This document shows positions 1 to 64,000 of a stretch of DNA of 64,000 bases, piece after piece. The stretch covers positions 1 through 64,000 of the IMG/VR virus record IMGVR_UViG_3300033143_006101; one strand, 5' to 3'. The notes beneath the pieces are model-generated. The model saw only the letters and a list, made by a program, of their open reading frames with translations. It ran no database searches and was not told the origin of the DNA. The number at the start of each line of letters is the position of its first letter. The first letter of the stretch is position 1. The position numbers and the translations under genes are program-made.

Positions 1-96
1 AATTACGGCTTAATACAAGCGATTTAAAACTATATACTGAGATATAATAATCAATATCTCTGGGAAGAATATTGTTTTAAAATCAATCAAAAATGG

Positions 97-312
97 GTGA
101 CTATAAACCTTTTAAATAACAGCAATAATAAAGTTGTTAAATGTATGGGTCATTGTTATGACAGCTGTGGGTGGACAACTTGCGGTTTTTGGGGCTTTAA
201 TGATAAAACTGATGAGTCTCAATGTAAAATGTTTAATGCCGGGATGTTTAAAAGTGAATCTTTAAATATTTGTAACAAAGTATATGGAAGAGATTATAGA
301 GGAAGTCCATAA
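97..312 (+). CDS. small Cys-rich hypothetical protein
   Basis: ORF with 5 Cys, tightly packed with its neighbours. Confidence 0.5.
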   Translation: MTINLLNNSNNKVVKCMGHCYDSCGWTTCGFWGFNDKTDESQCKMFNAGMFKSESLNICNKVYGRDYRGSP

Positions 313-318
313 TTAAAA

Positions 319-597
319 ATGAAGGAGAAAAATGAAATGGAAAAAGTAAAAGAAAATAACAGATACAAATATTGTATTGATTGTCAAAATTGTATGGTTT
401 TTAATACAATAGAAACAGATAAGCAAAATGAAGTTATGCATGTGCCTTCGCACCATAGTAATCAAGCAGGGGCATGCATACGAGATGCTACTTCAGTAAG
501 TGAAACTAAAATAGTTTATTATAGATGTAAGATTATAAATGGACCCTGTGTAGAGTATATAGCTCATTGTTCAGATAAAGTAAAAAAGAGTAAATAA
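319..597 (+). CDS. small Cys-rich hypothetical protein (CxxCxxC)
   Basis: ORF abutting the thyA start; CIDCQNC motif. Confidence 0.55.
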   Translation: MKEKNEMEKVKENNRYKYCIDCQNCMVFNTIETDKQNEVMHVPSHHSNQAGACIRDATSVSETKIVYYRCKIINGPCVEYIAHCSDKVKKSK

Positions 598-598
598 T

Positions 599-2404
599 AT
601 GAAACTAAATTTGATAGATATTGAAGCAACCACATTGTCAGACGCATGGTTCCAAACAGTTTATAATTGTCTTGAGCATGGAAGAGATTTTAAAATTGAT
701 AGGGGGAGTTATGAAGGAGACCAAAGATTGGAGTTTGATTATATCACTGTGCATATTACTCACCCTGGTAGTGAGCCTATTCTTCCTTCTCTACCTTCTC
801 AGTATAGTATCCCCAACCCTGTTGCAGAAGACTACCTCACCGATTATATTCCATATTTGATGACAGGGGAGTTAAAAAAAGGAGAAGCATATACTTATGG
901 GCAACGATTAACAAGATACCCTTTTAGATTAACAGTAGGACAGCTTACTGATTACAAATTATATACTTTAGGAAGATTAATAGAAAATAATGATTTTAAA
1001 TTTTCAGAAGTAAGAGAAATGCCTTTTATTGAAATGGAAAATGACATTGCTTATATCAATCAATTAGAATTAGCTATCTGGATGTATAAAAATAAAGGAT
1101 ACCGAAATAATCAAATGGTATTACAAATAGCACATCCTACAGATATGCTATTAAATGATCCTCCTTGTCTCAGATCAATTGATACAAGGATCCAAGATGG
1201 TAAACTTCATTTTGTAGTTTATTTTCGCTCTTGGGATCTGTGGTGTATAGATGAAAAAACAGAAGCTCTTACTAAAAGAGGTTGGCAAACTATTGATACT
1301 ATAAATGAAGATGATGTTATAGCTTCTTATAATGATACAACACATGAAATAGAATTTACAGATATTCTTGATATTAACAAACAAGATTATGAAGGTAAAA
1401 TGTTTAAAATAGAAACAAAGAGAATAGATCAATTAGTGACACCCAATCATAAAATATTTCATAAATATATTACACATTCGGGTAATAAAAGGAGTGTAGA
1501 AGAAAAATATAATCTTACTCGTATTGATGAATTAAAAATTAAACACGGATCTTTTATTCCAATATCTGCTCCTTGTAATGATGGTAAATGGTCTATTGGA
1601 AAGACTAAAGCTTCTCTTATTGGGTGGGTATTAACAGATAGTTATTATAGAAAAGGATGTAAGACAATAGAAATATATCAAACATCTAAAAAATATACTA
1701 ACGAAATAAGAGGGATATTGGTAGAATTAAATATAAATTATAATGAAAGAGTGGTAGAAAGACCTTATAAAGATACAGTATCTACTTTACATACTTTTAC
1801 AATACCTGCTAATGAAGCTGGTTGGATACGAGATATAATACCAAATAGAGAACCTACACATGATTTAATTTCATTATGTAAAGAAGATAGAAAAGCATTA
1901 TTTGAATCTATGATTATGGCAGATGGAACATATAAACTTGGAAGAAACAATACTTTATCTTGGACTTTTTATTCACAAAAACTATATAGACTTGAATGGT
2001 TTCAATTATTAGCATTTTCTTTAGGTTATAGTACCTTGATAAATGAGAAAAAAGGAGTGATACAAATATCTTCAAAGAGAGAAAGTATGTTACAACCTAT
2101 TCACTTTTCAGATAATGGAAAATTACCTACTAAATATTATAATGGAAAAGTTTGGTGTGTTAATACTAAACATGGTAATTTTGTTATTAGAAGAAATAAT
2201 AAAATATCTATAACAGGTAATTCGGGTTTTCCAGCTAACTTAGCAGCTATCCAACAGCTTAAAGAATATCTGGCTGGGGAAATAGGAGTAGAGGATGGTG
2301 AAATGATTGCTTCTTCGAAAGGTCTTCATTTATACTCATATTGTTTTGAGTTGGCAGAGATCATAAGAGGAAAAACCATAGAGGAATTTAGAAATGGAAA
2401 ATGA
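599..2404 (+). CDS. thyA: thymidylate synthase (ThyA-like, archaeal/phage type) interrupted by an intein
   Basis: YTYGQRL, catalytic PPCL, FRSWDLW|...|SGFPAN and GLHLY motifs once the intein is removed. Confidence 0.85.
   Translation: MKLNLIDIEATTLSDAWFQTVYNCLEHGRDFKIDRGSYEGDQRLEFDYITVHITHPGSEPILPSLPSQYSIPNPVAEDYLTDYIPYLMTGELKKGEAYTYGQRLTRYPFRLTVGQLTDYKLYTLGRLIENNDFKFSEVREMPFIEMENDIAYINQLELAIWMYKNKGYRNNQMVLQIAHPTDMLLNDPPCLRSIDTRIQDGKLHFVVYFRSWDLWCIDEKTEALTKRGWQTIDTINEDDVIASYNDTTHEIEFTDILDINKQDYEGKMFKIETKRIDQLVTPNHKIFHKYITHSGNKRSVEEKYNLTRIDELKIKHGSFIPISAPCNDGKWSIGKTKASLIGWVLTDSYYRKGCKTIEIYQTSKKYTNEIRGILVELNINYNERVVERPYKDTVSTLHTFTIPANEAGWIRDIIPNREPTHDLISLCKEDRKALFESMIMADGTYKLGRNNTLSWTFYSQKLYRLEWFQLLAFSLGYSTLINEKKGVIQISSKRESMLQPIHFSDNGKLPTKYYNGKVWCVNTKHGNFVIRRNNKISITGNSGFPANLAAIQQLKEYLAGEIGVEDGEMIASSKGLHLYSYCFELAEIIRGKTIEEFRNGK
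1244..2221 (+). mobile_element. intein with LAGLIDADG homing endonuclease (326 aa)
   Basis: Starts CIDEKTEALTKRGW; block B VTPNH; LAGLIDADG-like LIGWVLTDS and MIMADG; block F YNGKVWCV; ends ITGN followed by +1 Ser. Confidence 0.9.
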
Positions 2405-2588
2405 AAAGAAACCCAAAACAGTACGAAGATATTTATATCAATGTATGAATTGTGTTAGATATGAGATAAAAAGCCTAGATTATGTAAAATGTATAACAGA
2501 GTTTAGAGAGGAGAGTGAATCTGTATTAATTAAATGGGATCATGTAATAGGACAGAGATATGTTAATTGTCCAGTATACTTAAAATAA
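2394..2588 (+). CDS. hypothetical protein
   Basis: ORF overlapping the thyA stop; CxxC. Confidence 0.5.
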   Translation: MENEKKPKTVRRYLYQCMNCVRYEIKSLDYVKCITEFREESESVLIKWDHVIGQRYVNCPVYLK

Positions 2589-2601
2589 GAGGAAGTTAGA
2601 A

Positions 2602-2811
2602 GTGGAAGCTAAAGTAGGAAGAGTCTACAAACATAAAAAAGGTGGTATATATAAAGTAGACTATATAGCTATTTATACTGAAATTGAGGAGAAGCTTGTC
2701 ATATATCATAAGCTACAAGATGCTGATTGGTTAAGGAAAGATGACATTACTTGGGCCAGACCTTACGATATATTTTGTGATGGTAGATTCGAGAAACTCA
2801 CAGGAGGTTAG
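2602..2811 (+). CDS. DUF1653-family protein
   Basis: YKHKKGGIYKV...EEKLVIY...WARPYDIF...RF pattern. Confidence 0.75.
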   Translation: MEAKVGRVYKHKKGGIYKVDYIAIYTEIEEKLVIYHKLQDADWLRKDDITWARPYDIFCDGRFEKLTGG

Positions 2812-3710
2812 GAATGGAAGTGTGTCCTAAATATGGAAGGTTTTGTGCAGAAAGAAATCATTATACTGGATTACTACTTTGTTATAATAGATCTTGTGAT
2901 TATAAAGAAGAGGAAGTAAAAGTAATACTAGAATTAAAAGGAACGGGAGAAGTAAGATGGAAAATACCAGAAAAAATAGATTAATTTTAGCAGGAATAGG
3001 TGCTGTGCTTATAAGTATATACATAGCATCAGATTTGATTTTGTTTTTAGGGCTTGGTATTTTTGTATGTTTTTTATCTGTGATTATGAGAATAGTATCG
3101 TTATAAGGAGTATATATGGATTTAAAACAATTAAGAATGCATTTTAAAAAAGAAACCGGATTATCTTGGGTAAATTCTCAAGGGGAGCCGGACATAGAAT
3201 ATGTTGAATGGCTTGAAAATAAGGTTATTACAAAACCCAATGGATGGAGTGTAAAATGAGTGAAGAACCATTATAATGTCCTAATTGTGCTAGTTGCCAC
3301 ACAGAATTTGAAGAGGTAAGAAAAAGTAATAAAGTGATGTGCCCCGGACATAGATCTTGGAGTATACATAGTTATTGGTATTGTTTAGATTGTGGTGTAA
3401 TGTTTCAAGATGTATCAAAGGAGAAAACAGAATGACATCTGAATTTTATGATCCGGAAATCACTACTGTACGTATGAAAGTCGGTCCTCCATGGTATATA
3501 AAAGTTTTACGATGGATCCAAAAAAAGCTAGGATTATATAAACCATGGACTTTTGAACATGATGAGGTAATGGATATTCATATAGATGAGAGTGCTACGC
3601 AATTATTAATAGAAGAAGCAGAGAGAACTAGAAATGATAAATAAGTTATTGCAGAAATTGAAATAAGTAAGATTCTTATTGCAAGTTCATCAATAAAAAG
3701 AGGTATAGTT

Positions 3711-4247
3711 ATGAGTAAGGTTAAACAAGTTATAGTAGTAAGAACAGATTTAAAAATGAGAAAGGGTAAATTTGCGAGTCAGGTTGCCCATGCTGCATTA
3801 AAAATATTTTTTGACAGACTAACTCTTTTAGGATCTAGAGAAACTGCTGTATTACTTACTCATTGGGGTTGGAATGAAGTAGAATTTCAAGCCAGGTTAA
3901 GAATAACAGAACCTATGATGAATTGGATGAATAAAGATTTTATTAAAATAGTAGTTGGATGTGATTCATTAGAAGAACTATTAATGATACAAAGGCAAGC
4001 TGAAGAAGAGCGTATCATTAATGCTATTATAGAAGATAATGGTGTAACTGAATTTAAAGAAAAAAATAAATGTCAAGTTTGTGAAGGAACTGGAATGATT
4101 ACTGTTCAAACTGTTACTGGATTGTGTGTGGAATGTGATGGTGAAGGATATATACGAATTAATAAACCAACTATTACTTGCTTAGCATTAGGACCCGATT
4201 TAGCTGAAAAGCTTGATAAAATTACTGGCAATTTAAAATTACTGTAA
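3711..4247 (+). CDS. pth2: peptidyl-tRNA hydrolase Pth2 with an inserted CxxCxGxG zinc-finger pair
   Basis: KQVIVVRTDLKMRKGKFASQVAHA, KIVV, IEDNGVTEF and TCLALGP...LDKITGNLKLL. Confidence 0.9.
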   Translation: MSKVKQVIVVRTDLKMRKGKFASQVAHAALKIFFDRLTLLGSRETAVLLTHWGWNEVEFQARLRITEPMMNWMNKDFIKIVVGCDSLEELLMIQRQAEEERIINAIIEDNGVTEFKEKNKCQVCEGTGMITVQTVTGLCVECDGEGYIRINKPTITCLALGPDLAEKLDKITGNLKLL

Positions 4248-4258
4248 GGGTTATTATC

Positions 4259-4543
4259 ATGTGGTATCAAAATAAAGAAGGGAAAGCAACTCAATTGATG
4301 AGTGCCTATATTTTTTATTATAATGCTGGGTGGGTCACTATGCATGCTGTACTTCGTGATGGAAAAGATACGTGTTTTTCCATAGAAAAAGTAACAGAAA
4401 AAGAAGCACCTTTGTTTATTAAATGGATAGTAATGCATTTTTTTGATTTATATAAAAGACCGTTACAATGGAAGCATTTTGTTGAATGGAAGAAAAATGG
4501 ATGTAAGGAAAAAGAATGTATAAACAGTGCCGACTCAGAATAG
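4259..4543 (+). CDS. hypothetical protein
   Basis: ORF in a tightly packed + strand array. Confidence 0.45.
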   Translation: MWYQNKEGKATQLMSAYIFYYNAGWVTMHAVLRDGKDTCFSIEKVTEKEAPLFIKWIVMHFFDLYKRPLQWKHFVEWKKNGCKEKECINSADSE

Positions 4544-4734
4544 GTAATACTTATACATATAAGTGGGTACACGAGAAAAAAGCTAAAGAAGGAGAGATTA
4601 TAACAGTTAAGGATAAGATATTAAAAGATGGCAAATGGATTTCAAGAAGACAGAAAGATTGGGAAATTGATACTATCTGGCATCTTAAACAAGCTAAGAA
4701 GTACTTAGCTGAAAGACATAGAGTTAATTAATAT

Positions 4735-4807
4735 GTGATCGTAGTTCAATTGGTAGAACCTCAGGTTGTGATCCTGGATGTTGCGAGTTCGAGTCTCGCC
4801 GATCACC
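4735..4807 (+). tRNA. tRNA-His(GTG)
   Basis: Cloverleaf: GTGATCG/CGATCAC acceptor stem, anticodon loop TTGTGAT, TTCGAGT T-loop. Confidence 0.9.
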
Positions 4808-4829
4808 AGTAAAAAAGGAGATAGATAAA

Positions 4830-5048
4830 ATGAATGACTTTGGGGATGTAAAGATTTGTACATGTTGTAAAGAACCTAAACCGATTTCTCAGTTTCATAG
4901 AACTTCCAGGAAATATACGCATAAAAAAAGTGGTGAGGCTTTATTATATACGTATCATCATGCAAAATGTAAGAAGTGCAGAAACGATCAAAAGGAGGAA
5001 TGGATTGTCAAAAAAAACAAAAAAAATAGAAAGAAAGTCAAAGCGTAA
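4830..5048 (+). CDS. small zinc-ribbon protein (CxxC...CxxC)
   Basis: KICTCCKEPKPISQFH...CKKC; upstream AGGAG. Confidence 0.55.
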   Translation: MNDFGDVKICTCCKEPKPISQFHRTSRKYTHKKSGEALLYTYHHAKCKKCRNDQKEEWIVKKNKKNRKKVKA

Positions 5049-5379
5049 GCTTTTATTTTCTGTAACTAAAAAAGATTTAGAAATATCTTATTTCTCTGGA
5101 TCCGGGGCTGGTGGGCAACATAGAAATAAGTCAAAAAATTGTGTACGTATTAAACATTCTGATTCTAGAGTAGTTGTGATAGGCACAGAACAGCGTAGTC
5201 GTGCCCAAAATAAAAAAACTGCTTTTAAGCGATTAGTAAATCATGTTGATTTTAAAAATTGGTTGAAATTTACTTCTTTAAAAAAGAGTCACAATTGGAA
5301 AGAAATAGAAAAAGAAATTAATGCTTGGGTAGACGAACAGATGAAAGAAGAAAATTTAAAAATTGAATATGGAGTATAA
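5005..5379 (+). CDS. release-factor-like GGQ peptidyl-tRNA hydrolase (ArfB/PrfH-like)
   Basis: SGAGGQHRNK...VRIKH...EQRSRAQNK; likely TTG start at 5005 after AGGAGG (ORF track starts at 4930). Confidence 0.85.
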   Translation: MSKKTKKIERKSKRKLLFSVTKKDLEISYFSGSGAGGQHRNKSKNCVRIKHSDSRVVVIGTEQRSRAQNKKTAFKRLVNHVDFKNWLKFTSLKKSHNWKEIEKEINAWVDEQMKEENLKIEYGV

Positions 5380-5394
5380 TTATGCAGGGAAAGA

Positions 5395-5631
5395 ATGAAA
5401 TCGTTTACAAGTATAAATAAGTTTTTACTTACTGTCAAAGGAATTGAAAGACGTGTATTTGCTGTAGAAAATGATGTATATAGAGACGAAGAAAACGGCT
5501 TGCGTCACTTTTCCGATTTTTATCCAGAAGTTAAAATAAATGGTAAAATGTATAAAGTAGTAGGTGTAGAAGCTTTCACAAAAACTTATCTTGAAGAAGG
5601 CTCACCTTTAGGCATAGTAGTAGAAGAATAG
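5395..5631 (+). CDS. hypothetical protein
   Basis: ORF whose stop overlaps the 5' end of tRNA-Trp. Confidence 0.5.
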   Translation: MKSFTSINKFLLTVKGIERRVFAVENDVYRDEENGLRHFSDFYPEVKINGKMYKVVGVEAFTKTYLEEGSPLGIVVEE

Positions 5632-5703
5632 GGGAATAGTGTTAAATGGAGAACACGATGGATTCCAAATCCATAAATTCCGGATCGTACCCGGATTCCC
5701 TTG
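5630..5703 (+). tRNA. tRNA-Trp(CCA) with atypical T-loop
   Basis: AGGGGAA/TTCCCTT acceptor; ATGGA-TTCCAAA-TCCAT anticodon arm; T-arm TCCGG-ATCGTAC-CCGGA. Confidence 0.8.
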
Positions 5704-6067
5704 CATAAGGAGCTAATATGAAAACAATAAAATTTTTTACTATAATGAGAGAACGTAATACAATGCAAATTAATCATGTAGCTAAAATCAATGAACAATT
5801 ACAATATCATAATGTTTCTGCCAAAGATGTTATATCTATTGTTCATGAATATCCTAATGTTATAGTATACTATGCAGGAAAATAATGAATTATAATATAC
5901 ATCCTTATCATGATAGTGGTGGAGTGTTTGATGGTACTAAAGAAATTACTTTTCAAGTACATGAACTTTTAACAATGTATCCTTTTAGTACTGATTATAC
6001 CAGAATGAAACTAAAACAAAAATTACATAAGTTTTTTGAGGAAGAAAAAAAGAGAAGGAGGTAAAAG

Positions 6068-6454
6068 ATGCCATTTGGAATTGATTCATTAGAATTACGA
6101 GAAGCAGAGGATGAAATAAACATGAAAGAAGTAGAAAAAATCATTACTAAAATGATTACTCTTTGTCAACCAATCAAATATGACAATTTTAATACAATAG
6201 TTCCTGCTATTGAAAAGTGGAAATTGCGTGAATATGAAGATAAAGAAAACAAAGTAGGACTGGCTGCATACGATACGAAAGAAGAAGGGATATCAACACT
6301 TAGTATCATAGCAACTATTACAGATATTCTTGTAGGAAAACGATTAGCTTTTCAAATAGATAATGATGGTTATATTTATGGGGTAACTTTTAACTGGACC
6401 ACGAAGAAGATGGAAGTAGAAGATGACAAAAAACGAACATCTGTATTGGATTAG
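6068..6454 (+). CDS. hypothetical protein
   Basis: ORF with AGGAGG Shine-Dalgarno. Confidence 0.55.
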   Translation: MPFGIDSLELREAEDEINMKEVEKIITKMITLCQPIKYDNFNTIVPAIEKWKLREYEDKENKVGLAAYDTKEEGISTLSIIATITDILVGKRLAFQIDNDGYIYGVTFNWTTKKMEVEDDKKRTSVLD

Positions 6455-6608
6455 TACTAAAACAGCAACATATGGTGTGATAACAGATGGTAATAAAATT
6501 ATTCATTCTGCACCAATAGCAAGAAAGTTTATAGGTAAGACAATACAAGACTTACAACAATTCTTTTTAGATCGTAGAATTAAATATGAAATGAGGGAAA
6601 TAAAATGA
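6423..6608 (+). CDS. hypothetical protein
   Basis: ORF overlapping both neighbours. Confidence 0.5.
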   Translation: MTKNEHLYWISTKTATYGVITDGNKIIHSAPIARKFIGKTIQDLQQFFLDRRIKYEMREIK

Positions 6609-6811
6609 AGCAAACAGTAACTATTAATATTGAAGGTAAACGACGAAGTGGTAAGTCTTTAATAGGAAAGATTATCAAAGATTATTTAGAATCTCTTGGT
6701 TTAGATGTTATATGGAATGATGCATATACAATTCATTTCCCTGATAAATTAGATTGGAATAAATTTGATAGGGATGGACAAAATATTACTATAAATTCTG
6801 AACATGATTAA
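6605..6811 (+). CDS. small protein with a kinase-like P-loop
   Basis: INIEGKRRSGKS Walker A-like motif; only 68 aa. Confidence 0.5.
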   Translation: MKQTVTINIEGKRRSGKSLIGKIIKDYLESLGLDVIWNDAYTIHFPDKLDWNKFDRDGQNITINSEHD

Positions 6812-6822
6812 AGGAGAATAAG

Positions 6823-7143
6823 ATGAAAAAATTAATTATTTTTTTAGTATGTATGTTTATTGTATGTAATATAACATGTAAAAGTGAAGAGGATAATCAT
6901 TTAACTTCAATAAAAGGAATGGTACAAAGTTCGTTAGAGAAAGCTTATTTTGAAGGACAAAAGGACGTGTTGTCAGGTGATGTAAGAATAAAACGTGTAG
7001 GAGATAAATGGACATGGATTAAATCTCCTTGGGAAGGTGGTAGACCTCCTATCTATGATCCACTTAAAGATCCTAGTCAAAAAAATGATGATATGAAAGA
7101 AGAAAGAAAGGAGGAAGATGAAGAAATAAATTTTGATGATTAG
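6823..7143 (+). CDS. putative lipoprotein
   Basis: MKK + hydrophobic stretch + IT-C-KSEE lipobox-like signal. Confidence 0.55.
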   Translation: MKKLIIFLVCMFIVCNITCKSEEDNHLTSIKGMVQSSLEKAYFEGQKDVLSGDVRIKRVGDKWTWIKSPWEGGRPPIYDPLKDPSQKNDDMKEERKEEDEEINFDD

Positions 7144-7152
7144 GGGGATACT

Positions 7153-7380
7153 ATGAAAGTATCAAAAATAATAATTGAGCATGAAGGAGAAGAGTTTGTA
7201 TTTCCTGTGTATGAAGAAGAAGGTGGTTTCTGGACTACTTTAGAAGTTCGTCCTGGGTGGCATTTGAATACTCAGACATTTGATGAAAATACTTATGATG
7301 AACTTATAAAAAATGTTAAAGAAGCTTTTAAAGCACTTATTGAAGAGGATAAAAAAGAGAAGGAAGAAAAAGAAGAATAG
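7153..7380 (+). CDS. HicB-like antitoxin domain protein (no toxin partner in window)
   Basis: VYEEEGGFW...PG...TQ...TYDELIKNVKEA matches the HicB N-terminal pattern. Confidence 0.6.
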   Translation: MKVSKIIIEHEGEEFVFPVYEEEGGFWTTLEVRPGWHLNTQTFDENTYDELIKNVKEAFKALIEEDKKEKEEKEE

Positions 7381-7416
7381 TATGTCAATAACAGATACTG
7401 ACATTCAAAAAAATAA

Positions 7417-7500
7417 GCCTCTGTGGTGGAGCTGGAAGACACGCCAGATTTAGGATCTGGTGCTCGAAAGGGCGTGGGGGTTCGAAACCCTCCAGGGGCA
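7417..7500 (+). tRNA. tRNA-Leu(TAG)
   Basis: Type II cloverleaf with long variable arm; CCAGA-TTTAGGA-TCTGG; TTCGAAA. Confidence 0.92.
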
Positions 7501-7512
7501 AAGGAGAAAAAT

Positions 7513-7671
7513 ATGGATAAAGAACATATGTTATTAGTTTTAGGTGGCGTTGTGCTCATAATAGTAATAATCGTAGCAAACTTTAAATATCCTTATTCTC
7601 AAATAAACCATAAAGGTCGTATAGATGGTTTAGAAAAACGTATGGAGACATTGGAAGAAAGGATTAGATGA
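7513..7671 (+). CDS. small membrane protein
   Basis: Start at MDKEHMLL after AAGGAG; one TM helix plus coiled-coil tail. Confidence 0.55.
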   Translation: MDKEHMLLVLGGVVLIIVIIVANFKYPYSQINHKGRIDGLEKRMETLEERIR

Positions 7672-8015
7672 AATTAGCTATTGTAGGCTCAAGAAATTTT
7701 AAGAGTTTTAGGAAAATGTATTTAAGCATTCAAAAATTAATGGAAGTTTCTGATATAGAATTAATTGTTTCTGGAGGAGCCAAAGGTGCAGATACACTTG
7801 CTGAGCATTTTGCTGATATGTATAATATACCAAAAAAGATATTTAAACCAGATTGGAATACATTCGGTAAAAGGGCAGGCTTTCTTAGAAATAAAGACAT
7901 AGTTGATACAGCCGATCAAGTAATAGCATTTTGGGATGGAAAAAGTAAAGGTACCAAATCAACTATTGATTTAGCAAAGGAACAAAATAAATTATTAAAA
8001 ATAATAAATATATAA
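7668..8015 (+). CDS. DUF2493/YspA-like SLOG family protein
   Basis: AIVGSRNF, IVSGGAKGAD, AGFLRN, AFWDGKSKGT. Confidence 0.85.
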   Translation: MKLAIVGSRNFKSFRKMYLSIQKLMEVSDIELIVSGGAKGADTLAEHFADMYNIPKKIFKPDWNTFGKRAGFLRNKDIVDTADQVIAFWDGKSKGTKSTIDLAKEQNKLLKIINI

Positions 8016-8026
8016 GGAGATGCTAG

Positions 8027-8311
8027 ATGAAAGTATTAGGAGATGCAGTTTTAGTAAGAGAAGAGGAGCCTGATGAGGAAAAAAAAGTAGGAAGTCTTTA
8101 TATTCCTCCCAGTGTTGAACATGTTCTTTGTTATGGAACAGTAGTATCTGTAGGAAGAGGGGTTATTTCTGCAGGGAAAATAGTTGGTTCAGAATTATCA
8201 GAAGGAGACAGAATAATGTTTAATGCTCATACTAAAGTACCTATGGAAATTGAAGGAGAAGAAAAAAATCTTTTTCTGATTAAAGAAAATCAAGTATTAG
8301 CAATTTTGTAA
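8027..8311 (+). CDS. groES: co-chaperonin GroES-like protein
   Basis: LGDAVLV, GSLYIP mobile loop, GTVVSVGRG, EGDRI, IKENQVLAIL. Confidence 0.85.
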   Translation: MKVLGDAVLVREEEPDEEKKVGSLYIPPSVEHVLCYGTVVSVGRGVISAGKIVGSELSEGDRIMFNAHTKVPMEIEGEEKNLFLIKENQVLAIL

Positions 8312-8321
8312 GGAGAAATAT

Positions 8322-9128
8322 ATGATACTTAAACCAGGATCAGTACCAGAACCATTTGAAATGTTTACAGAACATCGTCCTTGGGGATATTATGAAAGAT
8401 ATGGAGATAATGTGCATTGTACACCTAAGATTCTTTATGTTAAAAAGAATGAGATGCTTTCAATGCAATACCATTTCAAGAGAGACCAATTTTATCTTGT
8501 ATTAGATGATCATTTTATTGTAGAGTATAGTAGTAAGCCTATTCCTGTTGAAATATTAGATGAACCAAATGAAGCAAAGCGTTTCGCAGAAGTAGAGCAA
8601 TTTTTAAAAGATCATTTGATAGTTACTACTGGATTTGTAGGATCTAAGTTTGGATTTAAGAGGCATGTCATTCATAGGGTAACTTACGTAGGAGAACAAG
8701 AAACAGGTAAGATTTTTGATCTGGCTTTTGGTGTTAATGATGAGACAGATATTGTTAGAGTAAAAGATGAGTATGGAAGAGAGAGCAAAAAGTTAAAATA
8801 CTATGATAAGACTTGTCTTTTTGACATTATACAAGATAAAGTCAGAAAAGACCTCCAATCTCCAGCTATTCTAATAATAAAACAGGAAAGAGAGCAAAAT
8901 TATGGTAATATTTTAGATAATTTTCCTACTGCAAAGCAACAAATACTGTATGATTTGCAAAAAGAAGGATATGCTCTTATTAAATTACCAGCAGAACTGG
9001 ATGGATCGGCGTTTTTTGCAAAATTACAACCAAAGTATACTAATGAATCTTTAAGTTTTATCTTAATGAATGAAAAAGGGGAAATAGTAAAATATTTTCC
9101 TCAAGATACGTTTGGAACAATCAAATAA
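8322..9128 (+). CDS. cupin resembling the type II mannose-6-phosphate isomerase C-terminal domain, with an unknown C-terminal extension
   Basis: RPWGYYE, LSMQYHFKR, HRV, DIVRVKDEYGR. Confidence 0.7.
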   Translation: MILKPGSVPEPFEMFTEHRPWGYYERYGDNVHCTPKILYVKKNEMLSMQYHFKRDQFYLVLDDHFIVEYSSKPIPVEILDEPNEAKRFAEVEQFLKDHLIVTTGFVGSKFGFKRHVIHRVTYVGEQETGKIFDLAFGVNDETDIVRVKDEYGRESKKLKYYDKTCLFDIIQDKVRKDLQSPAILIIKQEREQNYGNILDNFPTAKQQILYDLQKEGYALIKLPAELDGSAFFAKLQPKYTNESLSFILMNEKGEIVKYFPQDTFGTIK

Positions 9129-9213
9129 GCTGCGGTGGTGAAATTGGTAGACACATCAGGTTTAAGCCCTGATGCCCTTTAGTGGCATGGGGGTTCAACT
9201 CCCCCCCGCAGTA
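9129..9213 (+). tRNA. tRNA-Leu(TAA)
   Basis: Type II cloverleaf; TCAGG-TTTAAGC-CCTGA; GGGGG-TTCAACT-CCCCC. Confidence 0.9.
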
Positions 9214-10151
9214 ATGCTTTCTAATTCTTTTCGTGTAATAGTTCTGGTTCCAAATTTTTTAACTACAATACTTGCAGCTTTATTGGCGAGTTTAGTACAT
9301 TTGTGTATTGGGCAACCTGATGCTAAAGTAACTGCTAATATTGCTATTACAGTATCACCTGCTCCAGACACATCATAAACATCCTGGGTTTCTACAGGTA
9401 AATGGATGCATTTTTTGGATGAGATTAAACTCATACCTTTGGAAGATCTTGTAATTAAGAGATATTGGAAGCCATATTCTTTAATAATTTGTCTTCCTAA
9501 AGTTTCTATTGCAGTATCATTGTTATCCACTTTTTTATTAACAAGTGTGGATAACTCATTTAAATTTGGGGTTACAATGTAAGCTTTTGTATATTTAGAC
9601 CAATCTGTTCCCTTTGGATCCACAATGGTTTTTTTATTCCAAGTTATTGCTACTTTAATTATATATTGGCATAAATCATCATCAAGTAACCCCTTATTAT
9701 AATCAGATAGTATTACACATTCAAATTTATTTATATTATCAAGAACTTGATTTCTTATTGTTTTTTTTATTGCAGTTGTGGGAGGTGAATAATCTTCTGT
9801 ATCTATTCTAACTATTTGTTGATATTGAGCAACTATTCGCGTTTTAGTTATTGTAGTACTTTGAGTATCATACAAGGAGTAATATATGTTTCTTTCCTCT
9901 AATAGCTTTTTTAAAATGGATCCATAGTTATCTTTCCCAATTAGTCCTATTAAATAAGGATGGGCATGGACAGATGCAATATTATCAGCTACATTTGCTG
10001 CTCCACCCGGGTTTTGTATTATTTTATCTACTTTAATAACAGGAACGGGTGCTTCAGGGGATATTCTATCAACATTACCTATGTAATATTGATCTAACAT
10101 AGCATCCCCGATAATTAATACTGTTGCATTGGAAAAGTTTAAGTTTTTCAT
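9195..10151 (-). CDS. rfaE1: D-glycero-D-manno-heptose-7-phosphate kinase (HldE/RfaE domain I, PfkB family)
   Basis: IGDAMLDQYYIGNVDRISPEAPVPV, GGAANVA, LSDYNKG, VDPKG, TPNLNE, DVSGAGDT. Confidence 0.92.
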   Translation of the reverse strand: MKNLNFSNATVLIIGDAMLDQYYIGNVDRISPEAPVPVIKVDKIIQNPGGAANVADNIASVHAHPYLIGLIGKDNYGSILKKLLEERNIYYSLYDTQSTTITKTRIVAQYQQIVRIDTEDYSPPTTAIKKTIRNQVLDNINKFECVILSDYNKGLLDDDLCQYIIKVAITWNKKTIVDPKGTDWSKYTKAYIVTPNLNELSTLVNKKVDNNDTAIETLGRQIIKEYGFQYLLITRSSKGMSLISSKKCIHLPVETQDVYDVSGAGDTVIAILAVTLASGCPIHKCTKLANKAASIVVKKFGTRTITRKELESITAGGS

Positions 10152-10191
10152 ATCATGTTTTTTTTGAGTAAAAAATATTACATATTACATG

Positions 10192-10218
10192 ATACTTAAA
10201 ATAGATGAAATTTTAAGG
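10192..10218 (-). promoter_or_regulatory. putative phage late promoter driving rfaE1 (CCTTAAA-N16-GTAT)
   Basis: One mismatch to the motif found upstream of structural operons; same 16-nt spacer. Confidence 0.5.
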
Positions 10219-10255
10219 TAAAAAATAGTAGTTAAAAAAGAATATAACTCCATTT

Positions 10256-10282
10256 CCCTAAATTATATAAAAGATCTTCTAT
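10256..10282 (+). promoter_or_regulatory. putative phage promoter CCCTAAA-N16-CTAT
   Basis: Motif copy in the divergent intergenic region. Confidence 0.55.
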
Positions 10283-10322
10283 CATTTAATATGTTTATAA
10301 AGTACAAATAAGGGGGATAATC

Positions 10323-10616
10323 GTGTCAATTTTGAATTGCTTTGATTGTACATATAATAAAATAGGAGCTGAATGCACCCATCCAAAAAGTAGTTCACGT
10401 AAATATGATGAAAACCAGTATCACTGTACATTTTTTAAAGAAAGAAAAAAAGCAAATCTTACAGTAGTAAAATGTTTAGAATGTACGTATCATGAACCAG
10501 CTGATTGTAAACATCCTAAAAATACCCCAGCTAATTTTTTAAATTTTTGGTATAGAACTGGCGATAAAGAATGTAATTACTTTAAGAAAAAAAATGATGT
10601 TTTAGTACGACAATAA
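10323..10616 (+). CDS. Cys-rich protein with two internal repeats
   Basis: CxxCTY...CxHPK...CxxFK occurs twice. Confidence 0.6.
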   Translation: MSILNCFDCTYNKIGAECTHPKSSSRKYDENQYHCTFFKERKKANLTVVKCLECTYHEPADCKHPKNTPANFLNFWYRTGDKECNYFKKKNDVLVRQ

Positions 10617-10635
10617 ATAAGAAAGATGGTATAAA

Positions 10636-10896
10636 ATGAATGATATAATTAATGCTTTATTTGAATTAGGTGGTGCTATTCTAACATGGTTTAATGTAAA
10701 GAAAATCCTAAAAGATAAAGAAGTAAAAGGTGTATATTGGCCTATTTGGTTATTCTTTACAAGCTGGGGATATTGGAATTTATATTATTATCCCAGCGTA
10801 GATCATCAATGGAGCTTTTATGCTGGCATATTATTAGTATTTGGTAATACGGTATGGGTTTCATTAGCATGGTATTATAATAGAAAGCAGAAGTAA
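10636..10896 (+). CDS. PQ-loop/SemiSWEET-like 3-TM membrane protein
   Basis: Three hydrophobic segments; KDKEVKGVYW loop. Confidence 0.5.
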   Translation: MNDIINALFELGGAILTWFNVKKILKDKEVKGVYWPIWLFFTSWGYWNLYYYPSVDHQWSFYAGILLVFGNTVWVSLAWYYNRKQK

Positions 10897-10921
10897 TTTA
10901 GATTTGATTTTTTATACATAT

Positions 10922-10992
10922 GGGTCGGTAGCTCGAAGGACGAGCAACGGGCTTTTAACCTGTAAGCGAGAGTTCGATTCTCTCCCTGCCTA
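10922..10992 (+). tRNA. tRNA-Lys(TTT)
   Basis: ACGGG-CTTTTAA-CCTGT; GAGAG-TTCGATT-CTCTC; one acceptor-stem mismatch. Confidence 0.8.
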
Positions 10993-10996
10993 ATAA

Positions 10997-11069
10997 CTCT
11001 CCGTAGCTCAGTAGGAAGAGCATCTGCCTTCTAAGCAGATTGTCACAGGTTCGAGCCCTGTCGGAGAGG
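10997..11069 (+). tRNA. tRNA-Arg(TCT)
   Basis: CTCTCCG/CGGAGAG acceptor; TCTGC-CTTCTAA-GCAGA. Confidence 0.92.
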
Positions 11070-11081
11070 CATGGAGAAAAA

Positions 11082-11267
11082 ATGGAGTTAAGAACATTTA
11101 TAGACATGCCCATTCTTAACACACAACAAATAGATTCTATGTCTAATGAAGAATATAAAAAGTTGTGCGAAAGGGGTAAACATAAGATTAAAGAAAGTTA
11201 CTGTCATATTGGAGAAGATATTATGGATGTAATTGTAAAAGGCAGAAACTTTGATAGATATGCTTAA
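11082..11267 (+). CDS. hypothetical protein
   Basis: Start MELRTF after GGAG, downstream of the tRNA. Confidence 0.5.
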   Translation: MELRTFIDMPILNTQQIDSMSNEEYKKLCERGKHKIKESYCHIGEDIMDVIVKGRNFDRYA

Positions 11268-11273
11268 ATAACT

Positions 11274-12060
11274 ATGAGACCGGAAAATATGTATAATTAC
11301 CCAAAATATTTTTATGGAGTAATCTATAAGATTACAAACATTCAAAATAATAAATGTTATATTGGAAAAACTTCTAATGTATACTTTAAAAATATATTAG
11401 AAGTCATTTTTATGAGGCACTAAAAAAGAGAGATAACAATAAGAGATATTTTTATAATACTATAAGAAAATATGGAAAAGAAAATTTTAAAATAGAAATT
11501 TTAGGTTTTTGCTATTCTGAAGAAGAGTTATATGAATCTGAGATTGAATGTATAGCTTTTTATCAAAGTAGTAATTCACTTTATGGATATAATTTAACAA
11601 AAGGTGGGGATGGTGGAGATTTAAGATGTAATTTTTCTGAAGCAGATAAATTAAAATGGAGAAAAAAGATAAGTAAAGCAACAAAAGAAAGAATACCGTG
11701 GAATAAAGGATTAACAAAAGAAACGGATAAAAGAGTATTAAAAAGTAGTAATACGATGAAAAAGCATGTGCGAACAAAAGAACATTGTGAAAAAATTAGT
11801 AAAGCTATTAAAGGTAAAAAAAGATCAGATGAAATAAAAAAGAAAATGTGTGAGGCACACAAAAAAAAATACGGAAATGGTTTTTTTGGAAAAAAACATA
11901 CTAAAAAACAAAAGAAAAAATGAGTTTATTACGAAAAGGAAAACCGAGTAAAAGAAAAGGAAAAATGCATGAGGAGATCTTTGGAAAAGAAAAATCGAAA
12001 GAAATAAAAGAAAAGATAAGAAGCACACTTTTAACTAAAAATTCTAAAAAGGTAGAATAA
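11274..12060 (+). pseudogene. frameshifted GIY-YIG homing endonuclease with NUMOD3-like repeats
   Basis: GVIYKITN...CYIGKT, then after a shift near 11390: IRKYGKENFKIEIL...GYNLTKGGDG...PWNKG...FFGKKHT; second shift near 11915; absent from the ORF track. Confidence 0.8.
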
Positions 12061-12061
12061 T

Positions 12062-12619
12062 ATGGAAGAGACCTTAGTTTTAAACACAGGATATATTCCT
12101 ATTAGAATTGTATCGGATCGTGAGGCTATTTGTCTTCTTTATCAATCAAAAGCTTATACTGTAATTGAAACTGATCGTGTAATGCGTTCACCTTCAATTG
12201 TATTTAAAATACCATCCGTAATTGCTCTTGTAGGATATAATAAATTTCCACAAAGGAAAGTTGGATTTTCTAAATTGAATATAATTTATCGTGATGATAT
12301 GACTTGTCAATATTGTGGAAAAAGATTTAACATGAATGAACTTACAATAGATCATGTTATCCCAAGAAGTAGATGGGCAGATGAAAAAAGAACAAATAAG
12401 AAAAATTGGACAAATTGGCTTAATTGCGTCTGTTCATGTAAATGGTGCAATAATGCAAAAGGGAATAAACTTCTTCATGAATTAAGATGGAGTTTACCTA
12501 GAAAACCTTTTGAACCAAAATATCTGCCTCATATTGTTATTTCTTTCGATAAAGCAGAAAAAAAAGGTTGGATCCCATTTTGCAAATTTAATGTAAAATT
12601 ACTGAACAGACTTTCATAG
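12062..12619 (+). CDS. HNH endonuclease (McrA-like)
   Basis: TLVLN...RDDMTCQYCG...TIDHVIPRSR...CSCKWCNNAKG. Confidence 0.9.
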   Translation: MEETLVLNTGYIPIRIVSDREAICLLYQSKAYTVIETDRVMRSPSIVFKIPSVIALVGYNKFPQRKVGFSKLNIIYRDDMTCQYCGKRFNMNELTIDHVIPRSRWADEKRTNKKNWTNWLNCVCSCKWCNNAKGNKLLHELRWSLPRKPFEPKYLPHIVISFDKAEKKGWIPFCKFNVKLLNRLS

Positions 12620-12874
12620 GAGGACAGTAATGAGGGATAGATATTATAGTGCAGATGATTTTGTAGAAGACATTCTTGACATAGCGTCAGATGTTTTTGA
12701 GATTTTTATTGATATAAGTTTAGGTATCATAGGTCTTGCGTTTAATGACTTCTAAGAATCTAAAACATAGAAGCGAAGATAGTATTATTGGTTCATTTTT
12801 ACTTATTTTAATGGTAGCATCTGCAGTAGCTTTAGTTATTGCTTGCGGATATCTATTATTTAATGGGTAAATAA

Positions 12875-12946
12875 GCCCCTGTAGCTCAGTGAAAGAGCAC
12901 ATGACTACGGATCATGGTGTCGAGGGTTTAAATCCTTCCAGGGGCA
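12875..12946 (+). tRNA. tRNA-Arg(ACG)
   Basis: GCCCCTG/CAGGGGC acceptor; CATGA-CTACGGA-TCATG. Confidence 0.88.
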
Positions 12947-12959
12947 CAGGTATATTATA

Positions 12960-13250
12960 ATGAGACCGGAGATTAAAATTATGAAACTATATAAATGTAG
13001 GTGTATGATAATCCCTGAAGAGGAATTAGAAATACAAGAATATAAAGAAGGAGCTTTAAAAGAAAAGTATTGTTGTGACGGCTGTGATGCTTATTTTTAT
13101 CCTTGTAACCTCTTCAATTACTTTATGTATTATCTTGGTAAACCTTTTGGGTATGAAGCTTGGGGTTTGAACGAAATGCTGACTTGGAATGATATAGAAT
13201 GGTGGTTAGTAAAAATAAAAGTAAGAATAGAAGAATTTTTTAATAAGTGA
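12960..13250 (+). CDS. hypothetical protein
   Basis: ORF between tRNAs. Confidence 0.5.
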   Translation: MRPEIKIMKLYKCRCMIIPEEELEIQEYKEGALKEKYCCDGCDAYFYPCNLFNYFMYYLGKPFGYEAWGLNEMLTWNDIEWWLVKIKVRIEEFFNK

Positions 13251-13319
13251 CCGTAGCTTAATTGGTAAAGCATTCGGATGATAACCGAAGGAGCGAAGGT
13301 TCAATTCCTTCCGGTCGCA
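13247..13319 (+). tRNA. tRNA-Ile(GAT)
   Basis: GTGACCG/CGGTCGC acceptor; TTCGG-ATGATAA-CCGAA. Confidence 0.88.
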
Positions 13320-13328
13320 ATAAAATAG

Positions 13329-13357
13329 TTGATATAGTCGAACTTACTGTATATATT
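13329..13357 (+). promoter_or_regulatory. sigma70-like promoter TTGATA-N17-TATATT, probably giving a near-leaderless transcript of the HNH gene
   Basis: Canonical spacing; ATG at 13367 lies 9 nt after the -10 box with no Shine-Dalgarno. Confidence 0.5.
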
Positions 13358-13366
13358 AAATTTAAA

Positions 13367-13907
13367 ATGTATAGAAGGTTCGAATCTATAAAAAACACTA
13401 GAAGATTAAATGGTTATATTGTTATATATAAACCAGATCACCCCAAAGCAATGACATCCAAAAATTGGGAGGGTTATATTTACGAGCATATAGTGGTTGC
13501 TGAACAAATATTAGGTCGAAAACTGACAAGTACCGAGGTTACACACCATGAAGATGAAGTAAGTTCAAACAATAGTCCAAGTAATTTAAAAGTTTTTAGA
13601 ACACGAGGAGATCATAATAGATACCATAAAGGATTTGAAATTATTAGATTATCAGATAGTACGTATTAATGTAGTATTCATTCCTGCATAGATTGTGGTA
13701 AAGAGCTTTTTAAAGTAAAAATTACTAGATGTTGGGAATGCCATAAAATTTGGAAAGCAAAAAACATACCTTCAAAAAAGGTTTTAGAAAAGTTAATTTG
13801 GAAAAAACCAACAGTATATATAGCAAAGGATTTTGAAGTTTCAGACAAGGCAGTAGAAAAATGGTGTAAGAAGTATAATCTTCCAAAACCCCCAAGAGGT
13901 TATTAGA
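13367..13907 (+). pseudogene. HNH homing endonuclease with in-frame stops (HNH + zinc finger + HTH tail)
   Basis: YIYEHIVVAEQILGR...HH...NNSPSNL; frame continues past TAA at 13667 as CIDCGK...CWEC...AKDFEVSDKAVEKWCKKYNLPKPPRGY, then TAG where W is usual. Confidence 0.75.
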
Positions 13908-13923
13908 TGAAACATAAATATAA

Positions 13924-14000
13924 GGGTTCTTAGCTTAGCTGGTCGAAAGCACTTGACTCATAATCAAGAGATTTCCTGGGTTCGAATCCCAGAGAGCCCA
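13924..14000 (+). tRNA. tRNA-CAT (Ile2/lysidine type or elongator Met)
   Basis: GGGTTCT/AGAGCCC acceptor; CTTGA-CTCATAA-TCAAG; TTCGAAT. Confidence 0.88.
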
Positions 14001-14016
14001 ATATTTCATAATGGTT

Positions 14017-14057
14017 AATCCCGGCATTATTCTCGACATAATGTCGGGATTTTTTTT
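14017..14057 (+). terminator. rho-independent terminator closing the tRNA region
   Basis: AATCCCGGCATTAT-loop-ATAATGTCGGGATT followed by a T run. Confidence 0.85.
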
Positions 14058-14064
14058 ACTTATA

Positions 14065-14091
14065 CCTTAAATTTATGAAAATTCCGACTAT
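14065..14091 (+). promoter_or_regulatory. putative phage late promoter CCTTAAA-N16-CTAT
   Basis: Directly after the terminator, at the start of the structural region. Confidence 0.65.
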
Positions 14092-14123
14092 TATTTTATT
14101 AAAATTTTGAGAGAGGTATAGCT

Positions 14124-14267
14124 GTGTATTTTAAAAACTTTAAAGATTTAGGTCAGTTATTAAAAAAATCGGATGATTTGGGGTCAAAAAATCTCGAAGA
14201 GGAAGAGATGGAAGAAGCCTGGACTGAAGGTCCAGCAAAATCACAACAATCTAAGGAGCCAGCATAA
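14124..14267 (+). CDS. small acidic protein (47 aa, not in ORF track)
   Basis: GAGGT Shine-Dalgarno, GTG start, MYFKNFKDLGQLLKKSDD... Confidence 0.55.
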   Translation: MYFKNFKDLGQLLKKSDDLGSKNLEEEEMEEAWTEGPAKSQQSKEPA

Positions 14268-14268
14268 T

Positions 14269-14514
14269 ATGAAACTTAACAGCAACACAATTTTACTAGA
14301 TTCAAATGATGTACAGAAACTTATAGGTATCGCGGAAAATATTGCAAAAGAAAATAATGTATATAATGTAAAAGATGTAGAATTTGCTTTGGATCCAACA
14401 CGAGGAAACGTTAGTTTTTCAACTCAGCTACCTCCAAAAGAAATTACATCAATGTATAACAAAGAAAGGACAAAAGAAGATAAATTACAAGAGTTAGCTA
14501 ATATAGTAAGATAA
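14269..14514 (+). CDS. hypothetical protein
   Basis: Start MKLNSN after AAGGAG (track ORF at 14173 is over-extended). Confidence 0.55.
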   Translation: MKLNSNTILLDSNDVQKLIGIAENIAKENNVYNVKDVEFALDPTRGNVSFSTQLPPKEITSMYNKERTKEDKLQELANIVR

Positions 14515-14515
14515 G

Positions 14516-14887
14516 ATGCCAAGAAAAGTTAAAACTATAGGAAATGATTTACCATCTCCTAGTAGTAAGCATCAAGTTTTAGGAACTGTTTTTTTAGTAC
14601 AAGAAGGTACATCTACTGGAATTTATACTTTTAATTTTGAAGATGGTAGTATCATATACTTCGAAAATGAAATCAAACAATCTTTTGAATATCTTTTAGT
14701 GGATAACATAGGAGAAGGTAGAGTACGCTTCGCTTTTAATAAAATAGGTTTACCATTAGTTAGTTCAATAGACGGAGCAAAGACGTTGCGTGCCGGGGAT
14801 AGTTTGTATATCCAGGATTTTGTAAGAAATATCACTCTATTTTTTATAGAATCTTCTATTGTTGAATTAGTTTTAATGTCTAAATAG
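14516..14887 (+). CDS. putative small virion protein (one TSTG)
   Basis: Beta-rich ORF in the late operon. Confidence 0.5.
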   Translation: MPRKVKTIGNDLPSPSSKHQVLGTVFLVQEGTSTGIYTFNFEDGSIIYFENEIKQSFEYLLVDNIGEGRVRFAFNKIGLPLVSSIDGAKTLRAGDSLYIQDFVRNITLFFIESSIVELVLMSK

Positions 14888-14896
14888 GAGGTTATC

Positions 14897-15193
14897 ATGC
14901 CAAGTCCTTTCCAAACTAAAAAAAATTTAGAAAAAAGTATTAAGCAAAGTTACGTCAGCTCTGGGGGTATGAGAGTCAAACGATGTAAAGTAGATATTGA
15001 TAATATAGGATTAATCAAAATTTCTATGGCACTAAATCCCGGGAGTTTACCTGCTGAAGTTGTAGAAGAACTTATTTATAAAACATTCGATAGTGTGGGT
15101 GTTAAAGCATTCGTAAAAGATGGTTGGAATGATATAAGAATCGATCAGCAATCACCATCGGTTGTTAGGGTGAATGTAGAAGGATATATGTAA
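14897..15193 (+). CDS. hypothetical protein
   Basis: AGGAGG Shine-Dalgarno. Confidence 0.55.
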   Translation: MPSPFQTKKNLEKSIKQSYVSSGGMRVKRCKVDIDNIGLIKISMALNPGSLPAEVVEELIYKTFDSVGVKAFVKDGWNDIRIDQQSPSVVRVNVEGYM

Positions 15194-15195
15194 CT

Positions 15196-15648
15196 ATGAA
15201 TGATCTATTTGATAATCCGAGTTTTAATGATGATAATCTTAAAGAATATATCTATAGTGATCTGAAACAAATTAAGCAAGCTGTTAAAAAAGATATTTTT
15301 CAAAATGCAAGTGTAGATACAGCTCTTATGGAACTATTAGATAATGATCAAACTAAAGTTGAAAAAGAAAAACATTTTTTAGCTGAGATGTCTCATGAAG
15401 AGTTTGCAGAATGGTTAATGCATACACATGATTCTCTTGTAAATAAACTAATGGGCCTTTCAAAACAAGATTTTTTTGAGGGAGATGCTTATGTAGATCG
15501 ATATTTTAGTATAACATTTATGAATGAGTTAAATAATTTATTATCGCTTTATGGGTTAAGAGTACCAACTGGAGTGATTAAAATCTTAGAAGAGAATAGA
15601 TATAATAAATTAATAATGATTTTATCTATTTTAAATTATACCAAATAA
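15196..15648 (+). CDS. hypothetical protein
   Basis: ORF in operon. Confidence 0.55.
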   Translation: MNDLFDNPSFNDDNLKEYIYSDLKQIKQAVKKDIFQNASVDTALMELLDNDQTKVEKEKHFLAEMSHEEFAEWLMHTHDSLVNKLMGLSKQDFFEGDAYVDRYFSITFMNELNNLLSLYGLRVPTGVIKILEENRYNKLIMILSILNYTK

Positions 15649-15659
15649 AGGATTATTTA

Positions 15660-15818
15660 ATGATATTTCCTAAAGATAAGAAAATAAGAATTAATTTAGA
15701 ACGAAGAGTGCAAGCTGATGGAGAAGGAGAAGCCGAACCTTGTCCAGATTTGTATGTGCTATTATGTAATCATGATGAAATAATTACTTGTAACAATGGA
15801 CAATGGATAATCGATTAA
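15660..15818 (+). CDS. small hypothetical protein (52 aa, not in track)
   Basis: MIFPKDKK...WIID*, stop abuts the fibre ATG. Confidence 0.45.
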   Translation: MIFPKDKKIRINLERRVQADGEGEAEPCPDLYVLLCNHDEIITCNNGQWIID

Positions 15819-18800
15819 ATGGCTATAATAACTTCAAAATACCATCAAGACTTAAATACAAGTTGTGGTATACATATCCCTCACTCGTTTGAATATGCTA
15901 CGTCTACTGGTAGAATAAATGCTACAGGATTAACTGCAGTAGATGTTTATAAATTAGCTCTGCAAAAAAGTGATGATACTTTATGGATTTTAACAAATCA
16001 TGGTCCTGTTACCTGGAAATTACTTGGTGGTGCTACTTGGGGTACTATTACTGGAACTTTATCCGATCAAACTGACTTGCAAGATGCTTTAGATGATAAA
16101 TCTGATACAACACATGGGCACACACATGCTTCTACTACCGGAAAAACAGCAAATGATCACCATAACCAACAGCATGCTATTGATGGGAGTGATCATACAG
16201 GCACATTGGATCACTCAGAAATAAACGACGATGAGAATACCAAGCATAGGATTATAAATGATGCAGATACGAGTGTTACTGAGTTATGGTCAGCTGATAA
16301 AATAAATACTGAACTCGGGACAAAAACTAGTACAGGTCATACACATGAAGAATCAGATATTACTGATTTAGATCATGATGCTCAAAAAATTAAGGGAGTT
16401 ATAGTCGATGACTCGGCCAAAGCGGATGGAAAGGTACTAACATATGAATCCTCAACTGGAGAGATAATATATGGTGATGTAGTAACTACTGATGAGAAGG
16501 TTAAGGCAAGTGCGGGTGATCCTACAACAGGATATTTAGATGCTAAAGTTGACAATGCAACTATAGAAATAAGTGCTAATAAATTAAAAGTTAAAGATAG
16601 TGTATTTTCAAGCACGGGCCATGCCCATACTGAATCGGATATAACAGATTTGGATCATTATGATAGTTCTGATTTCTCTACAGATTTTGGGAATGCCGAT
16701 CTTGCAAATCTTGGTACTAAAAACCACAGTGATCTTAATGATGATGAAGTCGCACAGCACCGTATTATAAATGATTCAGGAACTAGTGCTACTGAACTCT
16801 GGTCAGCTGATAAAATCAACGCAGAGTTGAATACTAAAACTTCAACTGGATATGTGTTAGATCAATTCACAGATATGAAAGAGCCCACCGGATTTCCCAA
16901 TAGAACAGATAGTACTATATCGTTCTCTGATTCAAGCCCAGACAGAACTTTTACTATTGCTCCGGCAGTAAGTACTTTTGACTACTATATTAAAGGAGTA
17001 AAGTATACAAAATCTGGTGCGGTGACACGGCAAATAACTGACGACGAAGGATTGCACTTTATATATTTTGATGGGGAAACCCTTACATCGACAACTACCT
17101 GGAGTGATATTCTTTTTACTGATTATGCCATAGCATCAATAGTTTATTGGGATGATGACAACAATTTACATGTATACTTCGCAGACGAACGACATGGCAT
17201 AACCATGGATGGGGCGATGCATAAACTGTGGCACGATATTATTGGATGTGCGTGGGAAGAAGGATTAGCTTTAGGAAACATGACTGTAAATGGTAGTGGT
17301 GATGTTAATAGCCACGCCCAGTTCTCTGTATCTGATGGAGAAATACATGATGAAGATTTGGAACATGAGATAGAAGATGGAAGTCCTCAGGATTTAAGTA
17401 CCATCGCACAGATACCTATTATGTATCGCTCTGGTGCTACTGGCGTATGGCGTATGAAAGCAGCAGATGACTTCCCAATCATATATGATGGGACTGCTGG
17501 TTATAATCCAACAGGTGGCAACGATAGAGTACCCTATAACGAATGGACTGGTAGTACTTGGCAACTCATAGAAGTAGGATCAGATAATGACTTTGTTCTC
17601 GTTCATTATTTTGCTACTAATGATACCGAACACCCTATTATTGGAATACAAGGGCAAGATGAGTATACAAATCTCGGCAATGCTAGAGAAGGTGCAACTA
17701 CCGAAATAAATAACCTAGTGACTTCAGGTCTACCAACTGCTGAGTTTACACCAATAGCTACATGTATTTTTCAAACTAATGATGACGGTTATACTAATAC
17801 TCCTCATGCAAAAATAAGAAGCACTGATACTGGAGATGATTATGTAGATTGGAGAGGTTCAAAATTATCTCAATCTGCGGGTACTAGCAGTCACCCAAAC
17901 CTATCTGAATTAGGCTTCGATGAATCAGGCCATAACGGATTCCAGAGAGAAACATATCAAGATACTTCTAATCCTGATGCAGACCATGATAGTGCAGATA
18001 CTAATGCTATAGGTATAAAATTCAGAGCAGGTGACTTCTGGGAAAACACAAGCACGGATATCGTATATATATGCCTTGATGCTACAGCTACTGCTGCAAT
18101 ATGGAACGCGATTGTAGATGTGAGTACAGGCCAAACTCTTACAAATAAAACTCTAACTACACCTACTATTGGCGACTTGACAAATGCTACACATGACCAT
18201 ACTGATAATGCGGGTGGTGGTGTTCTAAATCACTCAGACTTGAACGATGACGAAGCTACAAAACATAGACTTATAAATGACTTGGATACTTCCGCAACCG
18301 AGTTATGGTCCTCAGATAAGATTAATACTGAACTTGGGACAAAGACTTCAACAGGCCACACCCATACAGAAAGTGATATTACAGATCTCGATCACGATGC
18401 CCAGAAAATTAAAGGTGTTATTGTTGATGATTCAGCAAAGGCTGATGGGTACGGATTAGTTTATGAAAGTTCTACGGGAAATATTATATATTCGGCTAGT
18501 GCTGGTGGAACAGACAATAATGCTATTCATGACAATATAGCTGGCGAAATATCTATTATTACAGCAAAGAGTTCTCCGACAGGCTCAGATAAGCTTTTGA
18601 TAGAAGATGCTGCAGATACCAATAAAAAGAAGAGCATAGATATTCAAAATCTTCCACTTAGGCCATTGACCGATGCTTATATTTGGGTTGGGATCGGTGG
18701 AGTTGAAACAGCTGTACCTTTGGCTCATACTCATAACCATGCGACTGATATTACTAATGTTCTTCCAGATCAACATCATAATGAAGATCATCAGGCCAGA

Positions 18801-20942
18801 CATAATAGTGGGGGTGCCGATGCGTTAAAACTTGATGATTTAGCTACTCCCGATGACAATACAGATCTAAACGCCACAACTTCTGCACATGGTTTATTGA
18901 AAAAACTTGATAATGACGCAACCCATTTTCTTGACGGACAGGGAAACTGGAGCACACCAGACCATGCTAAGTTATTAAACCTTGATTATGTGGGCTCAGA
19001 ACATACAGGGTTTATGCGTGATGCTTATCTAACAACTTCAGATCCTACGGAAGAAAATGATAATGCAGACACGGCTGCCCTGGGTCGGGAGTTTAATGAA
19101 GGTAACGCTTGGGTCAATACCTCTTCGGGTCGGGTGTTTGTTTGTAAAGATGCTTCACTAGGCGAGGCTATATGGTATGAGGTAGGTGCGTATGATATGG
19201 ATATGCTAACTGGTTATACTATGAAATATATTTCAGACGAAGAAGTTGAGATTGCTTTCGGTTACTGTAGAGATAATAATGATACTTGGAATATTGATTC
19301 ACATATTCCTTTGACGATTGATATAACTGACAGCGGGAAAAATGGATTAGATGTTGATAGTGTTACAGCAAACTCATGGTATTTTGTTCATGTTATTAAG
19401 AATCCGACTACCCTGGAAGTGGCTGGACTATTCTCTCTTAGTCAGTACAAGCCAACTCTTCCGAGTGGCTTTACAGTATTTAGAAATATCGGAGCGTTTC
19501 CGACAGATGGAACAAGTGATTTAATAGCAGGCCATACAGTAGGGGAAGGACTGGATAAATATTTTATATATGATATAAGACATGAGATGGCGTATGCTGA
19601 TACTACTGGTTCGTGGGAGGATGTTGATTTAAGCAGTCGTGTTCCTCCTGATGTGCGGCTGGTGGAGTTAGGATTTTCAACTCCGTCTGGTGGAGATGAT
19701 GGAATTTATGTAAGAGAAAAAATATCAGGTCAAGGGTCAACTGATTATCAATTAGATATACAATTATCCGGTGGGCCAGGTGCGTGTACTAGTAGATGTG
19801 GCTGTGATGAAGATCAGATTATTCAGTGGAACTCGTATTGGGGTGGCGGTGCATGGTATCTGTATGTGTTAGGATTTTATATATCGTTAGCTGCGACAAA
19901 ATTTGTAGGTATATATTGGGAAACAAGTGACTTCGATGAAAGTCAGCAGATAGATTTTGATACAACAGCTTCCGGTGCGAATGTATCGGGTAATGTTACA
20001 AACTTCCCAGTATGTGTAAGGATAACAGACACAGATATTTTAGATGCAGTAAGAGATGGTGCTCCTGATATAAGATTTCTTGATAAGGATGGAACAACAT
20101 GGCTGGACTATGAAGTTGAGAAATGGGATAAGGTCGGCGAAGAAGCAGTTGTTTGGGTATTGGTTCCACAGATAGATGGCAATAAAGATGACGATTATAT
20201 CACTATGTATTATGGTAATATTTGGGTACAAGATGGTCAGGATAGCAAGGCTGTGTTTAGTATTGCTAATGGCTTTCTTGGAGTATGGCACATGAATCAA
20301 GATCCATCTGTAGAGGATATACACGACAGTTCTGAAAAAGGAAATGATGGTGTACCTACTGCTAATATGGAAGATTATGATTTGATGGCAGGCCCAATAA
20401 ATAAGTCTATTGATTTTTATGTTGATGGCTCTGAATATATAAATGTAACAGGTTTTGATGAAGATATGACTGATGCGACTTTGAGTGCGTGGGTATATGT
20501 AGATACAGAAGAAGATACGGTCAAGGGCGTGTTGTTCAGCAGAGGTACAGATACTTGCGGATTACACTTGTCAGATGATTCTGGTGATAATAGAGTTTGC
20601 TATCACTGGGATGGGGATGCTGGTGCTTGGGGTTGGCAAGGTGGCGGTATTGTAGATGCAGAGGAATGGAACTTTGTCGCCATGACTATTGATGCAGATG
20701 CGGACGATACAGGGTATGTTGGAAAGAACGACGGTGATTGGGATAGTGCAACAAACTCTATAACTACTGGAACGGTTACTCTGGACGATTTAAGGATAGC
20801 AACGGATGAGGCATCCGCATCCAGAGGGTTCGATGGTAAAATTGCAGAAGTAAGAATTGAGAGTGTTATACGAACAGACGACTGGTTGAAGTTGTGCTAT
20901 ATGAATCAGAAAGCGACTGATAAGTTAATAAGTTTTCCATAA
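15819..20942 (+). CDS. large fibre/receptor-binding protein with His-rich repeats and C-terminal DUF2341-like and LamG-like domains
   Basis: WGTITGTLSDQTDLQ, HxH(E/T)ESDITDL repeats, NFPVCVR...DIRFLDKDG...YEVEKW...ITMYYGN, F(D)GKIAEVRI. Confidence 0.75.
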   Translation: MAIITSKYHQDLNTSCGIHIPHSFEYATSTGRINATGLTAVDVYKLALQKSDDTLWILTNHGPVTWKLLGGATWGTITGTLSDQTDLQDALDDKSDTTHGHTHASTTGKTANDHHNQQHAIDGSDHTGTLDHSEINDDENTKHRIINDADTSVTELWSADKINTELGTKTSTGHTHEESDITDLDHDAQKIKGVIVDDSAKADGKVLTYESSTGEIIYGDVVTTDEKVKASAGDPTTGYLDAKVDNATIEISANKLKVKDSVFSSTGHAHTESDITDLDHYDSSDFSTDFGNADLANLGTKNHSDLNDDEVAQHRIINDSGTSATELWSADKINAELNTKTSTGYVLDQFTDMKEPTGFPNRTDSTISFSDSSPDRTFTIAPAVSTFDYYIKGVKYTKSGAVTRQITDDEGLHFIYFDGETLTSTTTWSDILFTDYAIASIVYWDDDNNLHVYFADERHGITMDGAMHKLWHDIIGCAWEEGLALGNMTVNGSGDVNSHAQFSVSDGEIHDEDLEHEIEDGSPQDLSTIAQIPIMYRSGATGVWRMKAADDFPIIYDGTAGYNPTGGNDRVPYNEWTGSTWQLIEVGSDNDFVLVHYFATNDTEHPIIGIQGQDEYTNLGNAREGATTEINNLVTSGLPTAEFTPIATCIFQTNDDGYTNTPHAKIRSTDTGDDYVDWRGSKLSQSAGTSSHPNLSELGFDESGHNGFQRETYQDTSNPDADHDSADTNAIGIKFRAGDFWENTSTDIVYICLDATATAAIWNAIVDVSTGQTLTNKTLTTPTIGDLTNATHDHTDNAGGGVLNHSDLNDDEATKHRLINDLDTSATELWSSDKINTELGTKTSTGHTHTESDITDLDHDAQKIKGVIVDDSAKADGYGLVYESSTGNIIYSASAGGTDNNAIHDNIAGEISIITAKSSPTGSDKLLIEDAADTNKKKSIDIQNLPLRPLTDAYIWVGIGGVETAVPLAHTHNHATDITNVLPDQHHNEDHQARHNSGGADALKLDDLATPDDNTDLNATTSAHGLLKKLDNDATHFLDGQGNWSTPDHAKLLNLDYVGSEHTGFMRDAYLTTSDPTEENDNADTAALGREFNEGNAWVNTSSGRVFVCKDASLGEAIWYEVGAYDMDMLTGYTMKYISDEEVEIAFGYCRDNNDTWNIDSHIPLTIDITDSGKNGLDVDSVTANSWYFVHVIKNPTTLEVAGLFSLSQYKPTLPSGFTVFRNIGAFPTDGTSDLIAGHTVGEGLDKYFIYDIRHEMAYADTTGSWEDVDLSSRVPPDVRLVELGFSTPSGGDDGIYVREKISGQGSTDYQLDIQLSGGPGACTSRCGCDEDQIIQWNSYWGGGAWYLYVLGFYISLAATKFVGIYWETSDFDESQQIDFDTTASGANVSGNVTNFPVCVRITDTDILDAVRDGAPDIRFLDKDGTTWLDYEVEKWDKVGEEAVVWVLVPQIDGNKDDDYITMYYGNIWVQDGQDSKAVFSIANGFLGVWHMNQDPSVEDIHDSSEKGNDGVPTANMEDYDLMAGPINKSIDFYVDGSEYINVTGFDEDMTDATLSAWVYVDTEEDTVKGVLFSRGTDTCGLHLSDDSGDNRVCYHWDGDAGAWGWQGGGIVDAEEWNFVAMTIDADADDTGYVGKNDGDWDSATNSITTGTVTLDDLRIATDEASASRGFDGKIAEVRIESVIRTDDWLKLCYMNQKATDKLISFP
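16210..18491 (+). repeat. diverged internal duplication of an ~88-aa module (~16210-16473 and ~18229-18491; partial copy ~16724-16851)
   Basis: TELWSxDKINTELGTKTSTGHTHxESDITDLDHDAQKIKGVIVDDSAKADG...YESSTG in both full copies. Confidence 0.85.
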
Positions 20943-20951
20943 GAGGTTAAA

Positions 20952-21479
20952 ATGAGCAAGATACCATATCAAATATTAGTAGAGTCATCGACAGGAAAAG
21001 TTCTATCAGCTGGGTATACCAGACTTAGAGCTGGTGAAGGACAGACAAGGTATAAAAATGAGCAGTTACCTGCTGGAGCAAATCTAGCAAATGAGACTTG
21101 GTATCGAACAAGTACAGGTTATGAGACTAATACATTAGTTACAAATAAAGCAAATAGAATAAAAGAAATTGATGAAAAAACTAAAGAGCTGATTGAACAA
21201 GGGTTCGCGTTTGATGGGCACATATTTAGTTTGTCTTTGGAAGCACAAAAAAACTTCCTAGCTTTAAAAACTGTGTCTGCTTTGATGTCCTGGCCAAAAG
21301 CATTGACTACAAAATGTGATATGGAGTATCTGTTAGCAGAAGAAGATTTAGATGCTTGTATAGGAACAGGGCTTGCTGTTGTAAATGGCTATCTTGATTC
21401 TGGTAGAGCTTTAAAAATAAGTACTAATGCTGCTACAACACAGGAAGAGCTTGACGCTATTGTAGATAATAGAACATAA
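20952..21479 (+). CDS. DUF4376-like tail fibre assembly/associated protein
   Basis: Follows the fibre gene; GFAFDGHIFSL...C-terminal AATTQEELDAI. Confidence 0.6.
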   Translation: MSKIPYQILVESSTGKVLSAGYTRLRAGEGQTRYKNEQLPAGANLANETWYRTSTGYETNTLVTNKANRIKEIDEKTKELIEQGFAFDGHIFSLSLEAQKNFLALKTVSALMSWPKALTTKCDMEYLLAEEDLDACIGTGLAVVNGYLDSGRALKISTNAATTQEELDAIVDNRT

Positions 21480-21488
21480 AGAGGGGCT

Positions 21489-22223
21489 ATGAAAAAGTTG
21501 ATATTTGTAATACTGCTAATAGTACTATCTAGTAGTACTTATGCAGAAAGTAATCCATTTCAATTATATAAGCCTAATTATATAATAGCTGGTAATCAAG
21601 ATGATCAGGTAAAAGGACAGGTATCTTTTAAATATGCTTTAATATATCCTGAGAATATAGGGTTATATTTTGGTTATTCCCAATTAATGTTTTGGGATGC
21701 ATATAAAACATCGTCTCCTTTCAGAGATATTAATTTTAACCCGGAATGTTTTTGGTTTCATCAATTTAATTATGGCATGCTAGATAATATACAAGTTGGT
21801 CTTATTGAACATAAATCTAATGGTAGAGATGGTGAAGAATCCAAGGGATGGAATAGAAGTTATTTACGATCCCAGATTAGTTATGGTACTAGAATAAACA
21901 TAGGATTTATTGGCGAAGTTTTTTATTTATATGGATTAAGTAGTAACAATGAAGATATTGGTGAATATATAGGTTTCTATGAAGCAGAATTATTTATAAA
22001 ATTCAAAAAAAGAAGAACAAATTGGACTAGTAGAGAATCTATATATATTCGTGGTGGATCTAGTTTATCTAAAGGTTGGGTTGAAGGTGGTATCAAATTT
22101 AGATTAGTATCATATAAAATTCAACCTAATTTGTATTTACAAGTATTTCATGGTTATGCAGAAAGTTTATTAGAATATGATGAGAAAGAAACAGCTATTC
22201 GTCTTGGTGTAACTATGGAATAA
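21489..22223 (+). CDS. pldA: outer membrane phospholipase A (OMPLA)
   Basis: Signal peptide; YKPNY, KGQVSFK, YFGYSQ, SSPFRDINFNPE, catalytic HKSNG, WNR, GYAESLLEY. Confidence 0.9.
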   Translation: MKKLIFVILLIVLSSSTYAESNPFQLYKPNYIIAGNQDDQVKGQVSFKYALIYPENIGLYFGYSQLMFWDAYKTSSPFRDINFNPECFWFHQFNYGMLDNIQVGLIEHKSNGRDGEESKGWNRSYLRSQISYGTRINIGFIGEVFYLYGLSSNNEDIGEYIGFYEAELFIKFKKRRTNWTSRESIYIRGGSSLSKGWVEGGIKFRLVSYKIQPNLYLQVFHGYAESLLEYDEKETAIRLGVTME

Positions 22224-22245
22224 TAGCTATGGATCCATAGTTAAG

Positions 22246-22284
22246 TTAAAAAGCCCTAAAGATACCTTCTTTAGGGCTTTTTAA
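22246..22284 (+). terminator. rho-independent terminator (potentially bidirectional)
   Basis: AAAAAGCCCTAAAGA-TACCT-TCTTTAGGGCTTTTT. Confidence 0.85.
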
Positions 22285-22332
22285 TAGATTTAAAAAATTA
22301 AGCATTTCCTTTACAATTTTGTACTTCAATCA

Positions 22333-22359
22333 CCTTAAAAAACTTCAAAAAATCACTAT
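22333..22359 (+). promoter_or_regulatory. putative phage late promoter CCTTAAA-N16-CTAT
   Basis: Exact motif copy after the terminator. Confidence 0.65.
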
Positions 22360-22420
22360 ATTTTTTCTAACGCATTAATAATTACAATCAGATGAATTAA
22401 TTTTTAGGAGGAGAAAATCC

Positions 22421-22933
22421 ATGGCTGATTATAAAGGTGTTATAAGATTTATCGGAGAAAACAACGACTTCGCTTTAGTTGAGGAAACTCGTATTTATCA
22501 AAATAATATTGATACAAGTACAGGAATTGGAACAGGAGATGGGTCTGAAAGAACGTTCTCTGGATCATTAGAACCAGTTGTAGAAGAAGGCGAACTCGTA
22601 ATTAACGTAGATGGTGCAGCACAAAATGCTTCTGATTCTGGTGGAGTTATTTCTGGTAGTGATATCACAACTTCATCAGGATATGTCAGTGCTATTGATT
22701 ATGCTTCTGGTGCAATTCAACTTACTTTCACTGTTGCAGCAACACCACCAGCAGATAAAGCAGTAGATGCAGTATATCAATATAGTGCACCTTCAGAATT
22801 TCCAGAAGGATTAAAGTTTATAAAAGGTGACTTTTCAAACTTTAGTGTTGGGGATTCTATAGGTTACGATTACGATGTCGATGCAGACCTTAAAGATGGT
22901 TATTATATATCAGAAGCTTATATAGAAGCTTAG
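22421..22933 (+). CDS. putative virion decoration protein (beta-sandwich)
   Basis: GTGDGSERTFSG...IDYASGAIQLTF...P...YQY pattern; strong Shine-Dalgarno; TSTG and TSSG. Confidence 0.5.
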   Translation: MADYKGVIRFIGENNDFALVEETRIYQNNIDTSTGIGTGDGSERTFSGSLEPVVEEGELVINVDGAAQNASDSGGVISGSDITTSSGYVSAIDYASGAIQLTFTVAATPPADKAVDAVYQYSAPSEFPEGLKFIKGDFSNFSVGDSIGYDYDVDADLKDGYYISEAYIEA

Positions 22934-22971
22934 AATAATCTAAAAGGAATTTTATAGTAAGGAAATTAAAT

Positions 22972-23901
22972 ATGCCTGCAGAAAAAACGAAAGAACAAGA
23001 TAAGCACACAAAAGATTATTTTGATCAATTAGGCTGGGATATTGAGAAGCAATTGAAACAAGCACGTTTGCTTAAAGAAGCTCAATTGCCTTCTATAAAA
23101 ATACCGAACATAGAAGAGTCTGAAGAAGATGAAAATGATAAAAAACCACCTATTGTTCCAAAATTGGAAGCTGGCATAGTCCTTCCTGACGTAGAAGATA
23201 ATATAGGGGATGAGGAACAACTTGTTACTGATTTAGAAGCAATTAAAGATTCACTAACAGAAATTGAATTTAATGAGAAAGTGGAACAGATTAAAGAAGA
23301 TATGCGTGATGAATTTGAACAAGTTACAAAAGATCTCCAGAAAGAATTAGATAATCTTAAGGATAGAAAAATACCAGAAATAAAGAATTTTGATAGTGGT
23401 GGCGTATATAGAGAAGCAATTTTTGATATTGTAACTCGTGTCTTAGATGAAATTTTAGTAAATCTATTTGATGATGTTCCTGATTATTCTTTAATTGCTA
23501 ATCAGGTTAGTAGAACATTTGAAGATGGGACTGTATCAGATGCTGTTGTTGCTGTTGCAGTTACTGTTCCTAATGAAGGATATCGATATGATTTTAAAAT
23601 CGATGTTCCAATTCTGAATGGTATTGTTCATTATCCTACGTATATACAAAGAGGACTTAAAGTAATACCTCTTACTAAAGAAAAGATAATGGAAGAGCTT
23701 GATTCAACAGCATTTAGAAAAATAGATATTGAGGAACCCTATGGTAAACGTAGTATTTATAATAATACTGAAGATAATGTACATAAGAAACCAGATAATC
23801 AAAAATGGTATGACATTTATGGCACAAAACCTATACCTTCCGCTATTCCGGAAAAGTCTAAATGGGATCCTAAAATAAATAAAAGGAGACAGTTAACATG
23901 A
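22972..23901 (+). CDS. hypothetical acidic coiled-coil protein (head region)
   Basis: Long ORF in the late operon. Confidence 0.5.
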   Translation: MPAEKTKEQDKHTKDYFDQLGWDIEKQLKQARLLKEAQLPSIKIPNIEESEEDENDKKPPIVPKLEAGIVLPDVEDNIGDEEQLVTDLEAIKDSLTEIEFNEKVEQIKEDMRDEFEQVTKDLQKELDNLKDRKIPEIKNFDSGGVYREAIFDIVTRVLDEILVNLFDDVPDYSLIANQVSRTFEDGTVSDAVVAVAVTVPNEGYRYDFKIDVPILNGIVHYPTYIQRGLKVIPLTKEKIMEELDSTAFRKIDIEEPYGKRSIYNNTEDNVHKKPDNQKWYDIYGTKPIPSAIPEKSKWDPKINKRRQLT

Positions 23902-24155
23902 GCAATACACCAATAGATGACAATGATATATTTACAACAAGAGATCTAGTTTTAGCAACTTATCTCAAAATCAATAGTATTAAATTAGCTGGTGGGTATG
24001 ACAAACTTTCTAAATCATGGTCTTTTTATGATCCAGCTACTTGTGAGGAGTTGTCATTAGAATTACGTAATGGGAATTCGAAAGTTGAAGTATTAAAATA
24101 CGAATCAGAAAGAAGAAGTTTATTAGGTATGGTACATGACAAGAAGAATCAATAA
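23898..24155 (+). CDS. hypothetical protein (DUF5659-like)
   Basis: FTTRDLVLATYL N-terminal pattern. Confidence 0.45.
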   Translation: MSNTPIDDNDIFTTRDLVLATYLKINSIKLAGGYDKLSKSWSFYDPATCEELSLELRNGNSKVEVLKYESERRSLLGMVHDKKNQ

Positions 24156-24379
24156 TGGAAAATAAAATAAGTAAAGAAGATGCGTTTATACATTTACTTA
24201 TTGCAGTTGATACAAGATTAGAAGATATCAAAAACATTCTTACTGAAATCAACACTAATTTAATAATATTAATAGAAAAAACAAATGTTATTATTGATAA
24301 AACTAACAAATCACAAGACACAAAAAATTTTGATGTAAAGGATAAGGTACTAAGATGGCTAAAACTTACCAAAAATTAA
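24155..24379 (+). CDS. hypothetical coiled-coil protein
   Basis: Translationally coupled ORF. Confidence 0.45.
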   Translation: MENKISKEDAFIHLLIAVDTRLEDIKNILTEINTNLIILIEKTNVIIDKTNKSQDTKNFDVKDKVLRWLKLTKN

Positions 24380-24534
24380 TTAATTGTAGATGTAGAATAA
24401 CAAAAGAATTGTACAACAAATTTTTATTAAAAATCAGAAATGAAGGTTGGACAATACAACAAGCCATAGCAACTCTAATTTTAGAGTTTACTAATGGCAA
24501 CCTTGATATTGAGGTACCAGATGGCAACGTGTAA
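24355..24534 (+). CDS. putative ribbon-helix-helix DNA-binding protein (59 aa, not in track)
   Basis: MAKTYQKLINCRCRITKELYNKFLLKIRNEGWTIQQAIATLILEFT: strand-helix-G-helix pattern. Confidence 0.5.
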   Translation: MAKTYQKLINCRCRITKELYNKFLLKIRNEGWTIQQAIATLILEFTNGNLDIEVPDGNV

Positions 24535-24856
24535 TATCGTTGGAAAACTTATAAATGGATCCGGAGAAGAGGTTGATGGAATATTTGTACATGCAGTTTG
24601 TGCTGATTCTCCAGCTATTATACAAAATACTAGTACCGGTATAATTCCAGAGAATATTAGAGAACTAACAACTAGTACTGGTATATTTGAATTAACATTA
24701 GTTAGAAATGTAAATTATATAGTTCATATCCCTGAAATGGGATTTAAAAAAACCATACTTGTACCAGATGAAGCGGGTCCTGTTAATTTATGGGGATTAA
24801 CAGATATTCTTGTAAGTGGGGATCCTACACCAACTGATACAGGTGATGATTGGTAA
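24521..24856 (+). CDS. putative virion protein, prealbumin/Ig-like fold (two TSTG)
   Basis: Start MATCNIVG after GAGGT; TTSTGIFELTLVRN. Confidence 0.55.
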   Translation: MATCNIVGKLINGSGEEVDGIFVHAVCADSPAIIQNTSTGIIPENIRELTTSTGIFELTLVRNVNYIVHIPEMGFKKTILVPDEAGPVNLWGLTDILVSGDPTPTDTGDDW

Positions 24857-25728
24857 TGAATTTTTTAAAAGTAGCTAATATAGATGAACTGATTAAAAAA
24901 GCTGATGCAGTTGCTCAGGCTAAAGACCAATTATTGCAACATTTAGATACTATGGGCGAAAACATTGCAAATGTTGCAAGTATGAATGAGAAGCAACCAT
25001 TAGATGGAGCTGCAATAGAAAGTGTTTATAAAGTATCAGAATTTTTAAATGCTTTGCGAGATGAAATTTCTGCAGCAGAAATAAATACTCTATTACCAGC
25101 AGCAATTAATGCATTAGTAAATAATATTGATCACGAATTAAATGTTTTAGAAGGTTATTCAAATACATTAATAGATTCGTATTTAAATGCTATAACATTA
25201 ATCTTTGCAAATCAGTTCAAACCAGCATTAGCAGGATTTTTTGTTTCTGCTGATGAGGCCGGAGAAACACAAAGATTGTTAACTTATACCGATACGAATG
25301 AGGATATTTGGGATGTTCTTTATACACTAGATGAAAATAGTAATCCGTCTCTTTATTTAGGTAGAAATTTAACAGAAAGAAATCAGAAGTTATTTGATAC
25401 TTATGATGTGAGAGATACAAATATGAAATTTAATACGATGAAAGCTTTAGGAGAATTTGTTGAACTCATACTTACAAGAGCCAGCACTGTAGAGAAAAGA
25501 AAAATAAGAAAGAAAATTAATAAAACACTTAAGGATATAGAAAATATTGCAATTTATAGAATAAACGATTACCGAGATATTGATAAAAAATCTGAAGAAG
25601 AAACATTAAAGACACTTATTATATTTTTAAATGATTTCATAGATGCACCTGAATATGAGGAACAAAGAGAACAGATAAGGAAGAAGATACCTGAATATGC
25701 AAGAAAGTTAATCCAGAGTTATTATTAG
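24850..25728 (+). CDS. hypothetical protein
   Basis: Long ORF in the late operon. Confidence 0.55.
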   Translation: MVMNFLKVANIDELIKKADAVAQAKDQLLQHLDTMGENIANVASMNEKQPLDGAAIESVYKVSEFLNALRDEISAAEINTLLPAAINALVNNIDHELNVLEGYSNTLIDSYLNAITLIFANQFKPALAGFFVSADEAGETQRLLTYTDTNEDIWDVLYTLDENSNPSLYLGRNLTERNQKLFDTYDVRDTNMKFNTMKALGEFVELILTRASTVEKRKIRKKINKTLKDIENIAIYRINDYRDIDKKSEEETLKTLIIFLNDFIDAPEYEEQREQIRKKIPEYARKLIQSYY

Positions 25729-25729
25729 A

Positions 25730-25855
25730 ATGGGATCAAAACCAAAAAATATATTTATGAATGTAAAAATAATAATTTTAGTTTTATTTCTTGGTTTAAT
25801 ATACCTTTTTTCTACAGTTTCAACTTGGATACAGAAGAAGCGAGGAAAAAATTAG
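25730..25855 (+). CDS. small single-TM protein (41 aa, not in track)
   Basis: MGSKPK...IIILVLFLGLIYLFSTV...KKRGKN; fills the intergenic gap exactly. Confidence 0.4.
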   Translation: MGSKPKNIFMNVKIIILVLFLGLIYLFSTVSTWIQKKRGKN

Positions 25856-26923
25856 ATGAGATGGACGAGTCCTTTTAGATTTCCAAATATTAGAACTACC
25901 ATAGATAAGTATGGTTTATATAAACGTACTTTAATGATGCTCCGTACTAAAATGGCTGGAGCAGGAAGTCCATGCATTTATTGGAGAAACACAGCAGTAA
26001 CTTTTTATGGTACGAATCCAGAAAATGAAACGAGATGTTACTGTTGGCAAAAAGGAGATGGGGATAACCCTGCAGGAGATGTAAGTCAACCTAGAAGAAA
26101 TCATGCTCTTTGTATGGGAACTGGATATTTAAAAGGTTATCAAAGATATGGTTATGAAGAAAAAGTTATTTCAACTCCTAATGATAAAGAGATAACTTTT
26201 TCATCTTCCAAAATTATTGTAGGAAAGGATGATAGTGGAGAACCAGATAGGTTTGTTATATCAGGCACTACGCAATCAGAATATATTGAGACTCCAAACA
26301 TTGAATTAACAAATTTTGTGAGTGTTGATCGCTTTCTTGCAAAAGAAAAAACAGATAAAGATGAGAATAGAATTAAATATTTTTATAGTACTAATGATGG
26401 AACTGATTGGCCTGATTATACTGAAATAGACATGATTGACTATACCGAAACTAAATTAGGTAATCAACAATCTACAGGATTTAGTTTAGATCAAGGTGCT
26501 ACACAAATTAAATTTAGAATGAGATTTGATAAAAGAAAAGCTACTTCACCATCACCTAGTCTAAATTCTATTCGTTTTCGATATCAAAATCATATTAGTT
26601 TATCAGCAATAGATGCCAGGTTTGATATTAATGAACCTGCATTTTTAGCATCTCGAGAAGCTCCTAAAGAGAAAGTTGTACAAGCCGAGCATGGTTGGAA
26701 AACAACAAAACCTCTATCATGGTGGACGCTTCCGGAAGTTAACATAGAAGAAACTGATATTATAATGTTTCTACAAGGTGAATTTGCAAATGAAAAGTAT
26801 GAAGTGCAAGAATTAACTAAGCATACTTACGGACCTGATTTATTAAGTTTACATAGAAGCTTTGAATCAGCGTTTTTAAGAGATAATTTAGACGTTATTC
26901 GGATAATAGATTTACTTAACTAG
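25856..26923 (+). CDS. putative neck/head-closure protein with inserted domain
   Basis: RCYCW...CMGTGYLKGY zinc-like motif; position upstream of terminator and sheath. Confidence 0.5.
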   Translation: MRWTSPFRFPNIRTTIDKYGLYKRTLMMLRTKMAGAGSPCIYWRNTAVTFYGTNPENETRCYCWQKGDGDNPAGDVSQPRRNHALCMGTGYLKGYQRYGYEEKVISTPNDKEITFSSSKIIVGKDDSGEPDRFVISGTTQSEYIETPNIELTNFVSVDRFLAKEKTDKDENRIKYFYSTNDGTDWPDYTEIDMIDYTETKLGNQQSTGFSLDQGATQIKFRMRFDKRKATSPSPSLNSIRFRYQNHISLSAIDARFDINEPAFLASREAPKEKVVQAEHGWKTTKPLSWWTLPEVNIEETDIIMFLQGEFANEKYEVQELTKHTYGPDLLSLHRSFESAFLRDNLDVIRIIDLLN

Positions 26924-26932
26924 GAGGAAATT

Positions 26933-27649
26933 ATGAATAAAAAGGCATTTTTGGATGAAGTAACTGTAGGAGCAATCGCGGATGCTTTAGCAGAAACTGG
27001 CGGTATTTTGGATCCAACGAATCCAACAGCAATGGCAGAAGCAATAGGAATGGCAATAGATGTTGCACAAATAGACGAAGCAGGAAAAGAGGGGATTAAA
27101 AGTTTAGCAGCCGACCCAGCTTTACAACAACAGATAATGGACACAGCACAACAACGCCAATCTTCTGAGAACCCTGCTCAATTACGTTCCGGGATTAGAG
27201 AAACTCTATATTCTTTAAATAATATCTATGCTAAAGAAGGCTTCGATGTACTTAGAGCTCTTAGAGTTTGGAAAGAAGCACGTTTGAATCCAGCAATGAT
27301 CAGAGATCAAATTAGAGATGATGTTGGACATAATGTTTCTTTAGCTGAAGCAAAAGCTCTGTATAAAATAGGTTCTGAATTACAATCAGGAATAACTTAT
27401 GAGTTCGGTAAAGAACAAGATACAAATGTAATGCAACAAATGAATGCACATAGAGTAATGAAATTTACTCCGAATGTAAGGGCTTCCGTTGAAAAAATAG
27501 GACAAAATTTATATAGAACTAAACGAGCTAATGTTCTATGGAAAATTGATATGAAAGATAATGACGATGGCAGTCAAATTCCTTATTTAGTAAGAGTAGA
27601 TTCTGTATCAGCAAATGATGGAGATGAGAATGTCAAAGAGGGGCTGTAA
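26933..27649 (+). CDS. hypothetical virion-region protein
   Basis: Strong Shine-Dalgarno; ORF in operon. Confidence 0.55.
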   Translation: MNKKAFLDEVTVGAIADALAETGGILDPTNPTAMAEAIGMAIDVAQIDEAGKEGIKSLAADPALQQQIMDTAQQRQSSENPAQLRSGIRETLYSLNNIYAKEGFDVLRALRVWKEARLNPAMIRDQIRDDVGHNVSLAEAKALYKIGSELQSGITYEFGKEQDTNVMQQMNAHRVMKFTPNVRASVEKIGQNLYRTKRANVLWKIDMKDNDDGSQIPYLVRVDSVSANDGDENVKEGL

Positions 27650-27938
27650 TTTAATAGATCGGCTTGAGCAGTATAAAAAGGCAATAAGTAAGACTTTCGA
27701 CGAATGGCAGAAGCAAGCGGAAATAGAAGTACTGCTCGATAGTATTATAGTAGCTGATGAATCAAATGTATCTGTATATCCTTCTAATTGCCCGGGTAAA
27801 GGAAGAGCATCAGATATACTTATTGATAAAGATGGTAAACCTGCATGCATGTTTAAAAGTAAACAATGTAAATACTTTGCAGGCAGTATGTTTAGATTAG
27901 TGGATTATACCAAAAAAATTATGTGTAAGGTAATGTAA
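27615..27938 (+). CDS. hypothetical Cys-containing protein
   Basis: ORF abutting the next gene. Confidence 0.5.
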   Translation: MMEMRMSKRGCNLIDRLEQYKKAISKTFDEWQKQAEIEVLLDSIIVADESNVSVYPSNCPGKGRASDILIDKDGKPACMFKSKQCKYFAGSMFRLVDYTKKIMCKVM

Positions 27939-28655
27939 ATGAGTTTATTTACTGGAGAACATCCTGATGTTTCATCTGGTGACCTTTACGAGTTTAGTTT
28001 TAATAAAATCGAAAGGGCAACTAAATCTGTTATGGTGAATATCTTAGAAAGCTTTTTTTCTACACAAAGTAAAGCTTTTGAGATGGCAATCCCAGAACTC
28101 ACTGCAACAAGGAATACTCCAAATCAACCACCAAAGATTCATATTAAAAAGGATTTTCCTTACACAGAAAGAACATTTCCTCTAATCGTAACCGCGATTA
28201 AGGAAGTAAAGGAGCGAAAAGCTTATATTGGATCCGATGATTTATTTCATATTGATGCAGTAACTGGTCCTGATGGTCTTAAAGCAGGTGTTGAAAATTA
28301 TGTTGGAATGGCAGATGTTGATTTATCACTTATTGTAGTTACTACTTCCCCTGATGAAAGATCACAATTAGCTGAAGCTATTTTCTTATGTTTTACCCAT
28401 TATTTTAGAAATCAATTTATTTACATGGGAGAAGACGAGTCTCTTTTTTCTATTACTCCTGCTACTAAACAAATTACAATGGGGGCAGAAACTGAGATAA
28501 CAGACGAATCAGCAGTAACAATGATATATGTTAAAGATATCGCCCTCTCAGCTTTTATTGAATATCATTTTAGAGACTTCTCGGTTGGTAAACTATATGA
28601 ATTAAGAAATATAAACTATGAATTAAATGATGAATTAAATGTTATCGAAATCTAA
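27939..28655 (+). CDS. putative tail terminator/completion protein
   Basis: Immediately upstream of the sheath; FPLIVT...SPDERSQLAEAI pattern. Confidence 0.55.
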   Translation: MSLFTGEHPDVSSGDLYEFSFNKIERATKSVMVNILESFFSTQSKAFEMAIPELTATRNTPNQPPKIHIKKDFPYTERTFPLIVTAIKEVKERKAYIGSDDLFHIDAVTGPDGLKAGVENYVGMADVDLSLIVVTTSPDERSQLAEAIFLCFTHYFRNQFIYMGEDESLFSITPATKQITMGAETEITDESAVTMIYVKDIALSAFIEYHFRDFSVGKLYELRNINYELNDELNVIEI

Positions 28656-28671
28656 ATTTTTAAGGTATTCA

Positions 28672-28698
28672 CCTTAAAATTTACGAGAATTTTTCTAA
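28672..28698 (+). promoter_or_regulatory. putative late promoter CCTTAAA-N16-CTAA, overlapping an inverted repeat (TTTTAAGGT-ATTC-ACCTTAAAA)
   Basis: Motif copy upstream of the sheath gene. Confidence 0.6.
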
Positions 28699-28744
28699 TT
28701 TTTTAACAGTAATGTATTAAGAAAATGACTTGAGAGGTATAATT

Positions 28745-30106
28745 ATGGCATTAGGATATCAACTACCTGGAACAACAATAGAAGAAGTAACTAGTCCAGC
28801 TTCCGCGAATCCTACTACTACACAACGAATTCCTTGTTTTATAGGAGTAGCTAGTGATTATAAATTGGTAAGATATGAAGAAGTTGTAAGATCATCAACC
28901 GGTTTAATAGATAGTTTAGAATTTACCAGTGAAGGAATCTATGAAGTAGTGGAATGCGGTTCACAAAAAGGACTTGCAGATTATGTAGAAGGCACTCATT
29001 TTAATGTTGCAAGCAATCAAATAGTTTGGACTTCTTCTGGTATTGTTACTATAGGTGCAACATATTTCGTTACGTATAGGTATAACAGACCATCAAGTGA
29101 CTATAGCTATAAAGTATTTTATAATTATGAAGATATAGTTGCTGATTTAGGAGAAGATATACCAGACAATCCTCTTGTAAATATTGCAAAAATAGCTCTT
29201 AGATATTTTAGTAATCCCGCCATTGCCGTAGTACAAGTTCCAGCTACAGAAACTACCTCCGATTATGTAGATGCCCTTGATCTTGTAAAATATAGAGATA
29301 CACAAACTGTATGTGCATTAACAACTACTGTAGCAGTACGAGCTCTTCTTGTTTCTCATGTAGTAGAAAGAAGTTTACCAGATAATGGCAGATATAGAAT
29401 TACATATACAGGAGCACCAGCTAATACACCTGTAGGAACTGAAGATGATCCTAGTTCATTAAGAGGTATGGCTGTCGCAATTCAACAAGAAAGAGTTATT
29501 TTTGTCAATGCGACAAGAGCTAAATATTATTATAATGATCCAAATACAGGAGTAGAAACATATGCTGTAGTAGATGGAGCATTTATAGCTGCAGTTGTAG
29601 CAGCATTCAGAGATTCATTCTCTCATCCTACAACTACATTACTTAACAGGGTAATGCCTGGTATAGAATTGTATGATGAAGATTACGATGATTATTATGA
29701 TGAGAATAAACTAACTCTATCCGGTTCGAGCAGTTTATTTCTTATGGCTCCATCTGGAGGTTTAGTTCGAATCATAGATGATTTAACAACAGATAATTCA
29801 ACAGTAGAGCGTAATAATATTAACATCATTACAGCAAAAGATTATATTGCTAAAGATGTTGCTGTTCAAATGAATAGAACTTTTAAAGGTTCTCTAATTA
29901 AAAACAGACCTCAATATCAAGGAGTAGTTTTAAATTATTTAACTATATTATTTAAAGCTTATCTCCAAAACAATGTTATTGAGAATATAGGAACATTAAA
30001 AGTAACACTTCCAACTAATAGACGTGATACTGTAAATATTTTTTATAGTTACAGTGCTGTATATACACACAAGTATACTGAGGGTACATACACACTTGTA
30101 GTTTAA
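28745..30106 (+). CDS. contractile tail sheath protein
   Basis: YQLPGTTIEE N-terminus, IPCFIG, RIIDDLTT...NINII..KDYI C-terminal core; start MALGY. Confidence 0.85.
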   Translation: MALGYQLPGTTIEEVTSPASANPTTTQRIPCFIGVASDYKLVRYEEVVRSSTGLIDSLEFTSEGIYEVVECGSQKGLADYVEGTHFNVASNQIVWTSSGIVTIGATYFVTYRYNRPSSDYSYKVFYNYEDIVADLGEDIPDNPLVNIAKIALRYFSNPAIAVVQVPATETTSDYVDALDLVKYRDTQTVCALTTTVAVRALLVSHVVERSLPDNGRYRITYTGAPANTPVGTEDDPSSLRGMAVAIQQERVIFVNATRAKYYYNDPNTGVETYAVVDGAFIAAVVAAFRDSFSHPTTTLLNRVMPGIELYDEDYDDYYDENKLTLSGSSSLFLMAPSGGLVRIIDDLTTDNSTVERNNINIITAKDYIAKDVAVQMNRTFKGSLIKNRPQYQGVVLNYLTILFKAYLQNNVIENIGTLKVTLPTNRRDTVNIFYSYSAVYTHKYTEGTYTLVV

Positions 30107-30127
30107 ATTTAATAGAGAGGTATAATT

Positions 30128-30817
30128 ATGGCATTAGCAAATAGAGTTCTGCCAATAAACTACGCAGCAAGTACAAACAACTTAAATGGCACAATTCCTA
30201 AAACTGCAATTCAATCTATTACTATGGCGATACGTATTGGTCCAAAACAACACGCTATAGGTTATATACAGGAATTTAGTTGGACAGCTGATAGAGATGT
30301 AAAAATGTTACATCAAATAGAACCTTATCCAAATGGAACATTTGATGGTTCAGCTGTACTTGAATCAGATTTTTTTACATCAGGATATTGGCCAGGTGAG
30401 CCAGTAGAAGGAGTACCTGGAAAGATTGATGGTATCAAGGTTACTCTTAAGCGATATGCTCTTTATACCTCAAATCTATTAGCAGCATTAACAAGACTTA
30501 GTGGTGCAGGTACAGAAGATGCGGATATTCCTGTTGATAACGCTTCAGTAAATAATACCGAAGATGTTAATAAGTATGTTTCACTTATTCAGCAAGTTAG
30601 ACCAATTGATATCTATCAAATGTATGTGTCTCCAACTAATGGAGCTATTGTATTCGGAAGAAAATTTGAAGAATGTTGGTTTACTTCATTAGGAGAAGAA
30701 ATTCCTGCAGCTGAAACTAATGAACCTATTATGGAAAATGGTGAATTAACTGCAACAAGAGTAAGACCTTATTTTAATCTTACTGGAGAAACACAAGTTA
30801 ATGAAGGAGAAGGATAA
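30128..30817 (+). CDS. tail tube protein
   Basis: Follows the sheath; IGYIQEFSW, LKRYALY, PIDI, FEECWF. Confidence 0.75.
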   Translation: MALANRVLPINYAASTNNLNGTIPKTAIQSITMAIRIGPKQHAIGYIQEFSWTADRDVKMLHQIEPYPNGTFDGSAVLESDFFTSGYWPGEPVEGVPGKIDGIKVTLKRYALYTSNLLAALTRLSGAGTEDADIPVDNASVNNTEDVNKYVSLIQQVRPIDIYQMYVSPTNGAIVFGRKFEECWFTSLGEEIPAAETNEPIMENGELTATRVRPYFNLTGETQVNEGEG

Positions 30818-30869
30818 AAATTAGTAATATAATATTGCAATTTTTTAAAAACAAAGGAGATGAAAAATT

Positions 30870-31631
30870 ATGAATCAACGAAATCAAGCAGAGGGGCCTT
30901 CAAACGCAGGCTCTGATGTACCTATTTCTAGTGAAGATTTATTAACTGGTTCTGAATTAGCAGCAACAATGCCACTTAATATACCACAAGAACCAGAAGT
31001 AGTACCTCAAAGACAAACTCCTCAACCACAACAACAAGGCATTGATCCAGCACAAATACCAGATGTGCATAAAATGGAAGGTGTACCTAATGCTGCAAGA
31101 AGAATGGAAATTGCACAACAAGTAGACGCTCAAATGAATAAAGTTGAATCTATTGATGATCAGATTAGAAAAGATGTTGAAGCAGCTCAAAATAAAAAAT
31201 TTGAGGGTACACCAAGAACACCAAAAGAAGTTTTAAAAAATCTGATAGCTAAAGGAGAATACTCCGAAGACTTTGATTTATTTGGACAAAAGTGGACTTT
31301 AAGAGCATTGGATCAAGGAGATACTATTTTATCTTTGGATGAAGTACGTGATACTATTGAAACGCAGTCGGGACGAATATTAGCTTTAATGTTTGGTACT
31401 ATTACTTTTGCTATAGAAGCAGTTAATGGCATTCCAATTTATGAGTGGTTTGAAGAGCTTAAACTTGCAGATTTTAATAATGATAGAATGGAATATCATA
31501 TAGCAGTCCGTAAAGCATTAAGAAAGTATTTGGAGGCTATGCCACCAGGAGTAATAGATGCTTTATATGAAAAATATTTAGCATTAGAAGCTAGAAGGGC
31601 AAAGGCATTAGAAGAATTAAAAAACTCCTAA
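30870..31631 (+). CDS. tail assembly chaperone (G form)
   Basis: Between tube and tape measure; ends at a slippery site. Confidence 0.7.
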   Translation: MNQRNQAEGPSNAGSDVPISSEDLLTGSELAATMPLNIPQEPEVVPQRQTPQPQQQGIDPAQIPDVHKMEGVPNAARRMEIAQQVDAQMNKVESIDDQIRKDVEAAQNKKFEGTPRTPKEVLKNLIAKGEYSEDFDLFGQKWTLRALDQGDTILSLDEVRDTIETQSGRILALMFGTITFAIEAVNGIPIYEWFEELKLADFNNDRMEYHIAVRKALRKYLEAMPPGVIDALYEKYLALEARRAKALEELKNS

Positions 31632-31678
31632 GTCGTCCATCGGAAGACTTATCAGATCTAGCTGATCTGGTGGGCGAC
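31619..31678 (+). other. programmed -1 frameshift signal A-AAA-AAC plus downstream 13-bp stem
   Basis: The -1 frame is open into the 31670 ORF; GTCGTCCATCGGA pairs with TCTGGTGGGCGAC. Confidence 0.8.
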
Positions 31679-32095
31679 GAAAATTTTGTCAAGCTGCTAG
31701 TCTGTTTCCGTAATAAATGGAATCCATATTCAAAAGAAATAATGAAATTACCATCTCATTATTGGATTTTACAATTGTATATGATTCGTATGGAACCACT
31801 TCTTAATTGGAGAAATAGTTGGGAACCTCAAGCAGAGCTTATTGGCCAATTAACACATCCAGAAATATATAAAGATTATATAAAATTTAAAGAGAAAATT
31901 AAAGAGAAAAAAGATAAGAATGAACCTGTGGACGTGTCTATTAAAACTGAAAAGGGAGTGGCATCTTATTCAGAAACGAAATATAGATATGATCCTAATA
32001 GGGGGCTTGTAGATGCAGATGGTAATATAATTGTTCCAAAAGAAAAATTTGATAAAACAATGCATTTAGAACAAGGAATAAATATTAGTTATTAG
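31670..32095 (+). CDS. tail chaperone T portion (read as a GT fusion)
   Basis: No clear Shine-Dalgarno of its own; in the -1 frame of the upstream gene. Confidence 0.7.
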   Translation: MGDENFVKLLVCFRNKWNPYSKEIMKLPSHYWILQLYMIRMEPLLNWRNSWEPQAELIGQLTHPEIYKDYIKFKEKIKEKKDKNEPVDVSIKTEKGVASYSETKYRYDPNRGLVDADGNIIVPKEKFDKTMHLEQGINISY

Positions 32096-32103
32096 GAGGA
32101 ATC

Positions 32104-34374
32104 ATGTCAGGAGGAATAGACGTTCTTTTAAAAAATGTTAAAACTTGGTTTGAAGAACAAGGCGAGGTTGGATTAGGTGCAGCTGGTTCAGTTCGTGGTA
32201 GCCTTGGACCAGGTGGAACAACAGGCATGGATCCAACTGTACAAAAAGAATATTATAAATTAGCTGTTAATGCTGAAACACAATTATATGCATTAATGAA
32301 GAACAAAAATATATCATTTAATAAAGCTCTTACACAAATGAAAAAAGAAACTTCTGAAATGAAAATTCAGAATAAACTTCAAAGAGAAGCAAAAAGACGT
32401 AAAGAAGACATATTAAAGATGGTTAATAAACAATATAAGCAAGATAAAAAAAGTACATTGTTACATAAAACTGCACAAAAATATGTAAGTAAAAAAGGTC
32501 CTGGAGGTGGGGGGCCTAAAGGTCCAAAAGTACCCAAAGGAGGGACTATTGGTGCAGCAATTGGCTTTGGGGTAGGAGTAGCTATTAATACTGCTAAAGC
32601 CGTAACATTAACATTTATGGATGCAATGGAAACTGCCATGCGAGGAGGCTGGCAAGGAGTATTACAAGCCGCAGTTAATATAGTCTCAAAAATAGCGAGT
32701 GTTTTTAGTGAGACTCTTGGAAAGGTGGTAGGTACTATCGGTAGTGTACTTATTCAAGGTTATATGATTTTAATGGGAAGAGCGATAGCTCAAACACAAG
32801 CGTCATTAAGGCTTGCAGGTCTTACAGGACGTGCTAAAAAAGGGAAAGGTGGGCAAGCTCCAGAAGCTAATATAAATACATTTGGTGGGTCTATTAAATT
32901 AATGAGAGAATGGACTGGTGCTATAGCAGGAGTAGGCGTAAGTAGTAATGCACTAATAAAAGATTTTTATAGAATTGGATCAACAATGGGTATGACAGGG
33001 CAAGAAACAGCTACATATTTTGAGGCTATGTTATCCAGTGCTCAAGATTCTGCTTTAGCCATGAAAAACATGAAAGTAATGATGTACGATGTATCTCAAA
33101 TGTCTAAAAAGGCTGGGATATCTACAACAAAACTTGCTTCTTGGGTTTCAGATGCTGCAGTACAAGCACGTATGTTGAATGTAGATTTTAAATCAGTCTC
33201 GAATACAATGCGGATGTTAGTAGATAAACAAAAAACTCTTGCAATGTTCGGTGTTGATTTAAGATCACAAGGACCAGCAATTTTAAAAACACTTACTGGA
33301 GTTGCACAATCCTGGGACATGGCTACACATGCTATGGTAGGTATGGGAATGTATGCTGATCAATATAAAAAAGATACTGGTAAAGAAATGGGTGTAGGCC
33401 GTGGTTATATAGCCTCTCGATATGGTATTGAAGCGGCTAAAGGATTTAAAATGGACAAAGGTAGATGGGGGATGGGGAAAGGCATGACAGGAGCAGCTGC
33501 GATGCGTACACCTAAGATGACAGCTGATCAATTAAAATATATGCAAACATTTGCTGTTGAACAAACCGCAGGAATAAAAGATGAAGGTGAAAGAATGATG
33601 GCCCAGAAAAAAATTCTTTCAGAAATATTTAAGATAACTGATGAAGGTGCACAAACAGCAATCATGACAGCTAAAGAAGGGGATTTTAAAAAGTTAGCAG
33701 CTAATAAAAAATTACAACAATCTACTATGAGTATTAAACAAATAAATACAAGAATGCTTGGTATGCAAACAAGAAGTCAAAATATACAATTAATGATTTA
33801 TAATATTATGAAAAAAGTATTGGCAGTTCTTATTCATAGTTTTGGAGTTATTTATAATATACTTAAAATAATTGCTGGTGGAATAATGATGACTGCTTCT
33901 ATAATTAAACCTGGAGATTGGTTAAAATCTACAGTTTCAAAAGACACTTGGCTTAGGAGAGGATTTGATATGGCACAACAAGGAATGGAGGGAACAGCCT
34001 ATCATGGAGCTCGAGTTGCAGAAAATGTTAAAAAAGTTGTTGTTGGCGTAAAAAAAGTAACTGATAAAGTTGTGAAACCAGCCGTTACAGAAGTTACTAC
34101 TGACTATAAACCAAAACCAGAAAAACAACATACAGGAGGTCCTTTTGATGCATTAACACCATATATAGCGAAATATAATGAAAAATTATCATTGAAAGAA
34201 GATGAATTTGTTTTTGCTGCTGGAAGCTCGGGATTTGTTTCTCCTGAAGGACCAGGGGAAGCCTCGCGTAGTGGAAATTCAATACAATTAATTTTTAATA
34301 TAGAAAATGGGACACCAGAAATAATATTAAGCAAAGTAAGAGATGCATTACAATACGAAAGTCCAATGGGGTAA
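32104..34374 (+). CDS. tape measure protein
   Basis: Helical Ala/Gly/Met/Lys-rich ORF with hydrophobic segments, after the chaperones. Confidence 0.75.
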   Translation: MSGGIDVLLKNVKTWFEEQGEVGLGAAGSVRGSLGPGGTTGMDPTVQKEYYKLAVNAETQLYALMKNKNISFNKALTQMKKETSEMKIQNKLQREAKRRKEDILKMVNKQYKQDKKSTLLHKTAQKYVSKKGPGGGGPKGPKVPKGGTIGAAIGFGVGVAINTAKAVTLTFMDAMETAMRGGWQGVLQAAVNIVSKIASVFSETLGKVVGTIGSVLIQGYMILMGRAIAQTQASLRLAGLTGRAKKGKGGQAPEANINTFGGSIKLMREWTGAIAGVGVSSNALIKDFYRIGSTMGMTGQETATYFEAMLSSAQDSALAMKNMKVMMYDVSQMSKKAGISTTKLASWVSDAAVQARMLNVDFKSVSNTMRMLVDKQKTLAMFGVDLRSQGPAILKTLTGVAQSWDMATHAMVGMGMYADQYKKDTGKEMGVGRGYIASRYGIEAAKGFKMDKGRWGMGKGMTGAAAMRTPKMTADQLKYMQTFAVEQTAGIKDEGERMMAQKKILSEIFKITDEGAQTAIMTAKEGDFKKLAANKKLQQSTMSIKQINTRMLGMQTRSQNIQLMIYNIMKKVLAVLIHSFGVIYNILKIIAGGIMMTASIIKPGDWLKSTVSKDTWLRRGFDMAQQGMEGTAYHGARVAENVKKVVVGVKKVTDKVVKPAVTEVTTDYKPKPEKQHTGGPFDALTPYIAKYNEKLSLKEDEFVFAAGSSGFVSPEGPGEASRSGNSIQLIFNIENGTPEIILSKVRDALQYESPMG

Positions 34375-34377
34375 AAT

Positions 34378-35148
34378 ATGGCAGGATTTACACCTTTTCA
34401 ATTTTCATCTAAAATGTTACAAGAAAAAACTACTAGTGGAATTCTTGGAGGAATTAATATTGGTGGGGATGTAGCCGATATTATTCACGGATCCTTTTCT
34501 TGGCATGAAATGTGGATCAATCCAGACAAAGTTAATATTTCAACTCGATATATTCAAAAACCACAACATACGGCTGGTTCTATAGTAACATATCATTATC
34601 GTCAAGAAAACCCAAAATTATCAGTATCGGGATATTGTGGTTGGGTACGAATAGAATCGCAAAGTGATGGAGGATCTTTAATTAAAGTAAAAAAGACTGG
34701 ATCAGCATGGGATTTATATTCAGGAGGAGTATTCGGAGAAGGATGGGAATTAGATACAAATAAGAAAGCATTTGGTAGAAGTGCAGGAGAACCAAGATTA
34801 GGTAAGAGTGATAATACAGATAATTCCCCAAGAAAATTTTTAACTAGATTAAAAGGGATTGCTGATGAACCTCCTTATTTTCTAGATTATAATGGAATAG
34901 AACATTATAACACGAAATTAATAAAAATGTTCACTAAGCAATTTCCTAAAGGCATTATTTGTGAAGGGTATTATACAGATTTCAGTGTGCCCGAAGAAGC
35001 AGCAGATACACAAACAGTACGATATGAGTTTAATTTTGTAATAGAAAGAATGATACCTATATCATTTGCAGATCAAGCATTAGGTATGTTTGGCATGAGT
35101 TCTAAACAAAAACAAGGAATAGGAAAAACATTAAGGAGCGGTCACTAA
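34378..35148 (+). CDS. putative tube initiator/baseplate protein
   Basis: MWINPDKVNI...GYYTDFSVPEEA...RYEFNFVI. Confidence 0.6.
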   Translation: MAGFTPFQFSSKMLQEKTTSGILGGINIGGDVADIIHGSFSWHEMWINPDKVNISTRYIQKPQHTAGSIVTYHYRQENPKLSVSGYCGWVRIESQSDGGSLIKVKKTGSAWDLYSGGVFGEGWELDTNKKAFGRSAGEPRLGKSDNTDNSPRKFLTRLKGIADEPPYFLDYNGIEHYNTKLIKMFTKQFPKGIICEGYYTDFSVPEEAADTQTVRYEFNFVIERMIPISFADQALGMFGMSSKQKQGIGKTLRSGH

Positions 35149-35149
35149 T

Positions 35150-38100
35150 ATGGCTTTGGGAGGAGGTGTAGGTTCCCCAGTAAGAAATAAAAGAAATATG
35201 GATCGGGGGGTTGTTTTTGGAACATTCCCGGGTGGTGGTATTGTATATGATACAAAAGAATTTGAAAGGGAACGTTTAGATGGAACAAATATAATAGATT
35301 TAGTTCCTGATTGTAGAGTATTTATATTTGGAACAGAAGTAACTAAAGATATAAAAAATGTAACTATAACAAATAAATTAAGAGGTAATACTTGCCAACT
35401 TAATTTGGCTAATCCACGCGGTAAGTATGAAATAAGTAAAGCAGATTTATCTGGTAAATGGAGAGAAGATAAAGATATTCTAGCTATTTATGAATATGAT
35501 CGATTTAAACGACAGCAACCTATGGCTCCTGATATGGCTAAGCTTCTACTTGGAAATAAAAAATATGAACAATATCAAGGGGCACGACAAACATTTTTCA
35601 AAGGTCCCGGTTCAGATTTACCCCCATTTAATTCAACTCGTATGATTTTTGAAACAAAATTTTGGAGTGGCATAGATAAAAAAGTAGGAGATATCGTTTT
35701 TGATTATAGAGATCCTGTAATGATTTTTATGAAAGGCCGTTTTAGTCCTTATTGGTATTTTGCATTCACAGGTGTTGTAGTTAAATGGGATGATAATGAT
35801 ACTTATGGTACAGAACAGAGTATAAATCTTTTTTGTGAAGATGTTTTCTTTTTATTGAAAAAACAAAAATTCACACAACAAGGATCATTACTACGTGCTG
35901 GTTATTTAGATACAGCCACAAGAACTAGATTTGGAAACCAAGCTATAAATATATGGAAAAATGTTTTAGGTTCACCAAAGCATTCTTCTTTACAAAAAGT
36001 TGTACAAGTTTTATTTTATGGTACGGATTATGCCAGTAAAGTAAAAAATTGTCATCCTTTATATAATGAAGAAATGAATAAACTTGTTGCTTTAAAAAAA
36101 GAGTATAATGATGTTACTAAAATACGTGGATATCTATCAAATGTATTTGGGATAGGTAAAGAAGCCACAACATTCTTTTTAGATAAAGGTTCTTTTATGA
36201 CTACTTGGGGTACTAATCCAGATGCCCAACAAGGAGTGTTTAGTGCCGAGCCAAGTTCTAGTAATTTAATTACATTAGGTGAATTAGATACACCTATGCA
36301 TAATAACCAACTTAATACATTACCTTTTAGTCAATGGCAAAATTTTTATCCACAATTAAATGCTATACCAATAGATGATTATGAGGATCCAAAAGAATTA
36401 CAGTATAAATATATATCATCAGTACGATATTGGGAAGTACGTCCTAAAATGAGTAATAATCCTAATAAAGAACAAACTGGATGGACAGATATGGGCAGTA
36501 TTGTAGGAGCATGTGGAACTCATCCAGCACTTACATATGAATTTATAAATCATTTTGAAGTACTACCAAGAGTTTGGGCTCAATGTTATAAGTATGCAAC
36601 AGGAAGTAGTGCAGCTAATCCAATGGATCGATTAAATGTTTCACCACATGAAAAAATATTAGAATTAGTATCTGGAAGTCCGACAGAACAAAGACCAAAT
36701 CTTAATAGTGAAACAGGTACTAACATAAATTTATTTAGACCAAGATTATTTGTTATTACCCCTCAAAAATTTCAAAATAAAAATAAAGCTATTATAGCAA
36801 CTGCTATTGGAAATTTACAATTACAAAACGAACAAACTACAACTACTTATAAAGCTCTTGTAGAAATTCTTGATGCAATAGAGTTTACTGCCTATTGCTC
36901 TCCTATGGGAGATGTTTTCATTGAACCAGAGATGTATGATTTTCATCCACAAGATTTTCTATTGGGACCTACGCCAGAAGCTGTTGGGAAAATAGAAACT
37001 CGTTCACCTATACTTAAACAAACTCCTATAAAATTTAGGGCTATTTTAGCAGAATCTGATCCAGAAGTAAAACAAGTTAGAACTGATAAAGCTTTTATGT
37101 ATAATACCCAAGCAAACCATCCTTTCTTTTTACCAGAAAAAGATAGAATAAGATGTACTCAATCTTTTAAACCAGAAAATATTTTTACATTCATAAAAGT
37201 ATTACCTTCAGTAACCAAACAAGGTATGGCTATTGTTGAAAAAGTATTTCAGGATTTCATGAGTAGAAACACAACGGTAACTTATGCTGCACCATATGAC
37301 GCAAAAGGAGAAGGAGTGTTGCGTCCGGCAATGTATTTTGCAGACGGTTTTAGTAAAAGATTAGATAGAGAAAAAATGCAAATTGATAAAAAATATATTG
37401 ATACTGAAATTAAAGCTTTAGAAGATATTTATAAAAAATTATTAGTTTCTGATCTTTATGATTCAAACAGAAATACACCATTAGAAGCATTTCTTAAAGA
37501 TAGTGCTACTGCAGCTTGGGCATTAACTACTGATAATTATCATCAAGAGAAAGGATGGGGCACGGATAGAGGTACAGCAGCAGCTGGATTAACTGCGTTT
37601 TTTAAATCAGAACAAACAGAGACTGCTACTACAACTAATGAATATGGTTTAACTCAATTAGATGATATAGATATGGCACTTATTGAAACTATGTGTCCAA
37701 CAATTCTTACGATTTTATATGATAAATATCAAACAAGCAGATCAGGAAAGTTACGTAAAAAATATAAATATTCAAATGCAAAAGATATAATAGGATTAAC
37801 TAAAACTACTCCTATTGGTTATTGGTTTGGATTAAAAGATATTGGATCAACTTATACTGCTTTTACTAGATTAGGCCAGCCTAGTAAAGCTAACCCAAAA
37901 CAAAAGACCCCAAGAAATATAGCTACTGATAAAGTAAAAGCAATTCAGGAAGAACTTATAGTGCTATATGAATGCATTGCTCTTAATGCTGGAGGCGAAC
38001 TAAAAACTGCATTTGAAGCAATGCAAGTTAAAGTAGCTATTAGAAATGGTAATTATAAATTTCCGAAAATGTTAAACTTATCTGATTTAAAAGAACTTGA

Positions 38101-39472
38101 AAAAGCTGGGATATACAATCCTAGAACAGATATGATTAAAAAATTTGGATATAATCCAGGACCTACTATTAAAAATTTAATGATTAAATCAGCTCAAGGA
38201 GAAGCAGACAGATATGCTGTAACAAAATTTAATCAATTATTCGGGAAGGCTCATGCAATTCATATGGAAATTATTGGTAGACCGGAATTAATATTAAATA
38301 GACCTTATTATTGTGAAAAAAAAGACGCTATCGGAATGTTAGAGAAATTTTCTTTAAATTATAATATAGGCAGTGATTTCCAAACTTCACTAGATTTAAC
38401 ATATATACGAAGAAATAGTTTAACATATGGTTATAGCTTAGGTAATTTAGATGAACTGACCAGTGCTGATGGAAAAAAAGATAACGCTTTTTTCAAAAAA
38501 GCGGCTGATGCTTATTATAAAAGTATTTCAGATATGAATCAAAAACTTGCTAATATGGTACAAAAGAAATATGGCGAGGCCGGTGGATTCATATTTAGTA
38601 AAGCAGGCAGTAAATTAGGATTAGGTGAAACAGGGCAAAAACTTGCTGGGTTATTAGGAGAAAAAGCATTCACACTTAGTGGAACTGGGTTTGCTGGAGC
38701 TCTTTATTCTGCACATGATTGGATTGGGCATATGGAGTATGATAAGCTTGGTAAAACTAATAATTTAGCAGATGCTACAACTGAAGCAATTATGAAAAAT
38801 ACAGAATTAAAATTATTAGTAAATGCTCCAGAAGATGCCGATATCATAGTACGTGGAGTAAGACAAACCTGTTTAAGTATAAGACGTGAACTTGAAATAT
38901 TAACTGATATTGAAATAACATTAGATAAAGAAAATGAAGAATTAAAAGAAATAAAGGAAGAAATAGATGAAGCAAATAAAGAACTAGAAGGTGAAACTGT
39001 ACGTACTGGGGAAAAGAAATGGAAAGTACAATTACAGCATAAAAAAATAAATGGGCTTATAGTAAGAATGGACACAATATTAAATAACATGTCACAATAT
39101 GAAAAATTGCATCAACAACAATGTTTGTTAATATATGGTATGGATGGATCTTATGAAGTAGGATTAAATTATGATGCAAAAGAATCTAAAGGACAACGTA
39201 CTCCGACAGAGGAAACTTTAGTACATGTAGCAGGTTTCATGGAATTATCTAAATCAGATTCTTTATACTATAAACTTATACAAATACTTAGTTTTAAATT
39301 TGATATAGAAAAAGTTTCATTAATTGATGATAGAACCGTAGGTACTTTCAAAAAAGGATTTGAAAGTAATCATGTGCATAAAATTGGACATAGAGGGTAT
39401 TTACCTTTTTATGCATTATTAGATTCGTCAGCATCAGCATCAGCATCAGCATCAGCATCAGTAGGAGGATAG
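35150..39472 (+). CDS. large baseplate hub protein
   Basis: Position; FTGVV..DD...INLFCED and IIGRPEL...T.LDLTY.R hub-like motifs. Confidence 0.6.
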   Translation: MALGGGVGSPVRNKRNMDRGVVFGTFPGGGIVYDTKEFERERLDGTNIIDLVPDCRVFIFGTEVTKDIKNVTITNKLRGNTCQLNLANPRGKYEISKADLSGKWREDKDILAIYEYDRFKRQQPMAPDMAKLLLGNKKYEQYQGARQTFFKGPGSDLPPFNSTRMIFETKFWSGIDKKVGDIVFDYRDPVMIFMKGRFSPYWYFAFTGVVVKWDDNDTYGTEQSINLFCEDVFFLLKKQKFTQQGSLLRAGYLDTATRTRFGNQAINIWKNVLGSPKHSSLQKVVQVLFYGTDYASKVKNCHPLYNEEMNKLVALKKEYNDVTKIRGYLSNVFGIGKEATTFFLDKGSFMTTWGTNPDAQQGVFSAEPSSSNLITLGELDTPMHNNQLNTLPFSQWQNFYPQLNAIPIDDYEDPKELQYKYISSVRYWEVRPKMSNNPNKEQTGWTDMGSIVGACGTHPALTYEFINHFEVLPRVWAQCYKYATGSSAANPMDRLNVSPHEKILELVSGSPTEQRPNLNSETGTNINLFRPRLFVITPQKFQNKNKAIIATAIGNLQLQNEQTTTTYKALVEILDAIEFTAYCSPMGDVFIEPEMYDFHPQDFLLGPTPEAVGKIETRSPILKQTPIKFRAILAESDPEVKQVRTDKAFMYNTQANHPFFLPEKDRIRCTQSFKPENIFTFIKVLPSVTKQGMAIVEKVFQDFMSRNTTVTYAAPYDAKGEGVLRPAMYFADGFSKRLDREKMQIDKKYIDTEIKALEDIYKKLLVSDLYDSNRNTPLEAFLKDSATAAWALTTDNYHQEKGWGTDRGTAAAGLTAFFKSEQTETATTTNEYGLTQLDDIDMALIETMCPTILTILYDKYQTSRSGKLRKKYKYSNAKDIIGLTKTTPIGYWFGLKDIGSTYTAFTRLGQPSKANPKQKTPRNIATDKVKAIQEELIVLYECIALNAGGELKTAFEAMQVKVAIRNGNYKFPKMLNLSDLKELEKAGIYNPRTDMIKKFGYNPGPTIKNLMIKSAQGEADRYAVTKFNQLFGKAHAIHMEIIGRPELILNRPYYCEKKDAIGMLEKFSLNYNIGSDFQTSLDLTYIRRNSLTYGYSLGNLDELTSADGKKDNAFFKKAADAYYKSISDMNQKLANMVQKKYGEAGGFIFSKAGSKLGLGETGQKLAGLLGEKAFTLSGTGFAGALYSAHDWIGHMEYDKLGKTNNLADATTEAIMKNTELKLLVNAPEDADIIVRGVRQTCLSIRRELEILTDIEITLDKENEELKEIKEEIDEANKELEGETVRTGEKKWKVQLQHKKINGLIVRMDTILNNMSQYEKLHQQQCLLIYGMDGSYEVGLNYDAKESKGQRTPTEETLVHVAGFMELSKSDSLYYKLIQILSFKFDIEKVSLIDDRTVGTFKKGFESNHVHKIGHRGYLPFYALLDSSASASASASASVGG
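39428..39461 (+). repeat. perfect hexanucleotide tandem repeat (TCAGCA)x5+
   Basis: Encodes SASASASASAS at the hub C-terminus. Confidence 0.9.
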
Positions 39473-39477
39473 ATGAT

Positions 39478-40839
39478 ATGACAACAGGAGGTAAATTTGA
39501 TTATCCATCTCTTCGTTTAGGAGAAATGTCTAAAGTTCAAGCTATTACATGGGGATTTGTTGTAAGTGTTAATCCAGAAGAACAAATGATGCGTGTTTCT
39601 CTTCCAGAACAAGATTATACAGTAACAGATGGTATTCCTATCAATAATATGATTACAATGGGTGGAGCAGGAGTAAGAATGATGCCAGTAGCAGGGCATA
39701 CAATAGCTCTTTTATTGAAACTTGAAATGCAGTATGTTCATATTGGATATGCACTAGAAGACATGAAAAAATTTACAGAGGATAAGTTTGGATCCAAACC
39801 TGCAACTATTGTGTTACAAAGGTATCTTGAAGAAGGAGAAGTACAACTTATAGGCTTAAATAAAAACGAAGTATTATTGTCTAATTCAGGTAGTATTTTA
39901 TTAAAAACTTCAGATAATAATTATTTAAAATTAGATAATGAATCAGATTCGTTAGATGCTCTTTTTAGAAGTATGAAGTTTGAACTTGATGGAGTACGTG
40001 TAAGAGCAGGGCAAGCTCGAAGAGCATTAAAAGGTTATGGTAGTGAAGATGTTAATATGGTTATAGATGAGAATGGAGAAGTAATTAAATCTACTGAACT
40101 TGAAGAAGATGACGAAGGCAATCTTGATTTACATGTCCCAATCCAGGAATTTTCCGTTTCAGTAGGAGTACAAAAAGAGCCTACAGGATTAGATAAAGAT
40201 CCTGATTTAAGTGATCCAAGCGGATCAAGCCCTTCCGTAGGACAAATAGCTATGTCTGATAGAGTACTAAAAGAGGATGGTACTCCTATGAAAATTTTAG
40301 ATAAATATGTTACTTTTATGATACGAATGGCTAATGGAGGAGGGTTTGCAGTAACCGAAGATAATTCTGCTTATATGTTAGATTATCGTGGTAAAAATTT
40401 TACAAAATTTGGTGCGGGAGAAGAAACTAAATCATTAAGAGCCGGAGATAGAAATGCATTTGAAGCTTCAACAAGTGGAATGAAAATATTTCATGAAAGT
40501 GGGATGTCTCTTGATATGCAAGCAGATGCTGAAGGAAAAGCAGAACTATTTATTACTGATAAAGAAGGAAGAGGTACAATCCAAAATAAGATGGGGTACA
40601 CAGTTAATATGGATGGATCCTATATTACACTTACTGGAAAAGAAATACATATTAATGCAGAAAAAGTCACTTTTGGAGGAATGCTTGCAGCAATAGCAGG
40701 AGATTCGGTTCTTAAAGCTGGATTAACGGCTGCAATGATAGATGCTCATGTGCATGCAGGACCAGCAGGACCTCCTATAGTACCGTTATCGCTTTCAGTT
40801 CAAAGTGGTGCAATAGTTGGTTTTGGCCTTACAATTTAA
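39478..40839 (+). CDS. central spike protein (gpV/gp5-like)
   Basis: N-terminal OB-like GFVVSVNPE...MPVAG; beta-repeat body; C-terminal HVH metal motif. Confidence 0.65.
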   Translation: MTTGGKFDYPSLRLGEMSKVQAITWGFVVSVNPEEQMMRVSLPEQDYTVTDGIPINNMITMGGAGVRMMPVAGHTIALLLKLEMQYVHIGYALEDMKKFTEDKFGSKPATIVLQRYLEEGEVQLIGLNKNEVLLSNSGSILLKTSDNNYLKLDNESDSLDALFRSMKFELDGVRVRAGQARRALKGYGSEDVNMVIDENGEVIKSTELEEDDEGNLDLHVPIQEFSVSVGVQKEPTGLDKDPDLSDPSGSSPSVGQIAMSDRVLKEDGTPMKILDKYVTFMIRMANGGGFAVTEDNSAYMLDYRGKNFTKFGAGEETKSLRAGDRNAFEASTSGMKIFHESGMSLDMQADAEGKAELFITDKEGRGTIQNKMGYTVNMDGSYITLTGKEIHINAEKVTFGGMLAAIAGDSVLKAGLTAAMIDAHVHAGPAGPPIVPLSLSVQSGAIVGFGLTI

Positions 40840-40861
40840 ATTTCAATGAGAGATACTAATT

Positions 40862-41299
40862 ATGAGAGAAGGATTATTAATAGGATTAAAAGCATATAAA
40901 ACTACTGTATATTCTAAAAAAATAATTGCGGGAATTTTCCCCAAGATATTTGCAGAAATTTTAAAATCATTCATGACAAGAAATGCTATGGGAGATCCTG
41001 CTCCTATTGGTTATGATTGGAATAAGATAATGGAATTTCAAATAAATATGGGTACAATAATTGATCAAGAAAAATTTGATTATTTGGATAATGTGGTTCT
41101 TCAATTTTTAAAAAGTTATAGCTTTGTTATACCGCCTTATCGTTTTTTTATAGAACTTCCAGAAGAAGAAATAATTAAATATACTACTATTTGTGATGGG
41201 TTTAAAGGAAAAAGTTGGGATGATATAATAGATGTTTTTATTGATGCCACATATAATTTATTTAAAACAGGCACAATGCGAGATCAACCTTTAGAATAG
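40862..41299 (+). CDS. hypothetical protein
   Basis: ORF in the baseplate operon. Confidence 0.5.
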   Translation: MREGLLIGLKAYKTTVYSKKIIAGIFPKIFAEILKSFMTRNAMGDPAPIGYDWNKIMEFQINMGTIIDQEKFDYLDNVVLQFLKSYSFVIPPYRFFIELPEEEIIKYTTICDGFKGKSWDDIIDVFIDATYNLFKTGTMRDQPLE

Positions 41300-41309
41300 G
41301 AGAAAAGAG

Positions 41310-41798
41310 ATGGATAATGGAGGAAACGGAGAAGAACCTGGTGCTATTCAAATAACTGAACCAATTGTTTTTGAAATAGAGGCTCCTGTAATACCAGGAT
41401 TACCAGTTATCACTACTCCCCCGGGAGTAGGATTAGGTGGGGTGGCAATAAATATTCAATATATTTGTCCTTTATCTATTCATTGTGGAACAGATATTCC
41501 TTGTAATTTTACAAAAGCGATTGCTTTACCTTTATCATTACCATTACCAGTGTTTTCTTTTCCACCGTCTTTTGCTTTTCCAGTATTTGGATTCAGATTT
41601 GAAATACCACCTCCAATCTTTGTAAAATGCCCAGCATTTGAAGAGGAGGATGCCTCTGCTCAAACAGTGAAAGACGCAGAAGCTGCTCCTCCAACAGAAG
41701 ACCCAACTGAAATCCCAGCACCAGAAGATGCTTCTGTTGATTTAAGAGAGGGAGTAGTAACAGATAAGAAAATGGCTGATACACTTAAAAGTGGTTAA
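41310..41798 (+). CDS. Pro-rich hypothetical baseplate-region protein
   Basis: LPLSLPLPVFSFPP repeats; 4 Cys. Confidence 0.5.
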   Translation: MDNGGNGEEPGAIQITEPIVFEIEAPVIPGLPVITTPPGVGLGGVAINIQYICPLSIHCGTDIPCNFTKAIALPLSLPLPVFSFPPSFAFPVFGFRFEIPPPIFVKCPAFEEEDASAQTVKDAEAAPPTEDPTEIPAPEDASVDLREGVVTDKKMADTLKSG

Positions 41799-41800
41799 AT

Positions 41801-42373
41801 ATGGCATTATTAAAAGCTACATTCACAGCTGAATTAGTAGCTGCTTTTTCTGCTCAAGCATGGGGTATAACAGCACAATTATTTACTAGTGCAGTTAACA
41901 ACTATATATTGTCAGCAACAGCAACTGTACCTGTTACTGGAACAGTAACTCCACCTTCAGGATCACCATATCCAGCTATAGGAACAGGAGTAGGTAATCC
42001 AGTAACAACAGCATCTGCTGGTCTCTACAGTGCTTGTATATCCGCTTTCGCTTCTCCATTATGGGCAACATTAGCAGGAATAATAGTACCCGCAATAGAA
42101 ACGCTGATGATAACATCTACTTTAGTTACTACTGTAACTGGAGTGTTGCAAGGAACAGGAACATTAGTAGCTTGGACAGCACCAGGAGGAGGAGCATTAT
42201 TAACAACAATGAACATTGCTTTTACAACCGGACAACTTTGGTCACAAGTAGCAGTAGATATCGCTGATGCTGTAGATATTTATCTAAAAACTGTAGTTGT
42301 ATCTACAGTAGATGCTGGTATTATTCCCCCATCATCTTGGGTAGGAACAGGTGCTGGAGGAGTTCTTTCATAG
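41801..42373 (+). CDS. hydrophobic Ala/Thr/Gly-rich protein with internal repeats
   Basis: Three W..(T/L/V)A...(A/V)...Y...(V/A)T units. Confidence 0.5.
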   Translation: MALLKATFTAELVAAFSAQAWGITAQLFTSAVNNYILSATATVPVTGTVTPPSGSPYPAIGTGVGNPVTTASAGLYSACISAFASPLWATLAGIIVPAIETLMITSTLVTTVTGVLQGTGTLVAWTAPGGGALLTTMNIAFTTGQLWSQVAVDIADAVDIYLKTVVVSTVDAGIIPPSSWVGTGAGGVLS

Positions 42374-42382
42374 GAAAAAATT

Positions 42383-42856
42383 ATGGCATTAGATGCACAA
42401 ATAACTAAAGCAATTGAGGTATTAGAAACCGAAATCTATCAAGATGGGAATACTCCCAAAAAGGGAACAGATGCCCTAGCCGAAATGGTAGTAGTAGTTA
42501 AAGAATTAGTTACATCCAAAAAATATGTTATTAGTGAAAAACTAAGATTTCTAAATGAACGGAAATTATTATTACAAAATTATCAAACTCATTTAGATGA
42601 TTTTGCTACTAAAACTCAAATACAGCAAAAGTATGAATTATTCTATAAAAATTCAGGGACTGTATTGGATATCTCTGGATCCATGGATGAAATTAATTCT
42701 AATATTAATTTAGCGATGCAGGGCATTATTAGAAAATTAAGGGGATATCGTAGAGAAGTCGATGAGATCGCTTTTAGAATTACATTTCTATCTGATCAGC
42801 TGAGTTTTTGGAATGAAGCAACGGAAAAATTAACAGAATTAGAAGCGTTACTCTAA
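42383..42856 (+). CDS. coiled-coil hypothetical protein
   Basis: Helical ORF at the operon end. Confidence 0.5.
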   Translation: MALDAQITKAIEVLETEIYQDGNTPKKGTDALAEMVVVVKELVTSKKYVISEKLRFLNERKLLLQNYQTHLDDFATKTQIQQKYELFYKNSGTVLDISGSMDEINSNINLAMQGIIRKLRGYRREVDEIAFRITFLSDQLSFWNEATEKLTELEALL

Positions 42857-42865
42857 TAAAAAAGT

Positions 42866-42892
42866 ACTTAAAGTTACTTAAACTTTTACTAT
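42866..42892 (+). promoter_or_regulatory. putative late promoter ACTTAAA-N16-CTAT
   Basis: Motif copy upstream of the gp25/gpJ/glycosylation/fibre operon. Confidence 0.55.
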
Positions 42893-42913
42893 CTATTTAA
42901 ATAGGAGTTAAAT

Positions 42914-43354
42914 GTGGCAAGTGGATTACAAATAGTAAATGGAGATTTTGTTATAGGGCATACAGGAGCTGTTGAAATAGTTGAAAAAGGTCCTAAATGT
43001 CTACGTGATTTTGGAAAGATGCTTCAAACCAGTTCAGAATCTTCAGATAATCAAACAGAATACTTTAGGTATAATCCGACTTATGGTAGTCTATTAGATA
43101 AATTAATAACACATAATATGAGCAAAAGCACTATTCTAGAAATAGCAAGCTCTCTTTTATATGCTACAATACAAAATTATCTCGAATTACAGGAAACTAG
43201 AGACAATTTAACTGCAGGGGAAATTATAATAGATGTAAATTTTGATGTAAATTTTGATGTGCGTACCCCTGGACTTTTAGTAATCCCGATGTCGATAACT
43301 ACTTCAGAAGGAGTAACATATAATCTTGGGGAGTTTGAGCAGAGGTTCGTCTAA
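42914..43354 (+). CDS. baseplate wedge subunit (gp25-like)
   Basis: NGDFVIG...NPTYGSLL; directly upstream of gpJ. Confidence 0.7.
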   Translation: MASGLQIVNGDFVIGHTGAVEIVEKGPKCLRDFGKMLQTSSESSDNQTEYFRYNPTYGSLLDKLITHNMSKSTILEIASSLLYATIQNYLELQETRDNLTAGEIIIDVNFDVNFDVRTPGLLVIPMSITTSEGVTYNLGEFEQRFV

Positions 43355-44817
43355 TGATTATTAAAAATACTAATGATATTCGTACAGATCTTTTAAATGA
43401 ATTAAATACAGCTCTACCTGATTTAGATCTAACAGAGGGTACTCCCGAAAGAGATATGTTTGTGGAAACTCCAATAACCGGACAACTATCTGGTATATGG
43501 GATGGTATTATCTATGCACAAAAATTATATGCTCCTTTAGTGTATTATGATGATCTAGAAGAAGATGAAATTAATCAATTTTGTTCAACATATAATGTAA
43601 TTCAACGTCCTGCAACATATTCTGCAGGCACAGTTACATTTTATACTTCAACAGAACCTGTTAATGATATTGTTATTGCAGATGGATCCGAAATAGCAAC
43701 TATCGGAGCAAATCCTGTACGATTTGTAGTAGATGGGACATATACATTATATGCAGCTAATCAAGTAGCTTATTATAATGCAGTAAATGAGAGATGGGAA
43801 ATAACAGTCAGTGTTAGAGCAATCAATGCTGGACCGGATGAAAGAACAGCTTCTGGTACTGTTACTAGTATTATATCTGACATAGATGGTATTGATGGTG
43901 TTAATAATGATGAATCAATTACTGGTGGAGAAGATGCAGAGACTGTTATTGAAAGATTAAGACGGGTTAATGAAAAATTTCAAGGTAGAGATTTAGGTGC
44001 TGATGCAGGATTAAGAAGCCATATTGGATTATATACACGTTATATAGATATAGTAGGAGCTAATGATCCCTTAATGGAAAGAGATGAGGGTCTTGGTGGG
44101 GCTATTGATATTTATATAATCGGAGAAGATTTAGAAACAAAAACAGATACTGTAAATATAACATCAACAGGACTTACTCTGTCTACTTCTGTTGTTAATT
44201 ATACATCAACTGGTATAACTTTTGAAAAGCAACCGGTCCATCAAATATCTGGTGTCGTAAAAAATGGAACAGTATTGAATACATCTTATTATACTTTATC
44301 TCAAGATACTGAAATACTAAGAAAATCTACTCAAGGATTTGATAAAGTTTTATTAACTTCTACTGGAATAAGTGCTATCGGTCCTTTTGCTGATGGGGAT
44401 GAGGTAAAAATTACATATAATTATAATAAGATGTTACATACTATAGAAGAAGATCTCAATTCAACAGGGAATCATTATCAGAATCGTGATTATTTACTAA
44501 GAGAAATGGATAAAGTATCAATAGCGGTATACATGAAATTTAAAGAGGTCTCGGGACAGGATTTTGATACGGTTGTAAGTTCGGTAGAATTAGAAGTAAG
44601 TACTTTTATTACAGGCATTAAAAATACAGGAGATGTACAGCTTGCTGACATTGAAGGTATAGTAAAAAAACATTCAGGTGTAGATAATGTAGATTTAACT
44701 ACAGCAGCTATAACGCCTACAGGAGGTGGTGTACTGTCTACACAAGGAGATATCTTATTAGGAAAGAATGAATATCCCGATCCAGGGATAATGACGTTTG
44801 AACGTTGGACTAGTTAA
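43354..44817 (+). CDS. baseplate J-like protein (gp6/gpJ) with inserted beta domain
   Basis: DLTEGTPERD, RPATYSAGTVTF, ITGGEDAET...RL, GGAIDIYI. Confidence 0.85.
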   Translation: MIIKNTNDIRTDLLNELNTALPDLDLTEGTPERDMFVETPITGQLSGIWDGIIYAQKLYAPLVYYDDLEEDEINQFCSTYNVIQRPATYSAGTVTFYTSTEPVNDIVIADGSEIATIGANPVRFVVDGTYTLYAANQVAYYNAVNERWEITVSVRAINAGPDERTASGTVTSIISDIDGIDGVNNDESITGGEDAETVIERLRRVNEKFQGRDLGADAGLRSHIGLYTRYIDIVGANDPLMERDEGLGGAIDIYIIGEDLETKTDTVNITSTGLTLSTSVVNYTSTGITFEKQPVHQISGVVKNGTVLNTSYYTLSQDTEILRKSTQGFDKVLLTSTGISAIGPFADGDEVKITYNYNKMLHTIEEDLNSTGNHYQNRDYLLREMDKVSIAVYMKFKEVSGQDFDTVVSSVELEVSTFITGIKNTGDVQLADIEGIVKKHSGVDNVDLTTAAITPTGGGVLSTQGDILLGKNEYPDPGIMTFERWTS

Positions 44818-44872
44818 TATTTTTTTAATAGTTAATGAGATATAAAAACTTCGTAAGAAGGAGCAAAATGAG

Positions 44873-46111
44873 ATGAAAAATATTATTATTATAAGTCCGG
44901 ACACTGTTCCGTTGACTTTAAAAGAGGGTTACCCTCAAACAATTAAAGAAGGAAAGCATGAATATCCTATTAAAGATAAGTGCACCAGAACAACAGCTCC
45001 AGGTAAAAGAAGCTGGATGTTTGCACATCATTTGTCACGTCAAAAGGATTTCGATGTTACCTTATTAATCCCCGAGTTAAATTTCCCACAAAGGGAATTT
45101 ATCGACACATCAGAAATTAACTTCAATATTCAACCATATAATTACAGATCTGCAAACTGGGAATGGAGTGCTGAATTAGATAGGAGACTAAAGAAATATG
45201 ATTTTGTTATAGTTCAATCTACTTCAGGAACAGGTTTTATAAATTGTTCAGTATTACCAAGAACAGTTAATGTAATTTTAGATGGTTGGGTGCCTCTCTT
45301 AGCAGAACTTCCTTGTGCTTTATTAAGTTATGGTAGAATACACAGGAAAATTTTCTGGACAAAGAAATTTCTAAGTCAATATCAGGATTTAATACGCAGA
45401 GCTAATTGTGTTCTTTATGCTAATGAACGACAGCATTACTATTATGAAGGACAATTTTTTATGAATCAGAAATTAGATTGGAGTGCGTTTAAATTCTCTC
45501 CTCTTTTGAAAGTACCTTATGGCATAGATAAGCATGATCAAATTGTACCTCAACAATATGATGAAGAACTTAAATTATTATGGTATGGACCAGTGTATCC
45601 TTGGTATGCACCAGAAATGTTACTAAAAGCCGTCCAGGGTAGAAAGGATATTCTCGTAGATTTCGTTGGGATCGTACACCCTCGATTCAAAAAAGTTTAT
45701 AATTCTTATTTTAAAAAGTTTTTTGAAGAAGTTAAAGATGAAAAAAACATTCGTATTGTAGAAGAATATTGTGATGATGATACTTCATTATTCCAGGAAT
45801 ATGATGCTGGAGTTGTATTAGCAAGAAATTGGTTAGAAGAAAAATATTCACATAGATGTAGGATTTTAGATATGATTTCTAAAGGTTTTCCTGTAATTTT
45901 GAATGAGGGAAATGCTTTATATGAAGAATCCTCCGCGTTACGTCCAGCGTTACATCCAGTTTCTACCACACATCTTTTAGAAGACTTATTAGAAATTAAA
46001 GAAAATAAAGCCAATCTAAAAATATCACAAGATGATTTAAATTATATGTATGAAGCAATGAGTTGGGAGAAAGTACTCACTCCTGTAATTGAATATATTC
46101 GGAGGTTCTAA
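44873..46111 (+). CDS. GT-B fold glycosyltransferase (GT4-like)
   Basis: KVPYGID, LLWYGPVYPWY, RILDMISKGFPVILNEG. Confidence 0.65.
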   Translation: MKNIIIISPDTVPLTLKEGYPQTIKEGKHEYPIKDKCTRTTAPGKRSWMFAHHLSRQKDFDVTLLIPELNFPQREFIDTSEINFNIQPYNYRSANWEWSAELDRRLKKYDFVIVQSTSGTGFINCSVLPRTVNVILDGWVPLLAELPCALLSYGRIHRKIFWTKKFLSQYQDLIRRANCVLYANERQHYYYEGQFFMNQKLDWSAFKFSPLLKVPYGIDKHDQIVPQQYDEELKLLWYGPVYPWYAPEMLLKAVQGRKDILVDFVGIVHPRFKKVYNSYFKKFFEEVKDEKNIRIVEEYCDDDTSLFQEYDAGVVLARNWLEEKYSHRCRILDMISKGFPVILNEGNALYEESSALRPALHPVSTTHLLEDLLEIKENKANLKISQDDLNYMYEAMSWEKVLTPVIEYIRRF

Positions 46112-46114
46112 TTT

Positions 46115-47185
46115 GTGGTGAAACAAAAGATATTAGTAGCAGGATCTGGTGGGATGATGGGATCTCATGCAGTAGATTATTTAATCAATAATTATGGAAA
46201 TGAATTTGAAGTGTACGGGGTGGACGATTTATCTGGATGCTACAAAGAAAATATTAATCCCAAATCAAAGTTTACTAAGATTGATTTAAGAGATGTAAAA
46301 GCAGTTAAAAAGTACTTTAAAAATAATTTTGGAAAAACAGGTATAGATTATGTGGTACATTACGCTTCTGCGGCTCATGAAATTAGGTCATTTTTTACTC
46401 CCATCGACAATATGTCTCGTAACGATGAGGCTTTCAGAAATGTTGTCACCTTTGCTTTAAAACATAAAGTAAAACATATAGTGTTTTTTAGTTCAATGAG
46501 TAGATATGGATCAGGAGTAGTAAAAGATGGAAATGGAAAAATAGTCATTAATCAAAAAGCACCATTTAGAGAATCTTATTTACCAGCTCCCGAAGACCCG
46601 TATGCATGCTCTAAAGTAGCATCGGAAAATCTATTACATGCATTACAAAATGTATTCGATTTCACTTATACTATTTGGATCCCTCACAATTGTTTTTCAC
46701 CGCGACAATATGTTGACCCATATCGTAATGTTTTAGCTATTTGGATGAATTTAGTACTATTAGGTAAAGAATGTGTTATCTATGGAACTGGGGAACAACA
46801 AAGAGCTATTTCTTGGGTGGATGATTTTAATCCTGTTATTTGCAAATCAATTATGGATCCAAAGACATATGGACAAGCATTCAATATTGGAGGAGATGAG
46901 AACAAATCTCTTAATGAATGGTATGATATTATAAGAGAAGTTACTGGATATGATAAAGAATCAGTACATTATGATCCTCGACCAGGAGAAGTCTTTAATG
47001 CATATTGTAAACATGATAAAGCAAAGCTTATGTTAGGATTTAAAAATGCTACTCCGTTTAAAGATGCTATTGCACAAATGTGGGAGTACTTTAAAAAGAA
47101 AGGACCGAGAAAATTTAATTATATAGATTATCTTGAGATTGAAAATGAAAAAGTACCAGTTACTTGGAAAAAGAAGTTATTTTAA
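46115..47185 (+). CDS. NAD-dependent nucleotide-sugar epimerase/dehydratase
   Basis: VAGSGGMMGS, FFSS, PYACSK (YxxxK), IYGTGEQQR, RPGEV. Confidence 0.9.
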   Translation: MVKQKILVAGSGGMMGSHAVDYLINNYGNEFEVYGVDDLSGCYKENINPKSKFTKIDLRDVKAVKKYFKNNFGKTGIDYVVHYASAAHEIRSFFTPIDNMSRNDEAFRNVVTFALKHKVKHIVFFSSMSRYGSGVVKDGNGKIVINQKAPFRESYLPAPEDPYACSKVASENLLHALQNVFDFTYTIWIPHNCFSPRQYVDPYRNVLAIWMNLVLLGKECVIYGTGEQQRAISWVDDFNPVICKSIMDPKTYGQAFNIGGDENKSLNEWYDIIREVTGYDKESVHYDPRPGEVFNAYCKHDKAKLMLGFKNATPFKDAIAQMWEYFKKKGPRKFNYIDYLEIENEKVPVTWKKKLF

Positions 47186-47200
47186 TAAGGAGAAAATGAT

Positions 47201-47824
47201 ATGATACTATTTGGAGATAAGATAGTTCCTTGGGAAGCTCAAGAATTTTTAAAAATACTTACTATTATTCAAGCAAATACAGTCATAGATTATATACGAT
47301 TAAATATGCTATGGCAATGTGCTAAACAAGTAATTACTTTAGATGGGGATGCTGCAGAAGTAGGAGTTTATAGAGGAGGTTCTGCAAGATTATTATCTGA
47401 AGTGTTACAAGGTAACTTGCATTTGTTTGATACTTTTGAGGGAATGCCGGAAACTAATCCAAATATAGATGTGCATAACGAAGGAGATTTTGCAAAAACT
47501 TCAATTGAAAAAGTAAAAACTTTTGTTGAAGCAGGACCAGGATCTGTCTATATCTACCAAGGTATTTTTCCGGAAACTGTAGAAGATTTTGATGAGGATA
47601 TTACATTTAAATTTGTTCATATAGATGTGGATATCTATAAATCTACAAAAGAAGGTTTTGAATTCTTTTACGATAAAATGATTTCAGGAGGAATTATGGT
47701 ATGTGATGATTATGGATTTAAAACATGCCCAGGTGCTAAAAAAGCTGTAGATGAATTTTTTAAAGATAGAGATGAAAACCCAATTTATATACCAACAGGA
47801 CAAGCAATAATAATAAAATTATAG
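47201..47824 (+). CDS. TylF/MycF/NovP-family sugar O-methyltransferase
   Basis: GDAAEVGVYRGGS, LFDTFEGMP, FVHIDVDIYKS, GGIMVCDDYG, GAKKAVDEF. Confidence 0.9.
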   Translation: MILFGDKIVPWEAQEFLKILTIIQANTVIDYIRLNMLWQCAKQVITLDGDAAEVGVYRGGSARLLSEVLQGNLHLFDTFEGMPETNPNIDVHNEGDFAKTSIEKVKTFVEAGPGSVYIYQGIFPETVEDFDEDITFKFVHIDVDIYKSTKEGFEFFYDKMISGGIMVCDDYGFKTCPGAKKAVDEFFKDRDENPIYIPTGQAIIIKL

Positions 47825-47834
47825 GTGGTGCCAT

Positions 47835-48587
47835 ATGGATGCTTTAGATTTAATTATAATTAGTGGGCTTCCTAGATCAGGAACAACTTATATCCACAAT
47901 GCACTTGCCAGATATGGTAAGAAAAGTAATATATTTGGTATTAGAAACGTAGTTAGGAATAGTAGATTTTGTGATTTAGAATTAGAAGATCATCAGTATG
48001 TAGAAACAGATGCTTTTTATGATTCTCCTTATTTTTCTAATTTTTTACCTGATTATAAGTTGCCTCATTGGATAACAAGTGAACCAGCAATATGTAATAC
48101 ATATAATGGTGATTTGACAGATATTGTATTACTATTATTAAAACATTGGAGAATAAAATTATCTAATCCAACATTAACTGTAATTTATAAACATCCACAA
48201 GCCAGTTTTAGAATACCTTTAACATTACCAAATAATAAAATTCTTTATATTATATGCAATAGAGAAAAAGAAAACTGGAAGAATGCTGTAATAAAAGATA
48301 AATTTACAGATAGTGTAGATATAAATGCTGGTGCTCCATGGGTAAAAGCAAATTGGGGAAAGGAATGGAAAGAACCAATAGAATTAGATGATAGATTAAA
48401 TCATTTATATACTATTTGGAACACTATTAATAACAAAATATTATCAGATCCAAATTTAATCACATTCGAATTTAGTTATGAAAATCCCGAAAGAGACACG
48501 AATAAAATTTTAAGTTATTTAAATTTAAAAGAATTTGTAAAAGATGCAATAAAAAATTGGAAACCATTAAATAAAAAAGGACAATAA
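47835..48587 (+). CDS. sulfotransferase-like protein
   Basis: N-terminal ISGLPRSGTT PAPS-binding loop; KHP; SYE. Confidence 0.65.
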   Translation: MDALDLIIISGLPRSGTTYIHNALARYGKKSNIFGIRNVVRNSRFCDLELEDHQYVETDAFYDSPYFSNFLPDYKLPHWITSEPAICNTYNGDLTDIVLLLLKHWRIKLSNPTLTVIYKHPQASFRIPLTLPNNKILYIICNREKENWKNAVIKDKFTDSVDINAGAPWVKANWGKEWKEPIELDDRLNHLYTIWNTINNKILSDPNLITFEFSYENPERDTNKILSYLNLKEFVKDAIKNWKPLNKKGQ

Positions 48588-49367
48588 ATGAATCTATTAG
48601 GTGGATCTTTATTCGTACATAACGGATTAAAATATGATTATTGTTTAAAAGAAGCTGTAGAGAGTCTTTTAGATTTGTGTGATGAAGTAGTTATACTTGA
48701 TGCCGAAAGTGACGATGGTACTTTAGATTTTTTACATAAAATGGCTAAGGAACATTCCAATTTAAAAGTATATGATCATGGAAAATGGGAATGTGCATCA
48801 GACTGGAATAGATTACGACTACTTGCTAATGAAACAAAAAATATATTAAATACCGAATGGCATTTCATGCTTCAAGCAGATGAAGTTATACATGAAAATT
48901 CTTTTGATGCAATTCGAAAAGCTATAAGTGATTCCCAAAAACACGATACTTTTTGGGGGTACAGAATAAATGTGTTTAAAGATTTTGATCATTATATAGC
49001 GTTTAATAGTAAAACCAAACCATGCGGGGATAAGATAATTAGATTAGGAAAAACGTATATTGATGCTATAGGAGATGCTGAATCATTAAGTCTAACACAT
49101 CATAGTAATAAATATTTATCAAAAATAATAATGTTTCATTATGGTATAATAAGAAAACCGGATATTATGTTAGATAAATATATAAGCATGCAATCATGGT
49201 TTTTTGATCATGGGAAAATAGATCCAAGAATATTAGAGATGAAAAAAACAGATGGAATATTTAAACCAGAAAAAATAATAGAAGGTATAACATTAGATAA
49301 ACTTAAATGGACACATCCTAAATATGCTGAAGAATGGGTAAAAGAACGAAGACATTTTTATGAATAA
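48588..49367 (+). CDS. GT2-family glycosyltransferase
   Basis: CDEVVILDAESDDGT, WHFMLQADE, MFHYG. Confidence 0.85.
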   Translation: MNLLGGSLFVHNGLKYDYCLKEAVESLLDLCDEVVILDAESDDGTLDFLHKMAKEHSNLKVYDHGKWECASDWNRLRLLANETKNILNTEWHFMLQADEVIHENSFDAIRKAISDSQKHDTFWGYRINVFKDFDHYIAFNSKTKPCGDKIIRLGKTYIDAIGDAESLSLTHHSNKYLSKIIMFHYGIIRKPDIMLDKYISMQSWFFDHGKIDPRILEMKKTDGIFKPEKIIEGITLDKLKWTHPKYAEEWVKERRHFYE

Positions 49368-49388
49368 CATAAAGTAGGAGAAAAATAG

Positions 49389-51128
49389 ATGAATAACTTT
49401 ACAAGTATTATAATAATTAATTGGAATGGGGTTCGATTTTTAACAACGGCTATTAGTTCTCTTTACAGATTCAGGAATAAAACTCCTTTTGAAATAATTA
49501 TAGTAGATAATGGATCCACAGATAAAAGTGTAAAGTATATAAAACGTATCACACATGAAAAATCAAATATAATAGCTATTTTTAATAAAGATAATAAAGG
49601 TTTTACAGTTGCTAATAACCAAGGAATAGAAGCTGCTACTGGAAAATATGTAATGCTTTTAAATAATGATATAGAAATAAGAGGCAGTGAATGGTTAGAT
49701 AAAATGATTAATTTTCTAATAATAAATCCAGAAGCAGGTGTAATAGGACCGCGTGGTGGAATTCTAACTAAAAGTTTAGAATTTATAGGCATAAAACCAA
49801 ATGAATATAATGGTATGGTAGATTATATCGAAGGATGGTGTTTTTTATTTAAAAGATCACTTGCTGAAAAAATTAAATTATGTCGTGAAGAACTATGGGA
49901 TATGAAAGCAAATTATCTATGTGAAGAAATGTTTATCTTTGCTGAAGATTCAGAATTTTGCCAACGTTCTAAAATGTTAGGACACGAATGTTATCAAATA
50001 GGTAACGTACCTATTCATCATTTTGGAAATTCCACTATTAAACATCAAGTAAAAGAAAATCCCGATGCAGATTACGATTATAAAGATGTAAGTAATGATA
50101 GTACTCAAATATTAAAAAATCTATTAAATAATAAACAATTAGTTAATACTGATATAAAAAAGATTTTAATAATGAGAGGTAATGCTAGAGGAGATGTTTT
50201 AAATACCACACCAGCTATAAAAGCATTAAGAAAAAAACATCCTGATGCTTTTATAGGTTTTGTTTGTTTTTATCCTTCTTTTGATATTTTAAATCTAAAT
50301 CATGATTTGGATTGTGTTTTTCCTGTTCTTGAAGAAACAATACATGGATTTCATCCAAAATTACTTCAGTTTGAATGGGATGAAATATATCATTTAGGAG
50401 ACAAAATGTTTCCAAGTATGAAGACAGTCATAGACCATTTTTACAATAGTGATGCAATAATAGATACTAAACATGAATTAATGGCTTCGCAGGATGTGAG
50501 TACAAGAATGAAAAGAGGAGCAGCAAAGAAACCTTATTCTAAGATTTTTGCTGAAATGATTAATATTGAATTAGATGATTTAAAACCTACTTTAAATATC
50601 AGCTCAAAAGTAATAAATGATGCCAAAAAGTTATTACAACATTTAGATAAAAAAAGAAAAACAGTAGCTTTATGTCTTGATTCTCATTGGATAACACGTA
50701 CTTACCCTATACCCAAAAGAACAAATATAATACATAGTTTATTAAAAGAATACAATGTAGTATTATTAGGAATAAGTAGTTATCGATTTAAAACACCTGA
50801 AGCTAATCATTTTGTTAATCTATTAAATCGAACATCAATAGAGTTATTATGTGCTATATTAAATCAAATTGATGCTATTGTTACAATAGATACATTAACA
50901 CTTCATATAGGTTTAGCTTATAAAAAACCAATGGTATCTCTATGGAATATAACAGAACCATTTCATGTAATGTCATACCAACCAAAGAATCAAATAAAAT
51001 TATTTTCGGATTTAGCATGTTCACCATGTTATTTAGAAGTCTGCACAAATCATAATTATGCTTGTTACAACCAACTCTTCCCAGAACGAATTGTAGATGC
51101 ATTACATTATTTAATAAAGGATAAATAA
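49389..51128 (+). CDS. GT2 + GT9 (heptosyltransferase-like) fusion
   Basis: N-term IIVDNGSTD, NKGF..ANNQG, LLNND, EDSE; C-term RGDVLNTTPAIKALRKKHPDA, TIDTLTLHIG, CSPC...C...C. Confidence 0.85.
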   Translation: MNNFTSIIIINWNGVRFLTTAISSLYRFRNKTPFEIIIVDNGSTDKSVKYIKRITHEKSNIIAIFNKDNKGFTVANNQGIEAATGKYVMLLNNDIEIRGSEWLDKMINFLIINPEAGVIGPRGGILTKSLEFIGIKPNEYNGMVDYIEGWCFLFKRSLAEKIKLCREELWDMKANYLCEEMFIFAEDSEFCQRSKMLGHECYQIGNVPIHHFGNSTIKHQVKENPDADYDYKDVSNDSTQILKNLLNNKQLVNTDIKKILIMRGNARGDVLNTTPAIKALRKKHPDAFIGFVCFYPSFDILNLNHDLDCVFPVLEETIHGFHPKLLQFEWDEIYHLGDKMFPSMKTVIDHFYNSDAIIDTKHELMASQDVSTRMKRGAAKKPYSKIFAEMINIELDDLKPTLNISSKVINDAKKLLQHLDKKRKTVALCLDSHWITRTYPIPKRTNIIHSLLKEYNVVLLGISSYRFKTPEANHFVNLLNRTSIELLCAILNQIDAIVTIDTLTLHIGLAYKKPMVSLWNITEPFHVMSYQPKNQIKLFSDLACSPCYLEVCTNHNYACYNQLFPERIVDALHYLIKDK

Positions 51129-51129
51129 T

Positions 51130-51462
51130 ATGAAAGGAAAGTGTGCGAAAGTAACTACTATAGCTATAATAGTAAATAATGGTGAATACTGGGTAGGAAC
51201 AAATTGGTGTGAAATCCCACAAGAAACGTGCCCAAGAGATGAACAAGGTTTTAAAACAGGTGAAGGGTATGAGTTATGTAAAGATGTTTGTTTACAGAGA
51301 TATCATGCAGAAATAGATGCTTGCATTAATGCTGGATTAAATGCGAAAGGAGCAGATTTGTATTTAATAGGTCATTACTATTGTTGTGATGATTGTAAGA
51401 AAGTCATGAAAGAATTTGGTATAAAAAATATTCATATATTTAGTAAATCAGATAAGGAATAG
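51130..51462 (+). CDS. zinc-dependent cytidine/dCMP deaminase-like protein
   Basis: HAEIDA...GADLYL...CCDDC. Confidence 0.75.
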   Translation: MKGKCAKVTTIAIIVNNGEYWVGTNWCEIPQETCPRDEQGFKTGEGYELCKDVCLQRYHAEIDACINAGLNAKGADLYLIGHYYCCDDCKKVMKEFGIKNIHIFSKSDKE

Positions 51463-51465
51463 AAA

Positions 51466-52191
51466 ATGGAAAAATGCATTTGTAATCATAAAAAAACAAT
51501 AGAATCTTTTACTATCAAAGTTAATGAAATGGAATTAATATATGCACGGTGCAATAATTGTTTATCATACAGAATGATGAATCCTCTTAATACTGAAGAA
51601 ATACTTGAATATTATAATAAAGAAAAACCAACTCGAGTATCTGCAGATTTTAGAAAAGCTTTAGCACATACTGCAAATGAGGATTTTAAAGCATTAAAAC
51701 AATATAATACAGATCATGTATGTAGAGGAAAAAGATTATTAGATATAGGATGTTCAGAAGGTACTTTTGTCCAGGTTACTGCACAACGAAAATATGATGC
51801 TTATGGAATAGATATAGCTACTGAATTAATTGCATATGGAAAAGAAAGAGGGGTGGCTCTTGAAGTAGCAGATTACTTATCATTTAATAAACAATCTTGG
51901 GATATAATAACATTACATGATGTATTAGAACATGTATATCAACCAAGAAAATATTTAGAAAAAGCTTACACAGAGTTAACTCCTAGTGGAATAATCCAAC
52001 TTAGATTTCCAGCATATATTTATGCTAATAATTTGGAAACATGGGGGCATGCAAGAACAGATCATAATTGGTTGTTTAATATACAAGGGCTTATTGTAAC
52101 ATTAACTGAGATAGGATTTGAAAATTTCAGAGTCCTAGATTACAAGCATGGGGCATACCCGGGTTGTGTTATGATTATGTGCCAAAAATAA
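51466..52191 (+). CDS. class I SAM-dependent methyltransferase with N-terminal zinc motif
   Basis: LLDIGCSEG, YGID, DIITLHDVLEH, LTPSG. Confidence 0.85.
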   Translation: MEKCICNHKKTIESFTIKVNEMELIYARCNNCLSYRMMNPLNTEEILEYYNKEKPTRVSADFRKALAHTANEDFKALKQYNTDHVCRGKRLLDIGCSEGTFVQVTAQRKYDAYGIDIATELIAYGKERGVALEVADYLSFNKQSWDIITLHDVLEHVYQPRKYLEKAYTELTPSGIIQLRFPAYIYANNLETWGHARTDHNWLFNIQGLIVTLTEIGFENFRVLDYKHGAYPGCVMIMCQK

Positions 52192-52217
52192 ATGAGATGA
52201 ACTAAAAGGAGATTAAT

Positions 52218-53180
52218 ATGAATTTAGGAAAGGATCCCATTATTCAACGATGGGAAAATAATTACGATGAAAATGTACTTAATAAAGCATTTAACGGAGA
52301 AGATGTAAGACCTTATAAATTTTTACTAAATAATACACATTATCATAATGTTCCAGTAGTGCTGGTGGCTGCAGGACCATCATTAGATAATAATCTAAAA
52401 TACCTTAAAGATTTTCAGAAAAATGCTATTATTTTAGCAGTTGATGTTATCCTTTTTAAACTACTAGAATACGACATAATACCAGATTTTGTGGTTAATA
52501 TAGACCCTTCTGATATGTTTATTCGCTTTTGGGAGGATTTAGACACATCAAATTTAACTCTTATTTGTCCCACAACAACACATCCAAAAGTGCTACAAAC
52601 ATGGAAAGGAAGAAAGTTCTTTTATAATCAAATAGATCAAAAGAAATCAGAAAAAGGAAGAGCTCTTAAAAGATTAATAAAAACCACAGCGGGATATGGG
52701 AAAGTAATCAATCGCTATTTTATAGGAGCAACATCGGCTCAAATAGCATCAATATTCAATCCTGATCCTTTAATCTTGGTTGGATATGATTTTGCATATA
52801 CTGGTGGAAAAGCTTATTGTGACGGATTTTTAGAAAGAAAAATATACGATGACACAACAGAAAAAGGATCACCAGAACATATTAGAAATATTAATTCACT
52901 GAAGTATAGAGAACGAAATGAAGAAATGAAAGTAAAAGATATTTATGGTATGGAAGTATATACATCAAAACAGCTTAACTTTTATAGCATTGTATTAATT
53001 CATTTACTTTATAACGAATTACGCATTAAGAACGTAATTAATGCAACTGAAGGTGGTGTTCTAAAAGATACCCCAAACATGTCATTAAAAAATGCTTTAA
53101 ATCAATATTGTAAATCGGAAATCCAAAAGAAAGATGTATTTAGTTTAATTAAAAGAAAAAAGAAAAGGCGTAAGAAATGA
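52218..53180 (+). CDS. Maf/DUF115-family protein (motility-associated-factor glycosyltransferase-like)
   Basis: VLVAAGPSLDNN, IIPDFVVNIDP, LILVGYDFAY, VINATEGG. Confidence 0.8.
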   Translation: MNLGKDPIIQRWENNYDENVLNKAFNGEDVRPYKFLLNNTHYHNVPVVLVAAGPSLDNNLKYLKDFQKNAIILAVDVILFKLLEYDIIPDFVVNIDPSDMFIRFWEDLDTSNLTLICPTTTHPKVLQTWKGRKFFYNQIDQKKSEKGRALKRLIKTTAGYGKVINRYFIGATSAQIASIFNPDPLILVGYDFAYTGGKAYCDGFLERKIYDDTTEKGSPEHIRNINSLKYRERNEEMKVKDIYGMEVYTSKQLNFYSIVLIHLLYNELRIKNVINATEGGVLKDTPNMSLKNALNQYCKSEIQKKDVFSLIKRKKKRRKK

Positions 53181-55738
53181 TAGGTGATATAAATAATTTT
53201 GTTCTATCCTCTAGAAGTCTAGAAAACGGCACAACAACTCTTACTTTTGAATTCGATAAGCCTAGTGGAGATTATGGTGCTTACAAATTATACCAGAAAC
53301 TTGCTGGTGGAGGTTTTGAAGAAGCCAAATTAAGAATAGATTATGCTCATTATAAAGAAGATTATGAAGCTGATTACACCTACGAAGCAAACAATAAAGT
53401 TTATTTCGAATACTCTTTTGGACCAGGAATAACAGATGGCAGATTAATAGAATTCAGATTAAGGGCTATCTCTGTTGCAAACGAACTCTCAAATCCTTCT
53501 TCAACTTTAGATATCTATATAGCACCTTCTATACCAACAAATTTTTTAACTACTTATAATGGTTATGAAATAAATCTAGATTGGGATGATTTAAATACTT
53601 CTACAGGAATGAATTCTCACGTATTAAATTTTATTGTTAGAAGAAAGGGTGTCACAGAAATTCCTACTAGTGCAGTAGAATATGATACAGAAACATATAC
53701 ACTTACACATACATCATTTACAAAAGGATCAGCATTATGGGTAATTGATATTGCTAAAAGAAGTAAATGGTTTGGTAATATAACAACAGAAGGTGAATTT
53801 GTTTTATCAGATGCAAATAAAATTACTTTATCAAGTGACACTGCCTCAAACTATACTATTTTAAAAGATAATCTAAGATTTTTGATAGAGAAGAGCTCAG
53901 ATATAACAAATTTAGGATATCCAACTACAAGTGCTTTTATAGATACTACTTTTACAATTGATTATTATTATATATATACTGTAGCTGTTGAAGGGGGAGA
54001 TAGTCAAGAAAGTGAAGAAGTTAAATTTCCTTTATTTGCAATAGATGTTAATAAAGCATATCCTTATTTAAGATCCCCGGGTAATTCGGACAATGAAATA
54101 TTACAACAACCTTATTGGAAATATCTAAAAGAAGTTTTAATTGATGCAAACTATTATGATAAAACACAATTTGCAATTCCTTTTTTTAAACATGAAGAGT
54201 ATAATCTAAAAGGATATATAGGAGTTAGTGAATGTAAAGTAGATATATTCGTTAATAATATCTATGATCATACAGTAATATCGGGTACTTATGGAGAATT
54301 TGATATAGATTATCCATTTAAGAAAGGAGAAACAGAAATCTATATTCAAGCCAGGGATAAATACAATATAAAATTCTCAAGAAAGAGTGCCCCTTATAGT
54401 ATTAGAACACTTAATATGTATACATGGTTTTCTGCATTAGGTAAAGAATACAAAGAGATAGTAGATACTATTTTAGAAATTAGAAATACTGTGGATATAA
54501 CTAATGTAACTTATGGTGTCTATCAAGATGTTTATGCTCCTTTTATAGAGATATATAAATCTGGGGATGAAGATAGTGATGCTTTTATGACTATGGCATC
54601 AGAAGTATTTAAAGCATTTGAATATGCTGCATACGATAAAAGCTTAGAGATGGTATTAGATGCCTTTCAAGCGAAAATCCCAGAGTTTGATCATTATGAA
54701 TTATTTTTTAATAATGATCATGTGGAAACACATAAATCAGGAGGAACATTTACATATAGAGATAGCGTATTATCCGGGTTAAATTATTGGTATGGTATTT
54801 CAGCTTTTAATACTAGTACTGGAGCAGAAACAGATGCTACAACAATAAGAGTAGATAGAAGATGGTGGGAAAGAGGATATAATGGTATCAATGTTATAAC
54901 ATGGGATGAAATTAAAAATGCTGATAATTATAAAATATATAAAGGATCCGATGAAGAGGAATTGGCTTATATTACAACTACTCCAGCTAATTTATATTGT
55001 GATATAGGACAACATGCAGAAATTGTATCTAATACACCACGGTTGTTTAATTATACTAGTTTAGATAAACCCAGTAATATAGTAGTGGATAATGGTGTTT
55101 ATGTAACAAAAATCCATGAAAGACTTAAAAAACCCAATGCAATGACTATTGTTTTATTCGGAGTAGGTTATCAAGAAATTCCAGATATGGAAATGTATAG
55201 AATTCGGATTTTATTAGATAAACTTATTCCTCCAGAAATAAGATATACATTACTCTTTGCTCGGGATCCAGAAGTCGATGTTATAATTGGTAAAGAGATT
55301 ACTGCTAATGGTATCCATTACATGCTTAGTGGAGATATCTGGTCCGGATTATATTTAGATATTACAAACTCTAACCCACTCGAAGTAGTTACATCTAATG
55401 AGGTTCCTGAAGAATACTTAACATATACAGATATCGATGGTAGTACAGAAGAATATGATAATATAATTACAGCAATTTATCAATCAGATCCACAATCTGA
55501 TCCAAATGGGTTTAGTCATATTAGTTGGGAAGCAGATGGGGATCCTGGAGATATCATGTTTCAATACAGGATATCAGAAGATGGAATAACATTTAATGCA
55601 TGGTCAGAAGAAATAGATGCCATTGAAAATAGTATTAAAGTTTTTAGTGAAGATCCTGTTTCATTCGAATACAGACTTGTATTTTACTCTCCAAATTGGA
55701 GTGATACTGATAACGTAAGAGTTTTAGAGATAGTATAG
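53177..55738 (+). CDS. baseplate wedge/fibre-attachment protein with Fn3-like domains
   Basis: Fn3-like segments (FRLRAISVANELSNPS, YIYTVAV, ITWDEIKNADNYKIY); LDKLIPPEIRY resembles the gpI/gp7 C-terminus. Confidence 0.6.
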   Translation: MIGDINNFVLSSRSLENGTTTLTFEFDKPSGDYGAYKLYQKLAGGGFEEAKLRIDYAHYKEDYEADYTYEANNKVYFEYSFGPGITDGRLIEFRLRAISVANELSNPSSTLDIYIAPSIPTNFLTTYNGYEINLDWDDLNTSTGMNSHVLNFIVRRKGVTEIPTSAVEYDTETYTLTHTSFTKGSALWVIDIAKRSKWFGNITTEGEFVLSDANKITLSSDTASNYTILKDNLRFLIEKSSDITNLGYPTTSAFIDTTFTIDYYYIYTVAVEGGDSQESEEVKFPLFAIDVNKAYPYLRSPGNSDNEILQQPYWKYLKEVLIDANYYDKTQFAIPFFKHEEYNLKGYIGVSECKVDIFVNNIYDHTVISGTYGEFDIDYPFKKGETEIYIQARDKYNIKFSRKSAPYSIRTLNMYTWFSALGKEYKEIVDTILEIRNTVDITNVTYGVYQDVYAPFIEIYKSGDEDSDAFMTMASEVFKAFEYAAYDKSLEMVLDAFQAKIPEFDHYELFFNNDHVETHKSGGTFTYRDSVLSGLNYWYGISAFNTSTGAETDATTIRVDRRWWERGYNGINVITWDEIKNADNYKIYKGSDEEELAYITTTPANLYCDIGQHAEIVSNTPRLFNYTSLDKPSNIVVDNGVYVTKIHERLKKPNAMTIVLFGVGYQEIPDMEMYRIRILLDKLIPPEIRYTLLFARDPEVDVIIGKEITANGIHYMLSGDIWSGLYLDITNSNPLEVVTSNEVPEEYLTYTDIDGSTEEYDNIITAIYQSDPQSDPNGFSHISWEADGDPGDIMFQYRISEDGITFNAWSEEIDAIENSIKVFSEDPVSFEYRLVFYSPNWSDTDNVRVLEIV

Positions 55739-55748
55739 GAGATAATTC

Positions 55749-58700
55749 ATGCCATATATTACAGTTCCTACCAGAACCCAAACACTGTCATCAATGTATG
55801 CAGATATAAATCAGCTACAATCTAATATAAATGCGATGTTAGATGCATCCAAAGCGTTTACTGATTTAGCTGTTGATGAAGATGTAACATTTAGCGGTCT
55901 TACAGCAATGCGATTACTTGCTATTGATTCATCTAATAAAGTAGTAAATACTAATTTAAATCAATGGATAAATGGTACCGGTAATCAAATTACTGTTACA
56001 GATAATGGTAATGGAACAGTTACTATGTCTGCTCCTCAAGATATTCATTCTGGGGCATCTCCTACTTTTGCTGACTTGACTCTATCTTCTCCCTCTACAA
56101 TATATGGTTTAGATCATGATAGTTTTGCTGGTTATGTGGCAGCAGAGCATTTAAATTGGACAGTAAATACCGGAAGTGTTATTGATGATAATAACATAGC
56201 TGCAAGTTCAATTACACAACATGAAGGTAGTATTACTCATAACAATTTAGCAGGAGTTACAGCTAAAGAACATATAGATTGGACAGTTGATGCTGATCCA
56301 TATAATGTACATAAATTAAATATCACATGGGATTCTATAACACAACATGAAGCTCAGATCAATCATGACAATTTATTTGGATTTGTAGCACTTGAACATA
56401 TCGATTGGACTAATGCAACTCAGAATATAGATACAAGTGGTACAATTAATGGTACTACTTTAAAATATAATGAAATAGATATAAATAATAGTAACGCTCT
56501 TAGTAATGTAGTCTATTTAGATATAGACAATACATTTCTAGAAAATATGATTATAACAAAAGATCTTACTGTTATAGGTGATTTTATTGTAATAGGTGAT
56601 ACATATGCTGCAGAAGTTGAAACAGTGCTTATTTCAGATAATCTTGGTATTATTAATTATGGTGAGACTGGTACAGGCATAACAGCTGGTTTTGCTGGTT
56701 GGGAAGTAGATAGAGGTATTTATGCCGCTCCTTATAGATGGGGATTTGAGGAATCTACTGATACTTGGAGATTAGGTGAATCCTATTATGATATAGATGT
56801 AACTACTTCAACCGGAACTTTTGTAGTAGGAGATATAATTTTAACATCTACTGGAGAACGTGGTAAGGTGTTTGATATTACTGGAAGCGTTTTATCTACA
56901 GGTGTTCATGTAGGTGTTTTTTCTACAGGAATGTATGTATATACTTCTACTGGTGCAGCTGGAACAATCACATCCGTATCAGAAGTTGAATCTTTGCAAG
57001 CAGTTGCAACTCGAGAAGATAGTCCTACTTTAAATGGAATACCTTATTGGAATAATACACTTAAACAATTTAATACAAGTTCGAGTATTGTTTGGGATAC
57101 TTCAACGACAGGAGCAGCTAAAGGAGATCTATTAATACGTAGTAGTACTGGATTTACAAGATTAGCTGTTGGATCCAATGGACAAACAATAATAGCGGAT
57201 AGCTCTGAAACTACAGGGATTAAATGGGCCGGGCATGATTCACTTGATGAATATGTTGCCAATGAACATATAGATTGGACGGGGGCCAGTGCTGGAACAA
57301 TTGATCCTACAAATTTAGGATTACATGCAAGTCGACATGAAATTGGTGGGGCTGATCTTATAGATCATGATAATTTAACAAACACACATGATCTTACAAC
57401 TGACATTGATCACGATACAATTACAAATAATCATAATCTTACAACTGATATTGATCATGATCAATTAACAAATTTTGTTGCAAATAAACATATAGATTGG
57501 ACAGGAGCTAGTAATAATCTAGTTACATCTGGATACATTAGAATATCTAATAATGAAATTAGATTTTATGACAATGGATCCAATTATGTAGGATTTAAAG
57601 CTCCCGCTTTAACAGGAGATCAAATTTGGACACTACCTGATTCTGATGGAACTACAGGTCAAGTCCTAGCAACAAGTTCTGGTTTATTATATTGGTCTGA
57701 TATAGTTGCAACTTCTGTCATTTCGGATTCAGATGGTAATACATTATTAGGAACCGGTACAGGTACTAATTTAAGTTCACCTGATGCAACATATAATACT
57801 TTTATTGGTGTTAATGCTGGCTATGATGTCACAACAGGTGATTATAATTGTTATATAGGATATTATGCTGGTGAGAATACAGGAGTTGATGTACAATACC
57901 AAACATTTATTGGTGCCTATGCTGGACAGAACAACACTGCTAGTTATGCTACAGCAATTGGATATCAAGCCGGTTTAGCTTGTGCAGGTACTGGTGTAGC
58001 TATAGGGTATCTAGCTGGACAATCTGGTTTAAGTTATGGTGTGGCTATAGGACAGGAGTGTGCTACTGGAGGATTAGGATCAAGAAGTGTAGCAATAGGT
58101 TATAAATCATGTTTTGGTAATGCTAATGGAGCTCAAGATTGTGTCTTTGTAGGATATACAGCCGGTTTAAATAATGCAGGTGGTGATGGAAATACAGGAG
58201 TGGGTGCTAGTGCATGTAAAAATGCTGGTGCTAAAACTGGTAATACTGCTATAGGTAACCATAGTCAATATGATGCTTCTGGTAATTATAATACATCCTT
58301 TGGTGCTCATTCACTATATGATTGTGGTGGTGGTTATAATGTAGCAGTAGGCTATGAAGCTGGACATTTTGTAACTAATAATTATAATATACTTATAGGA
58401 TTTCAAGCTGGTTATAGATGTCAAGGTAGTTATAATATAGGTATTGGACGAAAAGCATGTGGAAATGATACAGGAGGAACTAAAGATTATAATGTTGCTA
58501 TAGGAGATATCTCCCTAACTGCAATAACTACTGCTGTTGATAATACTGCTATAGGTACTAATTCAGGAAGTGTTTTAACTACTGGTTCTTCTAATGTGTT
58601 AATAGGTCATGATGCTGGTAGTACTTTAACAACTGAATCAAATCTACTTTATATAGAAAATACAAATTCTGCAACACCCCTCATTTATGGTGAATTTGAT

Positions 58701-59363
58701 AATGATTTATTAAAAATAAATGGTATTCTTCAAATAGATCAAGCTGATGCAGATACAAATATTCTAACTTTTGAAAGTTCAGATATAGCACATGCTTTAA
58801 CAAGTTGGATGCCCACAAATACTTTTACTGCTTTTACTAAATTATCCGCAACTGGTGGTGGACTTCAAGTATCTGTTGCTACTGATGGTGATGAAACAAT
58901 TCAAACAGCTCTATCTACTCGAGTAGCATTAAGAGATGTTGCAGATACTTCTACATCTACTGGAAGTATTGGTGTTATAGAATTCGATAGTTATCAACAT
59001 GATGGTGCTGATAATCTATCTGCTATAGCTGATGACGGTGATATTTTCTGTGTAAGAAATAATGGTGATACCAAATTCATTATAAAAGGTGATGGAGATA
59101 TTTATTATGATGGTGCAGATCAAGGAACTTATGATACTGAAAATGATATAGCATTAACTGGAGCAATAAATAATCCCAATAGCCAGGAATACGGTAGATT
59201 ACAAGAACTTGGTATTGTAGATAATGGTTTTATTAGTAGAAAGAAATTAGACGCTCTTACTGTTGGTTCAATAGGCCAACTTTGGAATATAATTAGACAT
59301 TTATCTAAGAAGTTTGATGTATCAGAAGATGAGCTTTTTGAAATGGCCAAAAATTATAATTAA
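55749..59363 (+). CDS. tail fibre/adhesin with His-rich repeats and YadA-like Gly-Asn beta-repeats
   Basis: HD.L..FVA.EHIDWT repeats; N(T/V)AIG..AG repeats. Confidence 0.75.
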   Translation: MPYITVPTRTQTLSSMYADINQLQSNINAMLDASKAFTDLAVDEDVTFSGLTAMRLLAIDSSNKVVNTNLNQWINGTGNQITVTDNGNGTVTMSAPQDIHSGASPTFADLTLSSPSTIYGLDHDSFAGYVAAEHLNWTVNTGSVIDDNNIAASSITQHEGSITHNNLAGVTAKEHIDWTVDADPYNVHKLNITWDSITQHEAQINHDNLFGFVALEHIDWTNATQNIDTSGTINGTTLKYNEIDINNSNALSNVVYLDIDNTFLENMIITKDLTVIGDFIVIGDTYAAEVETVLISDNLGIINYGETGTGITAGFAGWEVDRGIYAAPYRWGFEESTDTWRLGESYYDIDVTTSTGTFVVGDIILTSTGERGKVFDITGSVLSTGVHVGVFSTGMYVYTSTGAAGTITSVSEVESLQAVATREDSPTLNGIPYWNNTLKQFNTSSSIVWDTSTTGAAKGDLLIRSSTGFTRLAVGSNGQTIIADSSETTGIKWAGHDSLDEYVANEHIDWTGASAGTIDPTNLGLHASRHEIGGADLIDHDNLTNTHDLTTDIDHDTITNNHNLTTDIDHDQLTNFVANKHIDWTGASNNLVTSGYIRISNNEIRFYDNGSNYVGFKAPALTGDQIWTLPDSDGTTGQVLATSSGLLYWSDIVATSVISDSDGNTLLGTGTGTNLSSPDATYNTFIGVNAGYDVTTGDYNCYIGYYAGENTGVDVQYQTFIGAYAGQNNTASYATAIGYQAGLACAGTGVAIGYLAGQSGLSYGVAIGQECATGGLGSRSVAIGYKSCFGNANGAQDCVFVGYTAGLNNAGGDGNTGVGASACKNAGAKTGNTAIGNHSQYDASGNYNTSFGAHSLYDCGGGYNVAVGYEAGHFVTNNYNILIGFQAGYRCQGSYNIGIGRKACGNDTGGTKDYNVAIGDISLTAITTAVDNTAIGTNSGSVLTTGSSNVLIGHDAGSTLTTESNLLYIENTNSATPLIYGEFDNDLLKINGILQIDQADADTNILTFESSDIAHALTSWMPTNTFTAFTKLSATGGGLQVSVATDGDETIQTALSTRVALRDVADTSTSTGSIGVIEFDSYQHDGADNLSAIADDGDIFCVRNNGDTKFIIKGDGDIYYDGADQGTYDTENDIALTGAINNPNSQEYGRLQELGIVDNGFISRKKLDALTVGSIGQLWNIIRHLSKKFDVSEDELFEMAKNYN

Positions 59364-59375
59364 GGAGAATATACA

Positions 59376-59669
59376 ATGGGATTACAATTAGCAGAAGACA
59401 TCTCTGGTGGCTACTCAATGAACTACTGGAAAATAGAACGTTGTGAAGTTGATTACACTGAAGAAGTAGTACGTATTAACATGGCAGGTTTTAAGAGTAA
59501 AACAGATAAGGATGGTGGAGAAAGTCTTGTTAGCATGAAGAATGAAAGAATACCTTTAGCAGATATCACATTCGCATCTAGTGATATAAGAGATGATCTT
59601 TATCCAAAAGTTAAAGCTCTTGATGATTGGTCTGGTGCTTCTGATGTATACGAAGATGGGCAACCATAA
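59376..59669 (+). CDS. putative fibre-associated/chaperone protein
   Basis: Small ORF after the fibre; YWKI...LYPKVK...W..A.DV. Confidence 0.5.
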   Translation: MGLQLAEDISGGYSMNYWKIERCEVDYTEEVVRINMAGFKSKTDKDGGESLVSMKNERIPLADITFASSDIRDDLYPKVKALDDWSGASDVYEDGQP

Positions 59670-59709
59670 AGTATACTTTAAATAAAATTTTAAACTAAGG
59701 AGAAATGAA

Positions 59710-60192
59710 ATGAAAAAGAAAGAATTAGTAGAACTTTGGAATGTGTTATCAGAAATAGGAGATTCCGGAGAAAAAATGCCGAAAGGATTTGCTTATGATC
59801 TTGCGAAAAATAGGAACAAAGTTAAAGGTGAGGTAGACATATTAACAGAACTTACAAAACCTCCAGCAAAACTAGAAGAATATGATAAAGAACGACAAGA
59901 ACTTTGTCATAAATTTGCAGATAAGGATGAGCAGGATAATCCCATTATCTTTAATAATACTTTTGCAATCAAAGAAAACAAAGAAGTATTTGATGCTGCA
60001 ATTGAAAAGTTAAAAGAAAAGTATAAAGATACTTTAGATAAAGCAAATAAAAGCAAAGATGAAATAACTGAAATTTTAGAACAAGAAACTGACATTACAT
60101 TTCACAAGATTAAATTAAGTAAAGTTCCAGAAGAAATACTACAACGATACATGTATATTCTGGAGCCATTAATTATTGATGACCGTGAATAA
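59710..60192 (+). CDS. coiled-coil hypothetical protein (DUF1617-like)
   Basis: FAYDLAKN...ERQELCHKFADKDE. Confidence 0.5.
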   Translation: MKKKELVELWNVLSEIGDSGEKMPKGFAYDLAKNRNKVKGEVDILTELTKPPAKLEEYDKERQELCHKFADKDEQDNPIIFNNTFAIKENKEVFDAAIEKLKEKYKDTLDKANKSKDEITEILEQETDITFHKIKLSKVPEEILQRYMYILEPLIIDDRE

Positions 60193-60203
60193 AGAGGAAA
60201 GAG

Positions 60204-63200
60204 ATGGATAAAGTCAAATTTGACGGTAATATTATTAACCTGTATAGTGAAGACTATGAGTATATGCAGAATGCAGCTGAATCAGAAGCTCAGCAAGCAG
60301 TACGCCAAACAATAAAAACCCCGTACATTCCTTCAGTCATTAGAGGTTTTAATATAATGGTTAGTATTGCTGACAGTACAAAAATTGAGATGTACCATGA
60401 GGATAATATAGGCACAGCTGTCAATTACTATGGTACTATCATAGAAGACCAGGCAGGATTAGATTTAATTTCTCTAAGTGATTATACTGCCAGTACTGTT
60501 AATTATATTTATTTAAAATATTATAAAGTTGATGCTTCTTTCGATAAGCTCACTTCAACAATTATTGAAGGATCCAAATTAGCAATAGATTTATCAGATT
60601 TCTCAAAGGAATACAACCGACATCTTGATAAATGGACTATTGTAGCTTATACTGCTGCAGAATATGCAGGTCTTAGCGAAGAGAACCAACAAAATCTAAT
60701 TTGCTTAGGTAGTACTACCGCTCAAGGAATCGGAGTTGATTTAACAGTTACAACAAGTACTGGAAGGATTCAGGCACTTACACAAATCGCTCCAGGTTCT
60801 GTTGACGCAAGCCATCTTTCAGGCATCTTTCACGCAACACAACAACAAGTAGATGAATCAGTAATATATAATGATAATTATAGCGGAACACCCATTAATC
60901 TAGAAGAAGATTTAAACGAACTTAGAACAGAAGTAAGAAAAATAAAAGGAACAGGAGATTATAGAGATTCTACTGATGCTAACTTACAATCATTTGATAC
61001 AACTGTTAATAAAGTACATACAAATGGTATACTATCTTCTGGTTATAATTTAGATTATATTATTACATCTTCAGGAACAGCCATTCAATTAAAAACTGGA
61101 AAAGCTTTAGTTGATGGTAGTGTCGTTGTCGTAAACGAAGATAATCCAATTGCATTAAATCTGGCAGCTGCAGATAGAACTACTATAGGAGATTATGCAA
61201 CAAAAACTGGAGCCGAAGCTCATTATGCTGGAGCTCAACCAGCAATCATTACATTAGATCATGCTCCTATTGCTAATCTATTAGTAGTTGAGCAAGCTAC
61301 AGGTACAATATATGCAAGTGGAACACATTATATTGTTGATGAAGCTACTGGTATTATAACTACAATATCTGGTAAAGATATAGTAAATGAAACAGTTGAT
61401 TGTTATTATGATTGGGGTAAAGCTAGATATGATGTAGTAGAAGTTAATTCTGCTGGAGAGTTCAGTCTTACCGCAGGTATACCAGATGATGATCCAGAAT
61501 TACCTACTTTAAGTGGTAGTGATATATTACGTTTATATGTTGTTGAAAGACCTGTACTAACAGAAACTATTGTAGCCCAAAATGTTTTTGATGTTAGAAA
61601 ATATGTACAAACAGTAAGAGAAAGATTTGAAATAAATCCTGATGATTATGTAAATACAGAATGGGGTGTTAATAAAGTATCTTATATAGACAGTAGTGGT
61701 GATATAGATACTGGTTGGGCAAATTGGTCCTTAATTACTACGTCATCCGGGCGAGCTGCAGTATCTTCAACAAGCAGTACAAAAATACGTACAGTAATTT
61801 TTACAGATGAAGATGATGAATTGTGGATTAGATTAAAAAAACATGATGTAACAGGAACTATAACAATTGCGTATGAAGAAATATCTGGAAGTGGTATTCT
61901 TAATGAAGCAGTTGATATTAATTTATTTAATAATACAACATTAGAAAACTTACAAACATTTGTAGCAAAAGGATTTTCTAAAGGTTATCATATTGTAGAA
62001 TTAACTTTAAATGACGCAGTAGAATTAGAATTCTATGGTTTTGTAGTCGGCAAATCAGATATGTATTATGGAATTACCGGTGTAGAGCTTGGCGTATTAA
62101 AAACAAATAGATTAGATACCGCAGCTTTAAATACTCAATGGGAAGTTGGATATGAATATAAAATATCGGATCTTGTAATGGTAGGCCAAGGTATTTTTCG
62201 TTGTGCAATAGAACATACTTCAAGTAGCAATTTTACAACAGATTTTGATGCAGCTTATTGGGAAGTTCCTTTTGAAGATGGAACTGTTACTACTGCTAAA
62301 TTTGCAGAGGGTGCTATTCAAGAAATAATGGCATCAACAATTACTAACTTACGAAATAGGCTTGATGCATCAGAAAATCAACTCCTAGAAATCAGCTTAC
62401 AAAATTTTTATCAATCACAACAAACAAATGTAAATGCTAATTTCTTTTTGGAAACCTTTTTAAATGAAGATAAAAATGATGCTACTTTAGAAAATTCAGC
62501 TAATAATCTTGTACAAATCATGGATGATACTGACTGGAATAACAACTGGAAAGAACGAGAAGGTGTTCCTAATTTTAAAAATGGATTTATGCGTCCACCA
62601 AAACAATCTTATATGTTAGAAATAATTGATGAATATAATCTTAAAGGGATTGGGCAAATTTCAAAGGGTGGAATAAGTCAATATGATACTACAAGTAATT
62701 GTTATTGGTTAATGACTAATAATGGTTCTAATGGTATTGGAGAAATAGTTAAACTTTCTCATAATATGAAAGATGGGAGAGTGGAAGTATTAGATAGATG
62801 GTATTTAAATGCAAAAGGAAGTAGTTATTACTGGTCAGGAATAGATTCGGATGAATCATATGTTTATGCTGTTGTACATGGAGATTCACTTTCTACATCA
62901 GCTATATATTCATTTGCTATAAATTCTGATGGTACAATAGGGTATAGCCATGTTCCTAATGGAGGCACAATATATGTAGGATTAACAGGAAGTATAACTA
63001 CTGTTAATGGAAGTGATCAAATAACTGTATCTTCTACTAACCCGTATCGAGTTGGTTTAAGGATAGATGCTATTGGAATACCTGCAGGATCTTATATTAC
63101 AAAAATAATAAGTTCAACTGTATTTGAAATATCAGAAGATGCTACAGCAGATGGTTCACCTAGTGCAGAATTTAATGATTATTATAGGGCACATCCAATA

Positions 63201-64000
63201 GCTGCTAGTGGATCAGATGTTGGTTATTATACTGATTGTTGTATTTGGGATGAGAATGATATAATGGTGCTTGTTTGTAATGGTACAACAAATGTAAATT
63301 TAATTTCTTTAGCACAAGGTACTCTTACAACTGGGACAGCTAGTAATCAAACAGGTTTAGAAAAATATATAGGAGGATCACTATCTAAATGCAGGAGTAT
63401 AACAAAATACGGAAATGATTTATATACAAGAGTTAATGATAATACAGATACTTATAGATTTATATATAAATTTGATGTAACTACTGATATAGATACTAAT
63501 ATTTTTATAAAAGCAAGCGGAAGATGGCATACTTCAAGAAATTTTGAGCCTAGAACAGCATCCGGAGGAATAACAATAGGTTATCATGGAGATTTATTAG
63601 AAATAGAAAGTACAACTAATACTGGTGATTTTATATCTCATCGATCATTAAAGAACGCACTCTGGGCAGAGAATCAAGTAGTAGGAGAAATACAAACTAC
63701 TGCTGGGCCTACAACTGATGATAATAGAGCAATTTGTTTTGATGGCGATTATGTGTGGTATAGTGCTAATAATAATAATACAAATGCGGTAAGACTATAT
63801 AGAAGAAATGTATCTACTGGTGCAGAAACGTATACGACTGTTAATGCCGGGAATTGGGATCATATATCAGGCATGTGTTGGGATGATGTTGGAGGAACAG
63901 ATTATTTCTTCATACTCGGAGAGTCTTCGATCTCTACTGGTAGATCAATTACAAGAACAGTTTTAGAAAGTGCATTAGGAGGAACTTTAAATTTCACCTC
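60204..64000 (+). CDS. large structural/fibre protein, truncated by the window end (>1260 aa; not in track)
   Basis: Open frame from MDKVKFDG to the window end; CBM5/12-like segment WEVGYEYKISDLV...FRCAIEHTS...YWE; beta-propeller-like C-terminal part. Confidence 0.75.
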   Translation, partial: MDKVKFDGNIINLYSEDYEYMQNAAESEAQQAVRQTIKTPYIPSVIRGFNIMVSIADSTKIEMYHEDNIGTAVNYYGTIIEDQAGLDLISLSDYTASTVNYIYLKYYKVDASFDKLTSTIIEGSKLAIDLSDFSKEYNRHLDKWTIVAYTAAEYAGLSEENQQNLICLGSTTAQGIGVDLTVTTSTGRIQALTQIAPGSVDASHLSGIFHATQQQVDESVIYNDNYSGTPINLEEDLNELRTEVRKIKGTGDYRDSTDANLQSFDTTVNKVHTNGILSSGYNLDYIITSSGTAIQLKTGKALVDGSVVVVNEDNPIALNLAAADRTTIGDYATKTGAEAHYAGAQPAIITLDHAPIANLLVVEQATGTIYASGTHYIVDEATGIITTISGKDIVNETVDCYYDWGKARYDVVEVNSAGEFSLTAGIPDDDPELPTLSGSDILRLYVVERPVLTETIVAQNVFDVRKYVQTVRERFEINPDDYVNTEWGVNKVSYIDSSGDIDTGWANWSLITTSSGRAAVSSTSSTKIRTVIFTDEDDELWIRLKKHDVTGTITIAYEEISGSGILNEAVDINLFNNTTLENLQTFVAKGFSKGYHIVELTLNDAVELEFYGFVVGKSDMYYGITGVELGVLKTNRLDTAALNTQWEVGYEYKISDLVMVGQGIFRCAIEHTSSSNFTTDFDAAYWEVPFEDGTVTTAKFAEGAIQEIMASTITNLRNRLDASENQLLEISLQNFYQSQQTNVNANFFLETFLNEDKNDATLENSANNLVQIMDDTDWNNNWKEREGVPNFKNGFMRPPKQSYMLEIIDEYNLKGIGQISKGGISQYDTTSNCYWLMTNNGSNGIGEIVKLSHNMKDGRVEVLDRWYLNAKGSSYYWSGIDSDESYVYAVVHGDSLSTSAIYSFAINSDGTIGYSHVPNGGTIYVGLTGSITTVNGSDQITVSSTNPYRVGLRIDAIGIPAGSYITKIISSTVFEISEDATADGSPSAEFNDYYRAHPIAASGSDVGYYTDCCIWDENDIMVLVCNGTTNVNLISLAQGTLTTGTASNQTGLEKYIGGSLSKCRSITKYGNDLYTRVNDNTDTYRFIYKFDVTTDIDTNIFIKASGRWHTSRNFEPRTASGGITIGYHGDLLEIESTTNTGDFISHRSLKNALWAENQVVGEIQTTAGPTTDDNRAICFDGDYVWYSANNNNTNAVRLYRRNVSTGAETYTTVNAGNWDHISGMCWDDVGGTDYFFILGESSISTGRSITRTVLESALGGTLNFT

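What the first reader, a model, noticed from the sequence alone, without database searches (positions are those of the whole stretch)
21489..22223. Phage-encoded outer-membrane phospholipase A at the end of a late operon
Seen: an intact OMPLA with signal peptide and catalytic HxSNG, last gene before a terminator, following the fibre and its chaperone. Established: PldA hydrolyses mislocalised outer-leaflet phospholipids and assists colicin release. Inference: a spanin-independent route to outer-membrane disruption at lysis, or OM remodelling/superinfection exclusion. It also indicates a diderm host.
Basis: partly seen in the sequence, partly recalled or inferred. Interest (0 to 1): 0.62.

Follow-up and report, generated by a model that had tools for sequence, protein, structure and literature searches.

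The report
Phage-borne outer-membrane phospholipase A gene
A 253-kb jumbo phage carries an intact, exported outer-membrane phospholipase A belonging to a so far undescribed phage-borne branch of that enzyme family; in other phages the same gene sits among cell-lysis genes, so it probably helps break the host's outer membrane at the end of infection, though this is untested.

Summary
ORF 21489-22223 (+), 244 aa, is a clear PF02253/OMPLA protein (E 1e-37). It has a Sec-type signal peptide and a confidently modelled 12-stranded barrel (pLDDT 91.7, TM 0.75 to E. coli and Salmonella OMPLA). H108/S110/N122 align with H142/S144/N156. It is the last gene of a fibre / fibre-assembly-like operon, before a strong hairpin.

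The window is the first 64 kb of a complete 252,876-bp myovirus-type record with no integrase found.

New findings:
- At least 12 phage-context OMPLAs group with Spirochaetota (Leptospirales) pldA in one strongly supported clade. One phage-bacterium switch suffices on the trees.
- GenBank phages and PHROGs hold no counterpart, and no paper describing one was found.
- In one small phage the gene overlaps a small membrane protein and a peptidoglycan-enzyme homologue. In a relative of this phage it lies inside the region syntenic to this phage's own putative lysis cassette, at 71.3-74.5 kb outside the window.
- In three lineages the gene follows a fibre-assembly-like gene, as it does here.

Most likely role: an enzymatic helper of outer-membrane breakdown at lysis (about 0.45). 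"Spanin-independent" is not shown, because a spanin-like gene pair exists in the cassette. A fibre-linked envelope modification and a moron or membrane-homeostasis role remain open.

The parts
15819..20942 (+). 1707-aa tail-fibre-like protein, first gene of the operon. It has three copies of a roughly 60-aa His/Asp-rich repeat and C-terminal DUF2341 and LamG domains.
   Evidence: DUF2341 2e-14, Laminin_G_3 5e-10, weak PTR hit.
20952..21479 (+). 175-aa tail-fibre-assembly-like protein, starting 9 nt after the fibre gene.
   Evidence: phrog_1348 'tail fiber protein' at 7.9e-6. The gene in the same position in L004, L108 and L116 hits phrog_1348, phrog_188, phrog_105 and phrog_1807. Direct similarity to the L004 protein is not significant.
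21480..21486 (+). Ribosome-binding site AGAGGGG. Only 9 nt separate this gene from the upstream stop, so co-transcription with the fibre genes is inferred.
21489..22223 (+). OMPLA (PF02253) coding sequence, 244 aa.
21489..21545 (+). Sec-type signal peptide, residues 1-19, with predicted cleavage after TYA.
   Evidence: Inspection. The model shows a helix at residues 2-15 followed by a low-confidence linker. All phage and bacterial relatives have an equivalent N-terminus.
21810..21854 (+). Active-site stretch from H108 to N122: catalytic H108, S110 and N122, oxyanion G112, and Ca-site R113 and S118.
   Evidence: Alignment with Salmonella PldA. H108, S110 and G112 are invariant in 42 homologues.
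22245..22285 (+). Intrinsic-terminator hairpin with an 18-bp stem and A-run and T-run arms, closing the operon.
   Evidence: dG -32.2 kcal/mol, z -7.45.
22286..22420 (+). AT-rich spacer with an AGGAGG site before the next structural operon, which starts at 22421.

Best explanation
Shown: the gene encodes a complete OMPLA-family enzyme with a signal peptide, a 12-stranded barrel and the His-Ser-Asn triad, oxyanion Gly and Ca-site Ser/Arg in place. It is carried by a complete 253-kb myovirus-type phage. It is the terminator-proximal gene of a fibre operon. It belongs to a group of OMPLAs found on many different phage contigs, whose nearest cellular relatives are the pldA genes of Spirochaetota (Leptospirales).

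Inferred mechanism:
1. The protein is made late, together with the fibre genes.
2. It is exported by Sec and inserted by the host BAM machinery into the outer membrane, where, like cellular OMPLA, it stays latent as a monomer.
3. When holin and peptidoglycan hydrolase action perturbs the envelope, phospholipids enter the outer leaflet.
4. The enzyme then dimerises with Ca2+ and hydrolyses those phospholipids to lysolipids and fatty acids.
5. This weakens or dissolves the outer membrane and so completes or accelerates lysis and virion release.

In this phage it is probably an accessory to a separate lysis cassette at 71.3-74.5 kb, not a proven replacement for spanins. The host is inferred to be a diderm of the Spirochaetota, probably Leptospirales.
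For: - Family, fold and active site.
- Phage origin.
- Operon structure.
- Phage lineage: 12 phage-context copies (window, L002, L003, L004/L108, L006, L102, L103, L105, L110, L115, L116) form one clade with Spirochaetota copies. Support is 100/100 and SH-aLRT 94 (99 with the long-branched L117 row). Only one phage-bacterium label change is needed on either tree. The catalytic His and Ser are retained in all copies.
- Gene composition is phage-like: GC 28%, GC3 14%.
- Link to lysis in L002: the order is a 147-aa coiled-coil protein with a C-terminal TMD, a 52-aa protein, a 66-aa TMD protein, OMPLA, then a 211-aa protein. The 4-nt overlaps flank OMPLA on both sides.
- The L002 211-aa protein hits phrog_3000 (3.9e-25) and phrog_33083 'endolysin' (8.5e-13). 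It is homologous (E 1e-28) to this phage's 239-aa protein at 71707-72426.
- That 239-aa protein has invariant His and Cys in an S-A-G-C motif and an L,D-transpeptidase-like fold. It is flanked by TMD proteins.
- In L102, which is syntenic with 66-74 kb of this phage, OMPLA lies between an Amidase_2 gene and the lipoprotein / TMD / secreted-protein genes.
- In L006, OMPLA is flanked by two small TMD proteins and a lipobox protein.
- Established knowledge: colicin lysis proteins act through OMPLA (PMC4305986). Neisserial OMPLA mediates autolysis (Bos et al. 2005, listed). From my own knowledge, T4 holin gene t lies directly after fibre genes 37 and 38, so a lysis gene at the end of a fibre operon has precedent.
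Against: - No activity, expression or phenotype data exist. No sequencing run holding the region was listed.
- In this phage the gene lies 50 kb from the putative lysis cassette.
- The cassette contains a spanin-like overlapping gene pair, so OMPLA may be dispensable for lysis.
- In L102 an HNH endonuclease block lies between the amidase and OMPLA, so that position could reflect insertion of mobile DNA and not function.
- The commonest context, in three lineages, is after a fibre-assembly-like gene. This fits a receptor- or adsorption-linked role equally well.
- The endolysin nature of phrog_3000 proteins is itself inferred: the Foldseek hit is weak (E 2.5e-3, TM 0.40). A second hydrolase candidate (Amidase_2) sits at 236 kb without membrane-protein neighbours.
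- Four phage copies, including this one, end in Glu and not in the aromatic residue typical of barrel C-termini.
- The homodimer prediction gave no verdict.
Confidence: 0.45

Rival explanations
1. Fibre-linked envelope modification. The enzyme alters outer-leaflet lipids of the infected cell or its debris. This would block superinfection, or stop progeny from being lost on membrane fragments and vesicles, in the way receptor-blocking outer-membrane proteins do when encoded next to receptor-binding genes (T5 Llp, phi80/N15 Cor).
For: The order fibre, phrog_1348-like assembly protein, OMPLA recurs in three divergent lineages: this window; L004 and L107-L109 at 45-48% GC; and L116. In L003 the gene borders the fibre module, next to a homologue of window ORF 14516-14887. 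From my own knowledge, exclusion genes are typically linked to receptor-binding genes.
Against: A general phospholipase has no evident receptor specificity. Known exclusion proteins of this type are lipoproteins that bind a protein receptor, not enzymes. The L002 arrangement inside a lysis cassette does not fit. Fibre modules are classic operon ends where any late gene can ride along; T4 gene t is an example.
Confidence: 0.2
2. Moron or homeostasis gene. The phage supplies OMPLA to keep the outer membrane asymmetric and intact during a long jumbo-phage infection, or during lysogeny in the smaller phages. This is the housekeeping role of PldA, and its purpose would be to preserve the membrane and not to destroy it.
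For: Positions vary widely: near ThiF in L103, near a Tad2-like gene in L105, before RusA in L115. This is typical of mobile cargo genes, and HNH endonucleases are nearby. From my own knowledge, fibre-module and lysis-cassette borders are the classic moron sites of lambda (lom, bor). Only 33 of 122 genomes in the likely host order have an OMPLA match, so a phage copy could supply a function the host lacks.
Against: In this window there is no separate promoter-terminator unit: the gene is 9 nt from the upstream gene. In L002 it overlaps both neighbours. No integrase was found in this phage. Long retention across very different phages points to a benefit in the lytic cycle.
Confidence: 0.15
3. 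Not a functional phage gene: a bacterial fragment mis-assembled into the record, or an enzymatically dead barrel kept for another reason.
For: The only hits in GenBank 'phage' records are bacterial contigs or a 4-kb fragment. Four phage copies lack the C-terminal aromatic residue.
Against: The gene is embedded between phage structural genes on one strand with 9-nt spacing. Its GC and GC3 match the phage. Eleven further phage-like contigs carry relatives. The catalytic residues are intact and invariant.
Confidence: 0.03

Closest known systems
Enterobacterial outer-membrane phospholipase A (PldA/OMPLA; PDB 1QD6, 1QD5, 7EZZ)
   Same: Same Pfam family. Same 12-stranded barrel (TM about 0.75). Same H-x-S-N-G-R motif, with the Asn of the triad and the Ca-site Ser in register. 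Both have a signal peptide.
   Different: Only 26-32% identical. It scores far below the NCBIfam PldA equivalog cut-off (75 against 369 bits). It lacks about 45 N-terminal and first-loop residues of the mature enzyme (225 against 269 aa). It ends in Glu and not Phe. It is encoded by a phage.
pldA of Spirochaetota / Leptospirales (metagenome-assembled genomes L011, L012, L013; G001, G056)
   Same: These are the nearest cellular relatives, 43-51% identical. They fall in the same strongly supported clade.
   Different: The bacterial copies form two separate starred subclades. They carry a 20-45-residue N-terminal extension after the signal peptide, end in Phe, and sit among ordinary chromosomal genes.
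Spanins (lambda Rz/Rz1 type), the canonical third step of lysis in diderms
   Same: The proposed outcome is the same: removal of the outer-membrane barrier after peptidoglycan breakdown. In L002 the gene occupies the place in the cassette where spanin genes would normally be expected.
   Different: The mechanism would be lipid hydrolysis by an integral barrel, not membrane fusion by a periplasm-spanning pair of lipoprotein and type-II membrane protein. There is no lipobox and no Rz-family hit.
Mycobacteriophage LysB (lipolytic esterase that detaches the mycolate outer membrane) and phiKT disruptin gp28 (own knowledge; Holt et al. is listed)
   Same: These are precedents for non-spanin, phage-encoded agents that destroy the outer layer as the last step of lysis. 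LysB is also a lipid esterase.
   Different: LysB is a soluble alpha/beta-hydrolase acting on mycolyl-arabinogalactan. Disruptin is a cationic peptide. Neither is a membrane barrel or related to OMPLA.
Patatin-like phospholipase A2 in the putative lytic cassette of Wolbachia phage WO (PMC9203015)
   Same: A phage-encoded phospholipase next to a holin-like gene and beside the tail module, proposed (not shown) to act in lysis.
   Different: An unrelated fold (patatin) and a cytoplasmic or secreted enzyme. The host lacks detectable peptidoglycan.
Colicin lysis proteins (BRP) acting through host OMPLA (PMC4305986); neisserial OMPLA autolysis (Bos et al. 2005, listed)
   Same: They show that OMPLA activation is sufficient to make a diderm envelope leaky or lytic.
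   Different: In those systems the mobile element encodes only the trigger and uses the host's enzyme. Here the phage encodes the enzyme.
Lambda lom and bor; T5 Llp and phi80 Cor (own knowledge)
   Same: Phage-encoded outer-membrane proteins located at fibre-module or lysis-cassette borders.
   Different: These are non-enzymatic, unrelated in sequence, and act in lysogeny or receptor blocking.

Membership tests
OMPLA / phospholipase A1 (Pfam PF02253) | Match to the family profile above its curated cut-off | tested here: met
   130.4 bits against a cut-off of 27, E 1.1e-37, profile positions 35-256 of 257. The whole-genome scan gives the same single hit.
OMPLA / phospholipase A1 (Pfam PF02253) | 12-stranded antiparallel beta-barrel | tested here: met
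   AF2 model pLDDT 91.7. The top 8 Foldseek hits are OMPLA structures, TM 0.74-0.77.
OMPLA / phospholipase A1 (Pfam PF02253) | Catalytic triad His142-Ser144-Asn156 (E. coli numbering) | tested here: met
   H108, S110 and N122 are in register with Salmonella PldA. His and Ser are invariant in 42 homologues. The third residue is Asn or Asp in relatives.
OMPLA / phospholipase A1 (Pfam PF02253) | Oxyanion and Ca2+ site residues (Gly146, Arg147, Ser152) | tested here: met
   G112, R113 and S118 are aligned. The second-site Asp149 is Gly here. Ser106 of the partner monomer was not evaluated.
OMPLA / phospholipase A1 (Pfam PF02253) | Export signal for outer-membrane targeting | tested here: met
   An N-terminal signal peptide is seen by inspection. 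No dedicated predictor was available. The C-terminal residue is Glu, not aromatic.
OMPLA / phospholipase A1 (Pfam PF02253) | Ca2+-dependent homodimerisation as the activation step | tested here: inconclusive
   The homodimer prediction scored 0.26 against a mark of 0.32. The tool's verdict was 'no answer'.
OMPLA / phospholipase A1 (Pfam PF02253) | Phospholipase A activity | not testable with these tools
   Needs an enzyme assay.
Enterobacterial PldA orthologue (NCBIfam NF008031 equivalog) | Score above the equivalog cut-off | tested here: not met
   75 bits against a cut-off of 369. This is a distant family member, not an orthologue of E. coli PldA.
Two-component spanin | Type-II inner-membrane protein plus outer-membrane lipoprotein (lipobox Cys), usually adjacent or overlapping genes | tested here: not met
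   OMPLA has no lipobox and is a barrel. There is no PF03245 hit in the genome. The only lipobox candidates (90275-90499 and 165556-165963) have no TMD partner.
Phage lysis-cassette gene (by context) | Adjacency to holin-like and peptidoglycan-hydrolase genes | tested here: inconclusive
   Not met in this phage: the gene is about 50 kb from the cassette at 71.3-74.5 kb. Met in L002. Loosely met in L102. Suggestive in L006.

The most novel reading that the evidence does not exclude
Phages of spirochaete-like diderms have maintained their own OMPLA lineage as an enzymatic device for the last step of lysis. In phages of the L002 type it would replace spanins outright. The chromosomal pldA genes of Leptospirales would then be derived from this phage lineage and not the reverse, since on the outgroup-rooted tree the bacterial clades nest within a grade of phage copies.
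Probability: 0.15. Interest if true: 0.8.

Novelty: new variant of a known kind. Interest (0 to 1): 0.58.

Why it matters
Lysis of diderm hosts is thought to need a dedicated third step. So far that step is known to be carried out by spanins, by a cationic peptide (disruptin) or, in mycobacteria, by the LysB esterase. A phage-maintained OMPLA would add a lipid-hydrolysing outer-membrane barrel to that list. It would also turn the old observation that host OMPLA is activated during colicin release and autolysis into a phage-encoded strategy. It gives a handle on the almost unknown phages of Leptospirales-like spirochaetes, including their host assignment and lysis genes. The protein is a compact (225-aa mature) OMPLA that can be tested directly in E. 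coli lysis-complementation systems. The recurrent linkage to fibre-assembly genes is unexplained and could point to a second role, connected with adsorption.

Tried and rejected
- Megablast of 15-27 kb against GenBank phages found no match.
- tblastn of the protein against 50,697 GenBank phage records gave 5 hits, all under 32% identity. Two are Salmonella contigs, two are 'Acinetobacter phage MD-2021a' contigs annotated pldA, and one is an unannotated 4.3-kb fragment. No bona fide isolated phage with OMPLA was seen.
- PHROGs has no family for the protein.
- IMG/VR pattern scans with two alignments found one other close copy (L006) and one distant copy at a contig end, apart from the window's own record, which such searches may leave out.
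- The first genome contigs attempts failed: alignment too diverse, single-protein patterns too strict. The third attempt worked.
- The first paper search timed out. Four later searches found no description of a phage-encoded OMPLA.
- Complex prediction on the mature homodimer gave 'no answer'. This is not evidence either way.
- The look-up of sequencing runs listed no run, so read laying was not used and expression could not be examined.
- Own-genome scans found no integrase, no Rz family and no T4/lambda-type lysozyme. These families are divergent, so absence of hits is weak evidence.
- L006's endolysin was not found with phrog_3000 or Amidase_2. The DUF261 lead for its 186-aa protein is not backed by Pfam.
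- The similarity between the C-terminal-TMD coiled-coil proteins of G000 and L002 is architectural only (BLASTP E 0.29).
- The Tfa-like proteins of the window and L004 are not significantly similar to each other.
- The consensus promoter scan gave fewer sites than shuffles did and was not used.
- No alternative genetic code was needed.

Full report
**1. The observation**

The ORF at 21489-22223 (+) encodes 244 residues. It starts 9 nt after the preceding gene and has an AGAGGGG ribosome-binding site.

- Family: Pfam PLA1/PF02253 matches at 130.4 bits (E 1.1e-37, cut-off 27) over residues 19-242. PDB OMPLA chains from Salmonella (7ezz) and E. coli (1qd6) match at E about 1e-16.
- Fold: an AlphaFold2 model built on 42 homologues has mean pLDDT 91.7 and shows a signal-peptide helix followed by a 12-stranded barrel. 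Its eight best Foldseek hits in the PDB are all OMPLA, with TM 0.74-0.77 and E about 1e-12. The next fold appears only at E 3e-3.
- Active site: aligned with Salmonella PldA, H108, S110 and N122 stand at the catalytic His142, Ser144 and Asn156. G112, R113 and S118 stand at the oxyanion and Ca2+-site residues (the E. coli numbering is my own knowledge). His, Ser and Gly are invariant across all 42 homologues.
- Export: the N-terminus (KK, a hydrophobic core, then TYA before Glu20) is a typical Sec signal, judged by inspection.
- Operon end: directly after the stop codon, an 18-bp hairpin flanked by an A-run and a T-run (22245-22285) folds at -32.2 kcal/mol, z -7.45.

**2. What carries the gene**

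The window is the first 64 kb of a 252,876-bp virus record with terminal repeats, estimated 100% complete.

- It is 33% G+C, and in the window nearly all genes lie on one strand.
- It carries nine tRNA genes, a tail sheath and a baseplate wedge. No integrase hit was found. This is a jumbo myovirus-type phage.
- Upstream of OMPLA are a 1707-aa fibre-like protein (DUF2341, LamG) and a 175-aa protein that weakly matches a tail-fibre family (phrog_1348, 7.9e-6).
- The OMPLA gene has the phage's own base composition (GC 28%, GC3 14%, against 33 ± 3.5% for phage genes). It is not a recent pick-up or an assembly chimera.

**3. Relatives**

The word-index protein search found 41 homologues, the best only 52% identical. 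I looked up or scanned for their genomic contexts.

Eleven further contigs are phage-like:
- L002 has terminase, portal, Mu-F, protease and capsid genes.
- L003, L004, L107-L110 and L116 have fibre and accessory genes.
- L006 is an 80-kb IMG/VR contig.
- L102 and L103 are syntenic with this phage at 66-74 kb and 159-165 kb.
- L105 has a Tad2-like neighbour.
- L115 has a RusA neighbour.

Other copies sit among ordinary bacterial genes (P0011, P0014, P0019, P0023).

Among 185,579 species genomes, the closest copies belong to an uncultured Leptospirales bacterium (43% over the whole protein) and to Spirochaetota MAGs, followed by Bdellovibrionota. Within the order of that Leptospirales genome, 33 of 122 genomes have a match, the best at 51% identity over the barrel.

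In a careful maximum-likelihood tree rooted on Bdellovibrionota:
- Phage and Spirochaetota copies form one clade with 100/100 support.
- The eight phage-context copies known at that point fall together (84/81).
- The bacterial copies form two starred subclades.

With twelve phage copies the backbone is unresolved, but a single phage-bacterium switch still explains the labels.

Phage copies are shorter at the N-terminus, and four of them (window, P0002, P0005, P0006) end in Glu where the bacterial ones end in Phe.

By contrast:
- PHROGs has no matching family.
- The 50,697 GenBank phage records hold no credible copy.
- IMG/VR holds one other close copy.
- Four literature searches found no description.

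**4. Evidence bearing on function**

*(a) Lysis context.*

In L002 the gene order is a 147-aa coiled-coil protein with a C-terminal TMD, a 52-aa protein, a 66-aa single-TMD protein, OMPLA, then a 211-aa protein. The 4-nt overlaps flank OMPLA on both sides.

The 211-aa protein hits phrog_3000 and the 'endolysin' family phrog_33083. Its homologue in this phage (239 aa, at 71707-72426, outside the window; E 1e-28) has these features:
- Invariant His and Cys, the latter in an S-A-G-C motif.
- A model (pLDDT 81) whose fold hits are nearly all L,D-transpeptidases or L,D-carboxypeptidases. The best is weak, at E 2.5e-3 and TM 0.40.
- Membrane-protein neighbours: a 132-aa protein with a C-terminal TMD, a 145-aa multi-TMD holin-like protein, a 107-aa protein with an N-terminal TMD, and an overlapping 202-aa secreted protein.

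I take 71.3-74.5 kb as the phage's probable lysis cassette.

In L102 this region is syntenic. There OMPLA lies between an Amidase_2 gene and a group of three genes: a lipoprotein, an N-terminal-TMD protein and the homologue of the 202-aa protein. An HNH endonuclease block lies in between.

In L006, OMPLA is flanked by two small TMD proteins and a lipobox protein.

*(b) Fibre context.*

The order fibre, phrog_1348-like assembly protein, OMPLA seen in the window recurs in L004 and L107-L109, and in L116. These are phages of quite different G+C content.

*(c) Spanins.*

No Rz-family hit and no lipoprotein with a TMD partner were found. However, the overlapping pair of an N-terminal-TMD protein and a secreted protein in the cassette is conserved in L102 at 39% identity, E 1.5e-41. 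It could be a spanin substitute. Its weak structural leads point to small outer-membrane barrels.

**5. Interpretation**

The most likely reading (about 0.45) is that the phage makes its own OMPLA late. The host machinery places it in the outer membrane, where it stays latent. It then hydrolyses outer-membrane phospholipids once the envelope is perturbed at lysis, helping to remove the last barrier to release.

The known biology of OMPLA supports such an effect: colicin lysis proteins act through it (PMC4305986), and neisserial autolysis depends on it (Bos et al. 2005, listed). From my own knowledge, T4's holin gene t directly follows fibre genes 37 and 38, so the position here is no objection.

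The word 'spanin-independent' is not justified for this phage.

Rivals:
- A fibre-linked role in exclusion or in protecting progeny from debris (0.2).
- A moron or membrane-homeostasis role (0.15).
- An artefact or dead enzyme (0.03).

The host inference (a diderm, probably Leptospirales-like Spirochaetota) rests on the OMPLA phylogeny and on G+C content only.

**6. Comparison with what is known, and novelty**

The protein is a member of the OMPLA family. All testable defining features are met. It is not an orthologue of enterobacterial PldA (75 against 369 bits on the NCBIfam equivalog).

As a phage function it would work like LysB, disruptin or spanins without being related to any of them. 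It parallels the still hypothetical patatin cassette of phage WO (PMC9203015).

I rate it a new variant of a known kind. The finding is of moderate to good interest because it is directly testable.

**7. Limits**

- No expression or activity data exist. No sequencing run was listed, so no reads were laid.
- The dimer prediction gave no verdict.
- Signal peptides, TMDs and lipoboxes were judged with simple scripts or by eye.
- The gene lists for the genome outside the window come from a greedy ORF caller.
- Tree backbones are weakly supported.

Noticed in passing
G000 71296-74528 (outside the window; locus L091 covers 70408-73905): Putative lysis cassette. It holds a 132-aa coiled-coil protein with a C-terminal TMD, a 239-aa phrog_3000 protein with an L,D-transpeptidase-like (YkuD) fold and an S-A-G-C motif, a 145-aa multi-TMD protein, a 107-aa protein with an N-terminal TMD, a 202-aa secreted protein, and a 104-aa TMD protein. 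phrog_3000 is listed as 'unknown function', so this may be an undescribed endolysin class.
   Followed up: partly
G000 72974-73297 and 73257-73865; L102 7825-8127 and 8162-8677: Conserved overlapping gene pair: a protein of about 100 aa with an N-terminal TMD, plus a 170-200-aa signal-peptide protein without a lipobox. The G000 copy ends in ...SLNF. The two secreted proteins are 39% identical (E 1.5e-41). Weak structural leads point to small outer-membrane barrels such as PagL. This is a candidate non-lipoprotein spanin substitute.
   Followed up: partly
window 15819-22223; L004 304-1709; L108 1895-5415; L116 788-4174: The order tail fibre, phrog_1348-like assembly protein, OMPLA recurs in three divergent phage lineages (33%, 45-48% and 41% G+C). 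The reason for this linkage is unexplained.
   Followed up: partly
window 22209-22223 and the C-termini in alignments A2 and A4: The window OMPLA and phage copies P0002, P0005 and P0006 (also P0003 and P0004, whose context is unknown) end in hydrophobic-Glu (…ME, …FE, …IE, …LE). The bacterial relatives P0011, P0013 and P0014 and the phage copy L006 end in …F, the usual barrel-assembly signal.
   Followed up: no
window 4735-14000: Cluster of nine tRNA genes (His, Trp, Leu x2, Lys, Arg x2, Ile, Met) interspersed with small ORFs.
   Followed up: no
window 15819-20942, 60204-63998 (continuing to 66059) and G000 66133-69585: Three giant fibre-like or LamG-type proteins of 1707, 1951 and 1150 aa. 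The 1707-aa protein has three copies of a His/Asp-rich repeat of about 60 aa. The 1150-aa protein has a three-fold internal repeat.
   Followed up: no
window 46115-47185 and 49389-51128: A nucleotide-sugar epimerase (phrog_540, 1.8e-46) and a GtrB-like glycosyltransferase lie inside the structural region. They may modify the virion or a surface glycan.
   Followed up: no
G000 236244-236921: A second peptidoglycan-hydrolase candidate (Amidase_2, 4e-15) with no membrane-protein neighbours. It could be a virion-associated or T7-lysozyme-like enzyme instead of the endolysin.
   Followed up: partly
G000 137492-140401 (-); L003 115-2487; L102 9000-13316: A large protein with Hint/intein and MJ0330_N domains is shared at 46-51% identity between this phage and the L003 and L102 contigs. 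This marks them as relatives of the jumbo phage.
   Followed up: no
L105 6001-7061: In another phage-like contig the OMPLA gene overlaps a downstream Tad2-like (anti-Thoeris family) gene.
   Followed up: no
L006 9150-9710: A 186-aa protein between two small TMD proteins, just upstream of OMPLA. A language-model lead points to DUF261, which I recall as a Borrelia-associated family (score 0.94). Pfam does not confirm it. If real, it would be a second hint of a spirochaete host.
   Followed up: partly
window 599-2404: A 601-aa protein with weak thymidylate-synthase-family hits (about 1e-8) over only part of its length. It may be a fused or divergent nucleotide-metabolism enzyme.
   Followed up: no

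Follow-up and report, generated by a model that had tools for sequence, protein, structure and literature searches.

Virus-encoded glycosylation and related gene clusters

Glycosylation of virion proteins by phage-encoded enzymes has been described for mycobacteriophages (Freeman et al., 2023, as cited in PMC12619734), where glycans are attached at the C-termini of the capsid and tail tube subunits. The phage-encoded glycosyltransferases (GTs) in that study lie next to structural genes and vary between related phages. Transferases of the Maf family are found in flagellin glycosylation islands of Campylobacter, Aeromonas and Magnetospirillum (PDB 5mu5), together with methyltransferases, GT2 enzymes and sugar-nucleotide enzymes, and the content of these islands varies between strains. 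O-glycosylation of a protein, flagellin, is the only characterised function of this family. Polymorphic sugar-modification clusters of jumbo cyanophages such as P-SSM2 contain SDR epimerases/dehydratases, cupins, PfkB kinases, nucleotidyltransferases, O-methyltransferases and several GT families, differ between related phages, and are read as host polysaccharide modification (Iyer et al., 2021; PMC7824862). In giant viruses, clade-specific gene clusters for host-independent sugar-nucleotide synthesis and glycosyl transfer decorate virion surface proteins, as in Mimivirus fibril glycosylation and chlorovirus capsid glycans.

Here we analyse a locus in an uncultured 253-kb phage (IMG/VR record IMGVR_UViG_3300033143_006101), of which the first 64,000 nucleotides were examined (hereafter the window). 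Nine sugar-related genes lie within its tail-baseplate block, and its relatives carry a very different set of such genes at or next to the same position, mostly between the same two conserved transferases. Mycobacteriophage systems consist of a few GTs in roughly 50–70-kb siphoviruses of Actinobacteria, whereas the islands described here comprise 9 to about 23 genes, including sugar-nucleotide synthesis, methylation and possible sulfation, and sit in the baseplate/fibre module of jumbo myoviruses of a probably Gram-negative host, bracketed by a GT4-like and a Maf-like transferase. No sequence relationship to the mycobacteriophage enzymes was tested or found. In common with flagellin islands, the locus has an MptE-like/Maf catalytic domain, but the phage Maf of about 320 aa has only the central domain and is 25–33% identical to bacterial Mafs, many of which carry PF20157 and/or PF26154. 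There is no flagellin gene nearby and no nonulosonic-acid pathway in the island of the window, and the neighbouring gene encodes a phage structural protein. The cyanophage clusters are not described as fixed between baseplate J and a fibre gene, nor as bracketed by GT4-like and Maf-like genes; homology between the two sets was not examined. The giant viruses infect eukaryotes and have unrelated structural proteins; this comparison is an analogy only.

Gene content of the locus

The first-pass annotation, made from the sequence alone, described nine co-directional genes for glycan biosynthesis or modification at 44873–53180. This observation holds. All nine ORFs lie on the + strand at these coordinates with internal gaps of 0–26 bp, the gap after baseplate J is 55 bp, and ORF9 overlaps the following gene by 4 bp (53177–53180). 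Profile and structure searches, which had been named in advance as a check on the family calls, confirmed all nine or made them plausible, yielding four GT domains plus Maf.

The gene just upstream of baseplate J (42914–43354, +) encodes a 146-aa protein which is conserved in all relatives (tblastn, 35–54% identity). It has no Pfam or PHROG hit, and a gp25/W-like role is inferred from position only. Baseplate J, a gp6-like wedge subunit (43354–44817, +), is confirmed by PF04865 (2e-12) and phrog_6 (1.5e-23), has 68 homologues at 40–63% identity, and forms the conserved left anchor of the locus.

ORF1 (44873–46111, +; 412 aa) has no Pfam or NCBIfam hit, but is a GT-B (GT4-like) glycosyltransferase. 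Its AF2 model (pLDDT 96.2, pTM 0.94) matches retaining GT4 enzymes in a Foldseek search, with WbnH, GlgM, PglA, MshA, PimB', BshA and SdgB as top hits (E 1e-12 to 1e-9), and 16 of 42 aligned homologues carry Glycos_transf_1 domains (PF00534/PF13692). ORF2 (46115–47185, +) is an extended-SDR NDP-sugar 4,6-dehydratase or epimerase (PF01370, 3e-35) of unresolved specificity, as all NCBIfam equivalogs score far below their cut-offs. It is shared at 62–69% identity with a subclade, with homologues in the related loci L003 and L005. ORF3 (47201–47824, +) is a TylF-family sugar O-methyltransferase (PF05711, 7e-21, 75 bits against a cut-off of 23).

ORF4 (47835–48587, +) is a sulfotransferase-like P-loop protein with moderate support: the PF13469 hit (4.7e-4) is below cut-off and covers residues 7–42 only, but a PRSGTT motif is present at residues 13–18, and 77 of 100 atlas neighbours are sulfotransferase clusters (structural TM 0.53–0.58). 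ORF5 (48588–49367, +) is a small GT-A (GT2-like) glycosyltransferase of a mostly viral family. Its PF00535/PF13704 hits are weak, the GT2 hit being below cut-off, but the atlas shows a GT-A fold with TM 0.86–0.87 to viral small-GT2 clusters. ORF6 (49389–51128, +) is a two-domain transferase with an N-terminal GT2 domain (residues 6–131; PF00535, 1e-23) and a C-terminal domain of the heptosyltransferase family GT9 (residues 383–557; PF01075, 3e-16). Heptosyltransferase I and II models match at 1e-14, below cut-off, and a PDB hit was obtained with 3tov, a GT9 enzyme.

ORF7 (51130–51462, +) is a 110-aa zinc deaminase of the cytidine/dCMP deaminase fold, just above cut-off (PF00383, 26.2 bits against 25), with HAE and CxxC motifs aligned to the dCMP deaminase 2hvv. 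Its substrate is unknown, and tblastn found no counterpart in the related loci. ORF8 (51466–52191, +) is a class I SAM-dependent methyltransferase (PF13489, 2e-16, and related models), a class of enzyme which recurs in most of the islands seen, with analogous genes in loci L003, L004, L005, L010, L025, L026, L083 and L084. ORF9 (52218–53180, +) is a short Maf-like (MptE/DUF115) transferase (PF01973, 5e-34). A PseD-domain match (1e-14) is far below the cut-off of that model, the Maf structure 5mu5 is matched at E 4e-4, and about 60 clusters of relatives of 300–350 aa are found at 40–62% identity. The basic tail codons of ORF9 form the purine-rich stretch just upstream of the start of the next gene.

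That gene (53177–55738, +) encodes an 853-aa conserved structural protein, the right anchor of the locus, with 3–4 N-terminal FN3-like domains. Of its 38 homologues, most are about 700–730 aa long and cover about 82% of the query. The AF2 model is confident for residues 1–700, while the C-terminal ~150 aa are specific to this phage and could not be modelled. FN3 matches include phage tail fibre, tip-attachment and minor tail proteins. The proposal that this gene is a gpI-like wedge gene is not supported, as these structure searches returned FN3-like repeats and no wedge match. The next gene in the same block (55749–59363, +) encodes a 1204-aa tail spike or fibre protein (phrog_4636, tail spike, 1.4e-11; phrog_6002) with 20% Ser+Thr.

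Genomic context and comparison with relatives

The island sits inside a block of + strand genes from about 32.1 to 59.4 kb, in which gaps are at most 57 bp and the only + strand terminator-like site is one weak hairpin. A promoter at 42866, from which the cassette had been suggested to be co-transcribed with baseplate and fibre genes, found no support: a scan for sigma-70-type promoters gave no match there among the sites listed (27 weaker ones were not listed), and there is only a 57-bp AT-rich gap. Late co-transcription remains an inference from gene spacing.

A synteny comparison with related phages, likewise named beforehand as a test, shows that the notion of a cassette inserted between J and the next wedge gene is only partly right. 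ORF1 follows baseplate J directly in every relative, including two members with no cassette at that site: in L012 the order is J, ORF1 homologue, 853-aa homologue, and L015 shows the same order to its contig end. The variable part in the window is therefore ORF2–ORF9. An island of this kind lies in the baseplate/fibre module of all but one relative sampled, in most of them directly after J and the GT4-like gene. The order J, GT4-like gene, variable genes, Maf and 853-aa homologue recurs in independent relatives, and island length runs from 0 to about 21 kb with almost no shared middle genes. The Maf-like gene is the last gene and abuts the 853-aa homologue in five independent phages, in two of which the genes overlap by 4 bp. 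However, in one relative Maf lies in the middle of the island and in another the island lies after the 853-aa gene, so that this adjacency is common but not universal. The flanking transferases are about as conserved as the structural genes (ORF1 38–64%, Maf 42–62%, J 45–65%), whereas ORF3–ORF8 have no full-length homologue in the relatives, and only the GT2 domain of ORF6 finds distant GT2 genes at about 25%.

In 4 of 4 sampled phage loci outside the clade, Maf genes lie inside head or tail modules. Two of these loci, which share one arrangement, have tandem Mafs directly upstream of the Mu-gpT-type capsid gene. Three have NeuB within 10 kb, and two of those also a CMP-sugar synthetase gene, as in flagellar islands.

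Proposed function

Based on this dataset, we hypothesize that the locus is a lineage-variable glycan island built into the baseplate/fibre operon of a clade of uncultured large myoviruses, which most likely glycosylates the phage's own tail or baseplate proteins in the cytoplasm, late, before or during assembly. We hold this reading with about even confidence. The interpretation of the first-pass annotation, that the virion is a more likely substrate than DNA or host LPS and that the glycan has several residues, is partly supported: the virion is the most plausible substrate, and the recurrent position of the island, the Maf-853-aa adjacency and the Maf genes in virion modules of unrelated phages strengthen this idea, while the insertion site, the promoter and the wedge identity do not stand as claimed. 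Our analysis establishes the gene identities, the conserved bracket, the variable content and the placement of Maf genes in virion modules of other phages, whereas the acceptor, the timing, the glycan structure and its role are inferred.

In this view, host NDP-sugars would be remodelled by ORF2. Heptose precursors may be supplied with help from a D-glycero-beta-D-manno-heptose-7-phosphate kinase (HldE domain I type; 9195–10151, − strand) encoded 35 kb away (TIGR02198, 368 bits, above the curated cut-off of 345), a possible donor-pathway gene for the GT9 domain of ORF6, although this link is an inference. ORF1 and ORF9 would be the two fixed transferases, at least one of which attaches sugar directly to a structural protein. 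The best candidate acceptor is the FN3-rich 853-aa protein, whose start overlaps the ORF9 stop, followed by the 1204-aa fibre. ORF5 and the two domains of ORF6 would extend the glycan, ORF3 and ORF8 would methylate it, and ORF4 may sulfate it; ORF7 has no assigned step. As the middle genes differ almost completely between related phages, the glycan should differ from phage to phage, like a serotype, and may tune adsorption or shield tail proteins from host or environmental recognition.

By the above calls all nine proteins are sugar-nucleotide, transferase or tailoring enzymes, and the short phage Maf belongs to a family whose only characterised function is on a protein, with mycobacteriophage virions as a precedent for the outcome. 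None of the nine has a convincing transmembrane segment, and there is no flippase, polymerase or priming transferase. However, soluble GTs are also the rule in O-antigen and capsule pathways that borrow host lipid carriers and exporters, so the lack of membrane proteins is weak evidence. No experimental data exist: the lineage has no cultured member, and ORF1 and ORF9 have no tblastn match in 50,697 deposited phage genomes. The island of the window has no NeuB or CMP-sugar synthetase, so the donor for ORF9 is unknown, and no Ser/Thr-rich acceptor tract stands out in the structural proteins. The fold neighbours of ORF1 are GT4 enzymes acting on sugars, lipids, small molecules or protein (SdgB).

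Alternative explanations

The main rival, which we consider possible but less likely, is host surface remodelling, in which the island would make or alter an envelope polysaccharide (LPS core, O-antigen or capsule) during infection by use of the host's lipid carrier and export machinery, in order to block superinfection by other phages or to stop progeny from adsorbing to lysing cells. This is the published reading for the cyanophage clusters (PMC7824862), and the window also encodes the PfkB-type heptose-7-phosphate kinase, a cupin, the GT9 domain and an OMPLA-type phospholipase; kinase, GT9 domain and phospholipase point towards LPS chemistry. However, the island is embedded in the putatively late structural block and in most relatives bracketed by the same two transferases at the same place, whereas envelope remodelling for exclusion would be expected early in infection and is not tied to the baseplate. 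In addition, no priming transferase, flippase, polymerase or ligase is encoded, the Maf family has no known polysaccharide role, and Maf genes in other phages sit next to capsid genes.

DNA hypermodification, in which the transferases would glycosylate hydroxymethylated pyrimidines in phage DNA to evade restriction, appears unlikely. Phage GT-A and GT-B enzymes can append diverse glycans to 5hmC (bioRxiv 10.1101/2023.12.21.572611), and the modified base pathway could be fed by ORF7, a dCMP-deaminase-fold protein inside the island, and by a ThyS-like (thymidylate-synthase-like) protein encoded in the window (TIGR03283, 4.7e-25, below cut-off), which is interrupted by a LAGLIDADG domain, probably an intein. 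However, known DNA-glycosylation pathways cluster with ThyS, 5mYOX or C5-MT genes, while the ThyS-like gene here is 42 kb away in another gene block, and ORF7 is absent from every relative's island. T4 beta-glucosyltransferase is not among the 50 best fold matches of the GT4-like ORF1. O-methylation, possible sulfation and 4–5 transferase domains exceed any DNA glycan known to us, and the fixed position next to baseplate and fibre genes has no rationale under this model.

Modification of a host protein (for example flagellin or a pilin used as receptor) or synthesis of a glycosylated small molecule appears equally unlikely, for although characterised Maf enzymes act on flagellin, TylF-family methyltransferases and GT-B enzymes are common in glycosylated natural-product pathways, and a secondary-metabolite reading has been raised for a second cyanophage cluster (PMC7824862), no aglycone-building genes are present, the phage Maf lacks the N- and C-terminal domains that many bacterial Mafs carry, and placement within virion modules recurs in unrelated phages.

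General features of the contig and its relatives

The window comprises the first 64 kb of IMGVR_UViG_3300033143_006101, a viral contig of 252,876 bp, so that window coordinates equal contig coordinates. It is AT-rich (about 31% GC), carries nine tRNA genes, and encodes a contractile-tail phage, with a tail sheath at 28730-30106 (phrog_279), baseplate J at 43354-44817 (PF04865 and phrog_6), and a 1204-aa tail spike or fibre at 55749-59363 (phrog_4636). Megablast of the 13-kb region, and tblastn of ORF1 and ORF9, against 50,697 deposited phages returned no match. By protein comparison, the only cultured relatives are very distant: Bacillus phage G, Mycobacterium phage Phabba and Virus Rctr197k, with the sheath 23-30% and J 28% identical. 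A possible assignment to the so-called moraphages (PMC12619734) was considered, but the contig does not appear in the main text of that paper, and no link was established.

Domain assignment of the nine ORFs

The first-pass annotation had placed nine glycan-related ORFs at 44873-53180, and this observation holds: all nine lie exactly there on the + strand, with internal gaps of 0-26 bp, a gap of 55 bp after J, and an overlap of 4 bp between ORF9 and the gene for an 853-aa protein. Profile and structure searches had been named in advance as a way to test the family calls. Pfam confirms six of them directly, namely ORF2 (epimerase/dehydratase, 3e-35), ORF3 (TylF, 7e-21), ORF6 (GT2 at residues 6-131 plus GT9 at residues 383-557), ORF7 (a CDA-fold deaminase just above cut-off, with HAE and CxxC motifs), ORF8 (class I SAM methyltransferase) and ORF9 (MptE-like/Maf, 5e-34). 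The count of four glycosyltransferase (GT) domains plus Maf is correct. None of the nine enzymes reaches an NCBIfam equivalog cut-off, so that sugar identities are not assigned here.

ORF1 has no Pfam or NCBIfam hit. As it is conserved next to J, it was at first suspected to be a structural wedge protein, but structure prediction and the domains of its homologues showed a GT-B glycosyltransferase, and the idea was dropped. An exhaustive search found 355 relatives, of which the distant ones carry Glycos_transf_1. The AlphaFold model is very confident (pLDDT 96.2) and shows a predicted two-Rossmann GT-B fold, for which the closest solved structures are retaining GT4 enzymes (WbnH, PglA, MshA, PimB', BshA and SdgB; Foldseek E-values of 1e-12 to 1e-10 for the first five). 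At the level of sequence, the picture is mixed and does not decide on membership in the GT4 family: 16 of 42 aligned homologues carry PF00534/PF13692, and, as regards the E-x7-E motif, E322 is nearly invariant, yet position 330 is Arg rather than Glu.

ORF5 is a GT-A fold of a mostly viral small-GT2 family. ORF4 is sulfotransferase-like at moderate confidence. It displays a PRSGTT loop, and its structure-atlas neighbours are mostly sulfotransferases (TM 0.53-0.58, on a model of modest confidence), but PF13469 scores 20.9 bits against a cut-off of 27 and covers 36 N-terminal residues only, which leaves a PAPS-binding sulfotransferase neither confirmed nor excluded.

The C-terminal domain of ORF6 belongs to GT9, the heptosyltransferase family (PF01075, 3e-16, 59.9 bits against a cut-off of 22). 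Equivalence to LPS heptosyltransferase I, II or III was not supported, as TIGR02193, TIGR02195 and TIGR02201 score 34-54 bits against cut-offs of 135-185; donor use was not assayed. A lone minus-strand gene among the tRNA genes, at 9195-10151, encodes a D-glycero-beta-D-manno-heptose-7-phosphate kinase (HldE domain I; TIGR02198, 368 bits, above the curated cut-off of 345). It may supply a heptose donor for the GT9 domain of ORF6, 35 kb away, and both genes together suggest a heptose-containing glycan. However, no further gene of the pathway (GmhA, GmhB or HldC) was found among the ten small ORFs tested. A comparison of the kinase with genome contigs for host inference gave only a 39% match to a Methylophilaceae genome, which is uninformative. 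Next to the kinase, at 8322-9128 (+), a 268-aa cupin protein with a weak mannose-6-phosphate-isomerase C-terminal match may be a sugar isomerase.

Motility-associated factor (Maf) proteins are flagellin glycosyltransferases. ORF9 carries their central MptE-like/DUF115 catalytic domain (PF01973, 117.9 bits against a cut-off of 34.6) and matches the Maf structure 5mu5 weakly. It does not display the full-length Maf architecture: ORF9 is 320 aa long with PF01973 only, whereas bacterial Mafs in the same search are about 410-560 aa and many carry the N- and C-terminal domains PF20157 and/or PF26154, and NCBIfam PseD scores 54 bits against a cut-off of 670. Transfer of a CMP-activated nonulosonic acid to Ser/Thr of a protein was not measured. 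Neither NeuB nor a CMP-sugar synthetase was found in the window or its island, and for this reason ORF9 has no assigned donor. ORF9 ends in KRKKKRRKK (53150-53180), and the family consensus also ends in a basic tail. This tail was first read as possible DNA binding, but a simpler explanation is that its AAR/AGR codons form the purine-rich stretch just upstream of the start of the overlapping 853-aa gene, such that the tail may be shaped by translational coupling rather than by protein function.

Comparison with related phages

A comparison of gene order with relatives had likewise been named as a test of the proposed insertion between J and the next wedge gene. Baseplate J has 68 homologues at 40-63% identity, all from metagenomes. 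The DNA surrounding many of them (loci designated L003, L004 and so on) was retrieved, and the genes of the window were mapped onto it. In every relative J is followed by an ORF1 homologue at 38-64% identity. ORF1 is therefore a fixed neighbour of J and not part of a recent insert. In L012 the order is J, ORF1 homologue and 853-aa homologue with nothing between; this locus continues with a 948-aa fibre-like protein and small ORFs, and has no sugar genes in the region seen. L015 shows the same order up to its contig end. In L013 the island lies after the 853-aa homologue, behind a second paralogue of ORF1 (14942-16183). A second paralogue is also present in L014 (17111-18334), and where it occurs it always lies at an edge of the glycan island.

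Where an island is present, its content differs almost completely between relatives. L003/L025 carries an ORF2-like epimerase, GT2s, a radical SAM enzyme with an intein, methyltransferases, two nucleotidyltransferases, GT1, HAD and a double GT2. L005 carries a UDP-glucose dehydrogenase with an intein, and L004 a triple GT2, RmlC and an RmlD-like gene. L010/L030 carries a triple GT2, RmlC, a GT2-GT1 fusion, TylF, a CmcI-type methyltransferase and a PglD-like acetyltransferase. In L014, a GT1-like gene, a DegT aminotransferase, Maf, a hexapeptide acetyltransferase and RmlC lie between two ORF1 paralogues. L013/L032 carries a GT2-GT2-GT4 fusion of 967 aa and an asparagine synthase. L026 carries a B12-radical SAM enzyme, GNAT, a nitroreductase, ATP-grasp, DegT, RmlA, RmlC and two SDR genes (RmlD- and RmlB-like). 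Inteins (Intein_splicing plus LAGLIDADG_3) interrupt island enzymes at L003 14706-16787, L004 19964-21461 and L005 14710-17085, the affected genes being a radical SAM enzyme and a UDP-glucose dehydrogenase. From the contig coordinates, the island measures about 8.3 kb in the window and about 6.7, 9.2, 15.4, 20.3 and 20.7 kb in other members, and it is absent in L012.

Of the middle genes of the window, only ORF2 has clear homologues elsewhere, at 62-69% identity. ORF3-ORF8 have no full-length homologue in the related loci; only the GT2 domain of ORF6 finds distant GT2 genes, at about 25%. The GC content of ORF4-ORF6 (26-29%) is below that of ORF1, ORF2 and J (32-33%), which fits later acquisition.

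The Maf-like gene is the other constant. It belongs to a compact lineage of 300-350-aa proteins with only the PF01973 domain, 40-62% identical to ORF9 and found on the same contigs as the relatives of J and of the 853-aa protein, while bacterial Mafs are 25-33% identical. Maf is the last island gene and abuts the 853-aa homologue in five independent phages (the window, L028/L025, L030, L031 and the ERZ1426824 contig), and the two genes overlap by 4 bp in two of them. In L026 Maf precedes an 1810-aa protein, and in L014 it sits mid-island.

The 853-aa protein

The 853-aa protein has 38 homologues, most about 700-730 aa, which match its first ~700 residues at 28-55% identity. The last ~150 aa are specific to this phage and could not be modelled. 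The model shows three or four N-terminal FN3-like sandwiches, as in many phage tail fibre, tip-attachment and minor tail proteins. The first-pass annotation had called this gene a gpI-like wedge gene, and similarity to gpI/gp7-type wedge proteins was sought by several routes. The protein has no Pfam, PHROG or NCBIfam family, a profile search against PDB finds nothing, Foldseek PDB, BFVD and VIA wide searches find only FN3 repeats, and hhalign against phage G gp189 gives a probability of 6%. Fold-search tools often miss single domains of long models, so this is not proof of absence. We therefore refer to a conserved FN3-rich baseplate or fibre protein and do not use the label wedge gene. In Bacillus phage G, the J homologue gp188 is followed directly by a 1109-aa protein with no transferase between them, which loosely fits the premise that J and the wedge gene are normally adjacent, although no homology between that protein and the 853-aa protein was found.

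Maf-like genes in other phages

A scan with the Maf alignment found Maf-like genes on 54 IMG/VR contigs, most of them outside this clade. Four of these loci were examined, and Maf lay inside the virion module in all four. L084 and L167 share one arrangement, with two tandem Mafs (10001-11996 and 3178-5021, respectively) directly upstream of the Mu-gpT-type major capsid gene. In L166, Maf lies between the portal and the SU10-type adaptor, and in L083 it follows a head-completion-like gene and precedes several large proteins. Tandem pairs of Maf-like genes in smaller, unrelated phages are also present in L038, L039, L042, L047 and L062. L083, L084 and L166 have a NeuB gene within 10 kb, and L083 and L084 also have a CMP-sugar synthetase gene, which together with NeuB is the classic donor pathway for Maf enzymes. 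L084 additionally has a B12-radical SAM and a methyltransferase gene nearby. This is a probable capsid nonulosonic-acid glycosylation system. NeuB itself is common on viral contigs: NeuB homologues matched 389 stretches of IMG/VR contigs, including giant-virus MAGs. The contig studied here is not among the best 80 of these 389, which carries no information on whether it encodes NeuB elsewhere. In the literature searched, we found no paper that describes Maf-like genes in phage structural modules.

Possible function of the glycan island

Based on this dataset, we consider it about as likely as not that the island glycosylates virion proteins. The island keeps a place inside the baseplate/fibre block throughout the clade, between J and the fibre genes here and in most relatives, which is the adjacency of glycosyltransferase and structural genes seen in virion glycosylation systems of the mycobacteriophage type, the available precedent (Freeman et al., 2023, as cited in PMC12619734). 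The block runs on the + strand from about 32.1 to 59.4 kb, with gaps of at most 57 bp and no convincing + strand terminator. Two transferases form a conserved bracket around the island, Maf and the 853-aa gene are adjacent as described, the only known acceptor of Maf enzymes is a protein, and Maf genes sit next to capsid genes in other phages. No lipid-carrier, flippase or polymerase genes are present, and none of the nine proteins has a convincing membrane segment. While the island, its bracket and the placement of the Maf-like genes are observations on gene content and order, the acceptor protein or proteins, the donor sugars and the timing are all inferred; no virion particles were analysed, and the lineage has no cultured member. 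The deaminase ORF7 has no explained role.

The interpretation given in the first-pass annotation, a cassette co-transcribed with baseplate and fibre genes and acting on the virion, is thus supported in part. The promoter proposed at 42866 is not among the sites shown by a sigma-70 scan, in which 27 weaker sites were not listed. The 57-bp gap at 42857-42913 is AT-rich and could hold a phage-specific promoter, but this was not examined.

Phage virion glycosylation and polymorphic phage sugar clusters are both known. New are a clade-wide glycan island of 0 to ~21 kb, fixed in the baseplate/fibre module, its bracket of a conserved GT4-like and a short Maf-like transferase, and the wider pattern of Maf genes embedded in virion modules of unrelated phages. 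This predicts glycan "serotypes" on phage tails, which is testable. A broader hypothesis, which we put forward only tentatively, is that a whole clade of uncultured jumbo myoviruses, and more generally many phages with Maf-like genes in their head or tail modules, build phage-encoded serotype glycans on virion proteins that would be complex, methylated and possibly sulfated. In this clade, a dedicated short Maf lineage and a GT4-like enzyme would serve as fixed protein-glycosylating transferases, and the middle of the island would be swapped by recombination. This would be a general and so far undescribed form of virion diversification in phages of Gram-negative hosts, comparable to O-antigen loci in bacteria.

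Virion glycosylation is established for giant viruses and for mycobacteriophages, where it affects antibody recognition. If large environmental phages carry interchangeable, multi-gene glycan islands next to their receptor-binding apparatus, the glycan coat becomes a second, non-protein layer of tail diversity, which could affect host range, adsorption, particle stability and recognition by host or grazer defences. The conserved GT4-like and Maf-like brackets give a simple genomic marker for finding such islands, and the short phage Maf would be a new class of protein glycosyltransferase with a non-flagellin acceptor. The result would also challenge the default reading of phage sugar clusters as host-surface or DNA modifiers.

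Remodelling of the host surface is the strongest alternative, although we regard it as unlikely. It is the published interpretation of similar polymorphic clusters in jumbo cyanophages (Iyer et al., 2021; PMC7824862), which include PfkB kinases and cupins, both also present in this window. ORF6 has a GT9 domain, and an OMPLA-type outer-membrane phospholipase A1 at 21489-22223 (+) (PF02253, 1e-37), followed by a strong terminator-like hairpin at about 22250-22290, suggests together with the heptose kinase a Gram-negative host; the phospholipase may also have a role in lysis or entry. Soluble glycosyltransferases are normal in O-antigen pathways, so the missing membrane proteins count for little.

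Glycosylation of phage DNA appears very unlikely. A thymidylate-synthase-like protein at 599-2404 (+) (archaeal-type model TIGR03283, 4.7e-25, below cut-off), interrupted by a LAGLIDADG domain that is probably an intein, could be a pyrimidine hydroxymethylase, and a deaminase sits inside the island. However, known DNA-glycan pathways cluster with their base-modifying enzymes (ThyS-family hydroxymethylase, 5mYOX or C5-MT; bioRxiv 10.1101/2023.12.21.572611), no such gene lies in or next to the island, and the ThyS-like gene is 42 kb away. Among the islands compared, the deaminase is unique to this phage, and T4 beta-glucosyltransferase is not among the 50 best fold matches of the GT4-like ORF1. 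Other targets appear equally improbable, and part of the likelihood is left unassigned.

Other genes in the window and related loci

A 1707-aa protein with DUF2341 and LamG/concanavalin-like domains, at 15819-20942 (+), lies in a stretch of about 40% GC, against about 31% elsewhere. This is a compositional island, and possibly a recently acquired adhesin or fibre. A PTH2-type peptidyl-tRNA hydrolase (3711-4247, +) and a small protein with a release-factor GGQ domain (ArfB/PrfH-like; 4930-5379, +) lie in the tRNA-rich region and together look like a translation-rescue toolkit. One relative, L005, has an astacin-type metalloprotease gene (8855-9514) inserted among the baseplate genes upstream of J.

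What the first reader, a model, noticed from the sequence alone, without database searches (positions are those of the whole stretch)
52218..53180. Phage-encoded Maf/DUF115 protein: candidate initiating or capping Ser/Thr glycosyltransferase
Seen: AAGPSL / PDF..IDP / GYDFAY / INATEGG motifs. Established: Maf proteins are implicated in transferring nonulosonic acids (pseudaminic/legionaminic) to flagellin Ser/Thr, although the Pfam family also covers MptE-like enzymes. Inference: flagellin-type glycosylation repurposed for virion proteins using host CMP-sugars.
Basis: partly seen in the sequence, partly recalled or inferred. Interest (0 to 1): 0.6.

Follow-up and report, generated by a model that had tools for sequence, protein, structure and literature searches.

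The report
Phage tail-module Maf-like glycosyltransferase
A complete 253-kb uncultivated jumbo phage carries a stripped-down relative of the bacterial enzymes that put sialic-acid-like sugars on flagellin; it is the one conserved gene of an otherwise highly variable sugar cassette next to the tail-fibre genes, so it probably glycosylates the phage's own tail proteins, but its sugar donor and target are untested.

Summary
ORF 52218..53180 (+, 320 aa) is a real, conserved gene with all four quoted motifs. It matches Pfam PF01973 (E 5e-34).

It falls on the Maf side of that family, not the MptE kinase side:
- Solved Maf (5mu5): Z 23.3 over 250 residues.
- MptE kinase (8sd5): Z 13.2.
- The two acidic residues essential in Maf are kept (D96, D191).

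It is not a canonical Maf:
- It has the central domain only. The Maf N- and C-terminal domains are absent.
- The Ser required for activity in two tested Mafs is Phe in 63 of the 64 aligned sequences; the exception is the outlier P0064.
- No flagellar genes are nearby.
- The complete phage genome has no NeuB, CMP-sugar synthetase, KdsA, sugar-1-phosphate nucleotidyltransferase or DegT aminotransferase.

In nine related metagenomic phage contexts it is usually the last gene of a non-homologous sugar/glycosyltransferase cassette. The cassette lies between baseplate genes and large Fn3-rich or fibre-like proteins.

Best reading: a phage-specific, core-only Maf subfamily that acts as the protein-directed glycosyltransferase for tail proteins and uses host nucleotide sugars. 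Verdict on the interpretation: partly supported. Novelty: new variant of a known kind.

The parts
52218..53180 (+). Core-only Maf-family (PF01973/DUF115) glycosyltransferase-like gene, 320 aa
   Evidence: ORF. PF01973 E 5e-34. NCBIfam PseD domain model E 1e-14 over residues 32-305, far below the family cut-off. AlphaFold model pLDDT 92.8. 5mu5 Maf Z 23.3, rmsd 2.9 A, 250 aa aligned.
52206..52211 (+). Shine-Dalgarno AAGGAG, 6 nt upstream of the ATG
   Evidence: Read directly from the sequence.
52368..52388 (+). A51-A-G-P-S-L-D57, glycine-rich nucleotide-binding loop after the first strand of the Rossmann-like core
   Evidence: P54 and D57 are invariant and A52, G53 and S55 nearly invariant in the phage clade; A51 is conserved in the 13 short rows sampled. 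The loop is conserved in cellular Mafs and aligned to the same loop of 5mu5 and MptE 8sd5.
52503..52505 (+). Codon of D96, equivalent to the essential E324 of M. magneticum Maf (D272 in CbMaf)
   Evidence: HMMER alignments to 5mu5. Mutational data quoted in bioRxiv 10.1101/2020.06.03.131540. D or E in 39 of 40 aligned family members.
52710..52742 (+). Residues 165-175, loop N-R-Y-F-I-G-A-T-S-A-Q. It replaces the T-G-G-S-V-x-T-T-A-L-D loop of cellular Mafs; F168 sits where the catalytically required Ser lies.
   Evidence: F168 lies 23 residues before D191, as S334 does before D357 in CbMaf and T392 before D415 in 5mu5. Column counts: F in 63 of 64 aligned sequences (the exception is P0064), Ser/Thr in 25 of 27 long Mafs. 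The loop was not seen in any of the 80 best cellular loci.
52788..52790 (+). Codon of D191 (GYDFAY), equivalent to the essential D415 of M. magneticum Maf (D357 in CbMaf)
   Evidence: Alignment to 5mu5. D in 39 of 40 aligned members.
53040..53057 (+). N275-A-T-E-G-G280 motif
   Evidence: N275, T277, E278, G279 and G280 are invariant in the phage clade. T-E-G-G is nearly invariant in cellular Mafs.
46115..52191 (+). Variable sugar-modification cassette upstream of the Maf-like gene. It holds an SDR 4,6-dehydratase/epimerase (46115-47185), a TylF-type O-methyltransferase (47201-47824), a weak sulfotransferase-like gene (47835-48587), a weak GT2-like gene (48588-49367), a GT2+GT9 fusion (49389-51128), a 110-aa cytidine/dCMP-deaminase-fold protein (51130-51462) and a SAM methyltransferase (51466-52191).
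   Evidence: Pfam, PHROG and NCBIfam scans. Apart from one weak match of the dehydratase to L004, these genes have no homologue at E<1e-5 in the equivalent cassettes of the four main-clade loci compared (L001, L004, L005, L010; L009 also showed none), while the flanking genes do.
43354..46111 (+). Conserved upstream flank: baseplate J-like wedge protein (43354-44817) and a conserved 412-aa protein of unknown function (44873-46111)
   Evidence: PF04865 and phrog_6. 51-52% identity to the same two genes in L005. The same pair precedes the cassette in other relatives.
53177..55738 (+). 853-aa Fn3/Ig-array protein. Its start overlaps the stop of the Maf-like gene. It is the prime candidate acceptor or partner.
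   Evidence: 38 homologues of 32-55% identity, many on contigs of the same length as those holding Maf-like homologues. It directly follows the Maf-like gene in L001 and L010 and lies downstream in L005. Model pLDDT 76. Fold matches to Fn3 arrays and to phage tail fibre, tip attachment J and minor tail proteins.
55749..59363 (+). 1204-aa tail-fibre/spike-like protein, Ser/Thr-rich (19.5%), with a cluster of S-T-G motifs at residues 354-400
   Evidence: phrog_4636 tail spike E 1.4e-11 and phrog_6002 virion structural protein. Motif census.
60204..63998 (+). Large fibre-like protein that runs off the window (at least 1265 aa). In L004 its homologue directly follows the Maf-like gene.
   Evidence: ORF list. 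blastp E 5e-179 to the 1810-aa protein of L004, and matches in L001 and L010.

Best explanation
The gene encodes a phage-specific, central-domain-only member of the Maf (DUF115/PF01973) glycosyltransferase family.

Shown:
- It has the fold of the Maf catalytic domain, a sialyltransferase-like variant of GT-A.
- It keeps the nucleotide-binding loop (AAGPSLD), both acidic residues essential in Maf (D96, D191) and the NATEGG motif.
- It is under strong purifying selection in about 63 metagenomic relatives.
- It is the conserved, usually last, gene of a sugar cassette whose other genes are non-homologous between related phages. The cassette sits between baseplate J and large Fn3/fibre proteins, in one tightly packed co-directional block.

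Inferred:
- During late infection it works in the host cytoplasm as the protein-directed (initiating) O-glycosyltransferase.
- It puts the first sugar, taken from a host-made nucleotide sugar, onto Ser/Thr of a tail protein. The translationally coupled 853-aa Fn3-array protein and the Ser/Thr-rich fibres are the candidates.
- The variable GT2/GT9 enzymes then extend that sugar, and the methyl- and sulfo-transferases decorate it. The result would be a lineage-variable glycan coat on the adsorption apparatus.

The donor is open. Family analogy points to a CMP-activated ulosonic acid (Kdo or a nonulosonic acid). However, the loop carrying the Ser needed by tested Mafs is rebuilt (N-R-[F/Y]-F), so the donor or its binding mode may have changed.
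For: Family and fold:
- PF01973 E 5e-34.
- 5mu5 Maf is the only sequence hit in PDB for the single protein and the best hit for profiles.
- Foldseek: 5mu5 E 4e-9 against MptE 3e-5.
- VIA-align: Z 23.3 against 13.2, followed by GT29 and GT42 sialyltransferases.

Catalytic residues:
- D96 aligns with MmMaf E324 and D191 with MmMaf D415.
- Both are essential according to the work quoted.

Conservation:
- Twelve invariant residues, including the motifs, across 64 sequences.
- The phage clade is monophyletic, SH-aLRT 98.

Context:
- Nine main-clade contexts place it at the tail-gene end of a sugar cassette.
- The flanks are conserved and the cassette is not.
- ATGA overlap with the Fn3-array gene.
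- No excess of terminator-like sites in the block.

Host donors:
- The complete genome lacks NeuB, CTP_transf_3, NTP_transferase, DegT and KdsA. GT2 domains occur only in the cassette.

Analogy for the initiating role:
- Maf attaches the linking sugar directly to flagellin Ser/Thr.

Ulosonic-acid hints within phages:
- A distant short phage homologue (P0064, L009) lies 5 kb from PseB-, PseC-, NeuB- and cytidylyltransferase-like genes in a tail module.
- A 55%-identical relative's genome carries a stand-alone KdsB-like cytidylyltransferase.
- CbMaf and GkMaf accept CMP-Kdo.

Closest cellular look-alikes:
- They are 302-320-aa core-only forms in Nitrospinota. The one examined lies directly after fliK-flgD-flgE.
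Against: - No activity, donor or acceptor has been measured.
- F168 replaces the Ser whose Ala mutant is inactive in CbMaf and GkMaf. The enzyme could have a different donor, a different mechanism or reduced activity.
- The N- and C-terminal Maf domains are absent. [quoted passage not shown] How a protein acceptor would be recognised is therefore unknown.
- Cassettes in relatives make dTDP/NDP-sugars, including bona fide RmlA and RmlC in L004. None makes nonulosonic acids.
- None of the nine main-clade contexts has NeuB or CTP_transf_3 within the up to 10 kb shown on each side.
- Gene order alone does not prove a virion target.
- In L004 the 853-aa family is not next to the gene. In L005 three genes intervene.
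Confidence: 0.5

Rival explanations
1. The enzyme elongates or caps a glycan. It adds a sugar, possibly a terminal ulosonic acid, to a chain started by another cassette enzyme such as the GT2 or GT9 domain. It does not act on protein Ser/Thr itself.
For: - GT42 and GT29 sialyltransferases, the next-best folds, act on glycan acceptors.
- A Maf-fold protein was predicted to be a capsule alpha-Kdo transferase acting on a polysaccharide in E. coli K15.
- The domains that might bind a protein substrate are missing.
Against: - The acceptor glycan would differ between phages because the rest of the cassette is non-homologous. Yet the enzyme is 45-55% identical across them with an invariant active-site surface.
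- In L004 no other Pfam-recognisable glycosyltransferase lies in the 10 kb upstream. That locus is cut at its start.
Confidence: 0.2
2. The cassette, including the Maf-like enzyme, modifies the host cell surface (LPS, capsule or S-layer) during infection, for example to block superinfection or to stop progeny sticking to debris. It would not modify the virion.
For: - Jumbo-phage glycosyltransferase clusters have been read as outer-polysaccharide modification systems (Iyer et al.).
- The cassette has a GT9 heptosyltransferase-like domain and a GtrB-like GT2 hit.
Against: - The cassette holds a fixed position inside the baseplate/tail-fibre block in every relative examined.
- The gene is translationally coupled to a structural-type Fn3 protein.
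- No flippase, polymerase or undecaprenyl-phosphate transferase family was detected in the cassette.
Confidence: 0.12
3. It is a catalytically impaired or non-catalytic Maf-fold protein that serves as an assembly factor, chaperone or sugar-binding module for tail-fibre maturation.
For: - The Ser required in tested Mafs is lost.
- It is always adjacent to large fibre-type genes.
Against: - Both essential acidic residues, the nucleotide loop and the NATEGG motif are invariant or nearly so. Strict conservation of this kind is not expected for a mere scaffold.
- The replaced loop is itself strictly conserved: N165, F168, G170, A171 and T172 in 62-63 of 64 sequences.
Confidence: 0.1
4. It is an MptE-like 6-hydroxymethyl-dihydropterin pyrophosphokinase or another small-molecule pyrophosphokinase.
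For: - The Pfam family is named after MptE.
- MptE 8sd5 is the second-best structural match, and thiamine pyrophosphokinases appear at Z 7-8.
Against: - Maf scores much higher by sequence profile (43.8 against 26.9 bits; 90.1 against 47.7 bits) and by fold (Z 23.3 over 250 aa against Z 13.2 over 191 aa).
- The MptE alignment ends at model residue 277 of 320, whereas the Maf alignment runs to residue 310.
- The neighbours are sugar enzymes, not folate or pterin genes.
Confidence: 0.02
5. It is a DNA-base hypermodification glycosyltransferase acting on phage DNA.
For: - Phage glycosyltransferase clusters can decorate hydroxymethyl-pyrimidines (cited).
- The window has a thymidylate-synthase-like gene (599-2404) and a deaminase-fold gene inside the cassette.
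Against: - No Maf-fold enzyme is known to act on DNA.
- The cassette is embedded in tail genes, far from the nucleotide-metabolism gene.
- The Pfam thymidylate-synthase match is weak and below its cut-off, though three thymidylate-synthase PHROGs also match at E 6e-8 to 7e-9.
Confidence: 0.04

Closest known systems
Maf (motility-associated factor) flagellin nonulosonic-acid O-glycosyltransferases, e.g. Magnetospirillum magneticum Maf (PDB 5mu5), C. botulinum CbMaf, G. kaustophilus GkMaf
   Same: - Same Pfam domain and same fold of the catalytic central domain (Z 23.3, rmsd 2.9 A, 250 aa).
- Same AAGPSLD loop, the two essential acidic residues and the [N/D]-A-T-E-G-G motif.
- The gene sits beside the gene of a large surface-exposed filament or fibre protein, amid variable sugar genes.
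   Different: - 320 aa against 430-670 aa. It has no Maf_flag10_N domain and no C-terminal helical domain.
- The TGGS loop is replaced by N-R-[F/Y]-F, so the required Ser is Phe168.
- It is encoded by a phage tail module, not a flagellar locus.
- There is no pse/leg/neu pathway in the genome.
- At most 33% identity to any cellular homologue in a scan of one genome per species.
Core-only (302-320 aa) Maf-like proteins of Nitrospinota flagellar loci (e.g. L018, directly after fliK-flgD-flgE)
   Same: - Same length and single-domain architecture.
- Best structural cluster in the ESM Atlas: TM 0.81/0.84 over 285 residues.
- 25-29% identity over nearly the full length.
   Different: - They keep the canonical P-G-G-[S/T]-V loop.
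- They are cellular and flagellum-associated.
- They branch with the cellular long Mafs, not with the phage clade.
MptE, archaeal 6-hydroxymethyl-7,8-dihydropterin pyrophosphokinase (PDB 8sd5)
   Same: Same Pfam family. They share the N-terminal Rossmann-like half, including the GAGPS loop and the I-x-P-D motif.
   Different: - Clearly more distant: E 2e-5 against 1.6e-10, and Z 13.2 against 23.3.
- 241 aa.
- The profile alignments to 8sd5 cover only the N-terminal half, and the structural alignment stops at model residue 277, whereas Maf aligns to residue 310.
- MptE is an archaeal cofactor-biosynthesis enzyme.
GT42 (Cst-I/Cst-II) and GT29 sialyltransferases
   Same: Same variant GT-A fold class that uses CMP-sugars. 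Fold matches at Z 8.2-9.5 over about 185 residues and Foldseek E 1.5e-3 for Cst-II.
   Different: - No detectable sequence family membership.
- The Z scores lie in the range the tool itself calls common.
- Their acceptors are glycans, not proteins.
Virion glycosylation of mycobacteriophages (Freeman et al. 2023, cited in PMC12619734)
   Same: Phage-encoded glycosyltransferases placed next to structural genes that modify the phage's own virion proteins.
   Different: - There the enzymes belong to other glycosyltransferase families and the targets are capsid and tail-tube C-termini.
- No Maf-type enzyme is involved.
- The host group differs.

Membership tests
Maf flagellin nonulosonic-acid glycosyltransferases | Central Maf_flag10 / PF01973 domain | tested here: met
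   PF01973 E 5.1e-34, residues 25-196. The NCBIfam PseD domain model aligns residues 32-305 at E 1e-14, but 54 bits is far below the 670-bit cut-off.
Maf flagellin nonulosonic-acid glycosyltransferases | Fold of the Maf catalytic domain (modified GT-A, sialyltransferase-like) | tested here: met
   Model pLDDT 92.8. 5mu5_A Z 23.3, rmsd 2.9 A, 250 aa, model 6-310 against chain 242-528. Foldseek E 4.2e-9.
Maf flagellin nonulosonic-acid glycosyltransferases | Two essential acidic residues (MmMaf E324 and D415; CbMaf D272 and D357) | tested here: met
   D96 and D191 align with them. Each is conserved in 39 of 40 aligned members. Essentiality is as quoted.
Maf flagellin nonulosonic-acid glycosyltransferases | Conserved Ser/Thr of the T-G-G-S loop (CbMaf S334, GkMaf S356, MmMaf T392), required for activity | tested here: not met
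   The position is F168. It is F in 63 of 64 aligned sequences, against S or T in 25 of 27 long Mafs.
Maf flagellin nonulosonic-acid glycosyltransferases | Three-domain architecture (Maf_flag10_N, central domain, helical C-terminal domain) | tested here: not met
   No PF20157 or PF26154 hit. The whole protein aligns to residues 242-528 of the 666-aa 5mu5 sequence. PF20157 was detected in a long relative used as a control.
Maf flagellin nonulosonic-acid glycosyltransferases | Location in a flagellar or flagellin-glycosylation locus | tested here: not met
   The neighbours are baseplate, sugar-cassette and tail-fibre genes of a phage.
Maf flagellin nonulosonic-acid glycosyltransferases | Co-occurrence with a CMP-nonulosonic acid pathway (NeuB/PseI/LegI plus a cytidylyltransferase) | tested here: not met
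   No PF03102 and no PF02348 in the complete 252,876-bp genome. None was seen in the up to 10 kb shown on each side of the gene in the eight related contexts examined. It is met only in the distant phage homologue L009. The host pathway is unknown.
Maf flagellin nonulosonic-acid glycosyltransferases | Transfer of a CMP-activated nonulosonic acid or Kdo to protein Ser/Thr | not testable with these tools
   This needs enzymology or glycoproteomics.
MptE-type 6-hydroxymethylpterin pyrophosphokinase | Closest sequence and structure relatives are MptE enzymes | tested here: not met
   8sd5 scores below 5mu5 in every comparison.
MptE-type 6-hydroxymethylpterin pyrophosphokinase | Archaeal pterin or folate biosynthesis context and a roughly 240-aa single domain | tested here: not met
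   Phage genome with sugar-enzyme neighbours. The 320-aa protein aligns to Maf through residue 310, whereas the MptE alignment ends at residue 277.
GT42/GT29 sialyltransferases | Sequence family membership and sialyl motifs | tested here: inconclusive
   Only fold-level similarity (Z 8.2-9.5; Foldseek E 1.5e-3). No sequence hit in PDB searches. No residue-level structural alignment was available.

The most novel reading that the evidence does not exclude
This phage clade is a new functional class of Maf enzyme. It would be a minimal, protein-directed O-glycosyltransferase that primes tail-fibre or Fn3 proteins with a host-supplied sugar. That sugar would be either Kdo from the universal Gram-negative CMP-Kdo pool or, after the TGGS-to-NRFF loop swap, a non-ulosonic NDP-sugar. 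The primed site would anchor a rapidly exchanging cassette-encoded glycan. The result would be a glycan-based diversification or shielding system for the receptor-binding apparatus of jumbo phages.
Probability: 0.25. Interest if true: 0.8.

Novelty: new variant of a known kind. Interest (0 to 1): 0.55.

Why it matters
- Virion glycosylation has been shown experimentally in phages only for mycobacteriophages, with other enzyme families.
- A conserved Maf-type enzyme anchoring a hypervariable glycan cassette next to tail fibres would extend self-glycosylation to a large uncultivated jumbo-phage lineage. It would also point to glycans as a variable layer on the host-recognition machinery, affecting host range, defence evasion and immune recognition.
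- For glycoengineering, a 320-aa Maf core would be a compact tool if it works without the accessory domains.
- The natural Ser-to-Phe loop replacement gives a direct handle on how Maf enzymes choose donors. It can be tested with a simple loop swap and a donor panel.
- My searches of the paper library found no description of phage-encoded Maf/DUF115 enzymes.

Tried and rejected
- INPHARED phage collection: no DNA match for the region and no protein match for the Maf-like protein. No isolate-phage annotation could be borrowed. Sheath and baseplate proteins hit only distant phages, namely Bacillus phage G, virus Rctr197k and Mycobacterium phage Phabba, at 23-30% identity. The host stays unknown.
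- PHROGs: no family for the Maf-like protein or the 853-aa protein.
- Complex prediction of the Maf-like protein with residues 1-680 of the 853-aa protein: no verdict, score 0.00. This is not evidence either way.
- The look-up of sequencing runs on 46100-56000: none was listed. No expression or environment data resulted, and read laying was not used.
- Promoter and terminator scan of 43000-60500: counts at or below the shuffled expectation. It gave no usable operon boundaries.
- The genome search could not reach the records behind L004, L005 and L010. Whole-genome absence of NeuB or KdsB-type genes could be checked only for the window's genome and for G001 and G002.
- The 414-aa protein of L004 has no Pfam hit. 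Whether the Maf-like enzyme is the only glycosyltransferase in that cassette stays open.
- The 'moraphage' jumbo-phage paper (PMC12619734) was read as a possible description of this lineage. Identity of the lineages was not established and the paper does not mention Maf.
- The family assignment was not open.
- The word search sees only proteins of 176-560 aa. Longer Mafs were instead covered by the genome scan, which is not limited by length.
- The MptE reading and the DNA-modification reading were considered and rejected (see rivals).
Full report
**1. The observation**

The window holds an ATG-initiated ORF at exactly 52218..53180 on the + strand (320 aa). An AAGGAG ribosome-binding site lies 6 nt upstream. 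The stop codon overlaps the start of the next gene in an ATGA.

The protein matches Pfam PF01973 (MptE-like/DUF115) at E 5.1e-34. It has about 63 homologues of 37-62% identity and similar length in metagenomic data, and the motifs are invariant or nearly so among them.

The window is part of a 252,876-bp virus record with direct terminal repeats, rated 100% complete. It carries nine tRNA genes, a tail sheath, a baseplate J protein and tail-spike/fibre-like proteins. The observation, including 'phage-encoded', is confirmed.

**2. Maf or MptE?**

PF01973 covers two groups: the flagellin glycosyltransferases (Maf) and the archaeal pterin pyrophosphokinase (MptE). Both now have solved structures. 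Every comparison places the phage protein nearer to Maf.

| Comparison | Maf (5mu5) | MptE (8sd5) |
|---|---|---|
| Single sequence vs PDB | only hit, E 4e-4 | no hit |
| Profile of 64 phage-clade sequences | E 1.6e-10, 43.8 bits | E 2.1e-5, 26.9 bits |
| Profile including cellular Mafs | E 1.1e-24 | E 8.6e-12 |
| Foldseek on the model | E 4.2e-9, 284 columns | E 3.2e-5 |
| VIA-align 2 on the model | Z 23.3, rmsd 2.9 A, 250 aa (model 6-310 on chain 242-528) | Z 13.2, 191 aa |

The AlphaFold model has pLDDT 92.8 and pTM 0.90. Below MptE in the fold ranking come GT29 sialyltransferases (Z 8.3-9.5) and the GT42 enzyme Cst-I (Z 8.2). The only NCBIfam hit is the PseD flagellin-modification domain model, at E 1e-14 and far below its cut-off.

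**3. How it differs from canonical Maf**

- **Architecture.** The whole protein corresponds to the central domain of the 666-aa M. magneticum enzyme. The N-terminal Maf_flag10_N domain is missing, and so is the helical C-terminal domain, which shows weak similarity to FliS and flagellin.
- **Kept residues.** D96 aligns with MmMaf E324 and D191 with MmMaf D415. These are the two residues reported as essential. Their CbMaf equivalents are D272 and D357.
- **Lost residue.** The third residue shown to be required is CbMaf S334 (GkMaf S356), 23 residues before the second Asp in a T-G-G-S loop. Here it is Phe168. In 63 of the 64 aligned sequences this loop reads N-[R/N/Q/K]-[F/Y]-F-[V/I]-G-A-T-M-x-Q; the exception is the outlier P0064, and this phage itself has Ser at the Met position. 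By contrast, 25 of 27 long cellular Mafs have Ser or Thr at that position.
- **The loop is phage-specific.** In the best 80 loci kept, none exceeded 33% identity and none carried the phage-type loop.
- **Phylogeny.** The phage clade is monophyletic (SH-aLRT 98) and separate from the cellular sequences.

The closest cellular look-alikes are 302-320-aa core-only proteins of Nitrospinota (Atlas TM 0.81/0.84). They keep P-G-G-[S/T]-V. In the one locus examined, the gene lies directly after fliK-flgD-flgE. A core-only Maf is therefore not unique to phages, but the rebuilt loop is.

**4. Genomic context**

In the window the gene closes a 7-kb block (46115-52191) with these genes:
- an SDR 4,6-dehydratase/epimerase
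- a TylF-type O-methyltransferase
- a weak sulfotransferase-like protein
- a weak GT2
- a GT2+GT9 fusion
- a small deaminase-fold protein
- a SAM methyltransferase

Upstream lie baseplate J and a conserved 412-aa protein. Downstream lie an 853-aa protein, a 1204-aa tail-spike-like protein and a protein of at least 1265 aa. All are co-directional, with gaps of 0-55 nt.

Eight further contexts of clade members show the same plan. These are L001/L008, L004, L005-7, L010 and the contigs of P0033, P0035, P0058 and P0021. In each, baseplate genes are followed by a sugar cassette, then the Maf-like gene, then proteins of 730-1810 aa without Pfam domains. In L005-7 three further cassette genes lie between the Maf-like gene and the large proteins.

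The cassette contents differ completely between phages:
- L004 carries rhamnose-pathway genes, with bona fide RmlA and RmlC, plus an aminotransferase, an ATP-grasp enzyme and a radical-SAM enzyme.
- L005 carries GT1 enzymes, DegT and an RmlA-like gene.
- L001 and L010 carry a HAD phosphatase, a nucleotidyltransferase, methyltransferases and a triple GT2.
- Other contigs carry a PglD-like acetyltransferase and an Asn-synthase-like amidotransferase.

A blastp comparison confirms this pattern. Baseplate J, the 412-aa protein, the Maf-like protein (45-55% identity) and the 853-aa protein (35-49% identity over 700 residues) are conserved. The window's cassette genes have no counterpart in the other loci, except for one weak match of the dehydratase.

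The Maf-like enzyme is thus the conserved anchor of a hypervariable glycan cassette within the tail module.

**5. The neighbouring 853-aa protein**

It has 38 homologues. Many sit on contigs whose lengths equal those of contigs holding Maf-like homologues, which indicates the same contigs. Its model (pLDDT 76) shows Fn3/Ig-type beta domains at 1-410, a helical bundle at 413-500 and more beta domains to about residue 700. Fold matches are to Fn3 arrays and to phage tail fibre, tip attachment J and minor tail proteins. It is a plausible peripheral tail protein and a candidate acceptor.

The 1204-aa protein is 19.5% Ser+Thr and has five S-T-G motifs within residues 354-400. This is suggestive only.

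**6. Donor**

The complete genome lacks the following:
- NeuB
- CTP_transf_3 cytidylyltransferases
- sugar-1-phosphate nucleotidyltransferases
- DegT aminotransferases
- KdsA

GT2 domains occur only in the cassette. All sugar donors must therefore originate in the host, possibly after remodelling by the phage dehydratase. 'Host nucleotide sugars' is supported. 'CMP-nonulosonates' is not, for two reasons: no main-clade context shows a NulO pathway, and the Ser-bearing loop is changed.

Three observations keep a ulosonic-acid donor alive:
- A distant short phage homologue (P0064, 31% identity, loop S-G-G-N) lies in a tail module 5 kb from PseB-, PseC-, NeuB/PseI- and cytidylyltransferase-like genes.
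- The 88%-complete genome of a 55%-identical relative (G001) encodes a stand-alone KdsB-like cytidylyltransferase elsewhere.
- Tested Mafs accept CMP-Kdo, according to the papers. From general knowledge, every Gram-negative host makes CMP-Kdo.

The host is unknown. The nearest isolate phages are very distant and no sequencing runs were listed.

**7. Mechanism proposed**

Shown:
- a Maf-type catalytic fold with an intact nucleotide loop and acid pair
- strong purifying selection
- fixed synteny with tail genes
- dependence on host sugar activation

Inferred:
- The enzyme acts in the cytoplasm on newly made tail proteins as the protein-directed, initiating O-glycosyltransferase.
- The variable GT2/GT9/GT1 enzymes extend the glycan, and the methyl-, sulfo- and acyl-transferases decorate it.

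The argument for initiating over capping runs as follows. An enzyme that stays 45-55% identical while the rest of the pathway is swapped should recognise the conserved partner, which is the protein, together with a conserved host-supplied donor. It should not recognise a glycan that changes from phage to phage. This role also matches that of Maf in flagellin glycosylation, where it attaches the sugar directly to Ser/Thr. I put this composite reading at about 0.5.

The rivals and their confidences are:
- glycan elongation or capping (0.2)
- host-surface modification (0.12)
- a non-catalytic maturation factor (0.1)
- DNA hypermodification (0.04)
- an MptE-like kinase (0.02)

**8. Comparison with what is known, and novelty**

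It works like a Maf and belongs to the Maf branch of PF01973, but it fails several defining features of canonical flagellin Mafs:
- the three-domain architecture
- the catalytic Ser
- the flagellar context
- the linked NulO pathway

I therefore file it as a new variant, a phage-specific core-only subfamily, and not as a plain new member.

Searches of the paper library for phage together with DUF115, motility-associated factor, or phage virion glycosylation with nonulosonic acids found no description of such an enzyme. Virion glycosylation itself is known from mycobacteriophages, with other enzyme families.

**9. Limits**

- All functional statements are inference from sequence, structure prediction and synteny.
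- The complex prediction gave no verdict and is not used as evidence.
- Only nine contexts were inspected, several without DNA, and each was limited to 10 kb per side.
- No alternative genetic code, read mapping or sequence repair was used.

Noticed in passing
window 599-2404 (+): A 601-aa ORF has weak thymidylate-synthase matches split around a LAGLIDADG domain (residues ~338-395). It looks like a thymidylate-synthase-type gene interrupted by an intein or homing endonuclease.
   Followed up: no
window 4735-14000 (+): Nine tRNA genes (His, Trp, Leu x2, Lys, Arg x2, Ile, Met) are scattered among small ORFs.
   Followed up: no
window 16000-20000: GC content rises to 0.39-0.40 against 0.27-0.36 elsewhere. 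The rise coincides with the 1707-aa ORF at 15819-20942, which is 18% Ser+Thr and has eight S-T-G motifs.
   Followed up: no
window 49389-51128 (+): A 579-aa fusion joins a GT2 domain (residues 6-131) to a GT9 heptosyltransferase-like domain (residues ~255-575). This is an unusual two-glycosyltransferase polypeptide in the cassette.
   Followed up: partly
window 51130-51462 (+): A 110-aa protein with the cytidine/dCMP-deaminase zinc-binding fold (PF00383 E 7.7e-6) sits inside the sugar cassette, two genes before the Maf-like gene. Its role there is unexplained.
   Followed up: no
window 47835-48587 (+): A 250-aa protein has only a weak N-terminal sulfotransferase match (PF13469 E 4.7e-4, below cut-off). 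If real, the glycan may be sulfated.
   Followed up: no
window 55749-59363 (+): The 1204-aa fibre-like protein carries a recurring E-H-[I/L]-[D/N]-W-T motif about five times in its first 600 residues, as well as the S-T-G cluster at residues 354-400.
   Followed up: partly
L009 1-16650: Another phage contig has weak tape-measure and tail-tube matches downstream. It carries acetyltransferase, PseB-, PseC-, NeuB/PseI- and cytidylyltransferase-like genes 5 kb from a 306-aa Maf-like gene. This looks like a phage-borne nonulosonic-acid pathway with its own short Maf.
   Followed up: partly
L093 6592-7305 (-) = G001:C1 about 122.6-123.3 kb: A stand-alone KdsB-like cytidylyltransferase (PF02348 E 7e-29) occurs in the 217.7-kb relative that holds L001, among genes without Pfam matches. 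The family is absent from the window's own genome.
   Followed up: partly
L018 5827-10867: In a Nitrospinota genome a 307-aa core-only Maf-like gene directly follows fliK, flgD and flgE. This suggests a flagellar role for minimal Mafs, possibly hook-related.
   Followed up: partly
L006 (GCA_035453705.1, labelled Methanofastidiosum sp.): This MAG contig carries baseplate J, the same cassette and the Maf-like gene as the metagenomic phage contigs L005 and L007. It is probably a phage contig binned into an archaeal MAG, so the 'Methanofastidiosum' label on the protein is doubtful.
   Followed up: partly
L001 5551-6636 (+): A LAGLIDADG homing-endonuclease gene sits in the middle of the sugar cassette of the relative phage. 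This may be relevant to how these cassettes are exchanged.
   Followed up: no
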